Shown: positions 1 through 64,000 of the stretch, one piece after another
How the letters are laid out: each line of letters starts with the position of its first letter
Position numbering within the stretch: position 1 is the first letter of the stretch
Source of the DNA: Puniceicoccales bacterium
GTDB taxonomy: Bacteria > Verrucomicrobiota > Verrucomicrobiia > Opitutales > UBA9783
DNA: 64,000 nucleotides
NCBI GenBank assembly: GCA_031283895.1
Contig: JAITAV010000024.1
Span: forward strand, 10,980 to 74,979
Reading direction: 5' to 3'
Position numbers and translations under genes: made by a program
The notes under the pieces: model-generated
The model's database searches: none
The model's input: only the letters and a program-made list of their open reading frames with translations
Told to the model about the DNA's origin: nothing

Positions 1-1
1 C

Positions 2-1285
2 AGATTTTTAGAACAAATTCAAGAAACAAATACCCATGGATTCTTTTCAGATGAGACGGAATGCGGGATAGGTGGCGTGTACGACGTTTTGGGGTTAATG
101 TGCTTTATCTTCATTCGGCAAACTTTAAAATTACATGTCAATTTATCCCTATGCGAGCGTAAGTTGCCCAGCTTACGGACATTTGCAGAAAAATATTTAA
201 AATTGTTTCCTGACCTTGTTCGTTCCGATGGACTCGGATGGGCTTATGGCAGAGGCGTCGGTGTTTACGGGCAAATGTATTGCATCAGTATGATTTTACA
301 ATTCCTTCGCGATGGCTGGATTGGTACCGACAAAAGACCCATTTATTTGGATTTATTACGCCGCTTATTTCAATACTTTTTCGTTACCTACTTGGATCAA
401 GAAAACGGCGCATTGGTTGTGAACGATACCGAACGTTCTACCTTACTTTCGCAAACAACGCGCATCGTTAGTTTTGACGCCGCACGTTACTTGTGTCAAT
501 GGTCACGGCTAGCAAATGTTGTCGGTATCTCGCTGAATGTACCCATAGGTACTCCCAAAACGAGTGGACGATTTATTATTTTCGATAAATCCAATCAAAA
601 GGAGCAAGGCGTTTTTACCTACCAAAATGCATCGTCTAAGCTGCATGTGCAATTGCCATTAATCAGTGGACGTGGCAAAACCAATGAGTCCGATGCTTTG
701 GCATTTCCTCACTGCCCAGGAGTTTTCGATTGGCCCGTTAACGCGTATTTGCCTGTTTTATTACCCGAACTTACATTGGGGGCCATCAAGGTAATCCCTT
801 CCTATTACGGTAAAAAATGTACCACCGGCCTAGGTTTAAACAATACTTTTTTTTTCCGCTACGAACAACCAGAACTCATTTCACACGACGAAAACATGTT
901 GCCCGGTCTGGGAAGCTGTAAAGTGGGTTGGACGTTTGCAAAAGATGAAGTCAAAGCAGATTTTTCCTTCAAATTTAAACAAGCAATCACCTTAGATGCC
1001 TTTAGATACGTAATTCCCGTTTGCAGTCCACATTCACGTTACCGTTTGGGAAATTCTTTCACACTGGGTAAGAATGGTTTACAGGTAGCCGTTTTAAAAG
1101 ACGATTTTGGTGCAAACTGGAAAGAAATACAAGACGTCATGCAAAACCCAATGTATAAGACATATTACGGGAAAATTTGTTACCTACAAGTTTTGGAACG
1201 TACAATGCCTCTCAATCTACAAACAAACAGGGAATACCAGCTGCAAATTCAATTGCAACCGGACATTCAATGGATTGCGAGATAA
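2..1285 (+). CDS. hypothetical protein, N-terminus upstream of the window
   Basis: The frame is open from base 2 to the TAA at 1283-1285. The ORF-track entry 77..1285 starts at an internal GTG. No diagnostic motif recognised by eye. Confidence 0.5.
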   Translation, partial: RFLEQIQETNTHGFFSDETECGIGGVYDVLGLMCFIFIRQTLKLHVNLSLCERKLPSLRTFAEKYLKLFPDLVRSDGLGWAYGRGVGVYGQMYCISMILQFLRDGWIGTDKRPIYLDLLRRLFQYFFVTYLDQENGALVVNDTERSTLLSQTTRIVSFDAARYLCQWSRLANVVGISLNVPIGTPKTSGRFIIFDKSNQKEQGVFTYQNASSKLHVQLPLISGRGKTNESDALAFPHCPGVFDWPVNAYLPVLLPELTLGAIKVIPSYYGKKCTTGLGLNNTFFFRYEQPELISHDENMLPGLGSCKVGWTFAKDEVKADFSFKFKQAITLDAFRYVIPVCSPHSRYRLGNSFTLGKNGLQVAVLKDDFGANWKEIQDVMQNPMYKTYYGKICYLQVLERTMPLNLQTNREYQLQIQLQPDIQWIAR

Positions 1286-1469
1286 TGCTTATTGCACTGC
1301 AATGGTGTGTGTTCAACTTTTTTAGCAGTCTTTTTGTACAACATTTCCAATGTCGGTTTTAGGGTTACTCAGTGTAAATAAAATAGATTTTTGTACAACT
1401 TTCAAAAAAATAAAACATGGATGTATTTTGTACGTTGACAATTTCAAAAATCTGTTTTTATAAAGAGAC

Positions 1470-2579
1470 ATGAAACATGTTTCAGTTTGCGTTATAGGTA
1501 TCGGTACATTATTGTTGTCCGGTTGCCAAACAACGAAGGTGGGACCACGTGCACTCAAAAGTTCCCACAGTGCTTACAATCAGGCACTCGTCACCACATT
1601 AGATGAACAGCTTTTAACCAATATTGTTCGCCTACGTTATCGTGATAACCCTGTCTTTCTGGAAGCTAACACAATTACTCAAAGCAACAAAGCCAATGGT
1701 AGTTTGGGTTTAGAGTTTTCGAAAACCTTTTTGGGGAAACCAACTAATGGCGCTTACAATGGTAGTGGGAGTATTAAGCCCAGTATGGGTTGTGAAGATG
1801 GATCACAAATTGTCTTAAAACCGTTGACGGGCAACGAGTTTATTAAGAAATTAATGACTCCCATTCAAAATCCCATCTTAATTTCCATGATTCAGTCGGG
1901 ATGGCGAGCCGATCGCGTGTTCAATTTGTGCGTCGAAAGAATTAACAATCTTTACAATGCACCTACCGCGAGTGGACCTACGCCTACGTATGCACCTGAA
2001 TACGCAAAATTTTACCGCTTTACCGAATTGCTACGCACCTTCCAGCGCAATAACTTGATCAATTTTGGAGAGCAGCCCGATGTTAATTTTGCGGATCTCA
2101 TGTTAAGAATTACGGAAACTCCTTCATTTGCAAAAGAAATAAAAGAATTTAAGACGTTGGCTAACATTAATCCCAACATCAATGAATTTAAATTCAAGAG
2201 TAGCTTCTTGGAGATGAGTCCAAAGAAGTTAACGATGCGAGCACGTTCTTTATTGGGGATATTTTTCTTCTTGTCGCAAGGCGTAGAAGTACCTGAAGAA
2301 GACGAAACCCAAGGTTTAGTAACCATTACGCAAAACTTAGATGGATCCAAATTCGACTGGAATACGCTTTCGACACGGTTCTTAACCGTCCATTGCAGCA
2401 CGTCCAAAATAAAGCCAAATAACACTTACGTTGCCTGTCATTATCGCAATAAATGGTTTTTCATCGCGGATAACGACTTGGAATCCAAAACGAGTTTTAT
2501 GCTGCTCAATCAGATATTCACGCTGCAATCTTCAAAATATAAATCCTCCGATCCAATCCTTGTATTGTCCGGATCTTAA
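1470..2579 (+). CDS. putative lipoprotein, function unknown
   Basis: ATG preceded by AAGAGA. N-terminus MKHVSVCVIGIGTLLLSGCQ is a hydrophobic signal with a lipobox-like LLSGC. A terminator hairpin follows. Confidence 0.6.
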   Translation: MKHVSVCVIGIGTLLLSGCQTTKVGPRALKSSHSAYNQALVTTLDEQLLTNIVRLRYRDNPVFLEANTITQSNKANGSLGLEFSKTFLGKPTNGAYNGSGSIKPSMGCEDGSQIVLKPLTGNEFIKKLMTPIQNPILISMIQSGWRADRVFNLCVERINNLYNAPTASGPTPTYAPEYAKFYRFTELLRTFQRNNLINFGEQPDVNFADLMLRITETPSFAKEIKEFKTLANINPNINEFKFKSSFLEMSPKKLTMRARSLLGIFFFLSQGVEVPEEDETQGLVTITQNLDGSKFDWNTLSTRFLTVHCSTSKIKPNNTYVACHYRNKWFFIADNDLESKTSFMLLNQIFTLQSSKYKSSDPILVLSGS

Positions 2580-2603
2580 GATTCACTATTTATTATAACT
2601 TCC

Positions 2604-2640
2604 AAAGGCTCATTGTGATAATGGGCCTTTTTATTTTTTC
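2604..2640 (+). terminator. rho-independent terminator candidate downstream of the lipoprotein gene
   Basis: aaaggctcatt / gtgat loop / aatgggccttt stem (one G-U pair) followed by ttttattttttc. Confidence 0.5.
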
Positions 2641-2716
2641 AAGTTTTTTAATTTTTATCCTATTTACCCTTGACCTCCATTGGAAAATTCATTGTTTTTA
2701 AAACTTATTACGCAGA

Positions 2717-2793
<77 letters not shown>

Positions 2794-3006
2794 ATTTTTA
2801 ATGGTTGATGTATGTTAATTGAAAGCTTAAAATTTTCTTTGTGAAAGTAGTATTATGTTTTTGAAAAAGGAAAAATTTTTTAAGGTAAAAAGTTGTTTTT
2901 CTTTATTCTTTTAAACGATATCTCTTAATCAAGAATTTATAATATAATTCGAGCTATAGTATTGCAAAGTTTAATATTACCAACCAATAACAACTATCAC
3001 CTACAT

Positions 3007-3702
3007 ATGAATCTTCAACAAGAAGCTGATAAAATCAGACAGCGGTACTATCGACGAGTAGCAAAAGATAAATCACCGTTTTATAGTGCTGTAAATGGCA
3101 GTGCTGCCATTAGTTTTATAGAAAAATACTTTCATATCACTCAGCTTCTCTATAAATTTTTTGGTTATGATTTTACTGAAAAATTCTATTTGGAAGTTGG
3201 TTGCGGAACAGGAACAAATTTACTTTTACTGTTAATGCTAGGTATTCCAGCAGACCATTTGGCAGGTAATGATATTTTTGCACCCAGTTTACAAACGGCA
3301 CGTATACGTTTACCTGAAGCTGTCAGATTGGAATACAATAACTTTTTAGATATTAAATATGTTCCCGAATCTTGCGATTGTATTTTTTTGTCTACCGTTT
3401 TAAGCTCAATTTTAGATAAAGAATTTCAGAAACAAATGATGCAGAAGTGTTATGCATTGCTAAAGCCTAATGGTTATCTTCTAATATATGATTTCGTATT
3501 CGATAATCCGAGAAATCCGGATGTAAAAGGCATTTCTCTACCTTTTTTAAGACAAACAGAAAAATGGAGACAATCGGCATTTAAACGTGTGACACTTGCT
3601 CCTCCGATTGCTCGTAGACTCTCTAAATTTCCTTTGTTGATTAACATATTGACATGTATGAAGTTTTTGAATACACATATAATTGGTTTTTTACAGAAAT
3701 AA
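3007..3702 (+). CDS. class I SAM-dependent methyltransferase
   Basis: Motif I LEVGCGTGTNLLLL and post-I/II pattern (NDIF..., IFLSTVL, LKPNGYLLIYDF). ATG at 3007 chosen over the upstream TTG at 2962. The stop overlaps the next start (TAATG). Confidence 0.75.
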   Translation: MNLQQEADKIRQRYYRRVAKDKSPFYSAVNGSAAISFIEKYFHITQLLYKFFGYDFTEKFYLEVGCGTGTNLLLLLMLGIPADHLAGNDIFAPSLQTARIRLPEAVRLEYNNFLDIKYVPESCDCIFLSTVLSSILDKEFQKQMMQKCYALLKPNGYLLIYDFVFDNPRNPDVKGISLPFLRQTEKWRQSAFKRVTLAPPIARRLSKFPLLINILTCMKFLNTHIIGFLQK

Positions 3703-4892
3703 TGACTCAGTCGGTTCCATTTTTTCGGCCTAGTATTGGTCAAGAAGAGCAAGACAACATTTTAAGTGTCTTAAAAAATGGATGGTTAACAACAGGTATA
3801 TGGTGCAAAAAATTTGAACAAGCATTTGCAGAATACATTGGAGTAAAACACTGTGTCGCTGTTAATTCTGCAACGGCTGCACTTCACTTATCAGTGATTG
3901 CAAGTGGCATTCGTCCCGGAGAAGCGGTGCTTGTGCCAACGATGACATTCGTTTCAACTGTAGAAGTTTTATACTATCACAATATCCACCCTATTTTAGT
4001 AGACTGTGATCCAAAAGATTTGACAATGTCGGCCCAAGATGCACGTTGTAAGTTATTGCAAGCACGTGAAAAAGGAGTACGTGTTACGGGCGTCATTCCC
4101 GTACATTACGCAGGTAAAATGGTACAAATGGATTGGGTTGAAAGTTTGGTCGAAGAATTCGACTTAAAGATTATCGAAGACGCTGCCCATTGTTGTTGTT
4201 CCAAATATTTTTCAAATCGACATAAAAAGTGGTTTAAAAAATGTCCTACTTCATTAACGCAGTGTTATTCTTTTTATTGTACTAAATGCATAACAACGGG
4301 AGGTGAAGGGGGTATCGTTGCCACAGATTCCGATGAACTGGCCAATAAAATCCGAAGTTTATCTTTACATGGCTTATCCACAAATGCTTGGGAACGTTTT
4401 TCGGAACAGGGTGATGCTTTTTACGATATTACTACACTTGGTTACAAATACAATCTAACAGATGTAGCTGCTGCTATTGGATGCGCACAACTAGTGAAAG
4501 CGGATCATTTTACAAAGCATCGTATTCAAGCCGTTGCTATTTATAAAAAATTTCTACAAGGCATTCCTCATATTAGTTGCTTGCAAGATGAGCCAGAGCA
4601 TTTTTTACACTCATACCATTTATTTGTGATAAAATTAAATACCATGCAAACATTGGTATCGCGTGACCAACTTATACAACAATTGAAAATTAAGCACATT
4701 GTGACCTCTGTTCACTGGAAGCCATTACATTTACACTCATTTTATCAAAAACAAGGATACACTGCGTCCTCTTTTCCAGAGGCAACTCATGCTTTTAATC
4801 AAATTATTAGCCTACCATTGTTTCCCGATATTACAGAAGAACAAATTTATCACGTTGTAAATACATTGAAAAAGCTTCTTACTGGCGGCTAG
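3702..4892 (+). CDS. DegT/DnrJ/EryC1/StrS-family PLP-dependent sugar aminotransferase
   Basis: VPFFRPSIGQEE start, NSATAALHL, IIEDAAH, and the PLP-lysine region SFYCTKCITTGGEGG. Carries an unusual Cys/Lys-rich insertion (CCCSKYFSNRHKKWFKKC) before the lysine. Confidence 0.85.
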   Translation: MTQSVPFFRPSIGQEEQDNILSVLKNGWLTTGIWCKKFEQAFAEYIGVKHCVAVNSATAALHLSVIASGIRPGEAVLVPTMTFVSTVEVLYYHNIHPILVDCDPKDLTMSAQDARCKLLQAREKGVRVTGVIPVHYAGKMVQMDWVESLVEEFDLKIIEDAAHCCCSKYFSNRHKKWFKKCPTSLTQCYSFYCTKCITTGGEGGIVATDSDELANKIRSLSLHGLSTNAWERFSEQGDAFYDITTLGYKYNLTDVAAAIGCAQLVKADHFTKHRIQAVAIYKKFLQGIPHISCLQDEPEHFLHSYHLFVIKLNTMQTLVSRDQLIQQLKIKHIVTSVHWKPLHLHSFYQKQGYTASSFPEATHAFNQIISLPLFPDITEEQIYHVVNTLKKLLTGG

Positions 4893-4897
4893 TTCAT

Positions 4898-5482
4898 ATG
4901 TTAAAACGCACTTTCGATATTCTAGTGTCTCTATTTGGTTTGTGTTGTTTATTACCATTTTTATTATTTATAGGGTTGTTGGTTTACATTCAAAAGGGAT
5001 GTCCAATTTTTTTTAAACAAAAACGAATTGGACATTATGGAAATCCCTTCTTTCTATGGAAATTTAGGACGATGGTAGACTCCAAAACACAGAATATACA
5101 ATTAGCAACTACAGACGATAAACGTATTACACCCATTGGTCGCATATTAAGGAAATACAAGATAGATGAATTACCTCAACTGTGGAATGTTTTAAAAGGT
5201 GACATGAGTCTGGTTGGATACCGTCCAGAAGTTCCTTATTATGTGGAAAAATACACCCCAGAACAAAAGAAACTTTTACACTACAAACCTGGTATTGTTG
5301 ACCCAGCTACCCTATACTTCAAAGATGAAAATAATTTGCTGAATGCCAGCAAAAATATTGAATACGATTACATTCATAAAATCCTACCCATAAAACTTAA
5401 ACTTAGTTTAGATTATGCCCAAAAATCAACTTTTAGGTCTGACTTAAAATGTATTTTGGAAACAATCTTCAAACTTTTCTAA
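4898..5482 (+). CDS. small monotopic phosphoglycosyl transferase (bacterial sugar transferase, PglC/WbaP-C type)
   Basis: KRTFDILVSLFGL membrane hairpin, PIFFKQKRIG, WKFRTM, DELPQLWNVLKGDMSLVGYRPE. Confidence 0.85.
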   Translation: MLKRTFDILVSLFGLCCLLPFLLFIGLLVYIQKGCPIFFKQKRIGHYGNPFFLWKFRTMVDSKTQNIQLATTDDKRITPIGRILRKYKIDELPQLWNVLKGDMSLVGYRPEVPYYVEKYTPEQKKLLHYKPGIVDPATLYFKDENNLLNASKNIEYDYIHKILPIKLKLSLDYAQKSTFRSDLKCILETIFKLF

Positions 5483-5589
5483 GCATGCTTAATAAATGTT
5501 TGCCATAGGTTTTTGCTTTTGCAAAAATCTATTTAGGTATCATAATTAAATTGCCTGCCCTATTTTTAACTACTTATTAAAGCCTTTAC

Positions 5590-6791
5590 CTAGAGTTCAG
5601 CCTTTCTTAAAATTTGCAGGACTTTTAAAATATGAAGTAAGTAAAAAATTATCTGAACGCAAGTTAATAACGTCAAGAATGTTATAAAAGTCAGTGACAT
5701 CATCTTCTGAACTACAAACACAAAAAATAAACCTACAAAAAAGCAAAAATGCCAGTTACAAAAAAATCTATTTTCCGAATACAGAATAGGGATTTGTTTG
5801 AAAGACGAAGACACAAAATAGAAAAAACCGCCAACAGATAAGATACGTAATGAGTTTCTATCTATACTCCATTTTGCATCAATTAAATGATGGCAAATTA
5901 GGTCAGAGAAAAGAGCAATTAATGCAAAACCAACAAATCCAACAACAAAAATACACAAAAACAGCTTTTTTTGAAAAGAGAATACTAGACGTTTCAATTG
6001 TAATCTTTCTCCTACTTCTTGAAAGATAACATCGCTTATCTTGTTAGCAAGAGCAGAAATAGGATAGTTTACAATCCTTGTTAGCAAACCAAATAATCCA
6101 ACATAATGAAAATTAAAGCAAAACGGCAGTAATAAAATTGGAAACTGTTGCCTTAATTGATTGAAAAAACAACCCACATAAATGTTCCATTGCCGAATTC
6201 CATCATTTTTAATTATGCTACCCATTTCGTGCAAGCTGGGGACAGTTCTCAAAGAGAATAACCAATATCCAAAGCTAATAAAACATGGAATAATTAGGCT
6301 AGTAATATATCCTATAATAAGGCCATGTTGATGCTGCAAAACTAGCGCTGCAATTGGAAAACAAACGCCTTGAAAAATTTGAAGATACGCACTAAGCTTA
6401 TAATCTCCTTTTTTGTTATTATAAATAAAAAATGCTTCAGAGGAAAAAAGAAAAAAAGAAAAGAAAAGAAAGGAATGTAGTAATATAATTTATATTGAAT
6501 GGGTAAAAATGTATACACACATACAAGCAAAATTAAACTTAAAAAAAAAGAACAAACGAATGATGCCAATAGCAAATCGTTTGCCTTTTTTACTGAGCAT
6601 TTAGGAATTATCCACTCTATACGTAGTCCTAATATTACACAAAATAATTGACTTATACTCATAATAAAATAAAAAGAACCAAATAAGGCAGGAGGGTATT
6701 TTTTTGTTAAAAAAGGTATTAATATTACACCAGTTAATTGAGAAATCCATAAAGATATACTTATTAATGATAATTTTCGTATGAACATCAT
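5590..6791 (-). pseudogene. wzx: Wzx-type (MOP superfamily) flippase interrupted by a frameshift
   Basis: ORFs 6342..6791 (N-terminal, MMFIRKLSLISISLWISQLTGVILIPFLTKKY) and 5590..6339 together give ~400 aa of polytopic protein. The downstream frame is open back to 6490 and overlaps the upstream frame within a T-rich tract (plus-strand A6 6444-6449, A7 6451-6457). Confidence 0.55.
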
Positions 6792-7309
6792 ATCATTTGG
6801 GGTTTTTATATATCTTTTTTGTGAAATGTCTCGATTTTTTTGTCATCGAGGATTTGTGGTCAAGGTTGGTGTTATTATCAATATATACATACAATTTTCC
6901 ATACAAGCCTATTATTTGTATGGACTTTTTTAATTTTGCTTTTGTTGTCGTATTATGAATTATAGGAAGTAAGAAGCAATTATGATAAGTGTAATTATTT
7001 ATATTATTTGTCTATGTATTTTACTTATATGGCTGTTTTATTTATCGACAAAAATTGGATTTGGCTTTATTTTAAAAAGCATAATTGTTTTTGTGAGCAT
7101 TTATATGTTTTTTGTTTGGTATTTTTGTAGCCTTATTAGAAATTTTTATTGCTTTACGTAAGAGGTGTTAGTTATGGATAAAGGAATATTATATCCTATG
7201 TGTTTCCAATTATCTAATGGTCTCATCATTAGTATATTAAACTCTATGATAAAAGGTGGCTTAGGGATCTCGCTATTCCTACTTTTTATTATATACTGTT
7301 GCGAAAAAA

Positions 7310-8017
7310 ATGTTAATTATTGAATTTTGTGGAGGAACAAGTGTTGGTAAAACAACGCTTATCAAAGAATTAAACTTGCAATCAAAGCGTGTCATTACAG
7401 CATACAATTACATTTTTCAGTGGTTAAAAATACGCCGTACGAAATGGACTTACATATTTATTTTACATCCATTTTTATATTTTCATTTTTTAAGATTATG
7501 TATCCGTAAAAGGTATTTTTTTGCATTTTTTTTTTCATATTTTTAAGAAGCCAAAGTATCCATTTATAATTAAATTGAAACTTTGCAATAATCTCATAAG
7601 AACTTTCGGTACTGCCTTTTTTTGAATGGGCACAACACTTACCAAAACTATGACATAATCATAATAGATGAAGGGCCGATACAAATAATTAATAGTATGG
7701 TTACTACATTTCATGATAAAGTAAATATAAATTACCCATTAAACAAACAATTACTTTCAAAATTGCCCCATGAATTATTTTTCAAAATTATTATTATATA
7801 TGACAGTGACAAAAATGTAGCTATTAGATCGTTAAAAAGGGGTGACGCTGCCTTGGGTTGTAAACATTTATCTTATCGAGAATGGTTGTGCTTCGCAAAA
7901 AATAATAGAAAAAACTTTGAATATTTAGAATCTTTATTAAATGACAAAATTACATGTGTTATTCGCTCACAAAATAAATTAAATATTCTAAGGGAAAAAT
8001 TAAATATTAATATCTAA
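7310..8017 (+). pseudogene. P-loop NTPase/kinase-like gene broken by two homopolymer frameshifts
   Basis: Walker A GGTSVGKTT (7310 ORF) and Walker B IIIIDEGP (7622 ORF) lie in the same frame. The intervening segment is open only in another frame. The junctions fall at T10 (7526-7535) and T7 (7617-7623); T9 and T8 would restore one ~235-aa ORF. Confidence 0.55.
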
Positions 8018-9495
8018 TGAAGGCATTAAAGGCATTAATAGAAGTTTTGAATGTAATCAATAATGCCGGAATAAACTATTGCCATTGGAAGTCAAATAAC
8101 AATTTAGGCGATTCATTGCAAGGAAATAGTGATCTTGATATTTTAGTTACCTCAAGCGATCTACATAAATTAAAATCCATTTTATTACAAAATGGGTTTG
8201 TTGAAATGTATACGCTAACATCTAAATATCAACCAGGAATTTACCATTTTTACAAATTTGATACAGAATGTTCAAAAATTATACACTTTCATTTGTTTGT
8301 GGATCTTATTACAGGTAATGGGGTAGTTAAAAATTTTCACCTCCCATTTCGTGATATGTTATTAAAAGAAACTCGTCTGCATAAAAATTTGATCCTTGTT
8401 CCAAGCTTAGAAGCTGAATTTGTTGTATTTATTTTTCGTTTATTAAGCAAACAAGGAAACTTATTTGATTTTCGAAATTTTTTGAAAGAAAAAAAGCAAA
8501 TTATGGATGAATTTAAAACTTTTATAAAACACATCAGTTGTAAAAAAGTATTGGTTTTATTGCAGTCTCATCACGCAAACGAATTTTTGGTGCCATTTTA
8601 TCACCAAGCTGTACAATATTTGAAAGCAAAATCTTGGATTAGATTATTTATATTGGGGATAAAATTTAAACGAACTGCAAATTGGTATAGGTATCCATGT
8701 TTTGTTGCCATGTATATGGAAATGAAAACGATTTTTCGATATTTATGCTGTAAGATGAGAAAAGAGAATACTGTACGTTTTGGTTCCCCAACACCCATTG
8801 TAGTCCTTATTGGAGGCCCTGCATCAGGCAAAACTACACTCACAAAAAATATTACAAAAATTTTGCACCCTTATTTAGACGTACACTACTTCCATGTTGG
8901 AAAACCCGAAGCATCTTGGATATTTTGTTGGATACGCTTTTTTTTACCATTAATGAGAAAAATGTTACCACACCACACATCAACTTACCTTGAAAAAACG
9001 CAACAATTGGGCACTTTGGTAGAGTTTTCCTACTTACACGTTTTCAGAAAGCTTATTCTTGCATACGAACGTAAAAAACTAATAACGAAAATTGTCAGAA
9101 AATCAATGTCCGGATCCTTATGTTTATGCGATCGATATCCGTTGAATAATAAATTTTTAACAGATGGTAGTACTTTTTCCGATCATGATATTGCTTTTGA
9201 ACATTCAAATTTCAAACGCATGTTAATGCGCATGGAAAAAAGAATTTACCAAACTTTTCCAAAACCAAATTTGACATTTTTTTTAAAGACATCTCCTAAA
9301 GTTGCACTTTTGAGAAACAATACCCGTCTTCAATCTTATAAAGATGAAACATATTTATTATTTAGACATAAACTTTTATGTGAAATTGAAAAATTCTATG
9401 ATGGAGATTCTTCGTTTTATATAATAAACACAGAAACTATGGGAGAAGAACACTGTTCTAATTTTATTATCAGTTCTATTTTGAAAAATATTTAG
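8017..9495 (+). CDS. two-domain protein: N-terminal nucleotidyltransferase-fold region plus C-terminal P-loop kinase-like domain
   Basis: TAATG overlap with the upstream gene. N-terminus INYCHWKSNNNLGDSLQGNSDLDILV resembles Pol-beta-type NTase motifs. C-terminal Walker A VVLIGGPASGKTTL followed by CDRYP, as in dNK/thymidylate-kinase-like folds. Confidence 0.55.
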   Translation: MKALKALIEVLNVINNAGINYCHWKSNNNLGDSLQGNSDLDILVTSSDLHKLKSILLQNGFVEMYTLTSKYQPGIYHFYKFDTECSKIIHFHLFVDLITGNGVVKNFHLPFRDMLLKETRLHKNLILVPSLEAEFVVFIFRLLSKQGNLFDFRNFLKEKKQIMDEFKTFIKHISCKKVLVLLQSHHANEFLVPFYHQAVQYLKAKSWIRLFILGIKFKRTANWYRYPCFVAMYMEMKTIFRYLCCKMRKENTVRFGSPTPIVVLIGGPASGKTTLTKNITKILHPYLDVHYFHVGKPEASWIFCWIRFFLPLMRKMLPHHTSTYLEKTQQLGTLVEFSYLHVFRKLILAYERKKLITKIVRKSMSGSLCLCDRYPLNNKFLTDGSTFSDHDIAFEHSNFKRMLMRMEKRIYQTFPKPNLTFFLKTSPKVALLRNNTRLQSYKDETYLLFRHKLLCEIEKFYDGDSSFYIINTETMGEEHCSNFIISSILKNI

Positions 9496-9505
9496 AAAAC
9501 TTATG

Positions 9506-10177
9506 TTAAGTAAATGTAACTATAAAATGCGATTCAAATAACAGGTATCCTCCATCGGAAACGTATCGATGGCACTTTTGAAAATAATCATCAATCGATT
9601 GCTTTGTGTTATGATCATATGTAGAGTGGTTAGCAAAAGATAAAACGACATCGTAGGATTGTTCATAATTAAATTCTTCAAAAGTACCCGCCCAAAATTT
9701 AGCATTGTCCCGTTTGAGGAAACTTTTTGCGCAATTGGCAACTTGAATCAGGTAAGGATTGATGTCAAATCCTTCAATTTTCTTACATAAGGGTGCGATT
9801 TCTAAAGCAAGAAAACCAGCATTTGTTCCAATATCTAAAACAGTTTTACCCGCAATATATTTTTCCCATTGCATACCAGCGATGCGTGCTTCGGTATTTC
9901 TAAAACCTGTAATATGAATAAGACGGCAGGACTGATAAAAATATCCTTCACCATAATCATAAGACGTGTATTCTCGTAATTGAGCTTCTAGAATTTTCGC
10001 GATTTCATAATGTAAAGATAATTGCTTCCGAATCCTAAAATAATCCTTAAGCCTATTTAAAATAGCCTGCTTTTTAGCTTTATCTTTCGATTTTGAAGAA
10101 TCTTGCAAAAACACACCACACGCCTTTAATGGGTTAAATGTTTCGTAAAGTAGCGAAAAATAACTCTTGCTGCTCAT
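9506..10177 (-). CDS. class I SAM-dependent methyltransferase
   Basis: Motif I GKTVLDIGTNAGFLALEIAP, then IEGFDINP and YDVVLSF. Confidence 0.75.
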   Translation of the reverse strand: MSSKSYFSLLYETFNPLKACGVFLQDSSKSKDKAKKQAILNRLKDYFRIRKQLSLHYEIAKILEAQLREYTSYDYGEGYFYQSCRLIHITGFRNTEARIAGMQWEKYIAGKTVLDIGTNAGFLALEIAPLCKKIEGFDINPYLIQVANCAKSFLKRDNAKFWAGTFEEFNYEQSYDVVLSFANHSTYDHNTKQSIDDYFQKCHRYVSDGGYLLFESHFIVTFT

Positions 10178-10196
10178 AAAACATAGTTATCCTCAA

Positions 10197-11354
10197 TTAA
10201 AAATTTTGTAAAGTTTTTTTGAGTTGATTTAAAATATAGGCCGCCCCTTGGTGAGCGGATTGGCTCCAATTAAAAACATGTTGCTCCCGTAAAGTACAGA
10301 GGCGCTGACGCCATTCCTCTCGCCGTATTAATAAGTCATCCAGTAAATATGGAAGTGTGGAACACTGTGCAAGCGGTACCTCGATACCAATTTCTCTGCG
10401 CAGAGCAATTTCCATAGGTTCTATTTGCAAATCTTGCCAGCGAGAATTGTGTTTTTTAAGTGGTGTTTCCATGAATATAACCGGACGTTCGGTTCCAAAA
10501 GCGTATTCGAATGCAATACCGGAACGATCTGTAATGAGCACATCCGCATCGTATAAGTTTTCTTCCGAAAGAAGCCGATCTTCCCAAATAAAATGGGCCA
10601 AAGATGCAATTTTATGTTGCAAATGGGATGCTTGCCGTGGACACCGTTTCAAAAACTCTGGATGTGGACGCAAGACAATCGTATAATTCAAAGGTGCCAA
10701 AACTTCTATGAGTAATTCAATGCCATTTTTAAGCAAACTCGCTACACCCCAAGTAGGTGCAATTAGAATTTTTCTGACCTCTTTATCGTGTTTACAAGGT
10801 CTTTGCCGAAAAGCTTGATATACAACATCCATACGTGGATAGCCTATAGGTAACAACTTTTTGTGAGGCAAATGATACAAATTTTCTCGCTTTTGGATTT
10901 CCCGTACATGGTGTGGACCAACACAGAAGATTGTATCGTAAGCGTCAAATGCGTGTTCATTATACTGAAGGTGTGTGCTCGAAAACGCATGAAATAGATA
11001 TATGTATTCTTGCGTATGCGGTGACTTTTTTAAATGATAAGTGTTTAGGTCGGGCATTGTAAAAACAAAAATCTGCGCATCCATTTTATCAAATACCGAC
11101 TTCAAAAAATGCTTGAAAAAAAATGGATACAAGCGCTCATGATGTCGCAACAATAGAGGATCATTCGGATCCGATGTAATATATGAACATGAAATATCTG
11201 AGTCTTGTAAAATTTCTCCGATGAAAGGCGCAAACGTTTGGAAGTAAATATCACGCTCGGAGTAAAAAACCAGACTGCGATGCCGACGATATTCTTTGCT
11301 GAAAAAAAGTTTGTAATTTTTATACTCTGTTTGCAGATTAGAAAACCAAGACAT
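10197..11354 (-). CDS. TagB/TagF-family CDP-alcohol (glycerophospho)transferase-like protein
   Basis: KILIAPTWG, VLRPHPEF, DADVLITDRSGIAFEYAFGTERPVIFM match the CDP-glycerol glycerophosphotransferase pattern. Start at ATG 11354, or 11438 as in the ORF track. Confidence 0.7.
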   Translation of the reverse strand: MSWFSNLQTEYKNYKLFFSKEYRRHRSLVFYSERDIYFQTFAPFIGEILQDSDISCSYITSDPNDPLLLRHHERLYPFFFKHFLKSVFDKMDAQIFVFTMPDLNTYHLKKSPHTQEYIYLFHAFSSTHLQYNEHAFDAYDTIFCVGPHHVREIQKRENLYHLPHKKLLPIGYPRMDVVYQAFRQRPCKHDKEVRKILIAPTWGVASLLKNGIELLIEVLAPLNYTIVLRPHPEFLKRCPRQASHLQHKIASLAHFIWEDRLLSEENLYDADVLITDRSGIAFEYAFGTERPVIFMETPLKKHNSRWQDLQIEPMEIALRREIGIEVPLAQCSTLPYLLDDLLIRREEWRQRLCTLREQHVFNWSQSAHQGAAYILNQLKKTLQNF

Positions 11355-14300
11355 GGTCAATATGGGCGTATTTAAGCAACAAGTAATTATTTTAGGTGCC
11401 GGTAAGTCAAAACAATTTTTCGAAAATCCATCCATCATTCATGTGGATCAAGAAACATGCACCTTAGATTGGCTACTCAATGCATTCGATAAAACAATCA
11501 CACGTTATTTGTTTGTGGGAGGATACAAGATGGATGAAATCACCCATCGCTATCCCCATTTGCACTTTGTCGTAAATCCCATTTGGAAACATTCAGGGTG
11601 CATAGAGTCATTGCATTTATCAGATTTTGACCCACAATTACCCGCTTTCGTCTGTTACGGCGATATTTTAGTGCGTCCCGAATTGGTTAAGGATATCTTG
11701 CAAGCGGCTCGGCAAGATGATGTTGATGTTGTATTTGCACTCGATTCGGATCCTAAAACAATTGCAACAAAACCTGATTGCGAATACATCCATTGCAATT
11801 TTAATGGAAATTCTACCGATGGTAAGCAAAACTTTATTGGACTTATTTATTTGAAGCCGAATGTATTGCAGCAATTAAAGAATAATTTTCCATTGGGTTC
11901 GACTCACCAGCGTTTATCGGGGTTATTACCCTATTTTTTACAAAATAAATTTAACATCCAAACGGTGGAAGCACATGGATTATGGGTGGAAGTTCAACAG
12001 CCGGGTGACGTAGCTCGTTTTATTCTCACCACCAAGGCCCAAACTTTACATACCTTAAAACATCGCATTACCAAGGCAAAGATAGCGGAACAAGTACACT
12101 TTTCGGTTCAAGAGTGGCAAAACAATCGACAAACTATACTCGATATTTTAAAACAAACTTTTGGAAAAAAATTGCTCGTTGTCCGCAGTAGTTCGTTGCA
12201 AGAAGACGGGTTTTCAAAAGCCAATGCCGGAAGGTTTACAAGTGTTATTGACGTCCAAATGCGCGATGCCGATTTAATGCAAGCTGTGGAAGCCGTTATT
12301 GCTTCTTACGGTCAAGCGATGACCCAAGAAGATCAAGTATTGGTGCAACCTATGTTGCAAAATGTAGACGCTTGCGGTGTTGTCTTTACGCGTACGTTGA
12401 ACTATGGGGCTCCTTATTACATCGTAAATTACGACATAGAAAATACGACAGCCGTCACAAGCGGCATCAGCGATAGCGATTGTATTTTTTATCACTGGAA
12501 AACAGCACCTATCCCTAAAAATGCCCCTTATTTCTTCAAAGATTTATACGAAGCCATTCAAGAGATTGAATTTTTGACACAATTTGATGCTTTAGACATT
12601 GAATTTGCGATCACAAAGACGCACGAATTGTACATCTTTCAAGTACGTCCGCTCGCTGCACAACATTTACGTGAAATTGATGACAGCCGATTGCAAGAAC
12701 AATTGCAACAAGCATCCAAGCGATTTGAAGACATGCAGCAGGCGCACCCTGGGATAAGTGGCAATCGAACCATCTTTGGGATCATGCCCGATTGGAATCC
12801 TGCAGAAATTGTTGGTATTAAACCGAGAACATTGGCCATAACCCTTTATCAACAATTGATCACTCATGAAATTTGGGCGCAACAACGACATGAATTTGGA
12901 TATAAAGATGTACGTCCATATCCACTTATCGTATGTTTTTCCGGACACCCATACGTGGATGTCCGTGCCAGTATTCATTCTTTTTTGCCTGCAAACTTAA
13001 AACAATCTACTACAGAAAAACTCGTTCACTATTACCTGAATCGCCTTTCGACACATCCCGAATGGCATGACAAACTCGAATTTATGGTCATGCCCACATG
13101 CTACACGTTCGACTTTGAAGACCGTTGGCACACGGCTTTAACACGCGAAGCCGGTTTATCGGAAGACGAATTTGAATCTTACAAGCAAAATTTGTTGCAT
13201 TTAACGCAGGATGCCTTTCAAAAATGTACGGAACAATACAAGGCAACCGGGTCCATAGATGAACAATTTGAAGCTATTCAACGGGTACCGTTGTCGGACT
13301 TAGATCGTCTGTACGTATTATTCGAAACGTGTAAACGAGGAACGTTAAATTTTTCCCACTTGGCACGCTGCGGTTTTATCGCCAGTGCTTTTTTAAATTC
13401 CTCTTTGGCCAAAAACATGCTTACGGAGGCCGAAAAAGAAGCGCTTTTGGGCGACATTCAAACCATTACGGGAACATTTTTTGAAGAGACAAAAAAAGTG
13501 CTTAATGGTCAAGTTTCCCGTACCCATTTCATTTGTAAATATGGACATCTAAGACCGGGTACGTACGATATTACGTCTCCAGCGTACAAAGTGGATCCCG
13601 ATAAATACTTATTTGGGCACTCGGGACAACAGGTTGCGACGGTGATAACTCCTAAAAACACATTCCATAATCCAACCTTCGAAAAGATTTTATCGGACAC
13701 GCTGTCGGTTTCGTTGGATACCTTTAAACATTTTTTACAACAGGCAATTGCGGGTCGCGAATATTCCAAATTTGTTTTCACAAGGTACGTTTCTGAAATC
13801 CTGGATATCCTCGAACGTTTAGGACAGAGGTACGGGCTTTCTGCAGACGATGTTTCTTACCTTCCCATTACAACGTGGTTGGACTTGCGCAACGGTATTG
13901 CAAGTGACGGTAAAACAAAATGGCTTTTAAGGACACAAATTGAGTATCAAAAAGAGTATCATCAAGTTGCCCAGTGTATCGAATTGCCACCGTTAATACT
14001 GCAACAAAGTGACTTTTTCTCATTCTTTGTGCCTAAAACTTTACCCAATTTCATTGGCAACCAGTGCGTCGAAGCACCCCTTGTTTACTTAAAAAATTCA
14101 AACGAAACCAACGGTGATAGCCTACGTCATAAAATCGTACTGATTGAAAAGGCAGATCCCGGATTCGATTGGATATTTAATTACGAGATTGCCGGACTCA
14201 TCACGGTGTACGGAGGACCCAATTCGCACATGGCGATTCGTTCGGCCGAATTTAAATTGCCGGCCAGCATTGGCATTGGTAATACACTTTTTAACACGTT

Positions 14301-14361
14301 AAAAACGGCCCAATGGGTACAACTGGATTGCAACATTCATACCTTGAAAGTTGTACGCTAA
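11353..14361 (+). CDS. fusion protein: nucleotidyltransferase-like domain + PPDK_N ATP-grasp + swivelling phosphohistidine domain (Cj1418-like amide kinase candidate)
   Basis: N-terminus VIILGAGKSKQF... (GT-A/NTP-transferase-like). Middle LLVVRSSSLQEDGFSKANAGRFTSV and GVVFTRTLNYGAPYYIVNYD (PEP/pyruvate-binding). C-terminus GLITVYGGPNSHMAIRSAEFKLPASIG (PEP-utilizer mobile domain). Confidence 0.75.
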   Translation: MVNMGVFKQQVIILGAGKSKQFFENPSIIHVDQETCTLDWLLNAFDKTITRYLFVGGYKMDEITHRYPHLHFVVNPIWKHSGCIESLHLSDFDPQLPAFVCYGDILVRPELVKDILQAARQDDVDVVFALDSDPKTIATKPDCEYIHCNFNGNSTDGKQNFIGLIYLKPNVLQQLKNNFPLGSTHQRLSGLLPYFLQNKFNIQTVEAHGLWVEVQQPGDVARFILTTKAQTLHTLKHRITKAKIAEQVHFSVQEWQNNRQTILDILKQTFGKKLLVVRSSSLQEDGFSKANAGRFTSVIDVQMRDADLMQAVEAVIASYGQAMTQEDQVLVQPMLQNVDACGVVFTRTLNYGAPYYIVNYDIENTTAVTSGISDSDCIFYHWKTAPIPKNAPYFFKDLYEAIQEIEFLTQFDALDIEFAITKTHELYIFQVRPLAAQHLREIDDSRLQEQLQQASKRFEDMQQAHPGISGNRTIFGIMPDWNPAEIVGIKPRTLAITLYQQLITHEIWAQQRHEFGYKDVRPYPLIVCFSGHPYVDVRASIHSFLPANLKQSTTEKLVHYYLNRLSTHPEWHDKLEFMVMPTCYTFDFEDRWHTALTREAGLSEDEFESYKQNLLHLTQDAFQKCTEQYKATGSIDEQFEAIQRVPLSDLDRLYVLFETCKRGTLNFSHLARCGFIASAFLNSSLAKNMLTEAEKEALLGDIQTITGTFFEETKKVLNGQVSRTHFICKYGHLRPGTYDITSPAYKVDPDKYLFGHSGQQVATVITPKNTFHNPTFEKILSDTLSVSLDTFKHFLQQAIAGREYSKFVFTRYVSEILDILERLGQRYGLSADDVSYLPITTWLDLRNGIASDGKTKWLLRTQIEYQKEYHQVAQCIELPPLILQQSDFFSFFVPKTLPNFIGNQCVEAPLVYLKNSNETNGDSLRHKIVLIEKADPGFDWIFNYEIAGLITVYGGPNSHMAIRSAEFKLPASIGIGNTLFNTLKTAQWVQLDCNIHTLKVVR

Positions 14362-14960
14362 TGACAACAAAAATAGGAATTACACAACGTGTGGAAACGG
14401 TAGAAGCATACGCTGAAGTGCGCGATGCTTTGGATCAGCGTTGGTACCGTCTATTTGCACCACTCAGTACCGTATTGATACCGATTCCAAACGCGATGGA
14501 AAAAATGAATGTTTATTTCCGCGAGTGTAATTTTGACGGTTTTGTATTAACTGGAGGCAATCACCATCCTCTGCGCGATCGTTGCGAGCAGGATATCCTT
14601 AACTACGCCGTAAAACAACAAAAACCCGTGTTAGGCGTGTGTCACGGTATGCAATTTATGTCAAAATACTTCAAGGCGCCATTAGTACTTATAGACAATC
14701 ACGTAGGCGAACATACCATCACGATTCAGGCTAACCGTTGGGGATTTCCGGAAGGTATATGCACGGTTAACTCATATCATCGCCACGCCCTCTCATGCAT
14801 ACCCACTAACTTTACGGGCTTTGCATTTGACAAAGACGGTTACTGCGAAGCCATGCAACATAACACACTTCCGTTTGTAACCTGCATGTGGCATCCGGAA
14901 CGCGATACGTCGCTTCCAACCTGGTTTCATATCTTCCTAAAAAAATTGTTCCAAGCATGA
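14361..14960 (+). CDS. class I glutamine amidotransferase / peptidase C26-like hydrolase
   Basis: TAATG coupling to the upstream gene. Nucleophile elbow PVLGVCHGMQF and MWHPERD (Cys-His-Glu triad). Confidence 0.8.
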   Translation: MTTKIGITQRVETVEAYAEVRDALDQRWYRLFAPLSTVLIPIPNAMEKMNVYFRECNFDGFVLTGGNHHPLRDRCEQDILNYAVKQQKPVLGVCHGMQFMSKYFKAPLVLIDNHVGEHTITIQANRWGFPEGICTVNSYHRHALSCIPTNFTGFAFDKDGYCEAMQHNTLPFVTCMWHPERDTSLPTWFHIFLKKLFQA

Positions 14961-15694
14961 CATCTCCTCAAGTTTTTATCTTATGTGCCGGTGAAGGGCG
15001 GCGACTGCGGCCCCTCACCGAAGACAAACCTAAATGCTTGGTTCCTTATAGGAATAAACCGATTTTGCAGTACCAATTAGAAATTATTAAAACACTGCAA
15101 TTAAACGATGTTACCCTTATTGGAGGACATCGGCATGAAGTTTTGCCCAATACGTACGCCAAAATTGTCAATGCACGCTACGCAGAAACGAATATGCTGC
15201 ACAGTTTGTTCTGTGCAGAAAATAGGATGGATGCCTCGCGCGATATGATCGTTGCTTACGGCGACATCATTTATCACGCATCTGTTTTAAAGACATTGCT
15301 GGAAGCACACGATCCCATTGCAATTGTAACGGATGTAGATTGGGAACGCTACTGGCAAAATCGCATGGAAGATCCTTTACAAGATGCAGAAACGTTTCGT
15401 TGGGATCCCCATACACGTCGTATTTTCGAATTGGGAAGAAAACCTAAATTGCAATCCGACATTCAGGGCCAGTACATCGGCTTATTTAAAATCGACGCAT
15501 CGTACGTGACAACTTTTAAAACTTTCCATCATCATTTTTGTCAAACACATGCGAATGCAGAAAAAGCCTACATGACCGATTTTTTACAGTATCTCATCGA
15601 TCAGCAACAACCTGCATTCGGTATTCCCATCCACAACCGATGGGCGGAATTCGATACCGTACAAGATCTGCAAGTGACAGTTGATTTTTTATGA
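14957..15694 (+). CDS. sugar/phospho-substrate nucleotidyltransferase (cytidylyltransferase-like)
   Basis: ATGA coupling. FILCAGEGRRLRPLTEDKPKCLV is the GxGxRL NTP-transferase signature. Confidence 0.8.
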   Translation: MTSPQVFILCAGEGRRLRPLTEDKPKCLVPYRNKPILQYQLEIIKTLQLNDVTLIGGHRHEVLPNTYAKIVNARYAETNMLHSLFCAENRMDASRDMIVAYGDIIYHASVLKTLLEAHDPIAIVTDVDWERYWQNRMEDPLQDAETFRWDPHTRRIFELGRKPKLQSDIQGQYIGLFKIDASYVTTFKTFHHHFCQTHANAEKAYMTDFLQYLIDQQQPAFGIPIHNRWAEFDTVQDLQVTVDFL

Positions 15695-16730
15695 AACAGG
15701 GGACGAAAAACACAATTCTAGGGATATTGCTCCCATTTTTTTGGATTATTTTTACCTACAATCAAAACCACGGCTACTTTACAAGCTGTTATGAACTTTT
15801 ATGGCAGGTAGGTTTAATTTTACTTTCATTACATGGATTTTTATCATTTTTACGTATACCCTACCGTTATACCTGGATTGTATGGATCAGTGTGTTGGTT
15901 CCCCTAGGGAATTTATCTGTTTTCACCGACAGTTTCGTTCGTCTTATTATTGCGTGTACAGGCTGCTTTATTGTTCGAAAAATACCTAGTTTTAAATTTG
16001 CCGTTAGTATGATCGTTTTATTGCTGTGTCTGAACACGTTTCAACTGATACGGCAAAACTTAACTGCCCATAAAGAAGCGCAAGTACATTTACCGGATGT
16101 AAAAAATTCCACACTCCAGAAACTTCCCATAATATTTACTGGATTATCTGCGATGCATACGTAAGTCGATTCATTTTACAGCGCTATTATAATTACGAAA
16201 ATGCTCCATTTTATGATCAATTACAGGCATTAGGATTTAATACACTCGATGGTCATACTGAACATTATCCAACACTCCGTGCCATCAATACTTATCTCCA
16301 AAATGTTATTGCCGCGAATCCCTCTACACTCTCTTCTTTGACACTCCATCATATGTTAAAAAAAACTCCACTGTTCAAAGTTTGTAAAGAACGTGGATGG
16401 ATATTGCACATCTTAGAACCTCGATTCCCATTTTTGCATATGTTGTGTCGAAAAATCGACATAACCAAAAAGATTTACCAGTCGTACAATGAAATATTTT
16501 CAAAAGCGACGTCAAATGTATTACTGCAAAGTACTGGATGGGAATGCATTTTGTTCTTGTTTACAATGCATCTTTCCAATTTGCAATCCAATGTCGTTTC
16601 TTTTAACACTTTAGGATATAAATGGATGAACACACTATTAAAAGCACAATCATTAATGCCGTCTGATCTGCAACAAAATGTTTTCGTTCAAACATTGTAC
16701 ACCGAATTACTTCCCCAATGGCTTTCATAA
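15691..16730 (+). pseudogene. membrane-anchored alkaline-phosphatase/sulfatase-superfamily transferase, frameshifted and C-terminally short (paralog of 22408..23841)
   Basis: ORF 15691..16164 (4-5 TM helices, ...VHLPDVKNSTLQKLP) continues in another frame as HNIYWIICDAYVSRF...YENAPFYDQLQALGF. This parallels LPITKNQNISKYPNIYHIILDAYTNY...NSDFYNALEQLGF of the paralog. The shift is at the C3 tract 16126-16128. It lacks the paralog's C-terminal HGDHG region. Confidence 0.5.
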
Positions 16731-17584
16731 TGAAAACCTTAGAAATAACCGTTTTAGCTTACGAAGGGCCCATTTATCGAACTTACATGAGCATCTTAAA
16801 TGCATTGGGTTATAGGGTAAAAAGGATTATTAAATTATATAATGGACACGATAAACTGCGTTGGCTACTTCGCTATTGGCGTAATAACTTATTGTACATC
16901 AAAGAAGCTTTATCTAACAATTATTGGCCTACTTATTTTATCAAAAGAAAAGAAATCTTTGAACCTATACGGCAAACAATCCTACAAAATTATCACTTAC
17001 CCAACACATTTTTTAGTTTATTTTCACAAGGTAACTTTAACGTCCATGTCTTTTCGGAAGAATGCATTTATTGTGAGTGCGGACCTACAGGATTCAAAAG
17101 TGATAACCTTTTTGACTTATTAAGAAGCCTAGGACCTCAAACGTATCTTTTTACAGGTGGGGGTCTAGTACCTCAACGTATTCTCGAATTACCACAAACG
17201 CAATTTGTGCACATTCATCCGGGGTATTTACCCTACGTACGTGGTGCCGATGGTATTCTATGGTCTACACTTATCCGTAAAAAACCAGGTGCCGCATGCT
17301 TTTACATGGTACCGCAATTGGATGAAGGAAACCTTATTTTTACAGAAGAACTACCGGCGTTGCATTTTAACATCCCTGCGTACCAAGATTTGAAAACATT
17401 GTACCGTCTACCGTTTTCATTTTACGATCCGGCGGTACGCGCCGTCCTCTTAAAGCGCGTTTTGGAAGCATTTGGCACACTAACCAACTTACCCACACGA
17501 CCACAAGACATTGCACAAGGGATTACCTACCATTTTATGCACGATATGCTCCAAGAAAAAGTATTCAAACAGATATTTGTGTAA
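16730..17584 (+). CDS. formyltransferase-fold protein (sugar N-formyl/acyl transferase candidate)
   Basis: FVHIHPGYLPYVRGADGILW ... VPQLDEGNLI resembles the N(x)H(P/G)SLLPxxRG ... D motifs of Fmt/PurN/ArnA-type formyltransferases, with His in place of the usual Asn. TAATG coupling to the upstream gene. Confidence 0.6.
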   Translation: MKTLEITVLAYEGPIYRTYMSILNALGYRVKRIIKLYNGHDKLRWLLRYWRNNLLYIKEALSNNYWPTYFIKRKEIFEPIRQTILQNYHLPNTFFSLFSQGNFNVHVFSEECIYCECGPTGFKSDNLFDLLRSLGPQTYLFTGGGLVPQRILELPQTQFVHIHPGYLPYVRGADGILWSTLIRKKPGAACFYMVPQLDEGNLIFTEELPALHFNIPAYQDLKTLYRLPFSFYDPAVRAVLLKRVLEAFGTLTNLPTRPQDIAQGITYHFMHDMLQEKVFKQIFV

Positions 17585-17768
17585 AAAAGTCCGGAAACGT
17601 TTGAATAATTGACAAGTACTACTCTAAAACCTACTCAAATCAAGATATGTAATTTCCTCTTGTTATTCGGAAACTGAGACAAAAAGATATTACTCACTTG
17701 TAAAGAGCCAGAAAACTTCCGGCTTTTGCCTAGCAAAACAACCTTTTGACAAAGTGAAACTTCTGAGT

Positions 17769-17993
17769 TTACTCTTTGGGCTTACCACCAAATAATCGTT
17801 TGACAAAACCAAATAATTTCGCAAACGAATTACGAAAAAACCAAACAACGGTTAAACACCCTGCAATAAGCGATTGAACCACCAACCCTCCCAGCCCTGG
17901 ATCTATGTAAGCTATCATAAAAATGTTTTTACAGTATAACTCAAATTGTTCAAGCAAAATGCATAATTTTATTACTTCAATCATCTTATTCAA
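17769..17993 (-). CDS. small membrane protein (probable true start at 17918, MIAYIDPGLGG...)
   Basis: One hydrophobic helix (LVVQSLIAGCLTVVWFF) and a basic tail. No family assignment possible by eye. Confidence 0.35.
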   Translation of the reverse strand: MNKMIEVIKLCILLEQFELYCKNIFMIAYIDPGLGGLVVQSLIAGCLTVVWFFRNSFAKLFGFVKRLFGGKPKE

Positions 17994-18599
17994 TGATTTC
18001 TTAAGTTTAATTAAAAGAAATAAGGGTTCTTTGCTTTAAAGGTGGATTTTGTTTTTAGTTAACCTGTATACTTGTTAAAGACAAAAGCTCTTCACAAGCA
18101 GTAAAGCATCTTTAATTTTCTATAGTAAGTCTTTATACGGGTATAAAAGGAGGTTCTAATTTTATTGGTAATTGTAAATTTTATCACCTATATATGTAGT
18201 TGTTTTTAATTGAGGTTGTCTTTTAATAACAAGTGTTGGAGAATTTATGGGGAAAGCTTTCATATAAACAGTCCTTGAAAAATCAGAAAATGTAAAAAGT
18301 TTGACAATAGAGGATGAGGTTTGCAAATTAAATTACTAACATGATAACAATCCAAGTAATCATTGCATAGTGTAGAGGATGTATGTTTTGATGGTCATAA
18401 GGAAAACCAAAAATCGAGAATTTGGACAGCCGATAAGTATAAAATGTGATGAAAATATGGAAGTGGACCTCGATCACATTTTATGCATAAAGAATTATGT
18501 TTTTGGGAAGAATGCTTTGAAAATGCACTCTATTATGGTGGTCGATGGGTGAGTAATTGACGTAATTTTGCGCATTATACTTCATTATCATTAAAGAAC

Positions 18600-19658
18600 A
18601 TGAAAATTTTACTTACGGGAGGGGCTGGATTTATTGGGTCACACTTTGTCAAACAAGCAATCCAGGATAGGCATGAAATTGTCAACGTCGATAAATTAAC
18701 CTATGCGGGGAATCTAGACAACCTGGAAGAATATGCCCGGGTTTCTCAACATTGCTTCTACAAAGAAGACATTGTAAACAGAGAAAATATGCGTGCCATC
18801 TTTGAAAAAGAACAACCGGATATGGTGGTGCATATGGCTGCCGAATCTCACGTCGATCGTTCCATTGAATCGGGAGATGCATTTTTACAAACAAATGTCA
18901 TGGGAACGTATAACTTGCTTACCGTTGCTCATCATTACTGGCAATCCTTACCAAAAGCAAAACGTCTCTCTTTTCGGTTTCTGCATTTATCCACAGACGA
19001 AGTTTTTGGGACTTTGCAGCCGAATGAAGATAAATTTTGCGAAACCACGCCCTACTGTCCCAATTCTCCCTACGCTGCATCAAAGGCATCGTCAGATTTA
19101 TTCGTGAGGGCTTACCATCATACGTATGGATTACCCATCATTATTGCAAACACCACCAACAACTATGGGCCTTTTCAGTTCCCGGAAAAGCTCATACCGG
19201 TGGTTATCTTAAACGCGTTGGAACAAAAGTCCATCCCCGTATACGGTGACGGCAAACAAATTCGCGATTGGCTCTTTGTCGAAGACCATATCGAAGCTTT
19301 ACTGAAGCTCATAACGCATGGGCACATTGGAGAAACGTATTGTATTGGTGGTGAAAATGAGTGGACTAATTTGGATGTTGTAAATGAGATTTGCACACTG
19401 TTGGATCGAATAAAACCGCTTATTAAAGGCTCCTATAAAGATTTAATTGCATTCGTACAAGATCGTCCCGGACACGATCGTCGTTACGCTATTAATGCTA
19501 ACAAAATTCACCAAGAACTGGGATGGGTTGCACATCACTCCATGCAAGAAGGATTGCAAAAAACGGTTCAATGGTACGTTGCCAATGCTGCAAGACTTAA
19601 CACTTTGTTTGATCGGCATCGATTGGGATTAAAAAATAATCATGAAAAAAGTTTCTAA
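18600..19658 (+). CDS. rfbB: dTDP-glucose 4,6-dehydratase
   Basis: MKILLTGGAGFIGSHF, STDEVFG, YAASKASSD, RPGHDRRYAI. Confidence 0.95.
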   Translation: MKILLTGGAGFIGSHFVKQAIQDRHEIVNVDKLTYAGNLDNLEEYARVSQHCFYKEDIVNRENMRAIFEKEQPDMVVHMAAESHVDRSIESGDAFLQTNVMGTYNLLTVAHHYWQSLPKAKRLSFRFLHLSTDEVFGTLQPNEDKFCETTPYCPNSPYAASKASSDLFVRAYHHTYGLPIIIANTTNNYGPFQFPEKLIPVVILNALEQKSIPVYGDGKQIRDWLFVEDHIEALLKLITHGHIGETYCIGGENEWTNLDVVNEICTLLDRIKPLIKGSYKDLIAFVQDRPGHDRRYAINANKIHQELGWVAHHSMQEGLQKTVQWYVANAARLNTLFDRHRLGLKNNHEKSF

Positions 19659-20523
19659 AGGCATCATTTTGGCCGGTGGTAATGGTTCGCGTCTGTATCC
19701 ATTGACACTGGCAACCAACAAACAACTCTTTCCGCTGTACAACAAGCCGGTGCTTTATTACCCCTTAACCACCCTCATGTTGGCCGGAGTTCGGGATATT
19801 CTCATCATCTCAACGGAACGCGATCTACCTGCCATCCAAAATCTTCTGGGCACCGGAGAACAATTTGGGATTCAATGCTCCTATAAAGTACAAACAAGTC
19901 CTAGGGGATTGCCCGAAGCCTTTATTTTAGCGGAAGATTTTTTGCAAAATCAACCTTCTTTCCTAATTTTGGGAGATAACTTCTTCTATGGACATCAATT
20001 ATCATCGCTTCTAGAACAGAGCATTGCCATCACTACAGGGGCCCACCTGTTTTTACATCCCGTTGATAATCCCAGTGCCTACGGAGTCCTCGAAACCGAC
20101 GCCAATGGTTGCATTAAAGGTATCATCGAAAAACCAACAACGCTCGTGTCCAATCTAGCCATTGCGGGTTTATACATTTTTGACGAACAAGCTTCCACTT
20201 TCGCAAAACGGCTAAAACCATCCGCACGTGGAGAATTGGAGATTACGGACCTTATTAAACATTATTGGAAACAAAACCAGCTAACCTATTCAATGCTGGG
20301 CCGTGGATATGTTTGGTACGATGTTGGTACCCCTCAAGCCTTGTTGCAAGTGGGCAATTATGTGGAAATCCTTGAGACACGACAGGGCCTATTTATTGCA
20401 TCTCCCGAAGAAATCGCCCTACGATTAGGATATATTACATTGGATGACTTAAAAAAATATATCGACAAAGTCCCTCTATGCACCTATCGGTATTACCTAG
20501 AAAAGCTTATATGCAGGTCATAA
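19642..20523 (+). CDS. rfbA: glucose-1-phosphate thymidylyltransferase
   Basis: KGIILAGGNGSRLYPLT, LGDNFFYG, EKP, LEITD, GRGYVWYDVGT. Confidence 0.95.
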   Translation: MKKVSKGIILAGGNGSRLYPLTLATNKQLFPLYNKPVLYYPLTTLMLAGVRDILIISTERDLPAIQNLLGTGEQFGIQCSYKVQTSPRGLPEAFILAEDFLQNQPSFLILGDNFFYGHQLSSLLEQSIAITTGAHLFLHPVDNPSAYGVLETDANGCIKGIIEKPTTLVSNLAIAGLYIFDEQASTFAKRLKPSARGELEITDLIKHYWKQNQLTYSMLGRGYVWYDVGTPQALLQVGNYVEILETRQGLFIASPEEIALRLGYITLDDLKKYIDKVPLCTYRYYLEKLICRS

Positions 20524-21040
20524 AAACAGAATTTGAGGGTGTGTTGGTTTTCAAACCCACCGTTTTTCGAGATACACGCGGTGCATTTTATGAAAACTGG
20601 CATGAAGCAAAATATCAAGAAGCAGGTTTACATGTTCCATTTATTCAAGACGACTTTTCTATTTCAAAAAACATGTTCTCCGAGGTTTACATGGTCAACC
20701 TGGCCAAGGGCGGTTAATACAGACGGTTGTCGGAAAAGTATGGGATGTGCTAGTGGACGTACGTCCGCAGTCAAAGACTTTTAAACGTTATTTTTCTATT
20801 ATTTTGTCCGAAGACGAACCTACTCAAGTCTTTGCTCCAGCCGGGTTTATTCACGGCTTCTGCGTCTTAACTGACCAGGCTATTATGCATTACAAATCTT
20901 CAACTTACTACGATAGGACCAAAGAATTTGGTTTCCGATGGAATGATCCGGCTTTCCATATCGACTGGCCAAATGAAAATTTCATTTTAAGCACTAAAGA
21001 TTCCGAACAACCTTTTTTTGATTACCCTTATGAATTATGA
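20511..21040 (+). pseudogene. rfbC: dTDP-4-dehydrorhamnose 3,5-epimerase with a -1 frameshift in an A-run
   Basis: MQVIKTEFEGVLVFKPTVFRDTRGAFYE...FIQDDFSISK continues as HVLRGLHGQPGQGRLIQTVVGKVWDVLVDVRPQSKTF...GFIHGF...RWNDP only after shifting frame at the A6 tract 20666-20671. A7 would restore the ORF. Confidence 0.8.
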
Positions 21041-22169
21041 TAGAAATTTAGCCTCTAAGCTCACAATACTCTTGCCGCTCAAAGGGCGTCCTTTGTTTAC
21101 TTTGCGATATTTCTTGTACATGGAAGCAGTCAAGTGCCCGTTTCATATTTTCATAGCCGATGGAAGCTTGGATGAAGAAAATAAAAAAATTATAGACGAC
21201 AATAAACATCGATTTTCTCACGTATCTTTCGAATACTTACGTTATCCACCCGATAACACCACCCTTGACTTTGAACGTAAAATGGCAGACGCCTTATCAA
21301 AGATTAATACACCTTATGTCATGTGGAATGGCAATGACGATTTTCCAATCATAGGTAGTATGTTGGAATGCATTAAATTTTTAGATAAAGACGAAAAAAG
21401 CGAATTTGCTGCGTGCGGTGGACAAGTGTATCAATTTGCGATACGTGAAAATAAGCCTTTTGGAGTTATTACCCACTTTTCAAGGCAGTATAAAGAAGGT
21501 AGCATTTTGTTTTCGGATGCCAAGAGCCGCGTTTTATCGCAAATGCCATTCAAGTATCCATATATACAATATGCTATTTTACGTACAAATGTGTTTTGCA
21601 AAATTTGGCAAAAACTTGTTGAAAATAACATAACAGATTTAATGGTGAGTGAATGTTTTGTAATACGTTCTTTAATATGTAGTGGAAAATATAATGTGTT
21701 GCGTCATGCACCTTTATTCTTTCCTCAATCGTTTTCATCTGTGTGGACATCGACTTTTTTCATAAAAAAAGTATTACTTGAAAACTTTGTCAATGAACAT
21801 AAGATAACTATGCAAGTGATTGCAGAAAAAATTGTCCAATCATCTTCGTCAAATTCAACGCAAGCAAATGTTACTACTGTACAAATAGAATTAGAATCAC
21901 ATTTCGTTGATACCTTAGATCCCAAAACGCTTTGGGAATTTTTAAGATTTCAATCCATCCTAAGTTCTCAATATAGTTTACGCCTGCGCAATGTTTATCG
22001 ACTTTTCGAAAAGTACTTATCAAACCGATATTTAGCAAACTTACACAAATACAAATTGTTTGCTTTTTTGTGGTTCTTCAATCCTCAACAGGCTAAACAC
22101 GTACTTCAATCCATAAGTGCATTTCAAAAAGTGAGCAAACATCTTCCTGATGACATAAAAGATAAGTAG
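21030..22169 (+). CDS. putative GT-A-type glycosyltransferase (tentative)
   Basis: LTILLPLKGRP...IFIADGSLDEEN...NGNDDF resembles family-2-like GT-A N-terminal features. The assignment is weak. Confidence 0.45.
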   Translation: MNYDRNLASKLTILLPLKGRPLFTLRYFLYMEAVKCPFHIFIADGSLDEENKKIIDDNKHRFSHVSFEYLRYPPDNTTLDFERKMADALSKINTPYVMWNGNDDFPIIGSMLECIKFLDKDEKSEFAACGGQVYQFAIRENKPFGVITHFSRQYKEGSILFSDAKSRVLSQMPFKYPYIQYAILRTNVFCKIWQKLVENNITDLMVSECFVIRSLICSGKYNVLRHAPLFFPQSFSSVWTSTFFIKKVLLENFVNEHKITMQVIAEKIVQSSSSNSTQANVTTVQIELESHFVDTLDPKTLWEFLRFQSILSSQYSLRLRNVYRLFEKYLSNRYLANLHKYKLFAFLWFFNPQQAKHVLQSISAFQKVSKHLPDDIKDK

Positions 22170-22407
22170 GATGTGTTTAAAAATAAAAAAAGAACAAAGT
22201 ATAATATCATAAATTTATAGTTTGTTGTAAATAAGATATGCCTTAGCCTTTTTGTAGCATGAGTTAGCTTCTATAAATTATCTTTCTTTTGATAGGCAAC
22301 TTAAATCTTCGAAAATATATAGCTCTCACTCATAGAGGTTTGTTTTGCAAAATAACAAAGATGATACTTATTAGTTTGTTGTTCTAAAAAACTCATTATA
22401 TTTTTTA

Positions 22408-23841
22408 TTACCAATTCTCCAACAACTTAAATACCCACCGATACAAGTTCTTAAATTCTAGATGCGCTGCTTCTGATCTAAATTTTTCGGGTACGTAGAT
22501 GGCAAATAGATTGGCGGTGGCATTGGCAGGATTTTCTTCGTAACAAACTTGACGTCCATGATCGCCATGCAAAATAATAATGGGTGCTTGATGATTTTCG
22601 GCATGTTGGTTTATAATGTCATGAAGCATCGGTAAAACAAGTTGATTGATAGCCCGTATTTGATTTACATATCTCTTTTTAAAAACTTCTTGTTGTTCAT
22701 CTGTTGCAACGATGTTTTGTTGTTTTTGCAATAAAACCCCTTTAAAAGTTTGTTCTTGAGATATACCGCCGTTTTCATCGAAAACTAAAGGCTCGTGTGG
22801 GGATAAAATGTGTGCATAAAAATATTGATTTTGGAAACCGTAACGAGATGGACTTTCACGCAATAAGGCCAATATAGTTTTTATTTCATGGATGTGTTGT
22901 TGATAATATTTTTGGAGCATGCAGTTTTGAAAAACATGTTTTAAAAGTGTGTCACTTGTGATCGACAAAAAAGTTCTTACAAAATTACTTACTTTGAGTT
23001 CGTTCGCGGGTATGTAAGGCGAGTGGTATATACCTGCATGTTCTAACAAGTGAAGTTGATAGTTTTTTTGTAACAATGCTGGCCAAACCTCATTATAATT
23101 CAACCTATGATGAAAATATGTGTCTGTTTCTGACAATTCTTTGGAATGTTGACATCCCCAATTGAGTACAGAAGACATCGATAGGTACGTACCACCGTAA
23201 TCACTGTGTGAATCCTTTTGGCAGATAAATCCTAATTGTTCCAAAGCATTGTAAAAGTCAGAATTATCATATCCGTAAGTTTCCTTGAGAACATGATAAT
23301 TGGTATAAGCGTCTAGGATGATGTGATAAATATTTGGATATTTCGAAATATTTTGATTCTTTGTTATGGGAAGCTTTACATTTTTCACGTGAAAGCGACT
23401 CAAAACCGCTTGTACTAATAGAAAACAGCTTATGCAGATTACCCATACGTTTAAGATGCGATTCAATTTAACAAAGTTAAGCTTTTTTCGCAAAACTCGA
23501 AAAGCAAGCAATGCAACTATCCCTAGAATGAATGCGCAAATCATTGCCAAAATCCATTTGTATGTTAATATAATAGATGGAATACAATGGAATCCAATCA
23601 TACTATTGGCCAGATTCCTCGCGATAGGAATACTGTACCAAAAAAGTACCCCGCCCAAGCTGATAAGAGGCAAATAGGTGTGGTGTGTTTTTTTGCAAAT
23701 GCGTTTTAAAAATCCGCTAATGCAAGCCACTATAATGACTAAAGCAACGGCGATGGTAACGATGTGCTGCAGTGGCAATTCATCACAATTTTTTATGTAA
23801 ATCCAACATAAAGGTAAAATAGCAAAAAAATACGTGTGCAT
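22408..23841 (-). CDS. membrane-anchored alkaline-phosphatase/sulfatase-superfamily transferase (LtaS/EptA-like architecture)
   Basis: ~5 N-terminal TM helices, then PNIYHIILDAY (metal-binding Asp region) and IIILHGDHG near the C-terminus. Confidence 0.55.
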   Translation of the reverse strand: MHTYFFAILPLCWIYIKNCDELPLQHIVTIAVALVIIVACISGFLKRICKKTHHTYLPLISLGGVLFWYSIPIARNLANSMIGFHCIPSIILTYKWILAMICAFILGIVALLAFRVLRKKLNFVKLNRILNVWVICISCFLLVQAVLSRFHVKNVKLPITKNQNISKYPNIYHIILDAYTNYHVLKETYGYDNSDFYNALEQLGFICQKDSHSDYGGTYLSMSSVLNWGCQHSKELSETDTYFHHRLNYNEVWPALLQKNYQLHLLEHAGIYHSPYIPANELKVSNFVRTFLSITSDTLLKHVFQNCMLQKYYQQHIHEIKTILALLRESPSRYGFQNQYFYAHILSPHEPLVFDENGGISQEQTFKGVLLQKQQNIVATDEQQEVFKKRYVNQIRAINQLVLPMLHDIINQHAENHQAPIIILHGDHGRQVCYEENPANATANLFAIYVPEKFRSEAAHLEFKNLYRWVFKLLENW

Positions 23842-23916
23842 TTTATGATAAGCTTTTCATTTTACTTACTTGTAATACAGATTTCTTTTCCAAATAAACG
23901 CTTAAGATTGATAATC

Positions 23917-25269
23917 TTACCTCCCCACTCCAAAGGCTTCAAAACCTATGTCGCGTAAGGTTTGTAAGTTAAGTAAGTTACGGCCATCGAAAAGGAAGGC
24001 CGGTTTTTTCATCGAGTGATACAATTTCATATAATCAAGATTTTTAAACAATTCCCATTCGGTTAAAATAACGATGGCGTGGGCATCTTTGGCAGCAATG
24101 TAGGGATCGGATTCGACGGAAAAACTTTGGGGCTCAAACGTTTGCAAATTCTTACGAATGATGGATTCCGAAACTTTAGGATCGTAGATGGCCAACGTTG
24201 CCTGTTCGTGCAAAAGTTCTTCGCAGACGGTTAATGCCGGTGTTTCTCGGGTATCATTCGTATCCTTTTTAAACGCGAATCCGAAAACGGCTAATTTCTT
24301 ACCGGCCAACGTATTGAACAACGTATGAACAATTTTCTGCGAAAATCGATGTTTTTGGTATTCATTCATGATAACGACTTGCTCCCAATAATGGGCTACT
24401 TCCGGCAATCCAAAATGCTCGCACAGGTAGACCAAATTGAGCAAGTCTTTTTTGAAACAAGAGCCACCAAATCCCACCGAACTTTGCAAAAATTGTGGAC
24501 CGATGCGCGCATCAGTTCCAATGGCCACAGCCAGTTCCTCAACGTTGGCACCCGATTTTTCGCAGAGTGCCGAAAGCGCATTGATGGATGAAATGCGTTG
24601 GGCCAAAAACGCATTTGCACTCAGTTTAGACAATTCGGATGACCAAACGCTTTGCACAATAATCTTATGTTTGGGGACCCAATGTTCGTAAATGCTGGAC
24701 AAAGTCTGAACGGCCGCTTGCCCACGTTTGGTTGTCTCTCCACCGATAAGGATGCGGTCTGGATGCTTTAAATCATGGATTGCACTTCCTTCCGCCATGA
24801 ATTCAGGGTTGGACAGTACTTCAAAATGGCAACCACGGGCGTTGGAGTTCAAAATTCTGCGGATTTTTTCGGCCGTACGGACCGGAATTGTTGATTTTTC
24901 AACGATAACTTTGTCCTGGGTAGCCACCTGAGCGATACGGCGCACGGCACTTTCAATATACTTTAAATCCGATGCTTTACCGGCCCCATCGCCGTAGGTT
25001 TTAACGGGTGTATTCACCGACAAAAAAATAACATCCGAATCGGCAATTGCCTTGTCGATGTCGGTTGAAAAAAATAAATTACGTCCTCGAACGGATTGCA
25101 CGATGGTGTTGAGTCCCGGCTCATATACGGGCAGTTGGTCCGAATTCCAAGCTTGAATGCGTACTTCGTCCACGTCCACCACAAAGACATCCATTTCAGG
25201 ACACTGTTCGGCGATCACCACCATCGTTGGTCCACCGACATAACCCGCTCCAATGCTACAAATTTTCAT
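23917..25269 (-). CDS. ugd: UDP-glucose 6-dehydrogenase, long (eukaryote-like) type
   Basis: MKICSIGAGYVGGPT, NPEFMAEG, GFGGSCFKKD. Length (~450 aa) and N-terminal pattern (QAWNSDQLPVYEPGL) resemble the long UGDH group. Confidence 0.93.
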   Translation of the reverse strand: MKICSIGAGYVGGPTMVVIAEQCPEMDVFVVDVDEVRIQAWNSDQLPVYEPGLNTIVQSVRGRNLFFSTDIDKAIADSDVIFLSVNTPVKTYGDGAGKASDLKYIESAVRRIAQVATQDKVIVEKSTIPVRTAEKIRRILNSNARGCHFEVLSNPEFMAEGSAIHDLKHPDRILIGGETTKRGQAAVQTLSSIYEHWVPKHKIIVQSVWSSELSKLSANAFLAQRISSINALSALCEKSGANVEELAVAIGTDARIGPQFLQSSVGFGGSCFKKDLLNLVYLCEHFGLPEVAHYWEQVVIMNEYQKHRFSQKIVHTLFNTLAGKKLAVFGFAFKKDTNDTRETPALTVCEELLHEQATLAIYDPKVSESIIRKNLQTFEPQSFSVESDPYIAAKDAHAIVILTEWELFKNLDYMKLYHSMKKPAFLFDGRNLLNLQTLRDIGFEAFGVGR

Positions 25270-25461
25270 TCGATTGCTCTTTAAAAAAATGCTTTTGTCG
25301 CAATATGCAATCACAAATACTGAAAAAAGCCTACGATTGCTCTAAATTATGTGCAATCTTGGTCAATTAAGTAGCTTGATTTTAACCATCACTAGAAGAT
25401 TTGGGTGGACAAGTTGAGTGATATCTATTTCCATCTTAAATCCTAAGCATTAAGATTCATT

Positions 25462-26920
25462 ATGTTATTTTGCGACCCAAAGTATTTTGCAATTTTCTTA
25501 CCCATAGCGGCATTCTTATATTGGTTTTCCATAGGGAAAGGTAAATTTCGCTGGACCTTACCCCTACTGATGATTGCATCCACCGTATTTTATGCCACGT
25601 GGAGTATCAAGTTTTTCGTTCTGTTGACGTTGTCCGCTTGTATAAATTATGCCTTCGGATATTTTTTGTTGACCTATGAAAAAGAGAGGACGAACAAGCG
25701 AAAACTATTACTCATTTTAGGCATCTTATTCAACGTTGGATTGCTGGGGTACTTCAAATATTTCAATTTTTTCGTCGACAACTGCAATCACTTTTTCGGT
25801 ACCCAATGGAACATTCCTAAAATCATTCTTCCTTTGGGGGATCAGTTTTTATACTTTCCAACAACTTGCCTACCTCGTCGATGCCTACAAACGTACCGTT
25901 GCACGCTGTTCTTTGGGACAATATGTACTGTTTGTAATCTTTTTTCCGCAATTGGTTGCAGGTCCCATTGTGCATTATCAAGAAATGATCCCACAATTTG
26001 GAAAAGTACGAGTCATCGATTGGGAATCAATGTACCGTGGAATTACCATTTTTGTTATTGGATTGGCTAAAAAAATTCTTATCGCGGACACGCTTGCCAC
26101 TTACGTCCAAAACGGCTACGCACACGTGGATCAATTGGCCTTCGTAAGTGCGTGGATCGTAAGTTTATGCTACACATTTCAGCTCTATTTTGACTTTAGC
26201 GGGTACGCCGACATGGCAATCGGTTCAGGCTTGCTATTCGGCATTCGACTTCCGGAAAATTTCAATTCTCCCTACCAAGCCCTCGATATCCAAGATTTTT
26301 GGCGGCGCTGGCACATGACTCTCAGCACGTGGTTGAAAAATTACATCTACATCCCTCTCGGCGGCAGTCGTTGTTCGCAAGCACGCACATGTGTAAATTT
26401 GTTTCTCACGTTTTTTATCGGCGGCATTTGGCACGGAGCCGGCTGGGGATTTATCGTTTGGGGTACGTTGCACGGCTTGGCAACCGTTGTACACCGATTG
26501 TGGCAATTAGCGGGGATCCATTTCAGTAAACTTGCTGCGTGGCTGATCACTTTCAACTTTATCAACATTGCTTGGATATTTTTTCGAGCAGAATCATTAT
26601 CTAAAGCCACAACAGTTTTGAGAAAAATGTTTGATCTAAGTTGCCTCAATGGTGTGGATACATACACAACCTTGCGAGAGGCAAGACAGCTCATCGGCGG
26701 CACATTGTTTTCTGGAAGTCAATGTTTGCAACTTATACTTATGTGCTGTGCTCTCATTTTACTATGCCTGCGTTTCAAAAATGCTCAACGATGGACTGAG
26801 CGATTAACCCTGAGGCCATCACTTTTCAAAACATGTGTCTTAAGCTTAGTCGCATGGTTTTCATGGGCTATAATAGCTCAACACGCCGATAAAATTGAAT
26901 TTCTCTACTGGCAATTTTAG
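25462..26920 (+). pseudogene. MBOAT-family O-acyltransferase (AlgI/DltB-like) with a +1 frameshift in a G-run
   Basis: The first frame ends ...KIILPLG. The second frame continues ISFYTFQQLAYLVDAYKR...FFPQLVAGPI...RRWHMTLSTWL...YIPLGGSR...GGIWHGAGW. The shift is at G5 25836-25840; G4 would restore one ~485-aa ORF. Confidence 0.8.
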
Positions 26921-26933
26921 TTCCCCATTTTCC

Positions 26934-28103
26934 ATGCAAGCAAAACGTCAAATCATCTTCTTTATTTTGCTCAACGTATGTTTGTTTACAAGTACAGTGC
27001 TATTTAATTACGTTATCGATCCCTTCTGCATCTTTCATAAACCCATTTTTAAAAAACCGATTTTTTTAAACCACGAGGTTTTTATGAATCTTGGACAAAT
27101 TGAAATTTTTCTCAAAAAAACGGACGATTATGATACCCTTTTGATAGGGACTTCGCATACAGAAAATTTCCTTGCGGATGAAATCACCCAAGCCTTAAAA
27201 AGCAAAGGAACGCTTAAATTATGTTTAAGCGGAGGATATCCGGTTGAATTGGAAGCAATCGTACAAAAAGCGCTGACAACAGGTAAAGTAAAAAATATTG
27301 TTTGGGGATTTGAATTATGTCAGTTTATTTTACCCGCTTATACACCGCATGAAAGTCGCATATTCCCGTACCATTTGTATAAAAATAAGTTGCCATTGTT
27401 ATTTGATGCACGCGTATTAAGGACGTCCCTTAAGCTACTATTATGGCATTGCCGGCTCAAAAATATTAAATTTTCATGGCATTACAACAATACGCTCAGT
27501 TCTGTGTATTTCTATCATGATCTACCCTACATTCTTGATATGCATAAATGTTTTGTTACTCCAGATACCTTAAAGAAAAGCCAAGCAACTCGTTATCGTT
27601 ATGATATGTTTCCATGCCCAAATTGGGATGCAACTTTTTCAGCCATTGGCACGCACCTGATTCCCATTATAGAAGCACATCCTGAAATTCAATTCTACAT
27701 CCCCATAATACCCTACAGTTGGATTTATTTTATTTCCAGAGATGTTAAAAATCTGGAAAAGATTATACTTTGCCAGCGCTACTTATGTAAGCGAACTTCT
27801 GCGTTTAAGAATACACGTTTGTACGCCTTTCACACATGTCAATTCCCGCACAATTTAGCCAACTACTATAACGAAACCCATTATCACCCCGACATTAATC
27901 GTTACATGTTGTACGCAATCCAGAATGATCGACATCGATTGACGATGGAAAATTTAGAACAATACGAACAAGCAATGATTGAAAATTTAAAGGCGTTCGA
28001 AATAAAAGATGCTTATCCTCATATGGATAGCCTCGAAGATATCATACGGCAAGAAGAAGCCAAATTATCCTCTCCGAATAAGCCACTGTTGAGCCACAAA
28101 TAA
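26934..28103 (+). CDS. N-terminally anchored protein downstream of the MBOAT gene (candidate AlgJ/DltD-role partner)
   Basis: Single N-terminal TM (IIFFILLNVCLFTSTVLF). Position immediately after the MBOAT stop. No catalytic motif confidently identified. Confidence 0.4.
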   Translation: MQAKRQIIFFILLNVCLFTSTVLFNYVIDPFCIFHKPIFKKPIFLNHEVFMNLGQIEIFLKKTDDYDTLLIGTSHTENFLADEITQALKSKGTLKLCLSGGYPVELEAIVQKALTTGKVKNIVWGFELCQFILPAYTPHESRIFPYHLYKNKLPLLFDARVLRTSLKLLLWHCRLKNIKFSWHYNNTLSSVYFYHDLPYILDMHKCFVTPDTLKKSQATRYRYDMFPCPNWDATFSAIGTHLIPIIEAHPEIQFYIPIIPYSWIYFISRDVKNLEKIILCQRYLCKRTSAFKNTRLYAFHTCQFPHNLANYYNETHYHPDINRYMLYAIQNDRHRLTMENLEQYEQAMIENLKAFEIKDAYPHMDSLEDIIRQEEAKLSSPNKPLLSHK

Positions 28104-29912
28104 GTTCCACAATTGTATTTCGTGGTTACACTTGCCGGACAAGTGTTCCTGCCAAAGTTGTTTGGCTTTTGTACGATCGATGTGATTCCAAAGCAGCGTA
28201 TGTGTCTCCAAATATTGTTCCAAAGTTGAACGGAGGGACGTACGCAACGATTGGCCAAGCGGCATACCAAATCCCATCTTAGGGCGATTCCACAAGGCTT
28301 TCGGCACATAACGTTCCAACACACGCTTGAGTAAGTATTTTTTTACACCTCCTTGAAACTTGCGTACCAAAGGGATTGACCAGGCAAAATCAACCAGATT
28401 GTAATCCAAAAAAGGTGCGCGTGTTTCCAAACCAACGGCCATGCTTGCTCGATCAACTTTGCACAAAACATCATCGTGCAGGTAGGTCCGCATATCAAGG
28501 TACATGACTTGTTCGGCATTATTCTGCAGGTGTGGATGTAACCGAAACCAAGTTTTTTCCAAAATAACGGGCCTATCAAAGTAAGTCATGCTATTAAGAT
28601 ACGTGGATAAAAAATCTTTACCTCGCAAACTCTTCACCGCTTTGTGTAATTTTAAATGCAGTAGGGGACATCGCTTCGAAAGTAAACGGCTCTCTATTGT
28701 TTCAAATAATGAAAGTATAGGGATAGGCAACCATTTGCGCAGTGTATCCAACCGAGGAACCCATTTATGTCGATGATAGCCAACAAATAACTCGTCACCT
28801 CCATCGCCGCCGATGGCAACCGTGACATGTTTTTTAAATAGTTTGGAAATGAGATACGTGGACAAAGCCGACGCATCGCCAAACGGTTCGTCATATATTT
28901 GTGTAATATCATTTGCATTTTCCAATACGGCATCTGGATCGACGAACAACGTTGTGTGATCCGTTTTTAGATGCTGCGCTATTGCCTCCGCATGCTTCGA
29001 TTCATCCCACGGAGAATTTTTAAAACCGACCGTAAACGTTTTTATCGGCTGCGTACTCCGAGCTTGCATTAAAGCCACCATCAACGAAGAGTCAATTCCC
29101 CCGGACAAAAATGCCCCCACGGGAACATCGGCCAACGTACGATCATATACGGATTGCCTCAACAGACGTTCCAATGCATCCACGCATTCATTTTCGGGTA
29201 AAACTACTCTCTGTCGATCTTCCAGCGTATTGTTTAGATCAAAGTATACAGTTTCTTTTATACCAGTGGTAGTAACCATCAGATGGTGCCCCGGGAATAA
29301 TTTTCGTGCACCTTTGTAAATTGAGTAAGGGCAAGGAATATAATTGAGGCATAAGTAAAGATCCAGAGCTGTTTCATCCACCGTTCGATCAAAATCCGGC
29401 ATTGGTAATAGGGCTTTCAATTCGGAACCAAACGCGAAATATTGTCCATCAACAAAGCTGTAATAAAGCGGTTTTTCTCCAAAACGATCGCGTGCAACGT
29501 ACAAAATTTTCTCCCGCGCATCGTAAAATGCAAACGCAAACATACCGTTAATCAATGGCAATGTTTTTGATACACCCAATTGAATGCACAGCTGCAATAA
29601 AACTTCCGTATCGTTGTGCGCTTCGCAAGCAATTCCTTGATTTTTTAGATATTGAGCTAACGTTTTGTAATTGTAAATTTCACCGTTAAAAACGAGTACA
29701 TAGCGTCCATCTTCTGAGCACATGGGCTGATGACCACGAGCACTTAAATCTATAATAGCTAAACGCCGTTGCCCTAGGCCGATCGACTCTTTGAGCCAAA
29801 TGCCTTGGTCGTCTGGGCCCCGGTGTGCCAATGACCGAGTCATTGCGGTAACGGTTGTTGCCAAATCATCAACATCCGACTTAAATCGCCACAAACCCGT
29901 TACACCACACAT
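28065..29912 (-). CDS. asparagine synthase (glutamine-hydrolysing)-family amidotransferase
   Basis: N-terminal MCGVTG nucleophile, RGPDD, PP-loop FLSGGIDSS. Located in a glycan operon, i.e. WbpS-like context. Confidence 0.88.
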   Translation of the reverse strand: MCGVTGLWRFKSDVDDLATTVTAMTRSLAHRGPDDQGIWLKESIGLGQRRLAIIDLSARGHQPMCSEDGRYVLVFNGEIYNYKTLAQYLKNQGIACEAHNDTEVLLQLCIQLGVSKTLPLINGMFAFAFYDAREKILYVARDRFGEKPLYYSFVDGQYFAFGSELKALLPMPDFDRTVDETALDLYLCLNYIPCPYSIYKGARKLFPGHHLMVTTTGIKETVYFDLNNTLEDRQRVVLPENECVDALERLLRQSVYDRTLADVPVGAFLSGGIDSSLMVALMQARSTQPIKTFTVGFKNSPWDESKHAEAIAQHLKTDHTTLFVDPDAVLENANDITQIYDEPFGDASALSTYLISKLFKKHVTVAIGGDGGDELFVGYHRHKWVPRLDTLRKWLPIPILSLFETIESRLLSKRCPLLHLKLHKAVKSLRGKDFLSTYLNSMTYFDRPVILEKTWFRLHPHLQNNAEQVMYLDMRTYLHDDVLCKVDRASMAVGLETRAPFLDYNLVDFAWSIPLVRKFQGGVKKYLLKRVLERYVPKALWNRPKMGFGMPLGQSLRTSLRSTLEQYLETHTLLWNHIDRTKAKQLWQEHLSGKCNHEIQLWNLFVAQQWLIRRG

Positions 29913-29954
29913 GGAATGGAATTTTTGCAAAACAATGCGCAAACACAACTTAAA

Positions 29955-30855
29955 TTATTCTTTTTTGTAAGCTATTGCACACCAATTAACATCCGGATCC
30001 GTTGAGAAAGAGACGTTGTGTAACCCACAGCGCATCATCATTTGAATGATGTCAGCTTTTGAAAAACGTTTTTCAAGACATGTTCCAAAACGGTCCAACG
30101 CGCAATTTCTCATGTTGTAAAACGACCCACCACGATGCGCACTTAAGGGAATATGCTTCACGTTAAAACTACATTTCTCCAGTATTTGAGCAAATTTCGC
30201 CAACGGCCAATAAACCAATAAGGCGATGCTATCCGTAACACACCTTTTTAGGAGGTGTGGCAAGTGACAAATGCATTTTCTCAGCAAATCACTGCACTGC
30301 CAAACAAAACGAAACCACCACGGCCTATTTTCAAAATTGTAGTACATGTAAACTAAAAATGGGGCACCCGGTTTCAATTTATCAACACAGATTTGCATGG
30401 CTTGTTCGGTGTTCGGAATGTGGTGCAAAACCCCTAAACAATAACCAAAATCTTGACTGTTATCCGCCAAAGGCATGTTGTCAATCGTCGTATTATGAAA
30501 AGCTATATTTGAAAAATTTTTCAATTTTTGCTTCGCGATTTCCAAAGCCGACGAAGGCTCTATACAGTTTAATTTTCCAACTTTGGGAGCCGCATACAAA
30601 GCCCAACGGCCATTGCCACATCCCGCATCAAATCCTTCTGCATTTCGATCAATTTTTTCCCAAGGGAAAATACTAAAATATTGGTTAAATTCTTTCTCTA
30701 AATCGTATTGAGGTCGCGTATCGTTTGTAAAATCGCACCATTCTCTCCCAAAGTGTTCAATAACCCTCTGGTCTCGATTGTCGATTGTCGATTGTCGATT
30801 GTCGATTGTCGATTGTCGATTGTCGATTGTCGATTGTCGATTGTCGATTGCTCAT
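29955..30855 (-). CDS. class I SAM-dependent methyltransferase, out of frame with its ATG as sequenced (phase OFF)
   Basis: The body frame encodes ...FDAGCGNGRWALYAAPKVGKLNCIEPS (motif I), CLGVLHHIP, LKPGAPFLVY. The only upstream ATG (30855) is separated from the body by 11 copies of a 7-nt repeat and is in a different frame. The ATG frame stops at 30757-30759. Confidence 0.7.
30774..30850 (-). repeat. perfect heptanucleotide tandem repeat, (CAATCGA)11 on the coding strand
   Basis: Counted directly: tcgattg x 11, 77 nt, no interruptions, starting 2 nt after the ATG-AGC of the methyltransferase gene. Confidence 0.97.
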
Positions 30856-30889
30856 GGAAATCATAGATTTTGCACATATCCCGTTGTTG

Positions 30890-31834
30890 TCAAAACAAAA
30901 ACGACATTTTGTCGACCATGCATTTTAACCCCTCTTCTAGGTTGACAGTTGGATACCACCCCAGTAAACGTCCCGCTTTTTCGGTATTGGCAAACGTATG
31001 CATCATGTCGGATGCGTTGAAGGGATGATGTTCAAGAACAGCTTTTTTATTCAAATAATATTCCAATAAACTTATCATTTCATGGATCGTGTGCGGACGT
31101 TCGTTGCCGAGGTTAATGATTTCATAACCCAGCGGCTTACTGGCCAAAGCAATGCCGCGTGCGATGTCGTCTATAAACGTAAAATCTCGTGATTGCATTC
31201 CATCTCCGTTCAACGGCAATGCTCTACCGGCCGCGATGCATTTCATGAATTTGTCCGGGCTCATGTCGGGACGTCCATAGGGTCCGTACACGGTAAAACA
31301 ACGCAAAATGGATACATCAATCCCATACAGATAATGATAGGTGTAACACAACATTTCGGCTGCTTTTTTGGAGGCTGCGTAGGGAGAAATCGGTTCATTG
31401 ACCGGTAAAGTTTCCACGAACGGCATCGCTTGCCCTGCGTACAAAGAGGATGTGGATGTAAAGACCAATTTTTTGGTTTTGTGAACGCGCATGCATTCTA
31501 GTAAATTAAGCAATCCGAGTACATTGGTGCGAATGTAGATGTCGGGCGTTTCCAAACTTGCACGCACTCCGGCACGCGCCGCAATATTGTAGACGGCATC
31601 GAAGGTATGTTGATTAAATAAATCTTGTAAAAATACTTTATCCTCAATATCCGCTTTCACAAACGTAAAATTACCTTTTAAAGCTTCGAGGTTTTTTAGT
31701 CGAAAACGTTTCAACTGCGGATCGTAATAGTCATTTAAGTTATCAATTCCAATTACGGAGACATTATCGCACAGGAGAAGCTCGGTCACTTTCGATCCAA
31801 TAAATCCAGCACAGCCTGTTACCAATACTTTCAT
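30890..31834 (-). CDS. NAD-dependent nucleotide-sugar epimerase (UDP-glucuronate 4-epimerase-like)
   Basis: MKVLVTGCAGFIGS, STSSLYG-like TSTSSLYAG, YAASKKAAE (YxxxK). ATGA overlap with the upstream GT. Confidence 0.8.
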   Translation of the reverse strand: MKVLVTGCAGFIGSKVTELLLCDNVSVIGIDNLNDYYDPQLKRFRLKNLEALKGNFTFVKADIEDKVFLQDLFNQHTFDAVYNIAARAGVRASLETPDIYIRTNVLGLLNLLECMRVHKTKKLVFTSTSSLYAGQAMPFVETLPVNEPISPYAASKKAAEMLCYTYHYLYGIDVSILRCFTVYGPYGRPDMSPDKFMKCIAAGRALPLNGDGMQSRDFTFIDDIARGIALASKPLGYEIINLGNERPHTIHEMISLLEYYLNKKAVLEHHPFNASDMMHTFANTEKAGRLLGWYPTVNLEEGLKCMVDKMSFLF

Positions 31835-32943
31835 GAACACGTATTTTGCACCGTTTGAAATATTGCGGCATTGACGGCGTGGATATCAAACTTTTTTTCA
31901 GCTAACTTGCGACTAGCTAATCCCATCGTATGTAATAATTCTGGCTGATGAATAATTTTTTCCATAGCGTTTAAAAGTGCTTCTGTACTGCGTGGTTGTA
32001 TCTTAAAACCATTTTCACCATCGATAACGGTCTCTTTGCAACCTACACTGTCCGTCGTAATGACAGGCCGTCCGCAAGCCAACGCTTCCAACAATGCCCG
32101 CGGCACGCCTTCACGATAATAAGAAGGGTATACAAACACAGAACTCTGCCTCATTTGCTCAGCCATATGTGAACAGTAGCCTATGAATTCTATGATGTTT
32201 GCGCATAGCTTTAATTGTTCTTCCGTAATAGCCGATGGATTTGTATCAATATGACCTGCCAACACAAAACGTACGTTCGGGTACTTCGTTTTTAGCTGTT
32301 GTGCCGCTTCAACATAATGAAATACACCCTTTTCTTCAATCAAACGTGCAGCCATAAAAAACGTCAACGTTGCCGGAAGTGACTGCGGTGTAAACGCCTG
32401 CAGATCTACACCGGTCCCGTTAACGACCGACGAGCGTACGTCATCCACCAATCCATGCTGTATAAAAAACACCCTATCATCCTGATTCTGAAAAAACACG
32501 TGCGTAAAAGCTTTAAAGCTCAATTTATACAAATACATACAAATACGTTTAACGAACGCACGTTTGCCCCCAGGTTGCTCAATGAAGGCATATCCCAATC
32601 CCGATACCAATCCATAGATGTTCTTAATCTTTAACCAACGAGACACAAAGCCACCATAAATATTCGGTTTGACGTTGCCAAAAAACACAATATCTGGCTT
32701 TTCTCGTTTGAGTAAGGTATGTATGTGCAGTAGCGTTTTTAAATTATTTAATAAGCCAACCGATGTACCACTAAATGCATCCAATGGAACAAAATTTACG
32801 GTGGGCAGTTGCTTTTGCCAAATAGATATTTCCTTTGCGGGCAGCCCCACCGAAACGGATAGTCCCTTTTGCGAAAACTCTTGCATTAACACATGCCGTA
32901 AATTAATCGCTCCTGGGTTGAATAAAAATAATATCTTTTTCAT
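31831..32943 (-). CDS. GT-B glycosyltransferase, family 4-like
   Basis: C-terminal EGVPRALLEALACGRPVITTDSVGCKETVIDGENGF (E-x7-E region). Confidence 0.85.
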   Translation of the reverse strand: MKKILFLFNPGAINLRHVLMQEFSQKGLSVSVGLPAKEISIWQKQLPTVNFVPLDAFSGTSVGLLNNLKTLLHIHTLLKREKPDIVFFGNVKPNIYGGFVSRWLKIKNIYGLVSGLGYAFIEQPGGKRAFVKRICMYLYKLSFKAFTHVFFQNQDDRVFFIQHGLVDDVRSSVVNGTGVDLQAFTPQSLPATLTFFMAARLIEEKGVFHYVEAAQQLKTKYPNVRFVLAGHIDTNPSAITEEQLKLCANIIEFIGYCSHMAEQMRQSSVFVYPSYYREGVPRALLEALACGRPVITTDSVGCKETVIDGENGFKIQPRSTEALLNAMEKIIHQPELLHTMGLASRKLAEKKFDIHAVNAAIFQTVQNTCS

Positions 32944-33238
32944 GAATTTATTATGATCGTACATGCTTAAATAAATATAGCCAATTGTCTAGACTGTATT
33001 AAATTCTGAAAAACATATTCGCATATGTTGATGAAATTATATCAAGGGTAGCTTTGATGATTGGTAATTTTTAATCAAAAGATAGCGACCACATATTTCA
33101 TTAAACTGCATAAGGTTTAATTTCTAACGTGGTCCATTCGACGAATAACCACTCCAAATGTTAAATTTTAAATCCTTATGATATTAGAATGCTTACATAC
33201 ATCTTTTCCGGAGCAAATCCATAGAGCACACCCCTACG

Positions 33239-34471
33239 TTAAGGGTTTTTGTGCTTATCTAAGGAAGGAGCTTTTGCGTAATACAATAATCCCAACAACA
33301 CCAGCCAAACGGGAATAAATGCTTCACTGTGCCTATTTAAATTAAGATAATTGAAAGCCTCACATCCTGTTATAGTATAAGCCAGTAGAAAGACGAGCAA
33401 CATTACAATTTGCTGTATTTGTTCTCTCCTAAAATATTTTCTGTTTTTTATACATAAGTACATGATATATAACATCATCGTTAGGAAGAAAATATTTGTT
33501 TTTACGGCATATATCCACCCCAATTTGGAACCCTGGGGTGCTTTGTGAAAAAACTGCTCGGAATTGGTAATCATCGGAGCAAACCAGGCATTGCCAATCC
33601 TTTTCAAAGAGCTACCATTATCAGGAATGTAACTGTTCCCCAACGACCTGAACCACAACGGACCCCTATTTAATATTTTTGCCTTAAAAAAGTATTCCAA
33701 ATGCCCTTTTGCATGAAACCAATGGAATAATACCCCACTTATAAAGATTAACAGGAACACATTTTTGGGGAACTTAAGAAGGATAAAAGAACATAGCAGG
33801 CAGCAGACAAAAGAACCATAATAGTGTTTTTGGGCAAGAAAACATAACGTCAAACTTCCCAATATCCCAAAAAGATTTCGCTTGACCAACATCCATAAAA
33901 ATAAAGATTGTGCAAATAGACAAAAAGTTGAGGTTAGAGGGAGTGGGCAGGACAGAAAAAATCTTGGCGCTACTAGCCAAAAAGTGTAAAAACAAATACG
34001 CGTAAAACGTTGCGATGCACCCAAAAATTGCAACGCCTGATAAAAGAAAAACAACCCCCACAAAGATAAACTGATCATTAACAACCCTGTACTAAACAGA
34101 CTTAGATAAAAATGATCTCCAAAGAAGCTTCTTATCTTAGAGAAAAGCCATAGGTGTTGTAAATTCCCATACACCAGCCTAGTGACTTGCCCAATTACGT
34201 CTTTCAAAGTAACGGAAAAATAATCCATCTTGTATTGAGAATGAAACTTAGCAAGATCTTTTGGGTAATAATAGCCTTCGTGATCCAATGCAATATGAAA
34301 TAAGTCATAGTTCCTCCATACATACATGTGATAGACTAAAGAAAAAAGTTGTATAAAAACCGTCAAATAAACAAATATCCAAAACCATCGTTGCTGCGTT
34401 TTTTTACAAACAAAAACTAGTGTCGCAAGACATGTTATAACACATACAACTGTTGCCAATAAAACGCTCAT
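33239..34471 (-). CDS. polytopic membrane protein (GT-C-like or polymerase-like), function unknown
   Basis: ~10 predicted TM helices. Abuts the Wzy-like gene with no gap. Confidence 0.45.
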   Translation of the reverse strand: MSVLLATVVCVITCLATLVFVCKKTQQRWFWIFVYLTVFIQLFSLVYHMYVWRNYDLFHIALDHEGYYYPKDLAKFHSQYKMDYFSVTLKDVIGQVTRLVYGNLQHLWLFSKIRSFFGDHFYLSLFSTGLLMISLSLWGLFFFYQALQFLGASQRFTRICFYTFWLVAPRFFLSCPLPLTSTFCLFAQSLFLWMLVKRNLFGILGSLTLCFLAQKHYYGSFVCCLLCSFILLKFPKNVFLLIFISGVLFHWFHAKGHLEYFFKAKILNRGPLWFRSLGNSYIPDNGSSLKRIGNAWFAPMITNSEQFFHKAPQGSKLGWIYAVKTNIFFLTMMLYIMYLCIKNRKYFRREQIQQIVMLLVFLLAYTITGCEAFNYLNLNRHSEAFIPVWLVLLGLLYYAKAPSLDKHKNP

Positions 34472-35854
34472 CTATATTTCCTTACGTAAACTCAACGGAA
34501 GCAGCCAATATAAATATGGATTCCCTGTTATTGATCCCATAAAACAGTTTTGGAGAAAAATTAAAATAAAAAAAGAAAGAAATAGAAATGTTCTTGGAGA
34601 AAGTTGCTGTCTTTTACACAAAAAACCAAAGCAAACAATAACAGGTAAAAAGAATAGAAGTATGCCTACTAGGCCTAAAGTAGATAATATTTCAAAAAAA
34701 ATATTATGTGGACTAGTGCGAGAATTTTCAAAACCTATACCGAATTGGGGCCTCATTGACCAAACATAAAAAGATTGCAATAGCATAATTTGTCTCGGAG
34801 AACTAAAAATAGGATTCTTAATGGACTCATCCATATAAACAGGGGGAAATATCCATTGCCTCATCGATAAATAATTAGATTTTATTTGTTCCTGACTTAA
34901 TGCAAAACTACTCGCATATTTTATTGTTCTTTTGGTAAATGCTTTATTCTTGCAAATCCATAAAGAACAGATAATGAAACAACACAAAGCAACTATTTTC
35001 AATATCTTGTTATTCCTTATAAATATAAAAAATGTACTCAGATATATGGCCAAAGTTAACAGAAAAAATAAATTCGATTGCCTATAATGTACCTGCCAAT
35101 TTTCCCACAAAGATAAAAAACAAGATAGAACTAGATTAACTTTTAAAAAACGAAATTTTGCTTTCTCAAAATATAAAAATGCAAATATTGCAAAAATGTA
35201 ACATTGTTTTAGTACCAATCCATTCAGATAAGTTATTTGCTGATCATCATAAAGGTAGTAACATTTAAAGCCATGTAAAAGCAAGTAACAAATTATGAAC
35301 ACCTGCGAACAACATATAAGAATATACCACTTTTTTAAAAACTTTTTATCGGCAAAATTCACAATAAAAAAAGCTACCATTAGAGTAAAAAACAATGTAA
35401 ACAAACGTAACCCTGCAGAACTTCTCCTCCATACCTCATTCTCGCCCAAATGATAATTATAATAACAATAACAACAATCCGGGGTTAACCAATAATTAAA
35501 CAAGATGTAAATACCAAATACTACGTATAAACCTAAGCATATGTTGGCTTCCTTATTATTTTTAATAATATGACTTTGGTTGCACGTTTTGCTAATAACA
35601 AGATACGCCATAGCACAAATAAATAAAGTAAAACAAAAAATCGTCACTTTACCTAATAACACAAGCCCCCAAGGCAACTTTGAAAAAATGGAAGGCCATG
35701 CCACAATTCCGATACATAGGGTAGGAAGAAAAAATAAGCCCCACGTAGATAATAAAAATCCCAATTCTCCAATCCGTAAAATAAACGACCTTATTTTTAC
35801 ATTTTCGTTATGGTTACACTTCATGATATGATAACAAATTTTACAAATCCACAA
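34472..35854 (-). CDS. O-antigen polymerase/ligase-family membrane protein (Wzy_C domain)
   Basis: Polytopic, with the motif SPHNIFFEILSTLGLVGILLF typical of the Wzy/WaaL family. Confidence 0.65.
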   Translation of the reverse strand: MWICKICYHIMKCNHNENVKIRSFILRIGELGFLLSTWGLFFLPTLCIGIVAWPSIFSKLPWGLVLLGKVTIFCFTLFICAMAYLVISKTCNQSHIIKNNKEANICLGLYVVFGIYILFNYWLTPDCCYCYYNYHLGENEVWRRSSAGLRLFTLFFTLMVAFFIVNFADKKFLKKWYILICCSQVFIICYLLLHGFKCYYLYDDQQITYLNGLVLKQCYIFAIFAFLYFEKAKFRFLKVNLVLSCFLSLWENWQVHYRQSNLFFLLTLAIYLSTFFIFIRNNKILKIVALCCFIICSLWICKNKAFTKRTIKYASSFALSQEQIKSNYLSMRQWIFPPVYMDESIKNPIFSSPRQIMLLQSFYVWSMRPQFGIGFENSRTSPHNIFFEILSTLGLVGILLFFLPVIVCFGFLCKRQQLSPRTFLFLSFFILIFLQNCFMGSITGNPYLYWLLPLSLRKEI

Positions 35855-36578
35855 TTACATCATTGCATCCCGGAATAGGGTAAGGCTGCAAAGGGTGTTT
35901 TCGCAAAACAACTTGATATAGGTTAGGGACATCGGAGGACCACATTTTGACAATATCGGATAAATGTTTTAAGGTCCAAGATCTAGCAAATGAATTTGTA
36001 AATGTAAAGAAAATTAATCGAATGTCCAGCCATAGGGAAGTGTGTTGTATGTATAGAAGCGCCAAACGGGATTTCCATGGACGTTCTATCTGTGCATATA
36101 CAAGGTCCGGATTGGTGGCTCCTTCGAGAATTTCACCTTCATCCGAAAACACGATGGAAGCTAGATCGGTAATGCCCGGCTTAACGGTCAATATATCTTT
36201 TTCAACATCCGTATAACGATTGACCTCGATGGGAACTTGCGGTCTAGGCCCTACCCAATTCATATCTCCTTTGATAACATTAATAATTTGAGCTAACTCA
36301 TCCACTTTAAATCGACGCACCCATTGACCTATGGGTGTAATCCGAGGATCATCGTTGGCAGTCGAATCTATTTTATACCTATGGGCATCGGCAACCATCG
36401 AACGCAATTTAATCATGTTAAAAAGTTTCCCATTCCTACCGACACGCGGTGCCACATAAAACGGATTCTTCCGATCGTACAGAAAAATCAGGAATGCAAA
36501 CCATAAAACAATCGGTAAACAGACAACACCCGCCATCATATTACAAATCCATCCACAAATACGACGCATAAAAATCAT
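35841..36578 (-). CDS. second phosphoglycosyl transferase (bacterial sugar transferase family)
   Basis: NPFYVAPRVGRNGKLFNMIKLRSM, DELAQIINVIKGDMNWVGPRPQ. ATGA overlap with the E1 beta stop. Confidence 0.85.
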   Translation of the reverse strand: MIFMRRICGWICNMMAGVVCLPIVLWFAFLIFLYDRKNPFYVAPRVGRNGKLFNMIKLRSMVADAHRYKIDSTANDDPRITPIGQWVRRFKVDELAQIINVIKGDMNWVGPRPQVPIEVNRYTDVEKDILTVKPGITDLASIVFSDEGEILEGATNPDLVYAQIERPWKSRLALLYIQHTSLWLDIRLIFFTFTNSFARSWTLKHLSDIVKMWSSDVPNLYQVVLRKHPLQPYPIPGCNDVIVDL

Positions 36579-37549
36579 AACATTGCTTTAACGTGTTGGC
36601 AAACTTGCTCCACCGTTGGGTAGTAAATTTTCTCAAGTGCTCTGCTCGTAGGTGCTGGTGCATCGACCAACGTAATTCTTTGAGGATTCTTTTTTAATAG
36701 CTTTAAATCCATAGTTTCAAGTGTTTTTGTAATAACTTCCGCAGTCAATCCACACGAAGCCCAACCACCATCGACCACCAATAAACGACCTGTTTTTTCA
36801 ACCGAATGTCTAACAACATTGATTTTCAATGGATTCAATACACGCAAATCAATCACTTCACACCGAGTACCCTGTAGAGTCAATTGTTCTGCAGCTTGCA
36901 TACATAAATGCGTACTATAACCTGCTCCTACTAGAGTTATGTGTTGCCCTTCTCGTATACACTTGGATTCTATATTATTTAAAGATAGTTCCTGTATTTC
37001 CGTCACAAGTGATGTTGTCTCATATAACCAACGATCATCTATATAAATAACTGGGTCATCACATAAAGTTGCGGCAATTAACAAATCATGTGCATCTTGT
37101 ACAGAATAAGGCATTACAACTCTTAACCCAGGTATATGCATCAACCATGCATGAAGTGCTTGTGAATGTTGCGCGCCTTGCTCACCACCGCGATTGATAA
37201 TTAAACGAGCTGTCAATGGAACATGAGACTGTCCTCCAAACATGTGTGACCATTTTGCAGCTTGATTGACCAATTGATCAAAAGCTAAAATTGCAAAATC
37301 CATTCTAGGGTGAACACAGACAGGACGCATTCCATTGAGAGCTGCCCCCACACACATACCTGTAACACCTAGCTCTGAAATGGGTGTGTCGATAATACGA
37401 CCTTCTCCGTAAGTAACGTCTAAACCTATCATTGATGTACCAACGTACCAAGGACTCCATACACCTTGACCTATAACAAAAACATTATCATAATGCTTCA
37501 GTAAATAATCAAAACCCAAACGAATACTTTCGGCATAATTTAATAACAT
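36575..37549 (-). CDS. 2-oxoacid dehydrogenase E1 beta-like subunit (transketolase Pyr + C-terminal domains)
   Basis: VFVIGQGV, IDTPISELGVTGMCVGAALNGMRP, LRVLNPL, LLVVDGGW. Confidence 0.85.
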   Translation of the reverse strand: MLLNYAESIRLGFDYLLKHYDNVFVIGQGVWSPWYVGTSMIGLDVTYGEGRIIDTPISELGVTGMCVGAALNGMRPVCVHPRMDFAILAFDQLVNQAAKWSHMFGGQSHVPLTARLIINRGGEQGAQHSQALHAWLMHIPGLRVVMPYSVQDAHDLLIAATLCDDPVIYIDDRWLYETTSLVTEIQELSLNNIESKCIREGQHITLVGAGYSTHLCMQAAEQLTLQGTRCEVIDLRVLNPLKINVVRHSVEKTGRLLVVDGGWASCGLTAEVITKTLETMDLKLLKKNPQRITLVDAPAPTSRALEKIYYPTVEQVCQHVKAML

Positions 37550-37556
37550 AATATTT

Positions 37557-38549
37557 TCAGTTCTTATATACCCAACGTAACAATTTGTCTTCGGTAGCAT
37601 AAGGAGCCTGCAAAGCTATTTCCCAAGCACACTGAATACGCTTTCGTATTTCTTCTTTTAAAATATCAAAACCTTCCTCTGAAATTAATGCTTGTTCCAA
37701 CATAGGCTTATAAAGACGCGTAACAGGATCACAGTGCTGTTTCCAAAACTCTAAATCTTCCGAACGTTTCAATCCTACATCCACATCTTCGAGATGTCCA
37801 ACATGTCCTTTCCAACGATACGTCATCACTTCAACAAAGTAAGGAACGCATTTTGTGCGTATTTTACCGATGATTAGTTTTAGTTTACGATAGAGTAATG
37901 TTACATCATTTCCATCCAATTGTATATGGTTAATGTTATGTGCCTGAGCAAAACGTACGGTACTAGAAGCTGTTTGCCGTTGAAGTATGTGTAAATGGCT
38001 TGCAAACAGATTATTTTCGCACACAAAACAAACTGGCAACTGCATTTTTGCAGCTAGATTAAAGGTCTCGTGCATGACCCCTTCTTCAGTGGCGCCATCA
38101 CCAAAAAAAGCAACGGCAACCGAAGACATATTGCGCATTTTCATTGCTAAAGCAGCACCCGCAGCAATCGGTATCGTAGCACCCACAATGGGAACAGATC
38201 CGCCAAAACCTTTCGATTCTTTAATTAAATGCTGAGACCCCCCCATACCTTTAGAACATCCAGATTCCTTACCTAAAATTTCACTTATCAAGTCTTCAAT
38301 ATCGTCTGTCATTGCTAAATAATGGTTATGGGAACGGTGAGTTCCGTAAACGCGATCTGATTTTGTTAGACACTCTGACAAAGCAACCGGCGCTGCCTCT
38401 TGCCCAACAGCCAGGTGGCATGGACACTTAATATCTCCACTACCAACCTTTTGGGCAATCCATTCTTCTGTTTCACGGATTATTAACATTTTATGCAAAA
38501 GCCGGAACAATGCATTACTTGATAGGCCACTGATATCTGAATAATGCAT
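37557..38549 (-). CDS. 2-oxoacid dehydrogenase E1 alpha-like subunit (ThDP-binding)
   Basis: ThDP motif VAFFGDGATEEGVMHETFNLAAKMQLPVCFVCENN, plus YRWKGHVGH. Confidence 0.85.
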   Translation of the reverse strand: MHYSDISGLSSNALFRLLHKMLIIRETEEWIAQKVGSGDIKCPCHLAVGQEAAPVALSECLTKSDRVYGTHRSHNHYLAMTDDIEDLISEILGKESGCSKGMGGSQHLIKESKGFGGSVPIVGATIPIAAGAALAMKMRNMSSVAVAFFGDGATEEGVMHETFNLAAKMQLPVCFVCENNLFASHLHILQRQTASSTVRFAQAHNINHIQLDGNDVTLLYRKLKLIIGKIRTKCVPYFVEVMTYRWKGHVGHLEDVDVGLKRSEDLEFWKQHCDPVTRLYKPMLEQALISEEGFDILKEEIRKRIQCAWEIALQAPYATEDKLLRWVYKN

Positions 38550-38555
38550 AGTTAT

Positions 38556-39671
38556 CTATAAAAACCTACTTATTGTTTCACAAATATAATCCACTTCATC
38601 GTCGGTAACGGACGTATTCAATGGGAGAATGAGACAGCGTTTGAATAACAATTCAGTCCGAGGCAAGTGAGAAATGTCAAAATGCATATCCTTTACCAAT
38701 GCCTTAATTTGATGTAAGGCGCATCCTCCCCATTGGATGATTGTCTCGATACCACGTTCTCTAAGGAAATCTCTCAACGCATCTCTATTCTCGGCTTCAA
38801 TCTCAAAATTTTGGTAAATATCAAAATGCTTGGCATCAACGTTGGGAGCCGGTGGCAAAGTAACCTCGGGTATTGAAGCTAACCGATTGTAGTATCGTTG
38901 CGCAATTTCACGACGACGTTGCATCGTCTGTGGGTAATGTTTAAATTTGGCCAACAAAACGGCCGCCTGCACATTATCTAAACGAGAATTAATACCCCAC
39001 ATACAAACTTGATTTGTTTTGGGATCGCGTCCATGATCTCGCATGCATACAATTGCTTGATAAATAGCCGGATCGTCGGTTAAAACAATACCACCATCGC
39101 CAAAGCAACCTAAAACCTTTGCTGGATAAAAACTGATGGATCCCGTTTTCCCCCATGTACCCGCGCACCGATTTAAGTATTTGGATCCCAAAGCTTGAGC
39201 CGCATCCTCTAAAATCACCAAATGATACTTGTCGGCAATCGTTTGCAAACGATCCATTTCGCACGTACGACCGTTCAATTGAGTTGGTATAATGGCTTTC
39301 GTTTTCTGGGTAATTGCAGCTTCCACCTTGCTGACATCCATCAAATGATCGTCGCCGCAATCCACTAAGACCGGAATGGCTCCCAACCAGCTTGCCGCCG
39401 TGGCCGTTGCAATAAAGGTATGTGAGGCCATAATTACTTCATCACCTCTGCCAATCCCGCATGCCTTCAGCATTAAAATAAGACTGTCGGTTCCATTCCC
39501 TACACCGATGGCGTATTTTGCACCCGTAAAATCGGCAATTGCTTGCTCAAAATCTTTGAGCTCATCTTGCATAATGAAAGCTCCCTTATTTAAAACAGAT
39601 TGCAATGCCCGATCGACGTCGACTTTAAATTCGTTGTACAGAAAATCGTAGCGAAAATAAGGAATTTCCAT
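38556..39671 (-). CDS. DegT/DnrJ/EryC1/StrS-family sugar aminotransferase
   Basis: GVGNGTDSL, ILEDAAQALG, SFYPAKVLGCFGDGG (PLP lysine). Confidence 0.87.
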   Translation of the reverse strand: MEIPYFRYDFLYNEFKVDVDRALQSVLNKGAFIMQDELKDFEQAIADFTGAKYAIGVGNGTDSLILMLKACGIGRGDEVIMASHTFIATATAASWLGAIPVLVDCGDDHLMDVSKVEAAITQKTKAIIPTQLNGRTCEMDRLQTIADKYHLVILEDAAQALGSKYLNRCAGTWGKTGSISFYPAKVLGCFGDGGIVLTDDPAIYQAIVCMRDHGRDPKTNQVCMWGINSRLDNVQAAVLLAKFKHYPQTMQRRREIAQRYYNRLASIPEVTLPPAPNVDAKHFDIYQNFEIEAENRDALRDFLRERGIETIIQWGGCALHQIKALVKDMHFDISHLPRTELLFKRCLILPLNTSVTDDEVDYICETISRFL

Positions 39672-39672
39672 A

Positions 39673-40491
39673 TTATTTTTGCACTTTAGGACCTTTGGCA
39701 CAAAAGACAAACTTAAAAGCATATTTTTTAAGAAAAGGGAATACGTCATCCAGCCTATCCACCCACTTTGCCGTGTAAGCTTCTCCAATTAAGTACTTTA
39801 AAAACGGTCCCATAAATGCAAACGTACCGCAGTATTCGATTTCAAACGACTGAAAACGAGATCGTATCTTATCCAGCGTCGGTTTTTTAGGTACCCCTGT
39901 AACGGTTTGTTTAGTGGTGTAATGAAACCAGTAATTGAGCTGACGCTTTAAGTTGAATAAGGGGTTATATCCGTAGGTATCTACTGCGATAAAGGCACCA
40001 TCCGGTTTGAGCCAACGGCATATTTTTTCCAGCACGACATCGAGATTTAAATACGATAAGCTCCCCGACATGCAAATCATGTCGAAAAATTCATCTTTAA
40101 ACTGGCACTGTTCTGAATCACCTACTTCAAAGCGGAGATTTGAGAGCTGTCTTTTTTTTAATTCCCTGACGGCAACCTGAATGCTTTCTGCTGAATAATC
40201 AACACCCAATACGGTCCCATGAATCAGTTCTGCAATACGGAAGGTAAATTCTCCCATGCCACAACAAAGGTCAAGTACTTGGATGGGTCTCGGTAGTAAA
40301 GATCCGCAGCGGTGTATCATCGTCTCGTAGATACGGTACGGTTTTTGCAAGTATTTTGGGAAAGCACCCATGGAAAAACGACAACTGCCTATATTTTTCA
40401 AAGATTGCTTTTGATACCAAACTTTTTCGTCATTTTTTTCACTGTCCGACAATTGCATATGATATTGTTTACATAGACTGCTTCTCACCAT
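39673..40491 (-). CDS. class I SAM-dependent methyltransferase
   Basis: Motif I VLDLCCGMGEFTFRIAE, then GVDYS and FDMICMSGSL. First gene of the long minus-strand operon. Confidence 0.75.
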   Translation of the reverse strand: MVRSSLCKQYHMQLSDSEKNDEKVWYQKQSLKNIGSCRFSMGAFPKYLQKPYRIYETMIHRCGSLLPRPIQVLDLCCGMGEFTFRIAELIHGTVLGVDYSAESIQVAVRELKKRQLSNLRFEVGDSEQCQFKDEFFDMICMSGSLSYLNLDVVLEKICRWLKPDGAFIAVDTYGYNPLFNLKRQLNYWFHYTTKQTVTGVPKKPTLDKIRSRFQSFEIEYCGTFAFMGPFLKYLIGEAYTAKWVDRLDDVFPFLKKYAFKFVFCAKGPKVQK

Positions 40492-40731
40492 GGCAACACT
40501 AAATAGACTTTTTTAGAAGTCGATCCTATGGCTTCCTAATTTTACACACCACAATAAAAAAGTAGGTTAGCAAACAAATCAACTGATATCCCTCCACAAT
40601 TTTTAAAACTTTTAGCTTGAAAAAAATTTTTTCTAACGCTAACATTATTAAAATGCTCCTGGTGATAGATGAAAAGCTATGGGCAGTTTTATCAAAAATA
40701 ATAATTCTAATATGAGAAAATCGAGGTTTTT

Positions 40732-43137
40732 ATGAAAAGGTTCTTACTTCCTCTCGTCGGATTTCTACTCGGCAATCTAAGTGTTTTTGCAGGTGAAGCC
40801 GACTTAATCGTTCCGAACATCAGACAGGCGAGTCCAGGCAACTATACGCTTTTGCTCGTGGGTCTCTTCATTTCTGTCGTCGGTGTCATTTTTGGGTTCC
40901 TTGAATTTTCAAAAATTCAAAAATTGGAAGTTCACAAAAAAATGGCAGATGTCGGAAACACCATCTTTGAAACCTGCAAGACGTACCTCATTCAACAAGG
41001 TAAGTTCCTTGTTCTTTTGGAAATTTTAATTGGGCTGTGCATTGCATTCTACTTTGGTTACCTGCAAAAAATGGAGACCACCAATGTAGCCATCATTTTA
41101 GCCTGGTCTGTGATCGGTATTATGGGATCCTACTTTGTTGCGTGGTTCGGTATTCGCATGAACACTTTGGCCAACGCACGCACGGCATTTGCTTCACTCA
41201 AAGGAGATCCTTTAAATTTACTTAATATCCCACTTAAAGCGGGTATGAGTATCGGAGTTTTACTCGTTTCAGTAGAATTGATTATGATGCTAACGATTCT
41301 ACTTTTTGTTCCCGGGCATATTGCGGGCGCCTGTTTTGTCGGTTTTGCCATCGGAGAAAGTTTAGGCGCTTCTGCATTGCGCGTTGCGGGAGGTATTTTC
41401 ACAAAAATAGCCGATATTGGTTCCGACTTAATGAAAATCCAATTTAAAATTAAGGAAGATGATCCCAGAAATCCAGGTGTTATCGCCGACTGCACCGGAG
41501 ATAACGCAGGAGATTCCATTGGACCTACGGCGGATGGATTTGAAACTTACGGTGTAACGGGTGTTGCCTTGGTAAGTTTCATTTTATTGGGTGTAAACCT
41601 TGAACATCAGGTACAATTGCTCACCTGGATCTTCACCATGCGATTTTTAATGATTGCCACTTCCGTCATTGCCTATTGGATTAACGGGTCCATCTCTAAA
41701 TCGTACGCCCAAAATACAAAAAAATTTGACTGCGAAAAACCGCTCACAAATCTTGTCTGGTTGACATCCGTTCTGTCCATTGTAATGACATTTGGCGTCA
41801 GTTACTTCTTGCTCAATCAATTGGAGAACAATTTGTGGCTTACGCTCTCTTTGATTATTTCGTGTGGGACTTTGGGATCTGCCCTTATCCCAGAATTTAC
41901 GAAGATATTTACTTCTCCAAAGGCTAAACATACGGAAGAAGTGGTAACCGCATCCCGCGAGGGTGGATCATCGTTAACGATTTTGTCAGGCCTTGTGTCG
42001 GGTAATTTTTCTGCATTTTGGACAGGTATGGTCATCGTATTTCTCATGGGCTTGGCTTATTTTGCAAGCACGTTTATTCCGGAGGCTGCCATGATTTATC
42101 CGTCTGTATTTGCTTTTGGATTGGTTGCATTCGGATTTTTGGGTATGGGCCCCGTTACCATTGCCGTTGATTCCTACGGCCCGGTTACGGATAATGCGCA
42201 ATCGATCTACGAATTGTCTCTCATTGAAGAAACTCCCAATGTCGTGGAAGAAATTCAAAAAGAGTATGGATTTAAACCCAATTTCGACATCGCCAAAGAT
42301 TATCTTGAAGCCAATGATGGTGCAGGAAATACGTTTAAAGCAACCTCAAAACCGGTTCTCATCGGTACGGCGGTTGTCGGTGCAACCACCATGATTTTTT
42401 CTTTAATCTTGGTCATTAAAAATACACTCGGTATCCAACCGGAAACGGTACTCAACGTGCTCAATCCTTACACGATTCTCGGATTGCTTACGGGAGGCGC
42501 CGTTATCTATTGGTTTTCTGGCGCTTCGTTGCAAGCCGTTACTACGGGAGCCTACAGGGCAGTTGAATTTATCAAAAATCACATAAAATTAGGTGAAAAA
42601 GATGAAAAATCTGCCAATCTAGCAAACTCAAAAGAAGTTGTTAAAATCTGTACGCAGTATGCCCAAAAGGGTATGGGGAATATTTTTGTCGCCCTGTTTG
42701 CATTTGCATTGTCATTTGCTTGCCTGTCAGCGCCTGTTATCAATAACGACTCTGTATCGTTTTTCGTGAGCTATTTAATTGGCATTGCACTCTTTGGACT
42801 CTTTCAGGCGTTATTTATGTCCAATGCAGGTAGTTGCTGGGACAATGCGAAGAAAATTGTTGAATGCGATTTGAAAGAAAAAGGAACGGACCTTCACGCC
42901 GCAACTGTGGTCGGCGATACGGTCGGGGATCCATTCAAAGATACTTCGTCCGTTGCCATGAACCCCATTATTAAATTCACGACGCTGTTTGGCCTTTTGG
43001 CAATGGAAATCGCCATTAGCGAATCCTTTAAGGATATGGCCTCCACAGCTGGCTGGATCTTACTTGGCGTAGCACTTGTATTTGTTTATCGCTCATTCTA
43101 CGCCATGAGAATTCCTCAAAAAGGCAAGGAAAAGTAA
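40732..43137 (+). CDS. hppA: membrane-bound ion-translocating pyrophosphatase
   Basis: GAGG RBS. DCTGDNAGDSIGPTADGFETYG, GDTVGDPFKDTSSVAMNPIIKF. GNTFKATSK has Lys where K+-dependent enzymes carry Ala, suggesting the K+-independent type. Confidence 0.95.
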   Translation: MKRFLLPLVGFLLGNLSVFAGEADLIVPNIRQASPGNYTLLLVGLFISVVGVIFGFLEFSKIQKLEVHKKMADVGNTIFETCKTYLIQQGKFLVLLEILIGLCIAFYFGYLQKMETTNVAIILAWSVIGIMGSYFVAWFGIRMNTLANARTAFASLKGDPLNLLNIPLKAGMSIGVLLVSVELIMMLTILLFVPGHIAGACFVGFAIGESLGASALRVAGGIFTKIADIGSDLMKIQFKIKEDDPRNPGVIADCTGDNAGDSIGPTADGFETYGVTGVALVSFILLGVNLEHQVQLLTWIFTMRFLMIATSVIAYWINGSISKSYAQNTKKFDCEKPLTNLVWLTSVLSIVMTFGVSYFLLNQLENNLWLTLSLIISCGTLGSALIPEFTKIFTSPKAKHTEEVVTASREGGSSLTILSGLVSGNFSAFWTGMVIVFLMGLAYFASTFIPEAAMIYPSVFAFGLVAFGFLGMGPVTIAVDSYGPVTDNAQSIYELSLIEETPNVVEEIQKEYGFKPNFDIAKDYLEANDGAGNTFKATSKPVLIGTAVVGATTMIFSLILVIKNTLGIQPETVLNVLNPYTILGLLTGGAVIYWFSGASLQAVTTGAYRAVEFIKNHIKLGEKDEKSANLANSKEVVKICTQYAQKGMGNIFVALFAFALSFACLSAPVINNDSVSFFVSYLIGIALFGLFQALFMSNAGSCWDNAKKIVECDLKEKGTDLHAATVVGDTVGDPFKDTSSVAMNPIIKFTTLFGLLAMEIAISESFKDMASTAGWILLGVALVFVYRSFYAMRIPQKGKEK

Positions 43138-43277
43138 TGGATAGAATATTAAAAGACCACACTGCACATCCTTAGCTTGGATGTGTGGGTGTATAAGGTT
43201 TATAGATACGCCCATATAATTGGCAAAATCATTTTGCAAGTGTTGTTGGTCAATTGCTTCGTAAAATCATTAAATGA

Positions 43278-43778
43278 CTATTTAAAAAATAATATAACTT
43301 CGGAAGACCAATCGACATTATGATTGGACGAGATGAGGTGTTTGCCCCGCAAAGAAGCTTCGGAGGGTGATAATTGCTCTCTTACGAGCAGAAAAATATC
43401 AGACAATCCATTTTCATGGAGTTCATCCGCATCAAATTCGCAGAAACAAATTTTATCAGGATTATGGTCCATGGCCGTATATCCTGTAACATCTTTTCCA
43501 GTTAAAGTAGCCGTAAAAATTGCACGCAAATTGCCGAGATGTAGGCACTGATCTTTTTGTAAAAAAGGTGGGAAATAGCCGTAATGCTCCTTGTAAGCCA
43601 ATAATCCTTGGCGATAACGTAAACATTGAACCTGCGTTTTCAACGTCAGTGCACGATTTTTTAAATGCGTCCCGACTGGAAAAACAAATCCCATGAAGGC
43701 CATCATAATTGTTAGCACAATTATCACTTCGATCAATGTAAAAGCTTGTCGATGGTGAATCATACCAAAAGTTATCAA
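43278..43778 (-). CDS. prepilin-type N-terminal cleavage/methylation domain protein (pseudopilin-like)
   Basis: HRQAFTLIEVIIVLTIMMAF matches the FTLIE class III signal, with Ala instead of Gly at -1. Confidence 0.7.
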   Translation of the reverse strand: MITFGMIHHRQAFTLIEVIIVLTIMMAFMGFVFPVGTHLKNRALTLKTQVQCLRYRQGLLAYKEHYGYFPPFLQKDQCLHLGNLRAIFTATLTGKDVTGYTAMDHNPDKICFCEFDADELHENGLSDIFLLVREQLSPSEASLRGKHLISSNHNVDWSSEVILFFK

Positions 43779-44016
43779 AAAGAAAGTAGCGCTCGCAGAC
43801 TTTCAATTAACAACCATAATCCCAAAATGGAACTTAGAAAAATGGATATTAACTTTAATACCCATCGCATATTTTCACGTCCACGTGACTCATATTTACC
43901 GAGACGAATTGTCTGCAAAGGTTCAAATGTTCGATCGGTTGAATATTTTGTGGGACAAGCATCGAAACAGCCAATATCTTTGCTCTTTTTTGAGCAACCC
44001 AAACGCCTAAATAGAC

Positions 44017-45015
44017 CTAACCGCATAGAGGAAACTGCACGTTGCACAAAATTCTTTCCAAACAAGGATTCAAAATAGCATTGTCCGTTGCAATAATGTA
44101 ACGTTGTCCCAGGTTGCTATGATCTTGCTCCACGATACAATCGGCTAATTTTTTCTGTGTGCTTTCTCTGACTTTGTTGGCGTTGAACAATAAGACAACT
44201 CCCTGGCAAAATCGTTGTAGTAAGCCTTTGCGGCGAATGATGGTGCCTCCATAAATAAGTTGCTCGTAGCCAAATAAAATTGCTTCAAGAATTTCTTGAG
44301 GAATTTCGTCACAACGGACAATAAGGCATTTGCCAAACATATTCGAATGAGCCACAAAACGCGCAATGCTTTGTGCAAAATCAAATGTTGTATTTTTCAA
44401 TAACAAAGAAGAGGCTATCGGCTTCATTTGTTCCAAAAAACGCATTTGTATTGAATTTAACGATTGAACTCTGCAAATGGTTTTGTCGACTACGCAATCC
44501 CGAAATTCTTTGGGGACTTCCGCCAACCAATCCAGACTTTTATTCCAGACATCTTCCGAATAAACACCTTCCAAAGAATAGTGCGACTCCATTTGAAAAA
44601 TTTTTGTTTCGATATGCAACGAAGTGGCCAACAGTAGCCAACAGTCCAGCAAACGATCACAGGCAGAAGGTGGTAACAAAAATGAAACCTCACGGTTACT
44701 TGTTTTGAAAAGGTGTTGATATTTATTTAAAGCCTCCTTTAAGTTATAAAAAATATCTTTGTAGATACTAATATTAGTTATGGGTAAAATGTGACGATCG
44801 ACTTGAATAGACGGCCAATGCGTTCGAATATACTGTTCTGTTAAAAATGCATTTAACTTCCAAAGCTGCAAACCAAATAAAATAACTTGGTCAAAAGGTT
44901 CCTCTTTAAGCAGCCGCACCAGCGGCCCAATCTTGTCCTGCTGGCCTGGACTGTAAGGATCCTGGAAAGAGGGAATCGCTAACACTATTCGGCAACCGGC
45001 ATTCTTTTTTGACAT
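44017..45015 (-). CDS. degenerate sigma54-activator-type AAA+ domain protein with unassigned N-terminal domain
   Basis: The C-terminal half aligns by eye to the bEBP core. HSNMFGKCLIVRCDEIPQEILEAILFGYE corresponds to HS.R...PF..vNC.AIP..L.ESELFGHE, and GVVLLFNAN to GGTLFLDEI. Walker A, Walker B DE and GAFTGA are all replaced, and no HTH follows. Confidence 0.45.
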   Translation of the reverse strand: MSKKNAGCRIVLAIPSFQDPYSPGQQDKIGPLVRLLKEEPFDQVILFGLQLWKLNAFLTEQYIRTHWPSIQVDRHILPITNISIYKDIFYNLKEALNKYQHLFKTSNREVSFLLPPSACDRLLDCWLLLATSLHIETKIFQMESHYSLEGVYSEDVWNKSLDWLAEVPKEFRDCVVDKTICRVQSLNSIQMRFLEQMKPIASSLLLKNTTFDFAQSIARFVAHSNMFGKCLIVRCDEIPQEILEAILFGYEQLIYGGTIIRRKGLLQRFCQGVVLLFNANKVRESTQKKLADCIVEQDHSNLGQRYIIATDNAILNPCLERILCNVQFPLCG

Positions 45016-45322
45016 TCTTTAACCACTTCTCGTTTTTTTCCTTTGTCACATTTTACGTGTGCACAACTGCCCACGTAAGTTACAATGAGCATTTATACTT
45101 TGCAAGTCATAAGCAATATAAAAATATCCCTTTTACCCATCAAGGCAAAATTTAAGATGACCCAGCATATTGAAAGTTACAGTGTACGTACGAACCTTGT
45201 TTGCCTGAATTACTTTGTGAGTAACGGCTTACTGTAACATTGATTCCTCTTTCTATTATATTTATATAAAGATTAAACTGGACGGATTTTTGTGCAAAGT
45301 GAAGTATAAATACAGAGGTATC

Positions 45323-47995
45323 ATGGAAGTTTTGAATAAAGTATACTATCCAGAAGACATTGAAAAAAAATGGAGTCAACGTTGGGAGGATGCACAATGT
45401 TTCTGCGCCAAATTCAATCATAAACCCGCTTTCAGCATTCTCATGCCACCTCCCAATGTAACAGGTATTCTGCACATGGGACACACACTCAACAACGTTA
45501 TCCAGGATATTCTGTGTCGTTGGGCTCGTATCCAAGGTAAAGAAGTCTTATGGATACCGGGAACCGATCATGCGGGCATTGCAACCCAAAGCAAAGTTGA
45601 AAAAGAATTGAATAAGGAGGGATTGTCTGCAAAAACTCTAGGGAGAGAAGCTTTCGTGCGTCGCGTACAAAATTGGAGAAATAAGCACGGCCACATTATT
45701 TGTGATCAACTTAAATCTTTAGGTGTCTCTTGCGATTGGTCTAGAGAAACCTACACATTAGATCCCCAATATTCTTGTGGAGTACTCACCGCTTTTGTAC
45801 GTCTTTATGAATCTGGGTACATTTACAAAGGCAAACGTCTTGTCCATTGGTGTCCGGTGTCCCAAACGGCACTCAGCGATGAAGAAGTTATCATGAAAAT
45901 CATTCCCGGGAAATTGTATACGTTTCTCTACAAAATAGTTGAGAAAGAAGACACTTTCATACCTATTGTAACCACACGTCCGGAAACCATCATGGGAGAT
46001 GTTGCCGTGGCCGTTCATCCCGAAGATCCACGCTATCAACACCTTGTAGGACTTCATTGTCAATGTCCATTTGCCGACAGAACAATTCCCATTATTGCCG
46101 ATAAAGCCGTTGAAAAAGACTTTGGAACAGGTGCGCTAAAAATAACGCCTGCTCACAGTTCTATTGATTTTGAAGTGGGTAAGCGCCATGAATTACCGCT
46201 CATAAATATTTTTAATCCAGACGCAACGCTTAATGAGCGAGGTGCGCCTTTTCAAGGCATGGATCGCTTTCAGGCGCAGGAAGCCGTCGTTGAGGCATTA
46301 AAATCCAAAGGATTATTGCAAAAGATTGAAGATTGTGAACATTCAGTCGGCCATTCAGAACGCAGCCATGTCCCCGTTGAACCGTATCTTTCGGAACAAT
46401 GGTTTTTGCGCTATCCAAAAGTTAAGGAAGCACAACAGTGCGTTGAAGAAGGATCCATTAATTTTTGGCCCAAGCGTTGGATAAAAACTTACCAACATTG
46501 GCTCAACAATATTCAAGATTGGTGTATCAGTCGACAACTGTGGTGGGGGCATCGCATCCCCGTTTGGTATCATAAAAAAGATCCTCAAAACGTGCATGTG
46601 TCCGTCGAAGGTCCTCAAGATCCGGAAAATTGGAATCAGGATCCCGACGTACTGGACACATGGTTTTCGGCTTGGTTATGGCCTTTCTGTACGGCGGGTT
46701 GGCCCAATAAAGAAGCCTTTAAAACAAACTATTTTGATCGTTTTTTCCCAAGCCACACACTGGTTTCTGGACCCGATATTTTATTTTTTTGGATCACAAG
46801 AATGATCATCGCGTCTCTGGAATTGCTGGAAGATCGCCCCATGTCACAACGTATACCTTTTCAAAATATCTACTTGACCGGAATTGTACGCGATTCCATA
46901 GGACGTAAAATGTCTAAAAGTCTGGGCAATTCCCCGGATCCTATCGATCTAATACATACGTACGGAGCCGATGGTGTGCGCATTGGCTTACTTTCAATTG
47001 CCCCTCAAGGTCAAGACATACGTTTTGACGCACATTTCTTAACACAAGGTCGCAATTTCTGTACAAAACTTTGGAATGCGTGTCGTTTTAGGCAAATGCA
47101 GGACGAGTGCATCTTGTATTCAAATTTACAAGATTTTATCGCCGCATTGAATCAAAGACCGTTGTCTTTGTACGATCAACATCTGCTCATCCGATTGCAT
47201 TCAACCCTACAAATGTTCGAAACTTATTTGAAAACATTCGAATTCAATGCGGCCATTAAACGGGTGCAACAATTTTTTAAAAATGAATTCTGCGACTGGT
47301 ATTTGGAGGTCCTAAAGTACATGCGTGAACAAGCGATTGGCAATCCGCTTGCCGTTCAAGATTTATGCTTACGTCAAGTCCTTATTATGCTATCTCCTTT
47401 CGCACCTTTCATTGCGGAGGAATTATGGGAACAATTGCAGTTCGGCAAAGGATTCATTCACGAAGCTGGTTGGGACCTCGCACCACTGCAAAACTTTATA
47501 CACCAATATTGCTCTCAGAATCTCAAACAAATTGAAACGATTGAAGTTTTGCGAGGTGTTGTAGGTGCTTTACGTTCTCTCAAGGCAGAATGCAAATTAA
47601 GTGCTTGCAAGCAAATTACGCTTTACGCTTGTTTACATGAAATATATGCAGAGACATTCAAACCGCATTGGAAACTTATTCAACGATTGGTTGGATTTCA
47701 AAATATTGAGTATTGCGATGCCTCTTCTTTTCCAATCACATCTGCGGCTACCATTACAACCTCATGGGGGACTTTTGCCTTGTTGACGGAACAAAGTATC
47801 CATAATTCTCACGACGAACGGCAACGTATTCAGAAGGATATTCGTGCACTTTCTGCACATATCGCCTCGGCAGAACGCAAGCTCAACAACGAAAATTTTA
47901 TCAATCACGCACCTCAAGAAATAATTGAAGGTGTAAAAAATTTGCTAAAAGATAACCTACGCAAACGTGAAGATCTTCAAAAGCTGTTGAAGTGA
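45323..47995 (+). CDS. valS: valine--tRNA ligase
   Basis: PPPNVTGILHMGH (HIGH), KMSKSLGN, class Ia editing-domain length, C-terminal coiled coil. Confidence 0.97.
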   Translation: MEVLNKVYYPEDIEKKWSQRWEDAQCFCAKFNHKPAFSILMPPPNVTGILHMGHTLNNVIQDILCRWARIQGKEVLWIPGTDHAGIATQSKVEKELNKEGLSAKTLGREAFVRRVQNWRNKHGHIICDQLKSLGVSCDWSRETYTLDPQYSCGVLTAFVRLYESGYIYKGKRLVHWCPVSQTALSDEEVIMKIIPGKLYTFLYKIVEKEDTFIPIVTTRPETIMGDVAVAVHPEDPRYQHLVGLHCQCPFADRTIPIIADKAVEKDFGTGALKITPAHSSIDFEVGKRHELPLINIFNPDATLNERGAPFQGMDRFQAQEAVVEALKSKGLLQKIEDCEHSVGHSERSHVPVEPYLSEQWFLRYPKVKEAQQCVEEGSINFWPKRWIKTYQHWLNNIQDWCISRQLWWGHRIPVWYHKKDPQNVHVSVEGPQDPENWNQDPDVLDTWFSAWLWPFCTAGWPNKEAFKTNYFDRFFPSHTLVSGPDILFFWITRMIIASLELLEDRPMSQRIPFQNIYLTGIVRDSIGRKMSKSLGNSPDPIDLIHTYGADGVRIGLLSIAPQGQDIRFDAHFLTQGRNFCTKLWNACRFRQMQDECILYSNLQDFIAALNQRPLSLYDQHLLIRLHSTLQMFETYLKTFEFNAAIKRVQQFFKNEFCDWYLEVLKYMREQAIGNPLAVQDLCLRQVLIMLSPFAPFIAEELWEQLQFGKGFIHEAGWDLAPLQNFIHQYCSQNLKQIETIEVLRGVVGALRSLKAECKLSACKQITLYACLHEIYAETFKPHWKLIQRLVGFQNIEYCDASSFPITSAATITTSWGTFALLTEQSIHNSHDERQRIQKDIRALSAHIASAERKLNNENFINHAPQEIIEGVKNLLKDNLRKREDLQKLLK

Positions 47996-48215
47996 GCGTT
48001 CGTTAAGATTTGGCTAGTTTTTCAAAGACAATATCTTTGAAAAATGTTATCAGCATCTCTAAGAATACGTTCTTGAAGGGTATTGAGAAATGCAACTGTA
48101 GGTTACGCAGACGAACAGGTAGGTAGCGGTTAGGTGTAGCGTGACAAATACAACCATACCATGCACGATCGATGGTCGTTGGAGGTAAAGGTTTTATTGC
48201 CGCGTGATTTGTAAC

Positions 48216-48244
48216 AAATAAAAAAACAGGGGCCTTTCGGCCCC
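48216..48244 (-). terminator. rho-independent terminator on the minus strand with no annotated gene upstream of it
   Basis: ggggcc-gaaa-ggcccc hairpin followed on the minus strand by tgtttttttatttg (T7). Confidence 0.6.
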
Positions 48245-48874
48245 ACCTAAAGATAACAAAATGATGTAAAATGATTTGTTAGTCTGTAGATAGGACCTTG
48301 TGCTTTTCTTTTCGTTCAAAAATTTTTATCGAAAATTTTATTTTACCGATCATGCGTTAAAATCTTTAAGTCCTATCAAGCACACAGCATCGATGGTCTT
48401 TGACAAGTTCGAAGGATCCAGAAGTCTTAAGGATGGATCGCAGTCACAAATGTTAGTGCTTGTTTTATTTAACGCAAAGTTTACTCATATTAGCAAAGCT
48501 GATTTTTCCACAGAATGTACCGTTTGGAGGTCGATGAATTCATAATATGCAGGTGTAAAAGCGCATATATTGTAATTTAGATTCAAATGGAGTTTATTTT
48601 GTTAAAATTTTCTCATGAACCTAGAAGACGTATTCTCCTAAAATGCCATTGAATTTAACAAAAACGTATAAGGCGAGGGGGCTGAACACAGCGGGACCGA
48701 ACTATTGCAGATGAAGTGTTTATGATTAGACCATCGACATTGGCCAAGATCTTACAAGATCAAAAAACGATACTTCCTTTTTGTAACATTCTTCCATCAC
48801 TCTCTTCTTACAAATTTATAAAAACGCAGTTGACTCCCACGGCCTTTTTCATTGTGTTGATGGTGGCAAGGTTT

Positions 48875-48950
<76 letters not shown>

Positions 48951-49682
48951 TTATTTGCAAAGGGTTCAGCGGTTTTTGAGCCCTTTTCATTTCGCCCTGT
49001 CTATGTAAAATTACGTGCCTAAAAAATGTCCGGAGCCAAGGAAAACAAGATACACAGAGATTTTTGCCCTGTAAAATCTCTTTATTAGCAAAGCGTGTTA
49101 TAGACGACGTTGTTTTGGATTACCTAAAATCATACCGTGCTGCTTCTTTAATTTCATAATAACGTATCATTTAAAATGTTTTCGCCTTATTATCTCCCAA
49201 ATCGCAGCGGTCACATTTTTCGTGCCGCCTAAGGATCTGATACGTTTCCTAAGCCCATCGCCGCTTCCTTGTAGCGCACGTCGGTTAAAATCCTGGAGAC
49301 CGCTCTTTGGATGTGGATATTAAAAGTACATCGAAGACTCCCATGTTTCCTTAAATGTAAAAAGAGATGTTTGCTGCTTTTCTCGATTTTTCGCCGTTGA
49401 AGAAATTTTTTCAATCTGAGCGACTTAATATTGTTGCATGAGCAATGGGATAAACGGATTATGAAACGATGGCAGGTCGCAATGTGTATCGTTAATGCGA
49501 TGGATAAGCATTATTGCTTACCCAAAATGCGTTTTTTTACGGGAAAACAAAATGCTGCCTCGGTCGAACACATCCTCTATGAGTTCAAGGCTTAATCGGG
49601 CTTCTTTCTGTGGTACATCTCAATAACTTAATTTCCTTAAATTTTTCTATTTTAAGCATTTACTTTTTTTCCAAATGGATGT

Positions 49683-50054
<372 letters not shown>

Positions 50055-50061
<7 letters not shown>

Positions 50062-50086
50062 AGAAAACTTGAGTTTTCTGAATAGG
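50055..50086. terminator. perfect 14-bp hairpin between rnpB and the convergent gene
   Basis: cctattcagaaaac-ttga-gttttctgaatagg. The 5' arm overlaps the 3' strand of rnpB P1. Followed by ttta. Confidence 0.55.
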
Positions 50087-50100
50087 TTTATGCAAGTAGC

Positions 50101-50652
50101 TTACAGCAGAAGACAGGCCGCACTACGCTTCACGTTTGTTTTATTTTGTTCAAGTAACGAATTGATCGCCTGTACGTAAAGTAATGCGTCAAATTTCTTT
50201 AAAAAATTATAATCTTCTTCATCAATACACGATTTCATTATTTCTGCAATCGTGTATTGAGATACATATAAATAATTTAAGACACAATGCAAAGCCTTTA
50301 CGGTTTCCCACTTCACTTTGGATGTCAAGGTCACGTTCTTGCTTTCAATATATAAAATCTGGCTCAATATACAACAGCAATCGGCAAAGTCGCGGTCGTT
50401 GTGAAAACATAAGAAATGCATATCGCCTTCAATTTTTTTGCATAATTCCAGTGAAGAGATTTTATCATAATCATCCATCGCTTTGCCACTCGCTTGGTAA
50501 GGTCCATTTTTTAGCAAAACTCTTGCAATTTGGCAAAGACGTTCGAGGTTATTATCCACGATATCGGACAAAGGACCTGCATAACTTAAGTACGGAGAAT
50601 TTAAAATAGATATAAGGGTAAGCAATACGCCCAATATAAAATTTTTATTCAT
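50101..50652 (-). CDS. orphan secreted protein ending in a CaaX box (CLLL)
   Basis: Sec-type signal MNKNFILGVLLTLISILNSPYLSYA. The C-terminus reads ...NVKRSAACLLL-stop (tgt ctt ctg ctg taa, checked on the sequence). Confidence 0.6.
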   Translation of the reverse strand: MNKNFILGVLLTLISILNSPYLSYAGPLSDIVDNNLERLCQIARVLLKNGPYQASGKAMDDYDKISSLELCKKIEGDMHFLCFHNDRDFADCCCILSQILYIESKNVTLTSKVKWETVKALHCVLNYLYVSQYTIAEIMKSCIDEEDYNFLKKFDALLYVQAINSLLEQNKTNVKRSAACLLL

Positions 50653-50727
50653 GTATGTGTGTTTATTTAAATTGCATAAAATTGCAAGAAAAAAAGAATA
50701 AAAGTTTTATTTTAAAAAGTTTAGTTG

Positions 50728-51612
50728 ATGTCGCTTTATATTAATATGAGTGTTTCTGATGTAAGCCATTCTACTTCTTCTAGTGCTGCTACCTCAACTG
50801 AGGTATTGCCACGTTTTATTGTAACCGGGGATTGCCCGACAATACTTGAAGGTCCAAACATCAATAACTACCAATTTCTTTCTCAAGTTAAAATAAGGGA
50901 AGTGGTAAACAGCTTTACCAATAGTTCAAACACGAATGTACGCAATATATGGGAAGCCTGTAAGGAAAAACTTGAAACCCAAGGTTACACAATGGCGTTT
51001 ATTCAAAGTCAATCTTACGCTTTTAAAAGTGAGGATACAATAAGGGCTATGCTTGATGGCAATAATAGAATTTATATTGGCATTCCTTCTACAGAAAGCG
51101 AAGGAAATATTGTAAGATTGGTTTTTAACGGTCAAACCTTGACAACAAGTTCCGATATTGCACCCAACAATATTACAAAAGAAACCCATAAGCTTGCCCA
51201 CGTTGTTTCTTTTCTATCATCAGGGATAGCAAGTTCCCAAGATTGGGATGCACGCAAACAAGACTGGGCCAAATTTTTCAAAGAGTCTCGCATGGAACCT
51301 ATTTATATTGCTTTACAAAATGAAAATCGGTCCATCGACGAGATTCACGACAGCTTTAAAAAACTATTTACCAATACCGAGGAAGCGCGAAATCTTTTGG
51401 GCGTAATTCCTGGTAAAAATGAAGGAGAATACATCGGTGAATTTTATTTTTTCAATGAACATAATAATTATGAACTACTTACTTACCTTGATCATAATGT
51501 AGCTTTAACAGATTGTGACAAAGCTGTTTTAAATGCTATTGCGGTAGGGTTTAGTATTACATTTCAACCTTCTGGCTGTTGTTCTCGGTCTGAGTGTTGC
51601 CTTTTGCTGTAG
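50728..51612 (+). CDS. orphan protein with Ser/Thr-rich N-terminus ending in a CaaX box (CCLLL)
   Basis: The C-terminus reads ...QPSGCCSRSECCLLL-stop (tgt tgc ctt ttg ctg tag). The start could be ATG 50728 or 50746. Confidence 0.6.
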   Translation: MSLYINMSVSDVSHSTSSSAATSTEVLPRFIVTGDCPTILEGPNINNYQFLSQVKIREVVNSFTNSSNTNVRNIWEACKEKLETQGYTMAFIQSQSYAFKSEDTIRAMLDGNNRIYIGIPSTESEGNIVRLVFNGQTLTTSSDIAPNNITKETHKLAHVVSFLSSGIASSQDWDARKQDWAKFFKESRMEPIYIALQNENRSIDEIHDSFKKLFTNTEEARNLLGVIPGKNEGEYIGEFYFFNEHNNYELLTYLDHNVALTDCDKAVLNAIAVGFSITFQPSGCCSRSECCLLL

Positions 51613-51631
51613 TACTTTATAAAGCATTTCT

Positions 51632-52330
51632 TCACAAAAAAGTCGTCTGGTTGCGATCGTACATGGCCTTGATACCCAAAGTACTTTGGGCAATGTATTG
51701 ATTCAAATCTTTACCCTGATTTTGTGGCATGCGAGCGAATTTTAACAGCAATAATGCACTTGCCAAAGCATCGTATAATGCGCAGTGATACTTTTTGCGC
51801 ACGGAAGGACAAAACCGGTTGGCTAAAGCATTTAAATCCGTTTCAAGGTTTAACGTCGAAATTAAATGACTCAACCCGTAGTCAACTTTACGCGGTAAAA
51901 AGTGTTTGTATAGGCCGTATGTATCCAACCACGGACCCCATCCTGCATCCTTCTTGTCGCAAGTTGCAAAGCTTTTTTCGATTTCTAGTACCGGGCAATA
52001 GCGAGACAAAAGTTGATTTTCAAACGCAGCGTTGTGTGCGCAAAAGATGCCACGCTGACGGGCTTTTATAAAAAGTTCCAAATCTTGCGAAAACGGAAGA
52101 CCGTGAACCAACTCGCGATTGGAAATACCATGACATCGATATTCGCTCGCGGCAATGGGCACATTTGTTTGGCATAGACGTGTACATGTTTCAAAAATTC
52201 CTTTGTCCAATAACATCCCAACCATCCCGTATTCTACGATACCTCCCCCCAAACTACCTTCAAAATCTATGACGTAAACAGGACCCTTAAACATTGCAGG
52301 TAATATAAGATAAAATGTAAGTTTTTCCAT
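51632..52330 (-). CDS. DEDDh 3'-5' exonuclease (DnaQ/epsilon-like domain protein)
   Basis: Exo I VYVIDFEG, Exo II FCAHNAAFE, Exo III HCALYDA. Confidence 0.85.
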   Translation of the reverse strand: MEKLTFYLILPAMFKGPVYVIDFEGSLGGGIVEYGMVGMLLDKGIFETCTRLCQTNVPIAASEYRCHGISNRELVHGLPFSQDLELFIKARQRGIFCAHNAAFENQLLSRYCPVLEIEKSFATCDKKDAGWGPWLDTYGLYKHFLPRKVDYGLSHLISTLNLETDLNALANRFCPSVRKKYHCALYDALASALLLLKFARMPQNQGKDLNQYIAQSTLGIKAMYDRNQTTFL

Positions 52331-52432
52331 AAAAAATTATGCGCAAGAGGTTTTTGCTTTTTATTACAAAATTTGCGCTTGCGTTTCAAAAAGCTTACGT
52401 TTTTACTAATTGGGTTTTTAAAGCTAAAATAC

Positions 52433-52624
52433 ATGAAAGAAAACAAGCCTGCAGAGAAGATTTCAATTAAGGATTTGACGTGGAAAGATGTCGAGCAACT
52501 CAGAAATTATACCACGGAAACGGGAAAAATATTGCCGCGTAGAATTACCCATTTTACGGCGCAAGAACAACGTCATTTCACAAAAATCGTTAAACAGGCG
52601 CGTAATCTTCTTTTGATGCCATAA
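52433..52624 (+). CDS. rpsR: 30S ribosomal protein S18
   Basis: KDVEQLRNYTTETGKILPRRITHFTAQEQRHFTKIVKQARNLLLMP. ATG at 52433 preferred over the upstream TTG. Confidence 0.9.
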   Translation: MKENKPAEKISIKDLTWKDVEQLRNYTTETGKILPRRITHFTAQEQRHFTKIVKQARNLLLMP

Positions 52625-52630
52625 GTTTTT

Positions 52631-53626
52631 ATGAGAGCGGTGATTGGGTGTTCGCCCGAAGAGGCTGTCGCTCAACTTAAGCAGGGCAATCCGGTTGCTT
52701 TACCCACAGAAACGGTTTACGGGTTAGCTGCACCTTTATGGGACGAAGATGCAATTTTGAAAATTTATACGCTTAAACAACGTCCACTCAATAACCCTTT
52801 CATCGTTCACGTTCTCGACGAATGTCAGCTCGATCAAGTTGCTTACGTGAATGCGCAAGCTACAAAATTAATAAACGTTTTTTGGCCAGGGCCCCTGACG
52901 CTTATACTTCCAAAAAAACCTTGTGTACCGCTCGTTGTAACGGCGCAACAATCATCGGTGGCCGTGCGCGCTCCAAGCTCGCCCCTATTTAGAAAGGTTC
53001 TCGAGCTATTGGGCGCACCTTTAGTGGCTCCCAGCGCCAACAAATTTCAACAGGTAAGTCCCACATGTGCCCAACATGTCATGCATGGAATGGGTGATAC
53101 CCTCTCCTATATTTTAGATGGAGGTCCTTGCCCATTGGGAGTGGAATCCACAATTCTCTCACTACTCAACGAACAACACCCAACGTTACTACGTTACGGT
53201 CCTATCGCAAAAGAATCCATAGAAGATGTTTTAAAACAAAGTGTACACATTCCACTCGCAGACGAAAATGATCGCCCAACGAAACTGTGTCCCGGTTTAT
53301 TTAAAAAACATTACAGCCCGCATATCCCACTCTATTTGGTGGATAAGTTACAAGGATTCAAGCCGCCGCAACACCTTGAACAGCAGTTTCATCAACGAGC
53401 TGCGCATGTATTTTTTACGCGCCCCAGACGAATTTTAACCGGAAAAGAATTTTATCTTACCGAAAATGAGGATTTAGCAGAAGCGGCAGCCAACTTGTTT
53501 GCTACTTTACAGCATCTTGATCAATGCCACTTTAAGTCCATTTGGATCGAAACAGTGCCCCATAAAGGTATCGGCTATGCCATCAACGATCGCCTGAATC
53601 GCGCAGCCCACGATCGCTTCCCATAA
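52631..53626 (+). CDS. tsaC: L-threonylcarbamoyladenylate synthase, long Sua5/YwlC type
   Basis: GNPVALPTETVYGLAA, NNPFIVHV, VAVRAPS, PSANKF, plus a C-terminal Sua5 domain. Confidence 0.9.
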   Translation: MRAVIGCSPEEAVAQLKQGNPVALPTETVYGLAAPLWDEDAILKIYTLKQRPLNNPFIVHVLDECQLDQVAYVNAQATKLINVFWPGPLTLILPKKPCVPLVVTAQQSSVAVRAPSSPLFRKVLELLGAPLVAPSANKFQQVSPTCAQHVMHGMGDTLSYILDGGPCPLGVESTILSLLNEQHPTLLRYGPIAKESIEDVLKQSVHIPLADENDRPTKLCPGLFKKHYSPHIPLYLVDKLQGFKPPQHLEQQFHQRAAHVFFTRPRRILTGKEFYLTENEDLAEAAANLFATLQHLDQCHFKSIWIETVPHKGIGYAINDRLNRAAHDRFP

Positions 53627-54045
53627 TGGAGTCTGCCGTTAATTTTCAGAAATGAGCCGTGTAGAGTATTCTCCGAAGCACACCAATAACATCACAAGTA
53701 AAAGGAACTTTGAATTAGGGAATACAGCTACTATAAAAGCCATTCGTCCATTTTTTTCATTGATGTGGCAGTTATTTATGAAAATGGTTGGATAGAAATT
53801 ACCATAGTAGTATCTAGAACTGACCGACAATAGTTCATGACTATATTTTTTGTATTTAGGAATATAATTCATGTGTTAAAGGTAAGTGCTCTTGATTTTT
53901 TCATGTTTTCCTTCGATTCACTTTATAATATTAAGTAACTTAACTTATCTTTTGTGTATTGCGTTAGTTTTATTTCTAGGTTTACACACACAAACCTTGA
54001 TTTTTATAGCTTGGGGTTTCACTATTATCACAATATTATAAGAAG

Positions 54046-54845
54046 ATGAACAAAACAGAACAAAACAGAACGCGAATCTTTAAGGTATAATGATCATAAA
54101 CTTGATTTTTCACAAGTAAAGCAATAGGGTGATTTTGTTGCTCTTGCTAAAAATAAGTCTTTATCAAAATATGAAAAAATTGGTTTCCCAGATTCATATC
54201 GCAAAGAGAAGGAGGGGTTTATTTTTAAAGATATCTTAAAAAAATTACCCCATCTTAACGATAAAAATAAGGTAGTATTAGACATAGGCCCAGGTTGTTC
54301 GGACCTTCCCCATATGATTATTAATAAATGTAGAGAAAATGCGCATACGTTAGGATTGTTGGATAGTCTCAAGCTGCTAAGCCTTTTACCCAATGACCTT
54401 TTTATCATTAAAGTACCTGGTTTGTATCCAGAAAACCAAAATGAGGTCGTTAAAAATTTTCACTCGGGAGTTGATGTAATTATTTGTTATAGTGTTTTGC
54501 ATCATATATATGAAGATACAAATATTTATAAGTTTTTAGATTCTTGTTTAAAAATATTGAAACCAGAAGGAGAAATGTTGATTGGCGACATTCCAAATGT
54601 GTCGAAGAGAAAAAGATTCTTTGCCAGCGATACGGGTAAAGCTTTCCATCGAAAATTTACGGGAAGCGATGGCGATCCAGAGGTGCAGTTTAATGTTTTA
54701 GAAAAGGATAAAATAGATGATTCTGTCTTGCATAGTATTATACTGAGAGCGCAATATGCCGGTTTTTGATGCCTATGTTGTACCTCAATCCCCAGAACTA
54801 CCTATGAGCAATCGTCGTGATGACATAATTATAAGAAAGCCTTAA
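54046..54845 (+). pseudogene. class I SAM-dependent methyltransferase with multiple lesions
   Basis: Motif I VVLDIGPGCSD lies upstream of the first in-frame ATG (54314). A 10-bp tandem duplication (54048-54067) puts ATG 54046 out of frame. There is an in-frame TAG at 54125-54127, and a possible further frameshift at T5 54763-54767. Confidence 0.6.
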
Positions 54846-55024
54846 GTCCCTTTACTTGCTAATATAAGTTTTCTGATAAACATAGAGTAAAAAGAAGAAA
54901 TTATGTGCAAAATTTTAAGTACCTTAAAAATCGCAACATTTAAACTCCAAACTACCTCGTTAGCGAAAAAAATCTTTATATTTTATGGATTCAGTAAGCG
55001 TAAAACAAAAATAATAAGGTAAAA

Positions 55025-56287
55025 TCATCTTAATGCTTTAAAAATCATTTTAGTCCTTAAATAATTGAGTAGCTTGTGGAAAGTAACGTATTTGTGTAGG
55101 CCCAAATATTTAATGTCTTCAATTGTTAATTTTGCATTATTGATATAATTCAACAAAGTTGCACTTACTTTGGAAACATCAAAATTTTGCCTTACGTGTT
55201 CGTAGCATTTTTTTCCTATTTCTTTATTATTTTCGATTAACATGTCGAGAATTTCAAAAAAGCTATGAATACAACAATTATGCTGGTCATCTATTAGCGA
55301 ACCAACAAAATGTTCTATTTTTGGTTCATATAACCAATACAATTTTTTATCTTTTGAAATTTTAGTAAAACTACCGGATATTACTACTGTTGGAAGACCA
55401 ACTTTTGCCCCATCCAAAGCTGCTGTTCCATGCGCAAACAAAATATCAATTTTACTTAAAAACAGGTTTTTGACCTCACTTGGAAACAAATCCCCTAACA
55501 GCTTTATATTAAACCTTGCATATTTACCAGTTTCTGCTTCTAATTTTTGTCGATAATTACCATCTCCTATTATAAAAAGATTTATCTTTTTGCTTGGATT
55601 TCTTATACAATACTCATCTAGGTTGCATAAAAGATATTCTATGGCAGGCAATTTAAAGTCAACGATTCTTCCTAACCAGCCAATATTAATTTCTTCATTG
55701 ATCGTCCTTGGGACTTTAATTTCGTCAGAAACTTTAACACATATTGGCAAATAATTGGGTTTTAACTTTATGTCAAAAAACTGCTCGTTGTAATAAACAT
55801 GATCTTCTGTCATAAAAACCAAACCGTTTTTTTCATTTGCCGTACATGAAAACTTCACAAGCTTTTTATATAACCTATAATTAAAAAACTTCATAAGTTT
55901 TTTTTCATTCTCTATAGTTGGATTGATCCAACCTCTTATTAGTATGCGTATTAGCTTATATATCCCAATATTCATCAGTGATTTTTCGTATAGAGACCAA
56001 AATAAAAACTTGATGTTCTTTCCTTCAAAAAAACCTAACTGATCTACAAAAGATAACGGCAAGACAATTGTTGTGCTGTCTGGTAAGGCTATTTTTGACT
56101 TATAGTCAAATTCTACAAAATTACACTCATTCGGATTTTTTAATATTTTTTTATAAATACCATTCTTTCCGTCTATAATGTACGTATTACACGTGCTAGA
56201 TAAGACGTCTACTAAAGAAGTAAACACAGTTTGAATACCACCTATTTCTCCGTCGGATGGTTGAAAAAAAGCAATATTTACCTTCAT
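55025..56287 (-). CDS. putative GT-B glycosyltransferase (tentative)
   Basis: MKVNIAFFQPSDGEIGGIQTV N-terminus and IDILFAHGTAALDGAKVGLPTVV C-terminal region resemble the GT4-like fold. The call is weak. Confidence 0.45.
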   Translation of the reverse strand: MKVNIAFFQPSDGEIGGIQTVFTSLVDVLSSTCNTYIIDGKNGIYKKILKNPNECNFVEFDYKSKIALPDSTTIVLPLSFVDQLGFFEGKNIKFLFWSLYEKSLMNIGIYKLIRILIRGWINPTIENEKKLMKFFNYRLYKKLVKFSCTANEKNGLVFMTEDHVYYNEQFFDIKLKPNYLPICVKVSDEIKVPRTINEEINIGWLGRIVDFKLPAIEYLLCNLDEYCIRNPSKKINLFIIGDGNYRQKLEAETGKYARFNIKLLGDLFPSEVKNLFLSKIDILFAHGTAALDGAKVGLPTVVISGSFTKISKDKKLYWLYEPKIEHFVGSLIDDQHNCCIHSFFEILDMLIENNKEIGKKCYEHVRQNFDVSKVSATLLNYINNAKLTIEDIKYLGLHKYVTFHKLLNYLRTKMIFKALR

Positions 56288-56625
56288 TGTGTGACATCTT
56301 AAACTTTAAAAAACAAATGTATATAACACAAGCAGTGATTGCAAATAAAAACTAAACCAACATACAATAAATAACAATGGCAAATGAGAAAAGACTACCT
56401 TATACAAACAAAGTAAAGGTATAAAGATAAATCAAGTGGTGAAGAAAGTATTAGAAACAATCATAGATGTTGCTTTAGCAAACGTATGCCCATGGATTTC
56501 AATTATCTTTGGACCGTAAAGACAATACTGAGGTATCCAGATTAAAATTGATTTTTCAATAGGCGCGCGTTATACTCTATTTGTGGCTATTGTGCTTATT
56601 ACCTAACTTCCACGAAGATCTCCGT

Positions 56626-58086
56626 ATGAAAATCTTAATGGCTAGTCCAGAATGCTATCCGTATGCCACCGTTGGAGGTTTGGGAGATGTCATGGGAGCT
56701 TTACCTATGTATTTAAGTCAGTTGGGACACGACGTACGCGTCTGCTTACCTTTATATGGATCCATCCAACCGCAAGATTCTTGGAAAGCCTACGATAACG
56801 TTGTGGTGCATTTGGGAGGACACGAGAGAATATGTCGTATTTGGGAACACGTAAATCGTGCTATTGTCTATTATTTTATCGAATACCAACAATATTTCGG
56901 ACGTTACGAAATTTATGATAGGCCCTGGGGTCCTCATTTTGATAACGGTGAACGCTTTGCATTCTTCAGTCGAGCGGTACTTGACCTGTGCTACAGTCTC
57001 AAATGGTATCCCGACGTATTCCATTGCCACGATTGGACAACGGGACTCATTCCCGTTTACGTCAACACGTGTGAGCGTGGTCAACCATTGAATCAAGCGG
57101 CCACCGTTTTTACGATTCATAACCTGGAACATCAAGGTGTCTTCGCTCCCGATATTCTCGCCTACGCCGGTATACCGTTCTCCGAATACCGATGCGACAG
57201 CTTAGAATCTGTAGGAGCTGTAAACTTCATGAAGGGAGCACTTTTTCACGCCACAAAATTGACGACCGTAAGTCCCAATTATGCACGTGAGATTCAAACC
57301 CATGTGGGGGGATGCGGACTGCATACCGTTTTGAAATTTAAAGCTGGAGATCTGATCGGTATTCTCAATGGAATCGATGAAACACTTTGGAATCCAAGCA
57401 CAGATACCTGGTTACCCGTAACTTACGCTGCCGACAATCTCGCGGGCAAAGGTATTTGCAAACAACACCTGCAACGCTATTTTAACTTAAAAATTGATCC
57501 CCATGTCCCCGTGTACGGTGTTGTTAGTCGTTTGTATTTCCAGAAAGGGCTCGACATTCTGTTGGATGTCCTGCCTTCACTTTTATCCAGATTATGTATC
57601 CAGATGGTGGTGTTGGGAAACGGTGAAGGATCTTGGGAGCAAAGATTTTGTGAAATTGCCCAAAAATATCCGCAACAATTGGGCGTGTACATAGGCTTCG
57701 ATACGTCGCTGGCACACCTTATCGAAGCTGGATCCGATCTCTTCGTTATGCCGAGTCGTTTTGAACCTTGCGGTCTTAATCAAATGTATTCCATGCGTTA
57801 CGGGACTTTACCAATTGTCAGAAACACAGGTGGATTGGCAGATACCGTTCATTCCCTCGATGAAACGACGGGTAAGGGTACAGGATTTGTTTTCAACGAA
57901 CTCACCCATGATGCTTTGGAGAATACCATCGGTTGGGCTTGCGCCACCTATTATGATCGCCCTCAAACCTTTGCATCCATGCAACAACAAGCCATGCATG
58001 CCGATTTTTCATGGAATAAAGCCGCAAAAGCTTACGAGCAGGTTTACCAATGGGCCATTCAAGCAAGGCGAAAATACGTACGGTAA
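56626..58086 (+). CDS. glgA: glycogen synthase (ADP-glucose type)
   Basis: MKILMASPECYPYATVGGLGDV, HCHDWTTGL, VSRLYFQKG, PSRFEPCGLNQMYSMRYGTLPIVRNTGGLADTV. Confidence 0.93.
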   Translation: MKILMASPECYPYATVGGLGDVMGALPMYLSQLGHDVRVCLPLYGSIQPQDSWKAYDNVVVHLGGHERICRIWEHVNRAIVYYFIEYQQYFGRYEIYDRPWGPHFDNGERFAFFSRAVLDLCYSLKWYPDVFHCHDWTTGLIPVYVNTCERGQPLNQAATVFTIHNLEHQGVFAPDILAYAGIPFSEYRCDSLESVGAVNFMKGALFHATKLTTVSPNYAREIQTHVGGCGLHTVLKFKAGDLIGILNGIDETLWNPSTDTWLPVTYAADNLAGKGICKQHLQRYFNLKIDPHVPVYGVVSRLYFQKGLDILLDVLPSLLSRLCIQMVVLGNGEGSWEQRFCEIAQKYPQQLGVYIGFDTSLAHLIEAGSDLFVMPSRFEPCGLNQMYSMRYGTLPIVRNTGGLADTVHSLDETTGKGTGFVFNELTHDALENTIGWACATYYDRPQTFASMQQQAMHADFSWNKAAKAYEQVYQWAIQARRKYVR

Positions 58087-58234
58087 TCTGAAAATACCAT
58101 TAAGAAAACGCAATTGCTCCTATCGCATGCATTCTTTGAACACCTTTTTAATATATTTTTGTAATTGAGAAAATAAGCATGCGCGATCCTAGTCCCCTGA
58201 ATTACCGACAACAAATATCAACGCATCATTGTAA

Positions 58235-59578
<1,344 letters not shown>

Positions 59579-59837
59579 AGCGTGTAAGTGAATGAAGAAC
59601 TTCTTTAAGTTGCTTCAAAACTATAGTGTGCATGAGTATGCCTAAAATGGATAAATAAAGTGCCGCAGAAGCGTACGTTGTTAAAAATACGTGTACAAAT
59701 GCGTAATTTCCACACAAAAGAGATATGCATATAAAAAATGTATGACTTTAGAGGCGCTGGGACTCCAAGGTCTTTTGAGCATTACTAGTACACAATGACC
59801 CTGAGCAAGTACGCGTTGCAACTGGATCCAATCTCAA

Positions 59838-60227
59838 TCAAATACGTTCCAAAAAAAATGCAGGCGGCTTAATCAATTGCCGTTGCTGATTAATAAAAGC
59901 GTGTACCGTATAACCTTTGGCGATGAGAAAATCTTGACGCAAAAGCGTGTAAGTTAGCGTAAAACGTGCGTGCAATTTTTCGATTGGAGGATTCAGTATA
60001 ATTTTGATGGGATCGTCAAAAAATGCAGGCGATTTATACTGCAAGTGAACTTCAACAACAGGCAAAGCAAATCCGTCAGCTTCCATTTGTTTATAATCTA
60101 ATCCCAAAAATCGCAACCATTCCACACGTACCAACTCTAACCATACAAAATAGCTGCTGTGGTGTGCAACGCCCATCGCATCCGTTTCAGCATATCTTAC
60201 CCGTATGGAAGTTTCAAAATCCGTCAT
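59838..60227 (-). CDS. 4HBT-fold acyl-CoA thioesterase (YbgC-like)
   Basis: IRVRYAETDAMGVAHHSSYFVWLELVRVEWL. The ATG overlaps the atpC stop by one base (TGATG). Confidence 0.8.
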   Translation of the reverse strand: MTDFETSIRVRYAETDAMGVAHHSSYFVWLELVRVEWLRFLGLDYKQMEADGFALPVVEVHLQYKSPAFFDDPIKIILNPPIEKLHARFTLTYTLLRQDFLIAKGYTVHAFINQQRQLIKPPAFFLERI

Positions 60228-60643
60228 CAACGCCTAATTTGTTTTGTAAGTTGCTGGGCCAATTGGAATCGAAACATTTTGTCCAAACGTTCAAGTTCTT
60301 CTGCATTGGCACCTTGCTCTTTTTTAGCTTTTTCAAGAGCTTCTTGTGCGCGACGTACAGCCGCATCAATCGAACTTGCATCCAAAACTTGTACGTCGAT
60401 AGCGGCTTCCGTGAGGAGTATTAATTGGTCTTTTTTTAACCTAAAAAAACCTGTATCGACGGCAATCGAATTTGTCTGGCCATTGATTTTATAAATAGCT
60501 GCACCAGGCTCCAGAAGCCCAACGATGGGCAAATGATCTTCAAGAATCTCTATTTCTCCCAAAACTGTGGGTAATATGACCGAAGTAACCTTACCTTCAA
60601 AAACAATTTTTTCGGGAATAACAATTTTAAGCAAAAAACCCAT
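60227..60643 (-). CDS. atpC: F1 ATP synthase epsilon subunit
   Basis: Position after atpD; size 138 aa; LKIVIPEKIVFEGKVTSVILPTVLGEIEIL pattern. Confidence 0.9.
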   Translation of the reverse strand: MGFLLKIVIPEKIVFEGKVTSVILPTVLGEIEILEDHLPIVGLLEPGAAIYKINGQTNSIAVDTGFFRLKKDQLILLTEAAIDVQVLDASSIDAAVRRAQEALEKAKKEQGANAEELERLDKMFRFQLAQQLTKQIRR

Positions 60644-60647
60644 AGAA

Positions 60648-62087
<1,440 letters not shown>

Positions 62088-62969
62088 TCATAAGCTTTGA
62101 CTCGCCGTAATTTCCACAATTTCTTGCGTAATACTCGCCTGACGAGCCTTATTATACTCCAATTTTAAATTTTCAATTAAAGTTTCTGCATTGTCTGTGG
62201 CCGCTTTCATGGCTACCATACGTGCACTGTGTTCGGAAGCTTTTGCTTCCAGTAAAACCTGATAAAGCGTTTTTTTAAGGAACAGCAAAGGTAATTGTTC
62301 TAAAATCGTTTTACCATTAGGCTCAACAATAAAATCTCGATCGTTGTTTGCCAATTTAGACCCATCAATTCCCATCCAATGGTACAAATTTTTTAATTCT
62401 TCTTCGAGATTAACCATGGGCAACAGACGTCTTAGGGCCGGTTCTTGTACAAGTGTATTCTTAAAACGTGGGAACAAAACTTCTACGGTATCAATCTTCC
62501 GACTTTGATAGGCGTCCACGAGAAAATGAACAATTTCTTGTACCTGTTTAAAATGAAAGATATCGGGACATGTAAAATGTCCCAGTAAATCCGAACGATT
62601 GCGTGACATCACTTGTAAACCTTTTTGACCAACCACTATAAACCGTGTACAGGCGGGCAATTGCAGTGCTTCTTTCAGCAAATTTTGGTTTAGAGAACCG
62701 CACAAACCTTTATCGGCCATCACCAATAACACACCTCGGTAACGAATATCTCTGGCATTCAAAAATGGATGTTGGATGTCCTCCCAAGAGACTTGTTGCG
62801 TTAAAGCGTGCAACAGTTCGGCCAATTCGTACGCATACAAACGACTATGTAGAGCACCATCTTGCGCTTTCTTCATCTTGGAAGAAGCCACCAATTCCAT
62901 GGCACGCGTAATTTGAGCCGTATTTTTAATCGCCTTAATGCGTGTCCGAATTTCTCGCATGCCTTTCAT
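62088..62969 (-). CDS. atpG: F1 ATP synthase gamma subunit
   Basis: MKGMREIRTRIKAIKNTAQITRAMELVA and C-terminal ASITQEIVEI. ATG 62969 preferred over the ORF-track start 63026, which would overlap atpA. Confidence 0.9.
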   Translation of the reverse strand: MKGMREIRTRIKAIKNTAQITRAMELVASSKMKKAQDGALHSRLYAYELAELLHALTQQVSWEDIQHPFLNARDIRYRGVLLVMADKGLCGSLNQNLLKEALQLPACTRFIVVGQKGLQVMSRNRSDLLGHFTCPDIFHFKQVQEIVHFLVDAYQSRKIDTVEVLFPRFKNTLVQEPALRRLLPMVNLEEELKNLYHWMGIDGSKLANNDRDFIVEPNGKTILEQLPLLFLKKTLYQVLLEAKASEHSARMVAMKAATDNAETLIENLKLEYNKARQASITQEIVEITASQSL

Positions 62970-62973
62970 AGAA

Positions 62974-64000
62974 TCATGCTTTCGTTTGCTGCCAGTTGTT
63001 GAAAATTTGCTCCAATTGATTTGCAAGCGGTTCCGTCAATTCCTTTGTGGCGTGCAATTGACGCATCCAATCCTTTTGCAAATTCAAAAAGTGGTCATTC
63101 AAATGGGCAATAACATCGGGCATTTTTTCAATTTCAACCGCATCGAAATAGCCTTTTTGGATGGCCCACAAAATGGCCACTTGAAATGCAACATACCTAT
63201 CCTTATGAACCCCCTGCTTTAATATTTCGATGATACGTTTGCCGCGTTCCAGCTGATGTCGCGTTTTTGCGTCCAAATCGGATCCAAATTGCGTAAAAGC
63301 TTGCAATTCTTGATACTGAGCCATTTCGAGCTTCAATTGACCGGCAACTTTTTTTAATGCCTTAATCTGCGCTGCCGATCCAACGCGCGACACTGAAATG
63401 CCTACCGATATGGCCGGTCTTATGCCTTGGTTAAATAAATCTGTTTCTAAAAATAACTGGCCATCCGTGATAGAAATGACATTGGTCGGAATGTAAGCAG
63501 AAACGTCACCGGCTTGTGTTTCAATGATGGGCAAAGCGGTCAATGACCCATCCCCATAATCGGCATTTAATCTGGCAGAACGCTCCAATAGTCGGGAATG
63601 TAAATAAAATACATCACCCGGGAAAGCTTCACGTCCGGAAGGCCGTTTTAACACGAGTGAAATTTGGCGATATGCCACCGCATGCTTTGATAAATCATCG
63701 TATACAATGAGTGCATCCATGCCATTTTGCATAAAATATTCCCCCATGGCGGTCCCCGCATAAGGGGCGATGTATTGATTGGCTGCATTATCTGAAGCCG
63801 AAGCGGTCACAACAATGGTGTATTCCAAAGCGCCGAAATCTTCCAATACTTTGAGTGTACGTGCAATCGTCGCATTCTTCTGGCCAATCGCCACGTAAAT
63901 CGAATAAACGGGTCGAAAATGGGTGTCGCCACTTGCTAGACCTTCGTGGTTCAACTTCGCTTGGTGCAAAATGGTATCCAAAGCAAGCGTCGTTTTACCC
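62974..64000 (-). CDS. atpA: F1 ATP synthase alpha subunit, N-terminus beyond the window
   Basis: The frame is open to base 64000 (…[11 protein letters not shown] Walker A end). [36 protein letters not shown]. Confidence 0.95.

Follow-up and report, generated by a model that had tools for sequence, protein, structure and literature searches.

A cassette matching the Campylobacter jejuni phosphoramidate enzymes

The locus analysed here raises the question of whether three adjacent genes of a Puniceicoccales bacterium encode the synthesis of a phosphoramidate donor like that of the C. jejuni MeOPN pathway, and which role falls to an additional domain at the N terminus of the first enzyme. The genes lie within a 64,000-nt stretch of DNA (GCA_031283895.1, JAITAV010000024.1:10980-74979), here referred to as the window, from whose first letter all coordinates are counted. 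All three are located on the plus strand: gene 1 (11353-14361) encodes a fusion kinase of 1002 amino acids, gene 2 (14361-14960) a hydrolase of 199 amino acids starting at the ATG inside TAATG, and gene 3 (14957-15694) a nucleotidyltransferase of 245 amino acids starting at the ATG inside ATGA. The genes overlap and are translationally coupled, as the initial annotation had claimed, and both junctions, TAATG at 14359-14363 and ATGA at 14957-14960, were read directly from the sequence. The internal starts of genes 2 and 3 are backed by alignment with Cj1417 (MFIGITQRL) and Cj1416 (MNAIILAAG), respectively. A second ATGA (15691-15694) couples a fourth, disrupted open reading frame (ORF) to gene 3.

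The proposed correspondence to Cj1418-Cj1417-Cj1416, in enzyme set as well as in order, was tested against a genuine C. jejuni locus. The proteins of loci L008 and L009 are exact matches to proteins listed at NCBI as the pathway enzymes gamma-glutamyl-CDP-amidate hydrolase, CTP:phosphoglutamine cytidylyltransferase and cytidine diphosphoramidate kinase. The window and C. jejuni share the orthologous kinase body, hydrolase and cytidylyltransferase, an identical gene order, tight coupling and a setting in a surface-polysaccharide locus. Every part tested is under purifying selection, with dN/dS values of 0.09 to 0.15 relative to locus L003. The cassette is orthologous to the C. jejuni genes, keeps their order and catalytic residues, co-occurs as a unit and is maintained by selection; the core reading, that the trio would synthesize a cytidine-diphosphoramidate-type donor, is well supported, and we infer all of its chemistry from the C. 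jejuni enzymes.

The kinase body sides with Cj1418

Residues ~227-1002 of protein 1 constitute a predicted Cj1418-type L-glutamine kinase body, composed of an ATP-grasp domain, a helical substrate domain and a swivelling phosphohistidine domain. Its Pfam matches are PPDK_N at residues 233-321 and PEP-utilizers at residues 927-994. Residues 220-993 align colinearly with residues 1-771 of Cj1418 (E value of 3e-159 over 792 columns), although an identity of only 35.9% does not allow the substrate specificity of the kinase to be read from the sequence. The family model NF004508 (PRK05849; curated cutoff of 501 bits) scored 875 bits, covering model positions 5-788 of 789, and Cj1418 itself scored 1172 bits. 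The swivel domain carries the motif GGPNSHMAIRSAE, in which His959 (codon 14227-14229) aligns with His737 of Cj1418; these residues lie 43 and 42 positions from the respective C termini, close to the ~40 estimated in the initial annotation. We take His737 to be the catalytic residue of Cj1418, as reportedly found by Taylor et al. 2017. The dN/dS of the kinase body is 0.09. With 1002 amino acids, the architecture departs from the single-function C. jejuni enzyme of ~780 amino acids; the kinase body itself does not.

Database names such as "choline kinase," "PEP-utilizing enzyme" and "phosphoenolpyruvate synthase" could suggest that the genes belong to a choline-phosphate (LicC-type), PEP-synthase or antibiotic-phosphotransferase system. 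In line with this, LicC is the nearest solved structure to protein 3, and the AF2 model of the fusion protein (pLDDT of 91) combines an N-terminal nucleotidyltransferase fold with a body resembling rifampin phosphotransferase (RPH; Foldseek E value of 1e-20 against RPH-Lm). The RPH, PEP synthase and PPDK dikinases do resemble the window kinase in their three-domain fold and in a swivel mechanism based on phosphohistidine, but they differ in the substrate domain and the genomic context. Moreover, identity to RPH is only ~14%, compared with 36% for Cj1418, PEP-synthase models reached at most 51 bits, the rifamycin phosphotransferase model found no match in the window kinase, and the domain search detected no choline-kinase domain in the cassette. 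Contradicted by the family-model scores and by the alignments with Cj1418 and Cj1416, this identity was rejected as extremely improbable.

The hydrolase and the cytidylyltransferase

Protein 2 belongs to the GATase/Peptidase_C26 proteins, with Cys94 in the GVCHGMQ motif (codon 14640-14642) and His178 and Glu180 in the WHPE motif (14892-14900). These three residues align with Cj1417 as the class-I amidotransferase triad, the overall identity being 27-28% (E value of 3e-26). NF045546 was the best NCBIfam family with 118 bits, 74 bits ahead of the runner-up at 44; this score stays below the curated cutoff of 250, which Cj1417 exceeds with 328, so that equivalence to gamma-glutamyl-CDP-amidate hydrolase is not guaranteed. 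The position of the hydrolase gene between the kinase and nucleotidyltransferase genes is conserved in 12 loci, and its dN/dS is 0.13. Protein 2 is predicted to be a gamma-glutamyl-CDP-amidate hydrolase. Protein 3, an NTP_transferase, aligns with Cj1416 from end to end at 37% identity (250 aa; E value of 8e-66). Its GxGxRL...PK loop is intact, GEGRRL being located at residue 12 and the Lys of PK at residue 25, and its dN/dS is 0.10. NCBIfam holds no dedicated model for Cj1416-type enzymes, and the assignment of protein 3 as a CTP:phosphoglutamine cytidylyltransferase is likewise a prediction.

Identities of only 27-37% to the characterised enzymes, together with the subthreshold score of the hydrolase, leave room for the cassette to activate something besides bare phosphoramidate. 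The kinase might act on a different amide or amine, or the neighbouring TagF-like enzyme might move phospho-glutamine from CDP-glutamine, with the hydrolase acting elsewhere; TagF enzymes normally move alditol phosphates from CDP-alditols, and relatives also lie outside glycan settings, in an NRPS/PKS cluster (L012) and as a solitary gene (L010). We consider this improbable, given that the three enzymes are kept together in a fixed order in both branches, including C. jejuni, that CDP-amidate hydrolase is by far the best family of protein 2, and that its catalytic Cys, His and Glu are intact.

Neighbouring genes

On the minus strand, a gene for a TagF-like (Glyphos_transf), CDP-dependent phosphotransferase is located at 10197-11354. 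Although the ORF is listed as extending to 11438, translation probably begins at Met29, whose CAT (11352-11354) overlaps the divergent kinase start in a common CATG. The protein matches PF04464 at residues 162-330 (48.4 bits against a gathering score of 22.1), and its gene has a dN/dS of 0.13. Its proposal as the transferase gained from the comparison of loci: homologues adjoin the cassette in six of them, including L002, L003, L011 and L013, accompany both fused and unfused architectures, and a Glyphos_transf gene also adjoins the cassette in L015. The TagF-type enzyme is a credible candidate for the phosphoramidate transferase, with CDP-amidate or CDP-glycerol as its possible donor. It frequently comes with a second gene, which encodes a formyltransferase-like protein of 288 amino acids in the window (16718-17584, plus strand) with HIHPGYLPYVRGAD and DEG motifs; Formyl_trans_N scored 25 bits, slightly below the cutoff. 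This family co-occurs with the TagF-like gene at the cassettes of L002, L003, L011 and L013. The window thus differs from C. jejuni in having this pair instead of a DUF2972 transferase, and tblastn detected no DUF8374/DUF2972 (Cj1421/Cj1422-type) MeOPN transferase in the window.

The O-methylase proposed in the initial annotation fared less well. The gene in question encodes a SAM-dependent methyltransferase of 223 amino acids (9506-10177, minus strand; Methyltransf_31/25/11) and follows the TagF-like gene on that strand after a gap of 19 bp. However, it shows no significant similarity to Cj1419/Cj1420, the methyltransferases of the C. jejuni pathway, and lacks counterparts at other cassette loci. 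This leaves it a weak candidate and the O-methylated "MeOPN-type" label unproven; a plain or otherwise modified phosphoramidate is an equally possible product.

Several neighbours are decayed. Downstream of gene 3 lies the remnant of a gene for a 436-amino-acid membrane protein (15691-16445, plus strand), coupled to gene 3 by the second ATGA, which carries a frameshift near 16090-16104 and is truncated relative to L003; the regions 5590-6791 and 7310-8017 are likewise split or truncated. This could indicate that the cassette of this genome is itself a decaying remnant and that the surface modification is no longer made, which we regard as decidedly improbable. The trio and the TagF-like and formyltransferase-like genes retain their full length and their catalytic motifs, dN/dS values remain low throughout, and errors in the assembly could account for the apparent frameshifts.

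Fused kinases mark a sister branch that lacks the Cj1415-type kinase

A survey of the kinase family at the level of 50%-identity clusters revealed an N-terminal extension of ~200-250 residues in 113 of the 150 closest representatives, the named bearers being Verrucomicrobiota, Gammaproteobacteria, Bacteroidota and Nitrospinota. Pseudomonas fluorescens PS687 and Legionella septentrionalis are among the organisms of the fused type. The additional domain, described as novel in the initial annotation, is therefore real but not unique; it represents the majority architecture among close relatives. The kinase-hydrolase-nucleotidyltransferase order was found in seven fused loci from at least three phyla and in four of the five unfused cassettes, and nearly all these loci lie within polysaccharide loci; in the unfused cassette L012, the nucleotidyltransferase is absent nearby. 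On sequence comparison, the window locus is part of a large sister branch to the Campylobacter system that extends over several bacterial phyla. The fused cassette constitutes an uncharacterised variant of a known pathway, and the fusion itself is already present in databases.

The fused loci also lack a Cj1415-type 3'-kinase. As anticipated, no BLAST match to Cj1415 was obtained in the whole 64,000-nt window, and a Cj1415-type profile matched neither the ORFs of at least 90 amino acids in the first 26 kb of the window nor the fused loci L001-L005. Overall, the Cj1415-type kinase was present in all five unfused cassettes and in none of the seven fused loci. Since the fused/unfused split is essentially one phylogenetic event, this anticorrelation does not amount to many independent replications. 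Outside Campylobacter, the cassettes with the Cj1415-type kinase (L011, L013, L014, P0236 and P0243) occupy a block of their own in the kinase tree. They have the same three core enzymes as the window and differ from it in lacking the nucleotidyltransferase-like domain and in possessing a Cj1415-type kinase, which is either encoded by a separate gene 5' of the kinase gene or fused as an APS-kinase domain to the kinase N terminus (P0236 and P0243). In L012-L014 the separate gene directly precedes that of the kinase. Because L011 and L013 combine the Cj1415-type kinase with the TagF-like and formyltransferase-like pair common to the window, the type of transferase does not explain the lost 3'-phosphorylation.

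The P-loop ORFs at 7310-9495, previously put forward as Cj1415 substitutes, gained no support in that role. According to the domain search and the comparison with L003, they comprise two short fragments (7310-7546 and 7622-8017, plus strand) and one protein of 492 amino acids with NTP_transf_5 and dTMP-kinase-like domains (8017-9495, plus strand), none of which resembles Cj1415 even by profile. They are lineage specific, being partly deleted in L003 and absent from the other fused loci, and probably stand outside the phosphoramidate system.

The N-terminal domain and the proposed route

The nucleotidyltransferase-like domain spans residues ~1-226 of protein 1. NTP_transf_3 matched residues 11-131 with 25 bits, slightly below its gathering score of 27, and hhalign of the domain family against the Cj1416 family gave a probability of 100% (E value of 1.7e-40). 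The domain is a full-length Cj1416 paralogue with a rewritten NTP loop (ILGAGKSKQF): at least 90% conservation is seen at the pocket residues, while the GxGxR...PK loop has been replaced by one that is 5 residues shorter and has neither the GxGxR arginine nor the PK lysine.

We favour, with good confidence, a route in which the three genes make a CDP-activated phosphoramidate donor for transfer by the TagF-like enzyme. The gene 3 enzyme would convert L-glutamine phosphate and CTP to CDP-L-glutamine, the amidotransferase-fold hydrolase would remove glutamate to yield cytidine diphosphoramidate, and the TagF-like enzyme would transfer phosphoramidate to a hydroxyl of the locus-encoded surface polysaccharide with release of CMP. 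The formyltransferase-like partner may aid transfer or modify the product, which the neighbouring methyltransferase could possibly methylate. More speculatively, the N-terminal domain would be a ligand module that binds glutamine phosphate, CDP-glutamine or CDP-amidate, and hand-off or sensing of these intermediates would make 3'-phosphorylation unnecessary.

Alternatively, the domain may itself be an active enzyme that substitutes chemically for the Cj1415 step, perhaps by a cis-channelled or a second nucleotidyl or phosphoryl transfer, in which case the final donor would be neither cytidine diphosphoramidate nor its 3'-phosphate but another activated phosphoramidate. The metal-binding-type Asp104 is conserved in 97% of members and the Gly-loop in 81-88%, with a basic residue usually following GAG, which suggests that the domain may catalyse a reaction rather than simply bind ligands. 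In addition, it is strictly complementary with Cj1415, occupies the same N-terminal or 5' position, and has a dN/dS of 0.15. On the other hand, the Arg and Lys are missing from its shortened loop, GAG is lost altogether in some members (P0205), and an intact Cj1416 orthologue always present leaves no step obviously unfilled. We therefore consider a working enzyme rather unlikely. There is a similarly small chance that the domain is a catalytic, non-orthologous Cj1415 replacement that defines, with the TagF-like and formyltransferase-like pair, a second route to P-N glycans. Such a route, chemically distinct and more widespread, could use a different activated donor or yield an N-modified phosphoramidate, and it would run in Verrucomicrobiota, Pseudomonas, Legionella, Halomonas, Marinobacter, Bacteroidota and Nitrospinota, and it might explain the orphan phosphoramide groups reported on the LPS of Xanthomonas and Shewanella.

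Other nucleotidyltransferases offer a possible parallel. The fold of LicC, PntC and the GMPPA-GMPPB pair is common to protein 3 and the N-terminal domain, and an active enzyme paired with a paralogue of altered motif brings to mind GMPPB and its regulatory paralogue GMPPA; here, however, the altered paralogue of the window is fused to the first pathway enzyme and not to its active counterpart.

Relation of the cassette to Cj1418-Cj1417-Cj1416

Three coupled open reading frames on the forward strand, located where the initial annotation had placed them, encode a kinase of 1002 aa (11353-14361), a hydrolase of 199 aa (14361-14960) and a nucleotidyltransferase of 245 aa (14957-15694), and the junctions TAATG (14359-14363) and ATGA (14957-14960) are both present. 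A Pfam search of the kinase detected PPDK_N at residues 233-321, the PEP-utilizers swivel domain at residues 927-994 and, below threshold, NTP_transf_3 at residues 11-131, inside the additional N-terminal domain. The hydrolase matched GATase/Peptidase_C26 and the third product NTP_transferase. A catalytic His had been expected near the C-terminus of the kinase; it was found as His959 in GGPNSHMAIRSAE, 43 residues from the C-terminus. As a measure of purifying selection, dN/dS ratios against L003, the locus of an 88%-identical relative, were 0.15 for the N-terminal domain, 0.09 for the kinase body, 0.13 for the hydrolase and 0.10 for the nucleotidyltransferase.

We converted the published cj1415 primer (PMC3907429) into a degenerate pattern, and scanning metagenome contigs with it recovered contig L008, whose proteins are exact matches to the C. 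jejuni proteins named gamma-glutamyl-CDP-amidate hydrolase, CTP:phosphoglutamine cytidylyltransferase and cytidine diphosphoramidate kinase at NCBI. The full C. jejuni locus (L009) served as the reference for direct comparisons. When genome contigs were scanned, the same pattern gave two chance matches only, and the cj1420 primer CS-1246 gave none; a 144-aa Cj1418 fragment used as query returned only short fragments, and no Campylobacter names occurred among the representatives of unfused kinases that we looked up.

Residues 220-993 of the kinase aligned with residues 1-771 of the L-glutamine kinase Cj1418 at 35.9% identity (E value of 3e-159), with His959 opposite His737. The third product aligned over its full length with the cytidylyltransferase Cj1416 (37% identity, E value of 8e-66), and the hydrolase aligned with Cj1417 at 27-28% identity (E value of 3e-26), including the Cys, His and Glu residues. 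Against NF004508 (PRK05849; NCBIfam), Cj1418 scored 1172 bits and the window kinase 875 bits, with a cutoff of 501; this curated equivalog model, which still carries the name 'hypothetical protein', is the Cj1418 family. The top family of the hydrolase was NF045546, at 118 bits versus 44 bits for the next family, with the equivalog cutoff of 250 not reached. Identification of the kinase as a PEP synthase was rejected, as the respective models scored at most 51 bits, and so was its identification as a rifamycin phosphotransferase, whose model gave no match. In an AF2 model (pLDDT 91, pTM 0.87), the kinase body resembled rifampin phosphotransferase at approximately 14% identity, and the N-terminal domain resembled nucleotidyltransferases of the RmlA/PntC type. 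A PDB sequence search with the kinase gave no match, and structures of Cj1416, Cj1417 and Cj1418 for comparison were not found in the PDB.

Collectively, the alignments to C. jejuni and the family scores sustain the core of the initial annotation, namely the same enzyme set as in C. jejuni with a kinase of the Cj1418 type and not a PEP synthase or antibiotic phosphotransferase. The cassette is real and at its core correctly identified, and it represents an uncharacterised new form of a known pathway rather than a categorically new system. Glutamine would be phosphorylated on its amide nitrogen through His959 of the kinase, the third enzyme would then make CDP-Gln, and the hydrolase would subsequently make cytidine diphosphoramidate; we regard this whole sequence as likely. 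We infer the chemistry throughout from the C. jejuni enzymes, for which we relied on reviews (PMC6429109, PMC9561416) and the summary in the Borg preprint.

Distribution of the fused kinase

The fused first enzyme had been put forward as a novelty, but the fusion proved to be widespread in databases. A word-indexed search returned 2,955 relatives of the kinase, and nearly all of the best 120 were 990-1060 aa long with 99% coverage; they came from Puniceicoccales, Opitutales, Halomonas, Natronospira, Pseudomonas, Legionella septentrionalis, Marinobacter, Motiliproteus, Saprospiraceae and Nitrospinota. The nearest relative, at 90% identity, was annotated from a Puniceicoccales (Verrucomicrobiota) MAG. 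Among 1.84 billion representatives clustered at 50% identity, the kinase body had 1,542 matches at E values of at most 1e-30; 113 of the best 150 were long forms (at least 930 aa), almost all with the nucleotidyltransferase-like domain, and 33 were unfused. The family is thus a large one. The fused architecture lacking Cj1415 is its commonest close form, and the hosts include environmental, host-associated and opportunistic bacteria. The annotations of the relatives vary and mislead (choline kinase, PEP synthase, PEP-utilizing enzyme), and some already bear the label 'glutamine kinase' (JGI); the present assignment corrects names like 'choline kinase' and 'PEP synthase'. The kinase family also has a member from Coxiellaceae (L010:8001-10346), which scored 840 bits on NF004508 and had neither hydrolase nor nucleotidyltransferase nearby; this lone gene shows that membership in the kinase family need not mean a cassette.

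Glycan decoration with a P-N bond is regarded in the literature as a near-unique Campylobacter trait, and according to a review from 2022 the kinase is 'C. jejuni-specific' (PMC9561416). A non-methylated phosphoramide is found on the LPS of Xanthomonas campestris and Shewanella MR-4 (PMC3907429, PMC3210612, PMC8042644), so such products exist outside Campylobacter. In the searchable literature, we found neither a description of the fused architecture nor, for any bacterium other than Campylobacter, a characterised pathway. Our results predict P-N glycans in the culturable hosts Pseudomonas fluorescens, Legionella septentrionalis, Halomonas and Marinobacter, in which the chemistry is open to verification.

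Origin and possible role of the N-terminal domain

We compared seven fused loci, i.e., the window, L001 (Legionella), L002 (Pseudomonas), L003, L004 (Saprospiraceae), L005 (Natronospira) and L015. The order kinase-hydrolase-nucleotidyltransferase was invariant, and each locus kept a separate Cj1416 orthologue (37-43% identity); the N-terminal domain is therefore no substitute for Cj1416. Profile comparison by hhalign related the N-terminal domain family to the family of Cj1416 and the third cassette gene with a probability of 100% (E value of 1.7e-40, 222 columns), and the motifs N..W..T(G/N)...SL, Y.DI, D..W...R....E and W.E...DL are common to both; the domain family is thus a full-length paralogue of the Cj1416 family specifically. 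The NTP loop, AAGxGxRL....PK in the Cj1416 family, reads GAG(K/R)P..G...(S/A)L in the domain, where it is five residues shorter and lacks the Lys of PK. Conservation is at least 90% for pocket residues, among them Asp104, and 81-88% for the Gly-loop, which a few divergent members have lost. We favour a role as a ligand-binding hand-off or sensor module; that the domain catalytically replaces the 3'-kinase step is a less probable alternative.

Complementarity with Cj1415

Each of the five unfused cassettes (C. jejuni L009, L011, L012, L013 and L014) contained a gene of the APS-kinase fold of the Cj1415 type (cytidine diphosphoramidate 3'-kinase), which lay directly 5' of the kinase gene in L012, L013 and L014; none of the seven fused loci contained one (by BLAST in all seven and by a Cj1415-type profile in six). 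The reported lack of a Cj1415 equivalent beside the window cassette was thereby confirmed, as neither BLAST across the whole window nor the profile on the open reading frames of its first 26 kb gave a match. The P-loop open reading frames at 7310-9495 (forward strand), suggested as substitutes, were rejected, since they are unrelated to Cj1415 and comprise two fragments and a 492-aa protein specific to the lineage, part of which is deleted in L003. In two representative kinases, P0236 and P0243, a Cj1415-type APS-kinase domain (38-41% identity; 185 bits on NF004041 for P0236) is naturally fused N-terminally to the glutamine kinase, in the position of the nucleotidyltransferase-like domain of the window.

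A neighbour-joining tree built on the kinase body only grouped Cj1418 with the unfused forms and the APS-kinase fusions in one block of approximately 22 leaves, and the remainder were fused to the nucleotidyltransferase-like domain. We rejected the 'unfused' leaves scattered through the fused clade as true domain losses; at least L015 is a split gene call, in which the N-terminal domain lies just upstream, beyond a stop or frameshift. The complementarity is real; as it goes back essentially to a single ancient split and not to recurrent switching, its statistical weight is limited. These data pose the question of what job is done by a Cj1416 paralogue without the triphosphate loop, and why the 3'-kinase is excluded.

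At L012:7468-10945, the Cj1415-like kinase, unfused glutamine kinase and hydrolase lie within an NRPS/PKS cluster with no nucleotidyltransferase nearby, and the product may be a P-N-containing natural product rather than a glycan decoration. In the L011 cassette, the hydrolase and nucleotidyltransferase genes are separated by a gene for an Inositol_P (CysQ-like) phosphatase (L011:10900-11658), as would be expected if a 3'-phosphorylated nucleotide by-product has to be removed.

Candidate transfer genes and the surrounding locus

Unlike the C. jejuni locus, which carries a DUF8374+DUF2972 transferase and two Ubie-type methyltransferases, the window contains no homologues of these proteins. Instead, a TagF-like Glyphos_transf gene and a SAM methyltransferase gene run divergently from the kinase. 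A single CATG (11352-11355) provides both the kinase start (ATG, forward strand) and the likely TagF-like start (CAT, reverse strand), leaving zero intergenic space for divergent promoters; a promoter/terminator consensus scan found fewer promoter-like sites than in shuffles.

In an all-against-all comparison of open reading frames from 12 loci, TagF-like and formyltransferase-like families occurred in the same five (the window, L002, L003, L011 and L013), covering both architectures, and a Glyphos_transf gene also adjoins the cassette in L015. This recurrence supports the proposal of a TagF-type transferase, a chemically fitting role because it would use a CDP-X donor and release CMP; we give about even chances that the enzyme puts phosphoramidate onto the polysaccharide. 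A candidate is thereby offered for a transferase that is biochemically unestablished even for C. jejuni. The formyltransferase-like protein (window 16718-17584; L002:8670-10031; L011:7306-8004; L013:5186-5950) is an unexpected conserved partner, found in every case together with the TagF-like gene at phosphoramidate cassettes; its motifs are HxHPGxLPxxRG and DxG, with His replacing the usual catalytic Asn. The SAM methyltransferase, suggested as the O-methylase, did not recur at other cassettes, and O-methylation is therefore conjecture. In other fused loci, the place of the TagF-like gene is taken by sulfatase-family or TPR genes. The sulfatase/alkaline-phosphatase-superfamily genes flanking the cassettes of Pseudomonas (L002:56-1051) and Saprospiraceae (L004:14521-16041) may encode alternative transferases or trimming enzymes. 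The value of these findings lies in the breadth of the family, its clean architectural dichotomy with Cj1415 and a candidate transfer module.

Beyond the cassette, the window is a surface-polysaccharide locus that encodes a DegT aminotransferase, a Bac_transf initiating transferase, RmlB, RmlA and UDP-glucose dehydrogenase. The stretch at 6000-10000, which holds the P-loop open reading frames and several small hydrophobic ones, has a GC content of 0.28-0.31, lower than the 0.39 of the window as a whole, and resembles an insertion into the glycan locus. Genes at 5590-6791 (reverse strand), 7310-8017 and 15691-16445 (both forward strand) are split, frameshifted or truncated in the window and intact in L003, where, conversely, the TagF-like, methyltransferase and formyltransferase-like genes are truncated; this damage could mean that a variable glycan locus has decayed reciprocally, or it could stem from indels in the assemblies.

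What the first reader, a model, noticed from the sequence alone, without database searches (positions are those of the whole stretch)
30774..30850. Eleven-copy heptanucleotide repeat inside the 5' coding end of a methyltransferase: candidate phase-variation switch, currently OFF
(CAATCGA)11 begins 2 nt after ATG-AGC at 30855-30850. Seven is not a multiple of three, so each copy gained or lost shifts the frame. With 11 copies the ATG frame terminates at 30757-30759 after ~32 codons. The methyltransferase body, including motif I FDAGCGNGRW, is open in another frame. That frame has a TGA immediately upstream of the repeat (30852-30854) and no ATG/GTG/TTG until 30599, which is past motif I. Ten or 13 copies would place the ATG in frame and prepend (NRQSTID)n to the enzyme. 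The repeat contains no stop codon in any frame. A perfect 77-nt microsatellite in a glycan-modification gene is the hallmark of a contingency locus. Heptamer units are much rarer than homopolymer or tetramer switches.
Basis: seen in the sequence. Interest (0 to 1): 0.8.

Follow-up and report, generated by a model that had tools for sequence, protein, structure and literature searches.

The report
Repeat-switched glycan methyltransferase gene, currently OFF
Eleven perfect copies of a 7-base repeat just after the start codon put a sugar-coat methyltransferase gene of an uncultured Verrucomicrobium out of frame; relatives carry 1 to 17 or more copies, so this is very likely a reversible on/off switch of a well-known kind, found here in a new phylum and enzyme family.

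Summary
(CAATCGA)x11 lies at 30774-30850 on the minus strand, 2 nt after a conserved ATG. The ATG frame stops after 32 codons. The intact 272-codon class I SAM methyltransferase body is in another frame, with no canonical start before motif I.

The organism is not a known pathogen. It is an uncultured Puniceicoccales (Verrucomicrobiota) MAG, and the gene sits in a surface-polysaccharide cluster.

Seven related genomes carry 1, 2, 4, 5, 5, 11 and at least 17 units at the same site. The gene is ON only when n = 1 mod 3. The body has dN/dS of 0.05-0.14, as constrained as its intact neighbours.

Sister clades have different non-triplet repeats at the same 5' site: CAGCCAA, AGCAACAG and, inferred from proteins, TCAACGAG and GAACCTCA. 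In one sister clade, ten contigs from different samples have zero substitutions in the 816-nt body. Nine of them carry 5 to 11 heptamers; the tenth has a scaffold gap inside the repeat.

Seventy-two more distant family members have no repeat there.

Verdict: a slipped-strand phase-variation switch, OFF in this assembly. It works like neuO and pglE. It is a new member of a known kind. Switching within one population was not observed.

The parts
30774..30850 (-). (CAATCGA)x11 perfect heptanucleotide repeat. This is the hypermutable tract. It encodes (NRQSTID)n in every frame.
30853..30855 (-). Start codon ATG (ATG-AGC) of the methyltransferase, 2 nt upstream of the repeat. Present in all seven related genomes.
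   Evidence: annotated start of the intact orthologue P0001
30862..30864 (-). Upstream ATG in the same frame as 30855 (reads M-I-S-M-S...). It is ATA or absent in three relatives, so it is probably not the start.
30875..30877 (-). ATG in the third frame. It would give a full-length product if n = 0 mod 3. Found only here and in L002; two relatives have ATG-TGA at this position.
30757..30759 (-). TGA that ends the ATG-30855 frame after 32 codons when 11 units are present.
30852..30854 (-). TGA in the methyltransferase frame, directly upstream of the repeat. It overlaps the ATG-AGC start.
29955..30773 (-). Body of the class I SAM-dependent methyltransferase: 272 codons plus a stop, intact, and out of frame with the start codon.
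30603..30632 (-). SAM-binding motif I, FDAGCGNGRW. G, C, G, G, R and W are invariant in 42 homologues.
30597..30599 (-). TTG, the first canonical start codon in the methyltransferase frame. It lies downstream of motif I; JGI called a 214-aa fragment from here.
30890..31834 (-). Upstream neighbour: SDR-type nucleotide-sugar epimerase/dehydratase. Its stop codon lies 34 nt before the methyltransferase ATG.
28065..29912 (-). Downstream neighbour: AsnB-like glutamine amidotransferase, 615 aa. Its start lies 42 nt after the methyltransferase stop.
31831..40491 (-). Rest of the same-strand polysaccharide cluster: GT4 glycosyltransferase, two membrane proteins (one weakly Wzy-like), Bac_transf priming transferase, E1 dehydrogenase pair, DegT aminotransferase and a second methyltransferase.

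Best explanation
This is a simple-sequence contingency locus. The heptamer array lies between the conserved ATG and the catalytic body of a glycan-cluster methyltransferase.

Inferred mechanism: slipped-strand mispairing during replication adds or removes 7-nt units. Each change moves the body into or out of frame with the ATG.

Shown: the enzyme is made, with a disordered (NRQSTID)n tail, only when n = 1 mod 3. With 11 units, as assembled here, translation stops after 32 codons and the enzyme is OFF.

Inferred consequences: cells of one lineage alternate between methylated and unmethylated surface polysaccharide. Premature termination may also reduce expression of the downstream amidotransferase through polarity.
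For: 1. Anatomy. The array is perfect and 77 nt long. It starts 2 nt after the start codon, its unit length is not a multiple of 3, it has no stops in any frame, and ON/OFF follows n mod 3.

2. Copy number in the same clade. Seven genomes (12-17% nucleotide divergence over the methyltransferase body, from dN and dS; 10.5-13.9% in the AsnB-like gene) have a different array at the same site:
- 11 units, OFF (window)
- 4 units, ON (L001)
- 2 units, OFF (L002)
- 1 unit, ON (L006)
- 5 units, OFF (L007)
- 5 units, OFF (L008)
- at least 17 units, with the assembly broken inside the array (L129/L005)

3. Selection. Pairwise dN/dS of the body is 0.046-0.137, including pairs in which both genomes are OFF. 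This is no higher than the intact neighbours: AsnB-like 0.118-0.156 and epimerase 0.056-0.151. Three OFF genomes, including the window, keep an intact 272-codon body.

4. Recurrence in sister clades at the same 5' position, with different units:
- (AGCAACAG)x3 on DNA in L132.
- (CAGCCAA)n on DNA in L133-L142.
- (STSQRVNE)x5 and one versus two copies of (EPQNLRTS) in proteins. Each peptide back-translates to exactly one possible unit: the octamers TCAACGAG and GAACCTCA.

5. Population-level hypermutability in an orthologue. Ten contigs from different samples have 0 differences in the 816-nt body. Nine have 5, 5, 6, 8, 8, 9, 9, 9 and 11 heptamers, all OFF; the tenth has a scaffold gap in the array. 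ON alleles with 4, 7 and 13 units and the same body exist as proteins.

6. Control. 72 more distant family members (47-53% identity) have no repeat of unit 4-12 nt with 3 or more copies near the 5' end.

7. Tolerance of the tail. In an AlphaFold2 model (mean pLDDT 92.8) the repeat-encoded residues 1-25 are unstructured (pLDDT about 56). The fold begins at residue 28.

8. Precedent. neuO works the same way, and 65.6% of 64 complete genomes were OFF.
Against: No reads were available, so switching within one population of this organism was not seen. The count of 11 is an assembly consensus.

The seven relatives are different species-level lineages, not strains, so their differences give no rate.

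Three of the seven have further lesions in the gene: a 1-nt deletion in L002, a 1-nt deletion in L005 and a 10-nt deletion in L006. In some lineages the gene is therefore being lost rather than switched.

Only one of the seven (L001) is ON and fully intact.

In this genome the neighbouring MBOAT gene is also frameshifted.

Pairwise dN/dS cannot detect a recent permanent inactivation.

No other simple-sequence switch is present in the 64 kb window.

The substrate of the enzyme is unknown.
Confidence: 0.8

Rival explanations
1. Dead gene. The methyltransferase is a pseudogene in this genome, and the repeat expansion is just the lesion that killed it. There is no adaptive or reversible switching.
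For: Three of seven orthologues carry independent frameshifts elsewhere in the gene. Four of the six genomes with a scorable array are OFF. The adjacent MBOAT gene in this same genome is split by one extra G in GGGGG at 25836-25840. This suggests that glycan-decoration genes are expendable here.
Against: The body is intact over 272 codons here and in two other OFF genomes. Its dN/dS is as low as that of intact neighbours. A perfect 11-unit array can revert by the same slippage that made it. Different non-triplet repeats recur at the same site in sister clades but are absent from 72 distant homologues, which is hard to explain by decay alone. In the orthologue, ON and OFF alleles coexist with an identical body. 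Coding density of the window is about 85%, so the genome is not decaying.
Confidence: 0.12
2. Assembly or consensus artefact. The true or dominant count is 10 or 13 (ON), or the population is a mixture that the assembler collapsed to 11.
For: The sequence is a metagenome-assembled contig. An independent k=31 Logan assembly of run SRR14710909 breaks on both sides of the array. In a related genome the array broke the JGI/NCBI assembly.
Against: A 77-nt array can be spanned by ordinary 150-nt reads. The Logan breaks are what a small k-mer would produce, not evidence of error. Arrays of 5 to 11 units were assembled in many independent samples of the orthologue. A mixture would support phase variation, not contradict it.
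Confidence: 0.08
3. The repeat is a non-coding 5' leader array, like the intergenic heptamer arrays seen upstream of start codons in other bacteria. The enzyme would then start downstream of it, so the frame of the repeat would be irrelevant.
For: (CAATCGA) arrays of 3 or more units occur in at least 120 loci of many phyla. About 60% of them lie outside long ORFs, against 28% of random positions. TAACTGA arrays upstream of start codons are described in PMC4679880. In the gut orthologue a GTG lies just before VKHFG, and gene callers use it for OFF alleles.
Against: In this clade the ATG-AGC upstream of the array is conserved in all seven genomes. ON alleles read straight through the array. There is no ATG/GTG/TTG between the array and motif I in any of the seven. 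Only an ATT at 30761-30759 and another at 30671-30669 are available; the latter is the one NCBI used for its 238-aa call (P0123).
Confidence: 0.03
4. More than a binary switch. The length of the (NRQSTID)n tail also tunes enzyme activity or assembly, as repeat number does in NeuO. In this genome the second ATG at 30877 would make n = 0 mod 3 a second, weaker ON state, giving three expression states.
For: ON alleles with 1, 4 (this clade) and 4, 7, 13 units (orthologue) exist, so tails of different length are tolerated. The ATG at 30877 gives full-length products for n = 0 mod 3. All four OFF genomes of this clade have n = 2 mod 3. NeuO activity is reported to rise with repeat number (ref. 36 cited in PMC13001214).
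Against: The tail is predicted to be disordered. The ATG at 30877 is not conserved; two relatives have ATG-TGA there. Four of four in one OFF phase has a chance probability of about 1 in 8. OFF alleles of the orthologue occupy both OFF phases.
Confidence: 0.15

Closest known systems
neuO, the polysialic-acid O-acetyltransferase of E. coli K1 (CUS-3 prophage)
   Same: A heptanucleotide repeat (AAGACTC) lies in the 5' coding region of an enzyme that decorates a surface polysaccharide. It is ON only in one of three repeat phases. Three heptamers add seven residues to the N-terminus. Copy number ranges widely (3-53), and about two thirds of genomes are OFF (PMC13001214).
   Different: The enzyme class differs (acetyltransferase versus class I SAM methyltransferase), as does the unit sequence. 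neuO is prophage-borne, whereas this gene sits inside a chromosomal polysaccharide cluster with conserved gene order. The organism is an uncultured Verrucomicrobium. A tail-length effect on activity is known for NeuO and untested here.
pglE, a pilin-glycosylation glycosyltransferase of Neisseria meningitidis
   Same: Phase variation of a glycan-modifying enzyme is controlled by a heptanucleotide repeat in the coding region (PMC7157529).
   Different: It is a glycosyltransferase of a protein-glycosylation pathway in a proteobacterial pathogen with dozens of other phase-variable genes. Here no second switch is seen in 64 kb.
Tetranucleotide and heptanucleotide contingency loci of Haemophilus influenzae (lic/lgtC type; AACAACC in TonB-dependent receptor genes)
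   Same: Simple repeats with non-triplet units lie at or near the 5' end of surface-structure genes. Copy number differs between strains, and some alleles are frameshifted (PMC2651432). From my own knowledge, lic1 has ATGs in two frames upstream of the repeat, giving graded expression; the ATG 30877 / ATG 30855 pair here resembles that.
   Different: Mostly 4-nt units; a different phylum and different gene families.
Poly-G phase-variable capsule O-methyl and MeOPN transferase genes of Campylobacter jejuni (my own knowledge, not checked here)
   Same: Switchable methylation-type decoration of a surface polysaccharide.
   Different: Those use homopolymeric tracts, not a heptamer. The enzymes are unrelated as far as tested: no specific match was found in Pfam, NCBIfam or PDB searches.
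Intergenic heptamer arrays upstream of start codons (TAACTGA repeats of Beggiatoaceae, cyanobacteria and Bacteroidetes)
   Same: Tandem 7-nt units next to translation starts. CAATCGA arrays themselves are widespread in other phyla.
   Different: Those arrays are non-coding and proposed to bind a translational regulator. Here the array lies downstream of a conserved ATG and is translated in ON alleles.

Membership tests
Simple-sequence (slipped-strand) phase-variable contingency locus | Perfect tandem repeat with a unit length not divisible by 3, inside the reading frame near the 5' end | tested here: met
   11 perfect 7-nt units starting 2 nt after the ATG
Simple-sequence (slipped-strand) phase-variable contingency locus | Gain or loss of units toggles between a full-length and a truncated product | tested here: met
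   In-silico alleles with n = 0-15: the product is 276-304 aa for n = 1, 4, 7, 10, 13 and 11-61 aa otherwise
Simple-sequence (slipped-strand) phase-variable contingency locus | Copy number differs between related genomes while the flanks are conserved | tested here: met
   1, 2, 4, 5, 5, 11 and at least 17 units in seven genomes of the clade. In the 72%-identical orthologue, nine of ten contigs with an identical 816-nt body carry 5-11 units; the tenth has a scaffold gap in the array
Simple-sequence (slipped-strand) phase-variable contingency locus | The gene is otherwise intact and under purifying selection | tested here: met
   272 codons without a stop. dN/dS is 0.046-0.137, against 0.056-0.156 for neighbours. 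Three relatives do carry extra lesions
Simple-sequence (slipped-strand) phase-variable contingency locus | High-frequency, reversible switching within a clonal population | not testable with these tools
   No reads or cultures are available. Only one sample holds this strain
Simple-sequence (slipped-strand) phase-variable contingency locus | ON and OFF states give different phenotypes (methylated versus unmethylated glycan) | not testable with these tools
   The organism is uncultured and the substrate is unknown
NeuO-type heptad-tail enzymes | Heptanucleotide repeat in the 5' coding region, with three units adding a 7-residue peptide repeat | tested here: met
   NRQSTID per three units
NeuO-type heptad-tail enzymes | Homology to the NeuO acetyltransferase | tested here: not met
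   The only Pfam matches are class I methyltransferase domains. The fold search returns only Rossmann-type methyltransferases
NeuO-type heptad-tail enzymes | Catalytic efficiency scales with repeat number | not testable with these tools
   Needs recombinant enzymes
Class I SAM-dependent methyltransferase (Methyltransf_11/25) | Pfam domain above the gathering score, glycine-rich motif I, and a Rossmann-like fold | tested here: met
   PF08241 scores 54.9 bits against a cut-off of 21.2, and PF13649 scores 50.5 against 27. The G-C-G-x-G-R-W motif is invariant. The AlphaFold2 model has pLDDT 92.8, and its best PDB matches are all SAM methyltransferases with TM about 0.5
Decaying pseudogene | Several independent disabling lesions and/or relaxed selection | tested here: not met
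   The only lesion in the window's gene is the repeat phase, and dN/dS is low. The criterion is met in L002, and possibly in L005 and L006
Non-coding 5'-leader heptamer array (TAACTGA type) | Array lies in the untranslated leader, upstream of the start codon | tested here: not met
   A conserved ATG lies upstream of the array. ON orthologues translate through it. There is no canonical start between the array and motif I

The most novel reading that the evidence does not exclude
The 5' end of this methyltransferase family is a site where non-triplet repeats have been invented independently at least five times in related Verrucomicrobiota. The units differ: CAATCGA, CAGCCAA, AGCAACAG, TCAACGAG and GAACCTCA. 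One of these lineages is abundant in what appear to be human-gut metagenomes. That would mean switchable methylation of a surface glycan is under recurrent selection in this group. In addition, the repeat-encoded disordered tail, which grows in 7- or 8-residue steps, together with a second out-of-frame ATG, would make the locus a graded controller rather than a plain on/off switch.
Probability: 0.25. Interest if true: 0.7.

Novelty: new member of a known kind. Interest (0 to 1): 0.55.

Why it matters
Simple-repeat phase variation is documented almost entirely in cultured pathogens such as Haemophilus, Neisseria, Campylobacter, Helicobacter and E. coli K1. A literature search found no report for Verrucomicrobiota.

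Here a whole orthologous group of glycan-cluster methyltransferases in uncultured Puniceicoccales-like bacteria carries such switches. One member is seen in dozens of contigs whose record names look like human-gut cohorts.

If this holds, surface-glycan methylation in these commensals or symbionts is a bet-hedging trait, plausibly against phages or host immunity. It can be read directly from public metagenomic reads by counting repeat units per sample.

It also warns annotators. Pipelines called this gene as 214-aa and 238-aa fragments with TTG or ATT starts, which hides the switch.

Tried and rejected
1. My first guess was a Coxiella burnetii O-antigen region with a 7-bp MLVA marker. I rejected it: the nearest proteins are from Puniceicoccales MAGs.

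2. A metagenome scan with a flank pattern (TTTGGGAGRGAATGGNNNGAYTTTAC) found nothing. That collection evidently lacks the samples that hold this clade.

3. Sequence and fold searches against solved structures gave only generic class I methyltransferases, with TM about 0.5 and identity at most 24%. No substrate could be assigned.

4. I tried to learn the habitat of the MAGs from the literature and found no relevant paper. A search for the string CAATCGA returned only primers.

5. I tested whether CAATCGA arrays in other phyla sit just upstream of gene starts in a preferred orientation. They are enriched outside long ORFs, but the orientation bias was not clear (21 forward versus 15 reverse). 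I left this open.

6. The 369-aa versus 357-aa forms of the GT4 gene in the gut orthologue looked like a second switch. The DNA is identical, so this is a gene-calling difference.

7. Programmed ribosomal frameshifting on the array: there is no X XXY YYZ slippery motif in CAATCGA and no evidence for it, so I did not pursue it.

8. Exact look-ups for more samples of the window's own strain found only the one run, SRR14710909. Its Logan contigs break at the array.

Full report
**Observation**

Tandem Repeats Finder reports 30774-30850, period 7, 11.0 copies, 100% identity, score 154. Nothing else in the window scores above 54. A three-unit probe matches only there, with 0.00 matches expected from shuffles.

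Read on the minus strand, the gene begins ATG(30855) AG, then (CAATCGA)x11, then GACCAGAGGGTTATTGAA....
- The ATG frame yields a 32-residue peptide ending at the TGA at 30759-30757.
- The frame that encodes the enzyme opens right after a TGA at 30854-30852. It runs through the repeat and 272 further codons to the stop at 29957-29955.
- Its first canonical start is the TTG at 30599, two codons after motif I (FDAGCGNGRW, 30632-30603).

I rebuilt the gene with 0-15 units. A full-length product from ATG 30855 appears only with 1, 4, 7, 10 or 13 units.

**Gene and organism**

The body matches Pfam class I methyltransferase domains well above threshold. It has thousands of homologues of 270-290 aa. 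With 42 homologues it folds as a confident Rossmann-type methyltransferase (pLDDT 92.8). The repeat-encoded first ~25 residues are unstructured.

Searches of solved structures give only generic SAM methyltransferases, so the substrate is unknown.

The neighbourhood is a surface-polysaccharide cluster on the same strand:
- a second methyltransferase
- a DegT aminotransferase
- an E1 dehydrogenase pair
- a Bac_transf priming transferase
- two membrane proteins, one weakly Wzy-like
- a GT4 glycosyltransferase
- an SDR epimerase
- this methyltransferase
- an AsnB-like amidotransferase

An MBOAT acyltransferase and a UDP-glucose dehydrogenase lie beyond.

The closest proteins are named 'Puniceicoccales bacterium' MAGs. 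The window is part of an 88,150-nt contig held by NCBI and JGI. My initial idea of Coxiella was wrong. Coding density is about 85%, so the genome is not in general decay.

**Relatives in the same clade**

I fetched the orthologous locus from six other genomes via their protein clusters. Gene order is conserved. The ATG-AGC start is present in all seven. The array differs in each:

| Genome | Units | State | Other lesions |
|---|---|---|---|
| window | 11 | OFF | none |
| L001 | 4 (last unit degenerate) | ON | none; annotated as a 285-aa protein starting MSSNRQSTIDNQ |
| L002 | 2 | OFF | 1-nt deletion in the body |
| L006 | 1 | ON | 10-nt deletion near the C-terminus |
| L007 | 5 | OFF | none |
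| L008 | 5 | OFF | none |
| L129/L005 | at least 17 | unknown | assembly broke in the array; 1-nt deletion near the C-terminus |

An independent Logan assembly of the window's strain breaks on both sides of the array. This is expected for k=31 and says nothing about the count.

The bodies of the window, L007 and L008 are intact. The lesions in L002, L005 and L006 are listed above.

**Selection**

Pairwise dN/dS of the body is 0.046-0.137, with dS 0.36-0.85. This includes pairs in which both genomes are OFF. The always-intact neighbours give 0.118-0.156 (AsnB-like) and 0.056-0.151 (epimerase).

The gene has therefore been functional through most of the divergence of these lineages. The OFF states must be recent or reversible. 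This test cannot separate those two possibilities.

**Sister clades**

This is the strongest evidence.

The 74%-identical orthologue (L132) has (AGCAACAG)x3 directly after its ATG.

The cluster around P0004 (72% identity) contains proteins that differ only by 1, 2 or 4 copies of PTANSQQ at the N-terminus. It also contains a 271-aa form that starts at an internal GTG.

Ten contigs carrying that 271-aa form come from different samples. Their record names look like human-gut cohorts; that reading is my inference. All ten have zero nucleotide differences over the 816-nt body. Nine carry 5, 5, 6, 8, 8, 9, 9, 9 and 11 copies of CAGCCAA/CAACCAA after ATGAATAATCAATTAAACTCA, all out of frame. The tenth has a scaffold gap inside the repeat. 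The ON proteins correspond to 4, 7 and 13 units. The repeat therefore mutates far faster than the rest of the gene, and ON and OFF alleles coexist in one species.

Two further clusters show (STSQRVNE)x5 and one versus two copies of (EPQNLRTS). Each of these peptides, like NRQSTID and PTANSQQ, can be encoded by three copies of exactly one unit:
- NRQSTID from AATCGAC
- PTANSQQ from CCAACAG
- STSQRVNE from TCAACGAG
- EPQNLRTS from GAACCTCA

As a control, 72 more distant family members (47-53% identity) from a metagenome scan have no repeat of unit 4-12 nt with 3 or more copies within -160 to +40 nt of the body start.

The switch is thus a recurrent feature of one subfamily, built from unrelated units.

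**Mechanism**

Shown:
- the anatomy of the locus
- the n mod 3 rule
- variation between genomes
- hypermutability in an orthologue
- constraint on the body
- a disordered tail

Inferred:
- Slipped-strand mispairing changes n in this organism at a useful rate.
- The population mixes methylating and non-methylating cells.
- OFF alleles may lower expression of the downstream amidotransferase by polarity.

In this genome and in L002, a non-conserved ATG at 30877 in the third frame could make n = 0 mod 3 a second ON state. This is speculative.

**Rivals**

- Permanent pseudogene (0.12). It is supported by the extra lesions in three relatives and by the frameshifted MBOAT next door. The intact, constrained body and the recurrence of repeats speak against it.
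- Assembly artefact or mixture (0.08). This cannot be excluded without reads.
- Non-coding leader array with a downstream start (0.03). It fails because the upstream ATG is conserved and no canonical start follows the array.

**Comparison with known systems**

The locus works like neuO of E. coli K1: a heptanucleotide repeat in the 5' coding region of a capsule-decorating enzyme, ON in one phase of three, 3-53 copies, 65.6% of genomes OFF (PMC13001214). It also resembles pglE of Neisseria (PMC7157529) and resembles heptanucleotide loci in H. influenzae (PMC2651432).

It is not a member of the NeuO protein family. Heptamers are reported as the commonest long simple repeat in most genomes surveyed (Mrazek 2007, as cited in PMC4679880), so the unit length itself is not remarkable.

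What is new:
- the phylum, with no report found
- the enzyme family
- the independent re-invention of the switch in several lineages

I rate it a new member of a known kind, interest 0.55.

Noticed in passing
window 25462-26920 (+), G-run at 25836-25840: The MBOAT O-acyltransferase gene next to the cluster is split into two overlapping ORFs (202 and 394 aa). The cause is one extra G: GGGGG here, against GGG or AGGG in three intact orthologues of 484-531 aa. The Logan assembly of the same strain shows the same split (296 + 202 aa). This is a second inactivated glycan-decoration gene in this genome. The tract is too short to be a typical switch.
   Followed up: partly
The hits span many phyla, including Desulfobacterales, Acidobacteriota, Bacteroidales, Planctomycetota, Verrucomicrobiota, Chloroflexota and Brachyspira. 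Several MAGs carry it on 3-4 contigs. The arrays are often next to related CAATCGN or inverted GATTGAY arrays, and many lie directly before a start codon. 60% lie outside long ORFs, against 28% of random positions. No clear orientation bias was found. This resembles the TAACTGA leader arrays of PMC4679880.
   Followed up: partly
L133-L142, and proteins P0152-P0161: An orthologous methyltransferase appears in what seem, from the record names, to be human-gut metagenome assemblies. It has a (CAGCCAA)n switch with 4-13 units and an otherwise identical gene. Roughly 29 contig records carry ON forms and 17-18 carry the OFF form; these counts are not de-duplicated.
   Followed up: yes
L002 about 5505; L005 about 825; L006 about 6690 (orthologous methyltransferase genes): Independent lesions in three relatives: loss of one A in GGAA (L002 and L005, at different sites), and a 10-nt deletion between two TTGGA direct repeats (L006). 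dN/dS is still low, so these are either recent mutations or assembly errors.
   Followed up: partly
window 30597-30671 (-): Public annotations hide the switch. JGI called a 214-aa fragment from the TTG at 30599. NCBI called a 238-aa protein whose 'M' sits on an ATT codon (P0123 and P0126).
   Followed up: yes
L134 1434-2395: In one sample of the gut orthologue, the SDR epimerase upstream of the methyltransferase is called as two ORFs (199 + 121 aa) instead of 311 aa. This suggests a frameshift there as well.
   Followed up: no
L005 1-60: In the genome with the longest array, the 3' part of the array is preceded by about 45 nt of degenerate 7-periodic sequence (AAATCC CAAAAGC TAAAATC TACAAAC ...). 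The array may be much longer than 17 units and partly decayed. The two contig ends do not overlap.
   Followed up: partly
window 49697-50060 (+); 2717-2793 (+); 48875-48950 (+): RNase P RNA (class A, 226.6 bits), tRNA-Met and tRNA-Phe. These are ordinary features and explain part of the largest ORF-free gap (47996-49646); the RNase P RNA itself lies under a spurious 109-aa ORF on the opposite strand.
   Followed up: yes

Follow-up and report, generated by a model that had tools for sequence, protein, structure and literature searches.

Our analysis of a bacterial glycan operon indicated that an E1 alpha/beta gene pair within it is likely, at a probability of roughly 60%, to encode an E2-independent ThDP-dependent carboligase. 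By analogy with known pairs of the "alpha-KADH2" type, this enzyme would add a two-carbon branch to the priming sugar of a surface glycan. The most likely outcome is a two-carbon-branched amino sugar in a cell-surface polysaccharide, chemistry that is otherwise known solely from actinomycete antibiotics.

Gene content of the operon

The window (the whole 64-kb stretch of DNA that was analyzed) comes from a termite-gut Puniceicoccales bacterium. All genes of the operon are on the minus strand, in the order methyltransferase, DegT aminotransferase, E1 alpha, E1 beta and small phosphoglycosyl transferase (PGT), followed by polymerase-like, glycosyltransferase, epimerase and amidotransferase genes. 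The features considered here are:

39673..40491, minus: MT1, class I SAM-dependent methyltransferase, first operon gene (Pfam Methyltransf_31/25/11)
38556..39671, minus: DegT/DnrJ/EryC1-family PLP aminotransferase (PF01041, E 2e-100)
37557..38549, minus: E1 alpha, ThDP-binding, 330 aa (PF00676, E 8e-56)
36575..37549, minus: E1 beta (Transket_pyr and Transketolase_C; longest ORF from 37600)
35841..36578, minus: small monotopic PGT (Bac_transf, PF02397, E 1e-45)
34472..35854, minus: polytopic membrane protein, weak Wzy_C match (O-antigen polymerase/ligase; PF04932, E 8e-5, below gathering score)
33239..34471, minus: hydrophobic polytopic membrane protein of the same operon, without Pfam or NCBIfam match
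31831..32964, minus: GT4 glycosyltransferase (Glycos_transf_1 and Glyco_trans_4_2)
30890..31840, minus: SDR epimerase, UDP-sugar 4-epimerase type (Epimerase and GDP_Man_Dehyd Pfam matches)
29955..30865, minus: MT2, second methyltransferase (Pfam Methyltransf_11 on a 214-aa ORF)
30774..30850: (CAATCGA)x11, a perfect heptanucleotide repeat at the 5' end of the MT2 coding sequence
28065..29948, minus: asparagine-synthase-like amidotransferase, last operon gene (TIGR01536, 455 bits; TIGR03108, 536 bits)
18600-19658, plus: RmlB-type dTDP-glucose 4,6-dehydratase (GDP_Man_Dehyd, 280 bits; STDEVFG motif)
19642-20523, plus: RmlA-type thymidylyltransferase (NTP_transferase, 220 bits)

The initial annotation had placed the E1 genes between DegT and the PGT with tight junctions, and this was confirmed. 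In the region 36575-39671, which comprises DegT and both E1 genes, 6 nt lie between the DegT stop and the E1 alpha ATG, and a 7-nt spacer (AAATATT) separates the E1 alpha stop from the E1 beta ATG at 37549. Homologue alignments favored this start over an alternative upstream ATG at 37600, which would give a 44-nt overlap with E1 alpha. The E1 beta and PGT genes share 4 nt (ATGA). MT1 ends (39673) 1 nt before the DegT start, and a 240-nt gap separates it from a divergent H+-PPase gene (40732..43137, plus strand).

Small PGTs load the first sugar-1-phosphate onto undecaprenyl phosphate, and the PDB matches of the one encoded here included the WbaP catalytic domain and PglC. The SDR epimerase was ruled out as a 4,6-dehydratase, having an STSSLY motif in place of the dehydratase TDE motif. 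The polymerase-like gene at 34472..35854 has a GC content of 0.32 and is missing in the close relatives L009 and L010. A separate, plain set of methyltransferase, DegT and PGT genes was observed at 2962-5482 of the window.

E1 subunits and conservation of the cassette

The E1 alpha reads FFGDGATEEGVMHETFNLAAKMQLPVCFVCENN, a complete ThDP/Mg motif whose GDG (150-152) and ENN (178-180) are invariant across the cassette family. In alignment with human PDHA1, the YRxxGH His is retained and a Val stands at the Ser phosphorylation site. The E1 beta aligned over its full length to human PDHB, with TPISELG (carrying the ThDP-activating Glu) and GAQHSQ (His) kept. The fold, the ThDP/Mg motif and the catalytic His and Glu are common to the cassette pair, the alpha2beta2 PDH E1s (human, Geobacillus) and the acetoin dehydrogenase E1 AcoA/AcoB, but the cassette E1 alphas have the loop motif GHVGHxxDxDVG rather than GHSMSDP, and the family signatures GMGGS[MQ]H[LI][IV] and TYRW[KR]GHVG. 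Against the PDH equivalog TIGR03182 the E1 alpha scored 262 bits, under the cut-off of 394, and the E1 beta scored 240 bits against PRK09212, under the cut-off of 321. The cassette E1 alphas were monophyletic and apart from E2-linked E1 alphas, their nearest outgroups being two E2-less pairs; identity to the query E1 alpha was 46-93% for cassette members and 34-36% for E2-linked ones. The separate clade and the sub-cut-off PDH scores place the pair outside the E2-linked acetoin and pyruvate dehydrogenase E1s, in agreement with the earlier proposal.

The same proposal had stated that no lipoyl-E2 or E3 gene is nearby, which holds for the window and for the 88 related loci searched (L001-L088). 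No lipoyl, 2-oxoacid_dh or Pyr_redox domain was found by Pfam in the window (all ORFs of at least 369 aa and ten smaller ones), and tblastn of the window with the E2 and E3 proteins of two genuine complexes gave no match. These queries also found E2 and E3 absent from all 88 loci, while matching the control operons L089, L092 and L093.

The glycan setting of the E1 pair is not a chance feature of one genome, as the cassette is conserved across phyla. A genome scan detected relatives bearing the family signature peptides in 504 species genomes, and among the 86 loci examined the four-gene order DegT, E1 alpha, E1 beta, PGT was seen repeatedly, in at least 11 phyla. E1 beta lies immediately 3' of E1 alpha in every case (85/85). 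A DegT orthologue is directly 5' of E1 alpha in 58 of 79 loci (≤3.5 kb away in 68/86), and a PGT orthologue is directly 3' of E1 beta in 61 of 74 (≤3.5 kb away in 77/86). Distance matrices of DegT, E1 alpha, E1 beta and PGT were correlated (r 0.37-0.66), with 0 of 999 permutations reaching the observed values. At least 31 of the 86 loci have a methyltransferase no more than 3.5 kb from the pair, and MT1 orthologues (48-76% identity) adjoin DegT or E1 alpha in L006, L007, L010 and L011. In about 10 loci an aldo-keto reductase (AKR) occupies the position of DegT (such sister cassettes include L022, L027, L029, L047, L048, L070 and L077); the two occur together in one locus only. A PglF-type 4,6-dehydratase is encoded in 19-23 loci, directly after the PGT in 14.

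Proposed pathway and precedents

We infer the donor, the acceptor, the position of the branch and the order of the steps as follows. The E1 pair would decarboxylate pyruvate to form hydroxyethyl-ThDP. The acceptor of this C2 unit would be a nucleotide-activated 4-keto-6-deoxy sugar, attacked at its ring ketone to give a tertiary alcohol with an acetyl branch. Across the family, the acceptor is most likely UDP-4-keto-6-deoxy-HexNAc from a PglF-type dehydratase. DegT is proposed, by analogy, to aminate the ketone of the C2 branch, an exocyclic position, so that a 1-aminoethyl group would result; in the sister cassettes the AKR would instead yield a 1-hydroxyethyl group. MT1 would probably methylate the product, and the translationally coupled PGT would load the branched sugar-1-phosphate onto undecaprenyl phosphate, thereby priming a Wzy-type surface polysaccharide. 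On our best reading, the glycan would be primed by a sugar that bears a C-(1-aminoethyl) branch and may be methylated.

DegT retains the lysine of its SFYPAK motif, and its nearest solved structures are 3-aminotransferases (QdtB, 246 bits; DesV, 234; WbpE, 212). Matches to PglE (112 bits) and PseC (105 bits) were far lower than that to QdtB, and on these scores a PglE- or PseC-like assignment was rejected. An amycolose-like aminoethyl branch is favored here by the tight coupling of DegT to the pair and its replacement by an AKR in some other loci. Counting against our overall reading, three close relatives (L003, L004 and L009) carry no DegT and no AKR next to the pair. As methyltransferases also accompany AKR-type cassettes, the enzyme need not be an N-methylase.

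With regard to the acceptor, L027 has the gene order glycosyltransferase, methyltransferase, AKR, E1 alpha, E1 beta, PGT and PglF, and PglF is the sole ketone-forming enzyme recognized in that block; consequently, an AKR that reduced the ring ketone would leave the E1 pair acceptorless. A point against our reading is that no PglF-like dehydratase was found in our window, where the only keto-sugar-forming genes are RmlA/RmlB, 17 kb off in another gene group; their tie to the E1 pair is uncertain.

Among the closest precedents is KbDH-alpha/beta and its transaminase (kibdelomycin/amycolamicin), likened here by description rather than by sequence, in which an E2-less E1 alpha/beta pair is likewise joined to an aminotransferase. 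KbDH-alpha/beta has been assayed in vitro (PMC12247030); pyruvate supplies an acetyl branch for a keto sugar, and transamination turns this branch into alpha-aminoethyl, the form found in amycolose (PMC12247030, PMC10055692). Depending on the product, the branch ketones made by alpha-KADH2 enzymes are reduced, methylated, oxidized or transaminated, the last in kibdelomycin (PMC12247030). However, the KbDH system is part of a secondary-metabolite cluster in an actinomycete, branches a dTDP-dideoxy sugar at C-3 and lacks a PGT, whereas the cassette lies in surface-polysaccharide operons of Verrucomicrobiota and many other phyla, where it is coupled to a priming PGT and frequently accompanied by a PglF-type dehydratase for UDP-HexNAc. 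The stand-alone pairs AviB1/AviB2 (avilamycin) and Pau11/Pau12 (paulomycin) of Streptomyces antibiotic pathways are proposed to use pyruvate for an acetyl branch at C-4; in paulomycin, the branch ketone is then reduced by the AKR Pau7 (PMC4753412). Pau11/Pau12 with Pau7 have their parallel in the AKR-type sister cassettes, although Pau7 acts on the completed antibiotic once the sugar has been transferred, and the AKR or DegT of the cassette is encoded within a nucleotide-sugar/PGT unit.

ThDP-dependent C-C branching for cell-surface glycans is known from YerE/YerF (yersiniose A) and from ErwE, MMAR_2332 and MygE, which serve branched sugars of LPS, where the branch is formed at C-4 of a 4-keto-6-deoxy sugar before ketoreductase action (PMC9306805, PMC12247030). 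Whereas the cassette E1 has two subunits (PF00676 and a transketolase-like beta), YerE-like enzymes consist of one chain, are ThDP (flavo)proteins of the acetolactate-synthase type and use CDP-3,6-dideoxy-4-keto-glucose as substrate. Running against our reading, a 2025 review links the branched sugars of LPS to YerE-like enzymes and places alpha-KADH2 pairs in secondary metabolism (PMC12247030). The initial annotation had predicted a C-branched sugar bearing a hydroxyethyl or acetyl group (yersiniose- or eurekanate-like); the clade, the conserved cassette and these precedents support the branching itself, while DegT points to aminoethyl as the probable substituent.

Alternative explanations and the MT2 repeat

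A carboligase with other partners (a different 2-oxo acid, a C-3 ketone, or DXS-like attack on an aldehyde to give a chain-extended sugar) is possible, if rather unlikely. E1 has its fold in common with DXS and transketolase, to which weak matches were also seen; DegT is similar to 3-aminotransferases, RmlA/RmlB occur both in the window and at some of the loci, and either C-3 or C-4 is the branch point for the known alpha-KADH2 pairs (PMC12247030). Those pairs are, however, seemingly limited to pyruvate-derived C2 units (PMC12247030), the cassette has no conserved 3,4-ketoisomerase or aldehyde-forming enzyme, and its recurrent ketone source is the PglF-type dehydratase.

We consider it improbable that the cassette is a bacillosamine-like module in which PglF forms the 4-keto group, DegT the 4-amino group, and the E1 pair N-acylates it from a 2-oxo acid through acyl-ThDP. 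The PglF-PglE-PglD-PglC (diNAcBac) and WcfR-WcfS (AATGal) systems do combine a dehydratase, a DegT and a small monotopic PGT to make and load an unusual priming sugar, the order DegT, E1 alpha, E1 beta, PGT (with PglF next in some loci) resembles PglE-PglD-PglC-PglF, the E1 pair sits where the acetyltransferase PglD would be, and the core cassette lacks an acetyltransferase. Nevertheless, the DegT resembles 3-aminotransferases far more closely than it does PglE or PseC, the conversion of pyruvate to acyl-ThDP requires an oxidant and none is encoded, and AKR-type cassettes offer no amine for acylation. We know of no E1 enzyme that N-acylates an amino sugar from a 2-oxo acid.

It is very doubtful that the cassette is a decaying remnant, on its way out in the termite-gut lineage with its product no longer made. 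L009 lacks MT1 and most of DegT and has an apparently split PGT, the E1 alpha match of L010 is interrupted, and in the window the MT2 frame is disrupted. Yet the five cassette ORFs in the window are full length and keep the invariant family residues, the MT2 frame shift lies in a repeat of a reversible-switching type, and frame errors may come from MAG assembly.

Least probable is a housekeeping or catabolic pyruvate or acetoin dehydrogenase E1 with its E2/E3 encoded elsewhere and an incidental glycan location, which we disfavor on the sub-cut-off scores of both subunits and the separate clade, together with the DegT/PGT-flanked order in at least 11 phyla, the E2/E3-less loci (88/88) and the replaced regulatory Ser of the alpha loop, even though PDH E1 alpha and beta are the top profile hits, human PDH E1 gives the top PDB hits, every residue required for decarboxylation is present, and E1 genes in the LPS region of Coxiella burnetii have been so interpreted (PMC5423948).

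Beyond the proposed carboligase, the operon contains a candidate phase-variation switch. MT2 is out of frame in the present assembly because of the copy number of its (CAATCGA) repeat; 10 or 13 copies, in place of 11, restore the frame, and the resulting protein (300 or 307 aa) can be aligned with the homologue in L004.

The E1 operon and its enzyme class

Analysis of the open reading frames in the window with Pfam and NCBIfam placed the genes for a DegT-family aminotransferase, an E1 alpha and an E1 beta, as proposed in the initial annotation, within 36575-39671, all on the minus strand. The ThDP motif that it had noted in E1 alpha was found to be complete, and the location of the E1 pair between DegT and a phosphoglycosyl transferase (PGT), with a 7-nt and an overlapping junction, was likewise confirmed.

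Genes of the operon (window positions)
40491..39673, minus strand: MT1, the first SAM methyltransferase, its stop 1 nt before the DegT start
39671..38556, minus strand: DegT-family aminotransferase
38549..37557, minus strand: E1 alpha, 330 aa, with the full ThDP/Mg motif GDGATEEG...ENN
37549 or 37600..36575, minus strand: E1 beta
36578..35841, minus strand: PGT of the small Bac_transf type, directly after E1 beta
operon remainder, to 28065, minus strand: in order, Wzy_C-like membrane protein, second membrane protein, GT4 glycosyltransferase, epimerase, second methyltransferase (MT2) and AsnB-like amidotransferase

The DegT and E1 alpha genes are separated by 6 nt, and E1 alpha and E1 beta by 7 nt (AAATATT) when counted to the E1 beta start supported by homologues; E1 beta and PGT overlap in the sequence ATGA. 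Counts from a promoter and terminator scan were not above those for shuffled sequence. The window sequence was present in a termite-gut metagenome run, and its E1 alpha protein is 91-93% identical to those of two Puniceicoccales (Verrucomicrobiota) MAGs.

The E1 pair consists of PF00676 (alpha) and PF02779/PF02780 (beta) domains, and it retains all of its decarboxylation residues, namely His of YRWKGH in alpha, and Glu of TPISELG plus His of GAQHSQ in beta. In the cassette E1 alpha, the Ser that is regulatory in pyruvate dehydrogenase (PDH) is substituted. That subunit scored 262 bits against the PDH E1 equivalog TIGR03182, below the cut-off of 394, and E1 beta fell below both of its equivalog cut-offs (240 vs. 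321 for NF006667 and 235 vs. 454 for NF008854). A YerE-like ThDP lyase was rejected as an identity for the pair, as such lyases are of the single-chain acetolactate-synthase type (TPP_enzyme_N/M/C) and the enzyme here has two subunits.

The pair had been reported to have no E2 or E3 gene nearby. This held for the whole 64-kb window, in which neither was found by a Pfam scan of all ORFs of at least 369 aa plus ten smaller ones, or by tblastn with the E2/E3 proteins of two genuine complexes. Nor was E2 or E3 detected in any of 88 related loci (L001-L088), and the same queries were positive in three plasmid operons used as E2-linked controls (L089, L092 and L093). In a neighbor-joining tree with few outgroups, the cassette E1 alphas formed one clade on a long stem, outside the E2-linked E1s of those controls, a placement consistent with the initial reading. 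The nearest outgroups were two E2-less pairs, one from an Azospirillum plasmid and one from a Streptomyces plasmid (36-39% identity), with the E2-linked E1s more distant. The Streptomyces match (H1/L091) was considered as an AviB-type reference and rejected based on its neighbours, a P450, an adenylating enzyme and an acyl-CoA dehydrogenase, with no sugar genes; it was kept as an outgroup only.

Distribution and synteny of the cassette

When 185,579 species, each represented by a single genome, were searched with the family alignment, relatives were found to be encoded in 504 genomes. The family is marked by the signature peptides GMGGS[MQ]H[LI][IV] or TYRW[KR]GHVG, whose equivalents in canonical PDH are GKGGSMH and TYRYHGHS. 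The 80 best loci were from Verrucomicrobiota, Bacteroidota, Planctomycetota, Bdellovibrionota, Gemmatimonadota, Chloroflexota, Actinomycetota, Spirochaetota, Margulisiibacteriota, Marinimicrobia and the alpha-, beta- and gamma-Proteobacteria, the latter including Legionellaceae and Coxiellaceae MAGs. A small PGT lies downstream of the E1 genes in the closest database relatives (L003, L004, the Aquirufa locus L005, L006 and L007), and DegT and a methyltransferase lie upstream in L005-L007.

Synteny of the cassette (tblastn-based counts, 86 non-redundant loci)
E1 beta directly after E1 alpha: 85/85
DegT orthologue (at least 40% identity) immediately upstream: 58/79
DegT orthologue within 3.5 kb, same strand: 68/86
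PGT immediately downstream: 61/74
PGT within 3.5 kb: 77/86
methyltransferase nearby: at least 31/86

The distance matrices of DegT, E1 alpha, E1 beta and PGT are correlated (r 0.37-0.66, with 0/999 permutations at the observed value), to which shared organismal phylogeny contributes, and this correlation suggests that the four genes travel together. We tentatively hypothesize that DegT-E1 alpha-E1 beta-PGT represents a module that is horizontally mobile and had not been recognised before, occurring in ~500 species of more than 10 phyla and producing priming sugars of a new class. This sugar would be a 6-deoxy-HexNAc with a 4-C-(1-aminoethyl) branch, sometimes methylated, or with a hydroxyethyl branch in the variants where an aldo-keto reductase (AKR) replaces DegT.

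A separate E2-less set was observed on an Azospirillum ramasamyi plasmid (NZ_CP029835.1, 41425-46084; L090), comprising an NAD(P) oxidoreductase, E1 alpha, E1 beta and DegT, with E1 alpha 36% and DegT 29% identical to those of the window. Sets of this type are also on ~10 other Azospirillum plasmids, and they form a second, independent lineage that links an E1 pair with a sugar aminotransferase.

Chemistry of the proposed sugar

The gene content of the related loci is informative as to what the E1 pair may do. An AKR occupies the DegT position in ~10 loci, the two occurring together in only one, and loci such as L022, L027, L029 and L047 have the order GT-MTase-AKR-E1a-E1b-PGT. This exchange at a single position suggests that the reductase and the transaminase are alternative routes for processing the same ketone, which would be the branch ketone made by the E1 pair. 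The MT1-type methyltransferase accompanies AKR cassettes too. A membrane-anchored PglF/CapD-type UDP-HexNAc 4,6-dehydratase is encoded in 19-23 of the 86 loci, in 14 of them right after PGT, and in the L027 block AKR-E1a-E1b-PGT-PglF no other enzyme that forms a ketone is recognised. Were the AKR to take the PglF ring ketone, no electrophile would be left for the E1 pair; if the E1 pair takes it, a new branch ketone becomes available to AKR or DegT.

No PglF-type dehydratase is encoded in the window, where RmlA/RmlB (18600-20523), 17 kb from the E1 pair, could make dTDP-4-keto-6-deoxy-glucose. The epimerase at 30890-31840 was considered as the missing 4,6-dehydratase and rejected, as it carries an epimerase motif. 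The cassette DegT had bit scores of 212-256 with QdtB, DesV and WbpE, 112 with PglE and 105 with PseC; being unlike the PglE/PseC 4-aminotransferases, it argues against a plain bacillosamine-type module. On this basis, and because no acetyltransferase is found in the core cassette, a PglF-E-D-C module for diNAcBac was rejected.

The pathway that we infer would start from a keto sugar, which across the family would be UDP-4-keto-6-deoxy-HexNAc; in the window the sole candidate source of a keto sugar is RmlA/RmlB, with the dTDP-linked product named above. E1 alpha/beta would decarboxylate pyruvate and attach the hydroxyethyl carbanion at C-4 to form a tertiary alcohol with a 4-C-acetyl group, which DegT would convert to 1-aminoethyl. 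The product would be methylated by MT1 and its sugar phosphate placed on undecaprenyl phosphate by PGT, with the polymer then probably built by glycosyltransferases and the Wzy-like protein. The initial prediction that the E1 pair branches a sugar of a surface glycan is supported by the synteny and the E1 clade, and sharpened by the exchange of AKR and DegT. That the pair is a dedicated carboligase of a glycan pathway has, in our estimation, a probability of about 0.75, and we put an aminoethyl-branched sugar as the specific product at a little under an even chance.

Other readings of the locus were weighed. A carboligase with a different donor, or one acting on a C-3 or aldehyde acceptor, is unlikely. 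The gene order also agrees with the E1 pair serving as an acyl donor in place of PglD, but this role is quite improbable, as the oxidant is missing, there is no precedent and the AKR variants are left unexplained. Decay of the locus in this lineage is more improbable still: deletions occur in two related loci, L009 and L010, but the five cassette genes of the window are intact. Relative to the window, L009 lacks 40328-38991, which removes the greater part of MT1 and two thirds of DegT from its 5' end, and 35988-33604, which covers the Wzy-like gene and some of the gene after it; the L009 PGT appears split. L010 lacks 35833-34509 and its E1 alpha match is broken. These differences are due either to a locus that is decaying fast or changing serotype, or to errors in the assembly of the MAGs. 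A housekeeping E1 whose E2/E3 are encoded at a distance is very unlikely, because the gene order is kept across phyla.

Known systems, annotation and other features of the window

In actinomycete antibiotics, E2-less E1 alpha/beta pairs are an established means of transferring a C2 unit from pyruvate onto a keto sugar (PMC4753412, PMC12247030), and a 2025 review names them alpha-KADH2 and describes ketone carboligation in vitro by KbDH-a/b (PMC12247030). The branch ketone is subsequently reduced, methylated, oxidized or, in kibdelomycin, transaminated (PMC12247030); the amycolose of kibdelomycin has an alpha-aminoethyl branch (PMC10055692), and the paulomycin AKR Pau7 reduces the branch in vitro (PMC4753412). 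The cassette shares with AviB1/B2, Pau11/12, AlmDI/II and KbDH-a/b a two-subunit E1 with intact ThDP/Mg motif and catalytic residues, no E2/E3 at the locus, a sugar-gene setting (here the DegT and PGT flanks) and a candidate tailoring enzyme for the branch ketone, DegT or AKR, its substrate being a matter of prediction. In gene content and predicted chemistry, its logic is kibdelomycin-like in the DegT type and paulomycin-like in the AKR type. Unlike those clusters, it would form a priming-sugar module of surface polysaccharides with a monotopic PGT, often with a UDP-HexNAc dehydratase, in many phyla. The predicted chemistry and the enzyme type are already known, and what appears new is the widespread genetic and biological setting. 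The same review ascribes the branched sugars found in LPS to the unrelated YerE-like enzymes and places alpha-KADH2 pairs with secondary metabolites (PMC12247030). Our literature searches for E1 pairs at O-antigen or capsule loci, and for 4-C-branched HexNAc sugars, returned nothing relevant.

If the module makes such a priming sugar as hypothesized, branching of the antibiotic alpha-KADH2 type would enter ordinary cell-surface glycans, and their first residue would be cationic and sterically unusual. Recognition of the E1 clade as linked to glycans leads to the prediction that the surface polysaccharides of many bacteria, mostly uncultured but some in culture, contain C-branched amino sugars of a family not yet described, which may act as new antigens or determinants of phage or immune recognition. 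It also suggests substrates to try for monotopic PGTs whose specificity is unknown. Alpha-KADH2 carboligases are prized as biocatalysts for chiral tertiary alcohols. An in silico survey by Krug et al. in 2024 reportedly covered about 120 alpha-KADH2 clusters; our data would widen the class from roughly 120 clusters of actinomycete type to hundreds of diverse sequences whose substrates would be UDP-sugars.

The cassette E1 genes are everywhere annotated as "pyruvate/acetoin dehydrogenase E1", and are open to misreading as energy metabolism. Recognition of a dedicated, E2-independent, glycan-linked E1 clade would enable metabolic reconstructions to be corrected. In Coxiella burnetii, CBU_0686, CBU_0692 as well as CBU_0693, in or near the LPS O-antigen region, were read as horizontally acquired pyruvate dehydrogenases feeding acetyl-CoA (PMC5423948); these E1-type genes may instead encode sugar-modifying E1s. 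The C. burnetii E1 genes (CBU_0692 was sought) were not among the best 120 matches to the Coxiellaceae E1 alpha of L077, all at least 54% identical, and a paper on the Legionella LPS locus makes no mention of E1 genes.

Additional glycan genes were noted in the window:

2962-5482, plus strand: second priming-sugar set without an E1 pair (methyltransferase 2962-3702, DegT 3654-4892, 194-aa Bac_transf PGT 4898-5482)
11353-14361: 1002-aa fusion of MobA-like nucleotidyltransferase, PPDK_N and PEP-utilizer mobile domains
10197-11438, 14313-14960 and 14888-15694: neighbours of the fusion, namely a CDP-glycerol-type glycerophosphotransferase, a GATase and a nucleotidyltransferase
23917-25314, minus strand: UDP-glucose/GDP-mannose dehydrogenase, flanking the operon
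25736-26920: MBOAT O-acyltransferase, flanking the operon
26895-28103: 402-aa partner of MBOAT, of unknown family, overlapping the MBOAT gene

From the second set, the genome holds both plain and E1-containing versions of the module. The 1002-aa fusion is of unusual architecture and lies in a teichoic-acid-like gene group. The dehydrogenase and MBOAT set, together with the epimerase and AsnB-like amidotransferase, suggest that the same glycan contains an amidated uronic acid and is O-acylated.

A perfect heptanucleotide repeat, (CAATCGA)x11, was observed at 30774-30850, inside the 5' coding end of MT2 (30865..29955, minus strand). With 11 copies, the MT2 frame ends after 35 aa; a count of 10 or 13 would yield a full enzyme of 300 or 307 aa that can be aligned to the L004 homologue. 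We consider the repeat a candidate phase-variation switch. At least 16 copies are present in L010. In metagenome data, Logan contigs end at the repeat, and the ~10x greater depth of its k-mers relative to the flanks suggests that the same repeat is present at other loci.

Follow-up and report, generated by a model that had tools for sequence, protein, structure and literature searches.

A conserved divergent gene pair with CaaX endings in a Puniceicoccales bacterium: candidate effectors for prenylation by a eukaryotic host

Some bacterial effectors end in a CaaX box and are prenylated by the enzymes of their host. This is established for AnkB and Pel of Legionella, and for SifA and GtgE of Salmonella (PMC4951486, PMC13081727, PMC13423502). 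The host farnesylates or geranylgeranylates AnkB and Pel of Legionella pneumophila, which are anchored in membranes and need the cysteine for their localization (PMC4951486, PMC13081727). SifA and GtgE are type III-secreted, and GGTase-I geranylgeranylates their C-terminal CaaX. In SifA, a neighbouring cysteine is S-acylated as well (PMC4951486; PMC13423502). So far, demonstrations of such mimicry of the host signal come mainly from these two proteobacterial pathogens.

The human GTPase Rac1 has the tail ...KKRKRKCLLL, in which X = Leu directs the protein to GGTase-I. Its prenylated residue is Cys189 (PMC2602895). A further group of interest is NleD/M91. It comprises type III effector zinc metalloproteases with the HExxH motif (E. 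coli NleD, Pseudomonas HopH1, Xanthomonas XopG). NleD cleaves host MAP kinases (PMC13325838).

Here we describe what appears to be the same device in two undescribed protein families. They belong to Verrucomicrobiota linked to termite-gut protists, and the ending is conserved over deep divergence. The DNA analysed is a stretch of 64 kb (hereafter, the window) from a bacterium classified as Puniceicoccales in NCBI, and as Opitutales in the usage of PMC11257099. The features of the locus are the following.

49697-50060: RNase P RNA
50055..50086, no strand: perfect 15-nt inverted repeat, between the RNase P RNA 3' end and the protA stop codon
50101..50652, minus strand: protA, a Cys-rich ORF of 183 aa, predicted all-helical, one half of the conserved module
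50104..50115, minus strand: CaaX box CLLL of protA (TGT CTT CTG CTG), with the stop codon at 50101-50103
50653..50745, no strand: intergenic region of protA and protB, AT-rich and divergent, the presumed shared promoter region
50746..51612, plus strand: protB, 288 aa, with a Ser/Thr-rich N-terminus, from a marginally M91-like (NleD-like) zincin family
51598..51609, plus strand: CaaX box CLLL of protB (TGC CTT TTG CTG), with the stop codon at 51610-51612

The protA product ends in ...NVKRSAACLLL and the protB product in ...SGCCSRSECCLLL, each followed directly by the stop. Four further cysteines stand just upstream of the protB box (GCCSRSEC). The preliminary description of this DNA had noted two ORFs ending in CLLL with differing codons, and the codons listed above agree with it. 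For protB, the start ATG 50746 (288 aa) is likelier than TTG 50725 (295 aa); the public gene call, P0001, is the 288-aa form. Both ORFs are intact, and an identical copy of the two occurs in a second, independent assembly (L001).

The two genes had been taken for orphans. They are not: both have homologues, and together they make up a two-gene module, conserved and with divergent transcription. The same arrangement is found in L001, L003, L005, L009, L012, L014, and L015. In L009, L012, L014, and L015 the pair is kept as a unit amid differing genomic neighbourhoods. The conservation of the pair went unremarked in the preliminary description. A scan of the intergenic region for sigma-70 patterns gave nothing above chance. 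The inverted repeat is probably a shared terminator hairpin, and it is conserved in L003.

As with AnkB and Pel, the folds of the bacterial proteins protA and protB are diverse or not known, and the chains end in a eukaryotic CaaX box. AnkB and Pel enter protozoan or macrophage hosts by injection. They come from a gammaproteobacterium that delivers them through its Dot/Icm type IV system, and they have no Sec signal peptide, unlike protA. They have zero sequence similarity to protA or protB and are not arranged as a conserved gene pair. The Cys-rich GCCSRSECCLLL tail of protB recalls the S-acylated neighbouring Cys of SifA. However, SifA is a WxxxE/GEF-like protein and GtgE a cysteine protease, with folds and functions unlike those of protA and protB. 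Both are found in an enterobacterial animal pathogen, and they have no paired Sec-dependent partner, unlike protB. The CLLL of the Rho-family GTPase Rac1 is identical to that of protA and protB, but these have neither a GTPase domain nor a conserved polybasic region. Since the likeness is confined to a four-residue signal, it points to mimicry and not to homology with Rho-family GTPases.

Conservation of the CaaX ending

The protA family has a cysteine at position -4 in 12/12 homologues, including those of 21-32% identity. Orthologues share 62-79% identity. At the DNA level they show CLLL followed by a stop in all but one, which has CLLP (L008). One seeming exception to the CLLL-stop ending consists of a 1-nt frameshift. 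Proline at X makes a poor prenylation substrate. Eight distinct tails are present in the family (CLLL, CLLP, CTIS, CNIS, CVIL, CAIL, CIIF, and CVLF), and position a2 is isoleucine or leucine in all eight. Synonymous codon changes occur inside the CLLL box, and the linker upstream differs in sequence and in length (by up to 9 residues). These two features suggest that selection acts on the peptide and not on the DNA.

The orthologues of protB keep CLLL. In the wider protB family, 14 of the 25 complete C-termini have Cys at -4. The box is missing in 11/25, and three others present an extra C-terminal domain. The a2 residue is I, L or V in 11/13 distinct boxes of protB, and in 19/21 when both families are considered together. 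Compared with a background of 1.2-2%, the 14/25 of protB has a binomial P of ~5e-21 to 6e-18.

Among the other stop-to-stop frames of the window that reach 150 aa, none has Cys at -4. Adding seven related loci, 13/136 frames of at least 150 aa have it, and 12 of these 13 belong to the protA and protB families. The background in the same loci is 1/124 non-family ORFs (~1%), against 12/12 in protA and 14/25 in protB. So, the expectation that the motif exceeds chance is borne out. The same is true of its retention in orthologues. It extends even to homologues of 21-32% identity, where Cys(-4) is fixed, a2 is aliphatic and the rest changes.

Could two unrelated hypothetical ORFs both end in CLLL by chance? 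The motif is short, and leucine is common in a genome of ~39% GC. Nevertheless, a terminal CLLL should occur at a frequency of ~1e-5 per protein (an estimate from typical residue frequencies), and here two adjacent genes have it. The motif is kept in orthologues and distant homologues, and the gene pairing is conserved. Coincidence is effectively refuted, with a negligible probability.

The residues preceding the box are less constant. A polybasic tail similar to those of GTPases had been proposed for protA. It is weak, with three basic residues, and orthologues do not keep it, as EEYKSSNACLLL in L002 shows. We rejected the polybasic-tail analogy to Rac1 because the basic stretch is not conserved. 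The extra cysteines before the protB box had also been pointed out. They recur in the family (GCCPHCECCLLL, GCCGCNIC, SCCDVM), although the L005 orthologue lacks them (SSGGCLLL).

Signal peptide and invariant core of protA

The protA gene is present in every relative examined. With dN/dS values of 0.13-0.29, it is under clear purifying selection, and it appears to represent the conserved working part of the module. The protein has zero matches in Pfam, NCBIfam or PDB. AlphaFold2 models of protA (all helices, pLDDT 56) and protB (pLDDT 46) were made from shallow orthologue alignments, and both are low-confidence. A Foldseek search of the PDB with the protA model retrieved only generic helical bundles (ferritin, Dps) with E > 0.3, which are not meaningful. 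Two features of protA can be placed on the sequence.

50578..50652, minus strand: putative Sec-type signal peptide, MNKNFILGVLLTLISILNSPYLSYA/GPL, read from the sequence
50389..50403, minus strand: HNDRD motif, which forms the invariant family core; D91-C92, likewise invariant, comes after it

In the putative signal peptide, a basic n-region precedes a hydrophobic h-region, and positions -3 and -1 are occupied by small residues. Residues Y24 and A25 are invariant across nine aligned homologues. Read in this way, the sequence agrees with the Sec-type signal peptide that the preliminary description had assigned to one of the two proteins. A lipoprotein lipobox in protA was considered and rejected, since L-[AS]-[GA]-C does not occur and the window copy is missing the Cys at the lipobox position. 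The invariant residues of the core in alignment A4 are H84, N85, D86, R87, D88, D91, and C92. A metagenome scan with the protA motif recovered one more homologue (L018) and one spurious match (L017).

A Sec signal peptide and a CaaX box on one protein is an unusual combination. The signal peptide, conserved and seemingly cleavable, implies the periplasm as destination, and not the type III secretion system (T3SS), which counts against direct T3SS export of protA. The periplasm is oxidising and has no prenyltransferase. It is conceivable, then, that the conserved Cys(-4) is structural. An exported protA would hold its C-terminal Cys in a disulfide or metal site with C92, and the resemblance to a CaaX box would be incidental. 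The conserved signal peptide and the many cysteines of protA agree with this explanation. So does the fact that exactly two of them, C92 and C180, never vary in the family. However, it does not explain why the chain ends exactly three residues past the Cys despite a linker varying by up to 9 residues. Neither does it explain the I or L at a2 in 8/8 protA lineages. Moreover, the unrelated protB, without a signal peptide, shares the ending of Cys(-4) and aliphatic a2 in 14/25 relatives. We consider a structural cysteine improbable, and prefer to read the ending as a prenylation signal.

The M91-like family of protB

A profile search places protB in a family of 31 cluster representatives. Two motifs characterize it, HELxH and EEARNLLG. 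In alignments A2 and A3, H148, E149, and H152 each reach a conservation of 90% or more within the family. In the window the two motifs correspond to the following features.

51187..51201, plus strand: degenerate zinc-binding motif HKLAH (family consensus HELxH), with Glu replaced by Lys, beside a short deletion
51379..51402, plus strand: EEARNLLG motif, the second family signature, with G219 nearly invariant

The assignment of this family to M91 is marginal. Pfam Peptidase_M91 (PF14891) matches 11/31 members with 12-25.0 bits, the gathering threshold being 25 bits. The best score is that of P0012 (25.0 bits, exactly at the cut-off); P0021 has 24.6. The window protB (P0001) has no Pfam match and no NCBIfam match. 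Comparison of the family profile and individual members with E. coli NleD is not significant by hhalign (probability 1.7%), hmmsearch (~2 bits) or BLASTP, which aligns the HELxH stretch only. For this reason, we do not claim membership in M91. Profile searches of the protA and protB families against PDB sequences likewise gave nothing significant.

By eye, the protB family and NleD/M91 present the same order of motifs: an 'I..I/L...G..LL' helix, then HELxH, then EEAR..G. In E. coli NleD, EEARTVGLG lies downstream of HELLH. The spacer between HELxH and EEAR differs, with ~60 residues in the protB family vs 24 in NleD. The protB family also has an extra C-terminal region ending in CaaX, whereas E. 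coli NleD ends in ...LHPLL, without CaaX. The preliminary description had seen no recognisable domain in either protein. It remains so for protA; in protB there is a marginal metalloprotease signature, degraded in the window copy.

The N-terminus of protB is Ser/Thr-rich, as had been described, with 11 Ser/Thr in the first 25 residues. Across the family, the N-termini are rich in Ser or in Cys.

The close orthologues P0002, P0003, and P0004 have HELAH, and P0002 reads YKLAHELAH. The window protB does not have an intact HExxH. With this change to HKLAH, it is probably catalytically dead, and the window copy is probably an inactive or decaying one. L002 and L008 have no protB gene, and in L003/L004 it carries a frameshift. 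Two losses, one frameshift and the absence of the catalytic Glu here suggest that the protB half of the module may be decaying.

These observations could be taken further. The whole module of the window might be a decaying relic, in which the CaaX boxes worked in an ancestor and the present copies, protB especially, are now idle. In addition to the HKLAH with its small deletion and to the losses and frameshifts, the dN/dS of protB (0.47, vs 0.13-0.29 in protA) is in line with it. Nevertheless, the window ORFs are intact, and L001 carries them identically in an independent assembly. The purifying selection on protA, its presence in all relatives and the CLLL kept through synonymous changes do not fit a relic. 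A dN/dS of 0.47 still means constraint, and catalytically dead effectors can bind their targets. So, a relic is unlikely, although it deserves some weight, and we favour boxes that would still be functional.

Secretion genes, host setting and proposed route

The window has no T3SS gene, T2SS secretin or other translocation gene. Two relatives do present secretion genes in the same syntenic region, close to protA. In L003, a SctC gene matched by TIGR02516 with 340 bits (cut-off 238) lies 3.5 kb from protA and adjoins a CesT-family chaperone. In L008, a SctV gene lies 5.3 kb from protA; its score with TIGR01399 is 899 bits (cut-off 692). Judged by their profile scores, these two are genuine non-flagellar T3SS genes. 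The preliminary description suggested looking for secretion genes elsewhere in the genome; the search gave non-flagellar T3SS genes in two relatives and none in the 64 kb of the window. In L012, further paralogues of the protB family have a Fic gene and an OTU-like ORF as neighbours.

The close relatives are MAGs assigned to Puniceicoccales, and the ones that could be linked to a sample originate from the guts of lower termites (Kalotermitidae) of the genera Cryptotermes and Procryptotermes. In the same lower-termite gut data set, reduced Opitutales are described as putative or established endosymbionts of protists (PMC11257099). The CaaX endings would be direct molecular evidence for an interaction of reduced Opitutales with the eukaryotic cytosol.

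The Cxxx ending might instead be a signal for a bacterial machine. Sorting, lipidation or processing would be carried out by an undescribed system, for example a CPBP/Rce1-like intramembrane protease or a bacterial prenyltransferase, and protA and protB would have the bacterial envelope or other bacteria as targets, and not a host. Bacteria have many CPBP (CAAX protease-like) proteins with substrates that are not known. In addition, one of the two proteins here is Sec-exported, and domains resembling protein prenyltransferases are encoded by some intracellular bacteria (bioRxiv 10.1101/2024.11.28.625222).

However, in the eight loci examined there is no CPBP/Rce1-like or prenyltransferase gene beside the module. 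NCBIfam, including its C-terminal sorting-signal models (PEP-CTERM, MYXO-CTERM, GlyGly-CTERM, LPXTG and similar), gives no match for either protein. Known bacterial C-terminal sorting signals consist of a transmembrane helix and a basic tail, and not of a bare tetrapeptide. The chains of protA and protB end three residues past the Cys, without a transmembrane helix. Finally, the T3SS genes, the M91-like proteins, the OTU-like ORF and the Fic gene point to eukaryotic targets. A bacterial machine is therefore very unlikely.

We favour a different reading, with a probability of about 0.65: protA and protB would form an effector module prenylated by the host, from a verrucomicrobial symbiont of a eukaryotic cell. 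The preliminary description had already proposed candidate effectors with CaaX boxes, targeted to host membranes, in a eukaryote-associated bacterium. The excess of the motif, its conservation and the T3SS genes of relatives support that proposal. Further support comes from the NleD/M91 resemblance, the extra C-terminal domains, the Fic and OTU-like neighbours, and the relatives in lower-termite guts.

The route would be as follows. The habitat of the bacterium is probably a eukaryotic cell, either inside it or on its surface, with a lower-termite gut flagellate as the likeliest host. The products of both protA and protB would leave the bacterium. For protB, the way out is probably a T3SS. The Ser/Thr-rich N-terminus, the absence of a signal peptide and the NleD/M91-like family suggest so. 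For protA, we propose the Sec pathway and then a second step of unspecified kind. In the host cytosol, a host prenyltransferase would recognise the C-terminal CaaX box. X = Leu would select geranylgeranyltransferase I in the window clade, and X = S, Q or M would select farnesyltransferase in other lineages. The lipidated Cys would anchor protA and protB in a host membrane, and the upstream cysteines of protB may carry palmitate in addition. The ancestral protB would have been a zinc metalloprotease cleaving a membrane-proximal target of the host. In that case, the protB family would carry NleD-like effector proteases into a new phylum, redirected to membranes by putative lipidation signals.

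This route raises a puzzle: how a Sec-exported protA could encounter a cytosolic host enzyme. Tentatively, protA may represent a new effector class. It would be Sec-exported and yet lipidated by a cytosolic prenyltransferase of the host, co-inherited with a type III-injected NleD-like protease, and bound for the same membrane. We regard this as possible, with the odds somewhat against it. If true, the symbiont could sit without enclosure in the cytoplasm or nucleus of the protist, a location described for Ca. Nucleococcus. Alternatively, a hitherto unrecognised path would lead from the periplasm into the cytosol of the host. Our literature searches returned no prior report of a verrucomicrobial or termite-gut protist symbiont mimicking a host prenylation signal. 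A host-lipidated protA would be the first known case in such symbionts.

The combination of Cys(-4) and an aliphatic a2 could serve as a simple sequence marker for effector candidates of uncultured protist symbionts. Elsewhere, the window encodes ordinary housekeeping and polysaccharide functions, and its long minus-strand gene block at 28-40 kb is devoted to polysaccharide biosynthesis.

Two divergent genes with a CaaX box

The preliminary description reported a divergent pair of "orphan" genes, both ending in CLLL, and read them as host-membrane-targeted effectors. Translation of the two open reading frames in the window bears out the ends. Here the minus-strand protein is called protA, and the plus-strand protein protB.

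50101-50652, minus strand: protA, 183 aa, ending ...NVKRSAACLLL and stop
50725 (TTG) or 50746 (ATG) to 51612, plus strand: protB, 295 or 288 aa respectively, ending ...SGCCSRSECCLLL and stop
49697-50060: RNase P RNA, bacterial class A, 227 bits
50055-50086: perfect 15-nt inverted repeat (hairpin), overlapping the RNase P RNA 3' end, 15 nt from the protA stop
51632-52330, minus strand: DEDD (DnaQ-like) exonuclease homologue, 232 aa, directly downstream of protB and convergent with it

The public gene call of protB (P0001, 288 aa) starts at ATG 50746. The codons of the two tails are unlike, as had been described: TGT CTT CTG CTG in protA versus TGC CTT TTG CTG in protB. Among the further long frames of the window, none with a Cys at position -4 was found. 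So, the observation itself was correct.

The pair is flanked by the RNase P RNA on one side, and by the exonuclease-like gene, rpsR and tsaC/sua5 on the other. The hairpin, also kept in the related locus L003, is probably a terminator. The exonuclease homologue is kept in all close relatives; it scores 18 bits, under the Pfam threshold. Elsewhere, the window (GC ~39%) carries valS, H+-pyrophosphatase, ATP synthase, enolase, glycogen synthase and a large polysaccharide-biosynthesis cluster. No secretion-system genes are present within its 64 kb.

Conservation of the module and its families

The term "orphan" does not hold. Orthologues of protA are 62-79% identical, and those of protB show 47-64% local identity (BLASTP). 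The motif is kept in them. Cys-Leu-Leu-Leu-stop is encoded in the DNA of every protA orthologue, with CLLP in L008 as the sole deviation; the seeming exception, P0009, is a 1-nt frameshift, and the next frame reads ...DCKTNTCLLL and stop. The box itself varies synonymously (TGT/TGC, CTT/CTC, CTG/CTT/TTG), and the 5-10 residues ahead of it differ in length and sequence. The dN/dS values of protA, 0.13-0.29, show purifying selection and so mark it as a real gene. Orthologues of protB also keep CLLL: SSGGCLLL in L005 and, behind a frameshift, GCCPHCECCLLL in L003.

From these sequences, protB seems the less stable of the two genes: L002 and L008 lack it, in L003 and L004 it is frameshifted, and its dN/dS is 0.47. 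A rival but less likely explanation is that the module is a decaying relic; the purifying selection on protA speaks against it. The frameshifts of L003 (9007-10560; Procryptotermes Pcl387 MAG) and L004 (a separately assembled Logan contig) affect both module genes. They represent either real pseudogenisation or a sequencing error common to the two. Past the shifts, the codons for CLLL and stop are still intact.

The pairing extends to every distant locus that could be inspected (L009, L012, L014 and L015; GC 33-37%), where the flanking genes differ. The divergent upstream neighbour of the protB homologue is there a protA homologue of 152-172 aa, with a Sec-type signal peptide ending ..YA (followed by N) and an invariant HNDRD..DC. 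Their tails have Cys at -4 (CTIS, CNIS, CVIL, CAIL). Two more protA homologues, P0043 and L018, end in CIIF and CVLF. The a2 residue, third from the start of the box, is I or L in all eight distinct protA-family tails. Thus, protA and protB are a conserved module. Invariant positions in a nine-sequence protA alignment include the signal-peptidase site (Y24, A25), HNDRD, D91, C92 and the CaaX Cys, C180. A structural C92-C180 disulfide could also explain the invariant Cys; this unlikely alternative would account for the cysteine pair, but not for the aliphatic a2 of the same tails.

Searching 1.84 billion representative proteins with a profile gave 31 protB relatives, which have in common an almost invariant HELxH, a W and the motif TEEARNLLG. 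Cys lies exactly at -4 in 14 of the 25 complete C-termini. The boxes are CLLL, CLLV, CVLQ, CIAQ, CNIL, CHLL, CVFV, CQIF, CDVM, CILV, CILC and CIIQ, and the paralogue L012:32-1171 ends GCCGCNIC; among 13 distinct boxes, 11 have I, L or V as a2. Chance is a very improbable explanation of the CLLL ends; the binomial P for Cys at -4 in this family is about 5e-21 to 6e-18 (background 1.2-2%). Three members without a CaaX box (P0020, P0023, P0031) have an extra C-terminal domain of ~200 aa (...NNNCGVRALL...IHFQALVP). It has no Pfam match, and from its motifs we suspect an OTU-type cysteine protease. The N-termini of the family are Ser/Thr-rich, resembling type III secretion signals, or else Cys-rich (MSLCCSKPSCC, MSVFFSCFRGCCPGGCC), which would suit S-acylation.

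Pfam Peptidase_M91, the family of NleD and other type III effector zincins, matches 11 of the 31 members in the same profile region, at 25.0 and 24.6 bits for the two best (cut-off 25). The type III effector NleD of E. coli has the same motif order (...IEAALDKIGSTETGRVLLNAI..., HELLH, EEARTVGLG), but profile and pairwise comparisons of the family with NleD gave no significant match. Therefore, we name it M91-like, without assigning it to M91 formally. In the window, protB reads HKLAH at 51187-51201, and its closest orthologue YKLAHELAH. Four codons seem to have been lost by slippage between the near-repeats KLAH and ELAH, and the catalytic Glu with them, so window protB is probably not an active protease.

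Secretion systems, habitat and proposed host prenylation

The window is collinear with L002, L003 and L008 over 48.8-60.5 kb, which places the module in a conserved core neighbourhood of the clade. Synteny stops at tRNA-Phe (48875-48950). Beyond it, gene content varies by genome, which suggests a variable, island-like region beside this gene: valS in the window, nusA and infB in L002. L003 (13010-16333) has the secretion component SctC (TIGR02516, 340 bits versus a cut-off of 238) adjoining a CesT-family chaperone. L008 (10376-16834) has SctV (TIGR01399, 899 bits versus a cut-off of 692, above its FlhA score) and a SicP-like chaperone. A non-flagellar type III system is thus present in at least two close relatives, with these genes 3.5-5.3 kb from protA.

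L012:1-12083 (ENA ERZ16299754, GC 33%) is densely packed with candidate effectors. Three or four M91-like paralogues lie in this island (the one ending in CNIC, one beginning MKNLCCCFGCCCSD and another that has a signal peptide), along with a Fic-domain protein and two AAA_14/DUF4143 ATPases. Another ORF carries an OTU-like signature (GDENCGFYAIL...HWQTYV), spotted by eye, with no Pfam match.

All source-named orthologues are "Puniceicoccales bacterium" MAGs; the remainder are JGI metagenome contigs and Logan read-run assemblies. By their isolate names and accession range, the MAGs belong to the data set on termite guts published by Mies et al. 2024 (PMC11257099). There, Cc175 is from Cryptotermes cavifrons, Cd354 from Cryptotermes dudleyi and Pcl387 from Procryptotermes leewardensis, lower termites with gut flagellates. 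The same article restricts the reduced-genome Opitutales families to lower termites, as established or putative protist endosymbionts (intranuclear Ca. Nucleococcus among them); the module MAGs may belong to these families.

The window (11353-15694) and GC-poor L009 (3753-5412) keep three genes in order: a PEP-utilising-domain protein, a class-I glutamine amidotransferase and an NTP_transf_3 nucleotidyltransferase. The two compared are 45% and 61% identical, so L009 belongs to an organism related to that of the window. On the evidence of L009, the module may be largely confined to this verrucomicrobial radiation.

The Cys is invariant and always three residues from the C-terminus, a2 is aliphatic, a1 and X are free, and the linker varies: as read from these sequences, this is the definition of a CaaX box. 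We know of no bacterial signal that fits this pattern. A less likely alternative is that a bacterial system of a kind not yet described processes the Cxxx end. The pattern occurs in two unrelated proteins, inherited together, in a lineage with type III secretion and a protist-rich habitat. Legionella AnkB and Pel and Salmonella SifA and GtgE are established examples of CaaX effectors that the host prenylates (PMC4951486, PMC13081727, PMC13423502). Together, these points favour prenylation by the host, with anchoring in a membrane, as the best explanation for protA and protB, with a probability of roughly two in three. Members of the CLLL clade would be geranylgeranylated.

The weak point of the prenylation model is protA. 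A cleavable Sec signal leads to the periplasm, away from the cytosolic host enzyme. A second step to the host cytosol would be needed, for example by T2SS, outer-membrane vesicles or lysis. It would be easiest if the symbiont were free in the cytoplasm or nucleoplasm.

Functionally, the putative strategy is that of Legionella Pel/AnkB and Salmonella SifA. For Verrucomicrobia or protist endosymbionts, our search of the literature on CaaX motifs, effectors or type III secretion found no prior description. Compared with those cases, the phylum and ecology are new (Verrucomicrobiota, termite-gut protists). So are two protein families kept as a pair, an NleD-like protease scaffold with lipidation signals, and a Sec signal peptide plus CaaX box in one protein. 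The proposed case extends a known principle; sequence analysis supports it well, and its mechanism is intriguing.

Other observations in the window

The 332-aa ORF at 44017-45015 (minus strand) has a partial sigma-54-interaction (AAA+) domain (35 bits, profile positions 50-137 of 168). No receiver or DNA-binding domain was detected in it; the protein may be a regulator that is truncated or has diverged. The lowest-GC stretch (~28%) is at 5590-8017, within the polysaccharide cluster. Two neighbouring ORFs for membrane proteins in it (5590-6339 and 6342-6791) resemble one split gene, and only short ORFs follow them.
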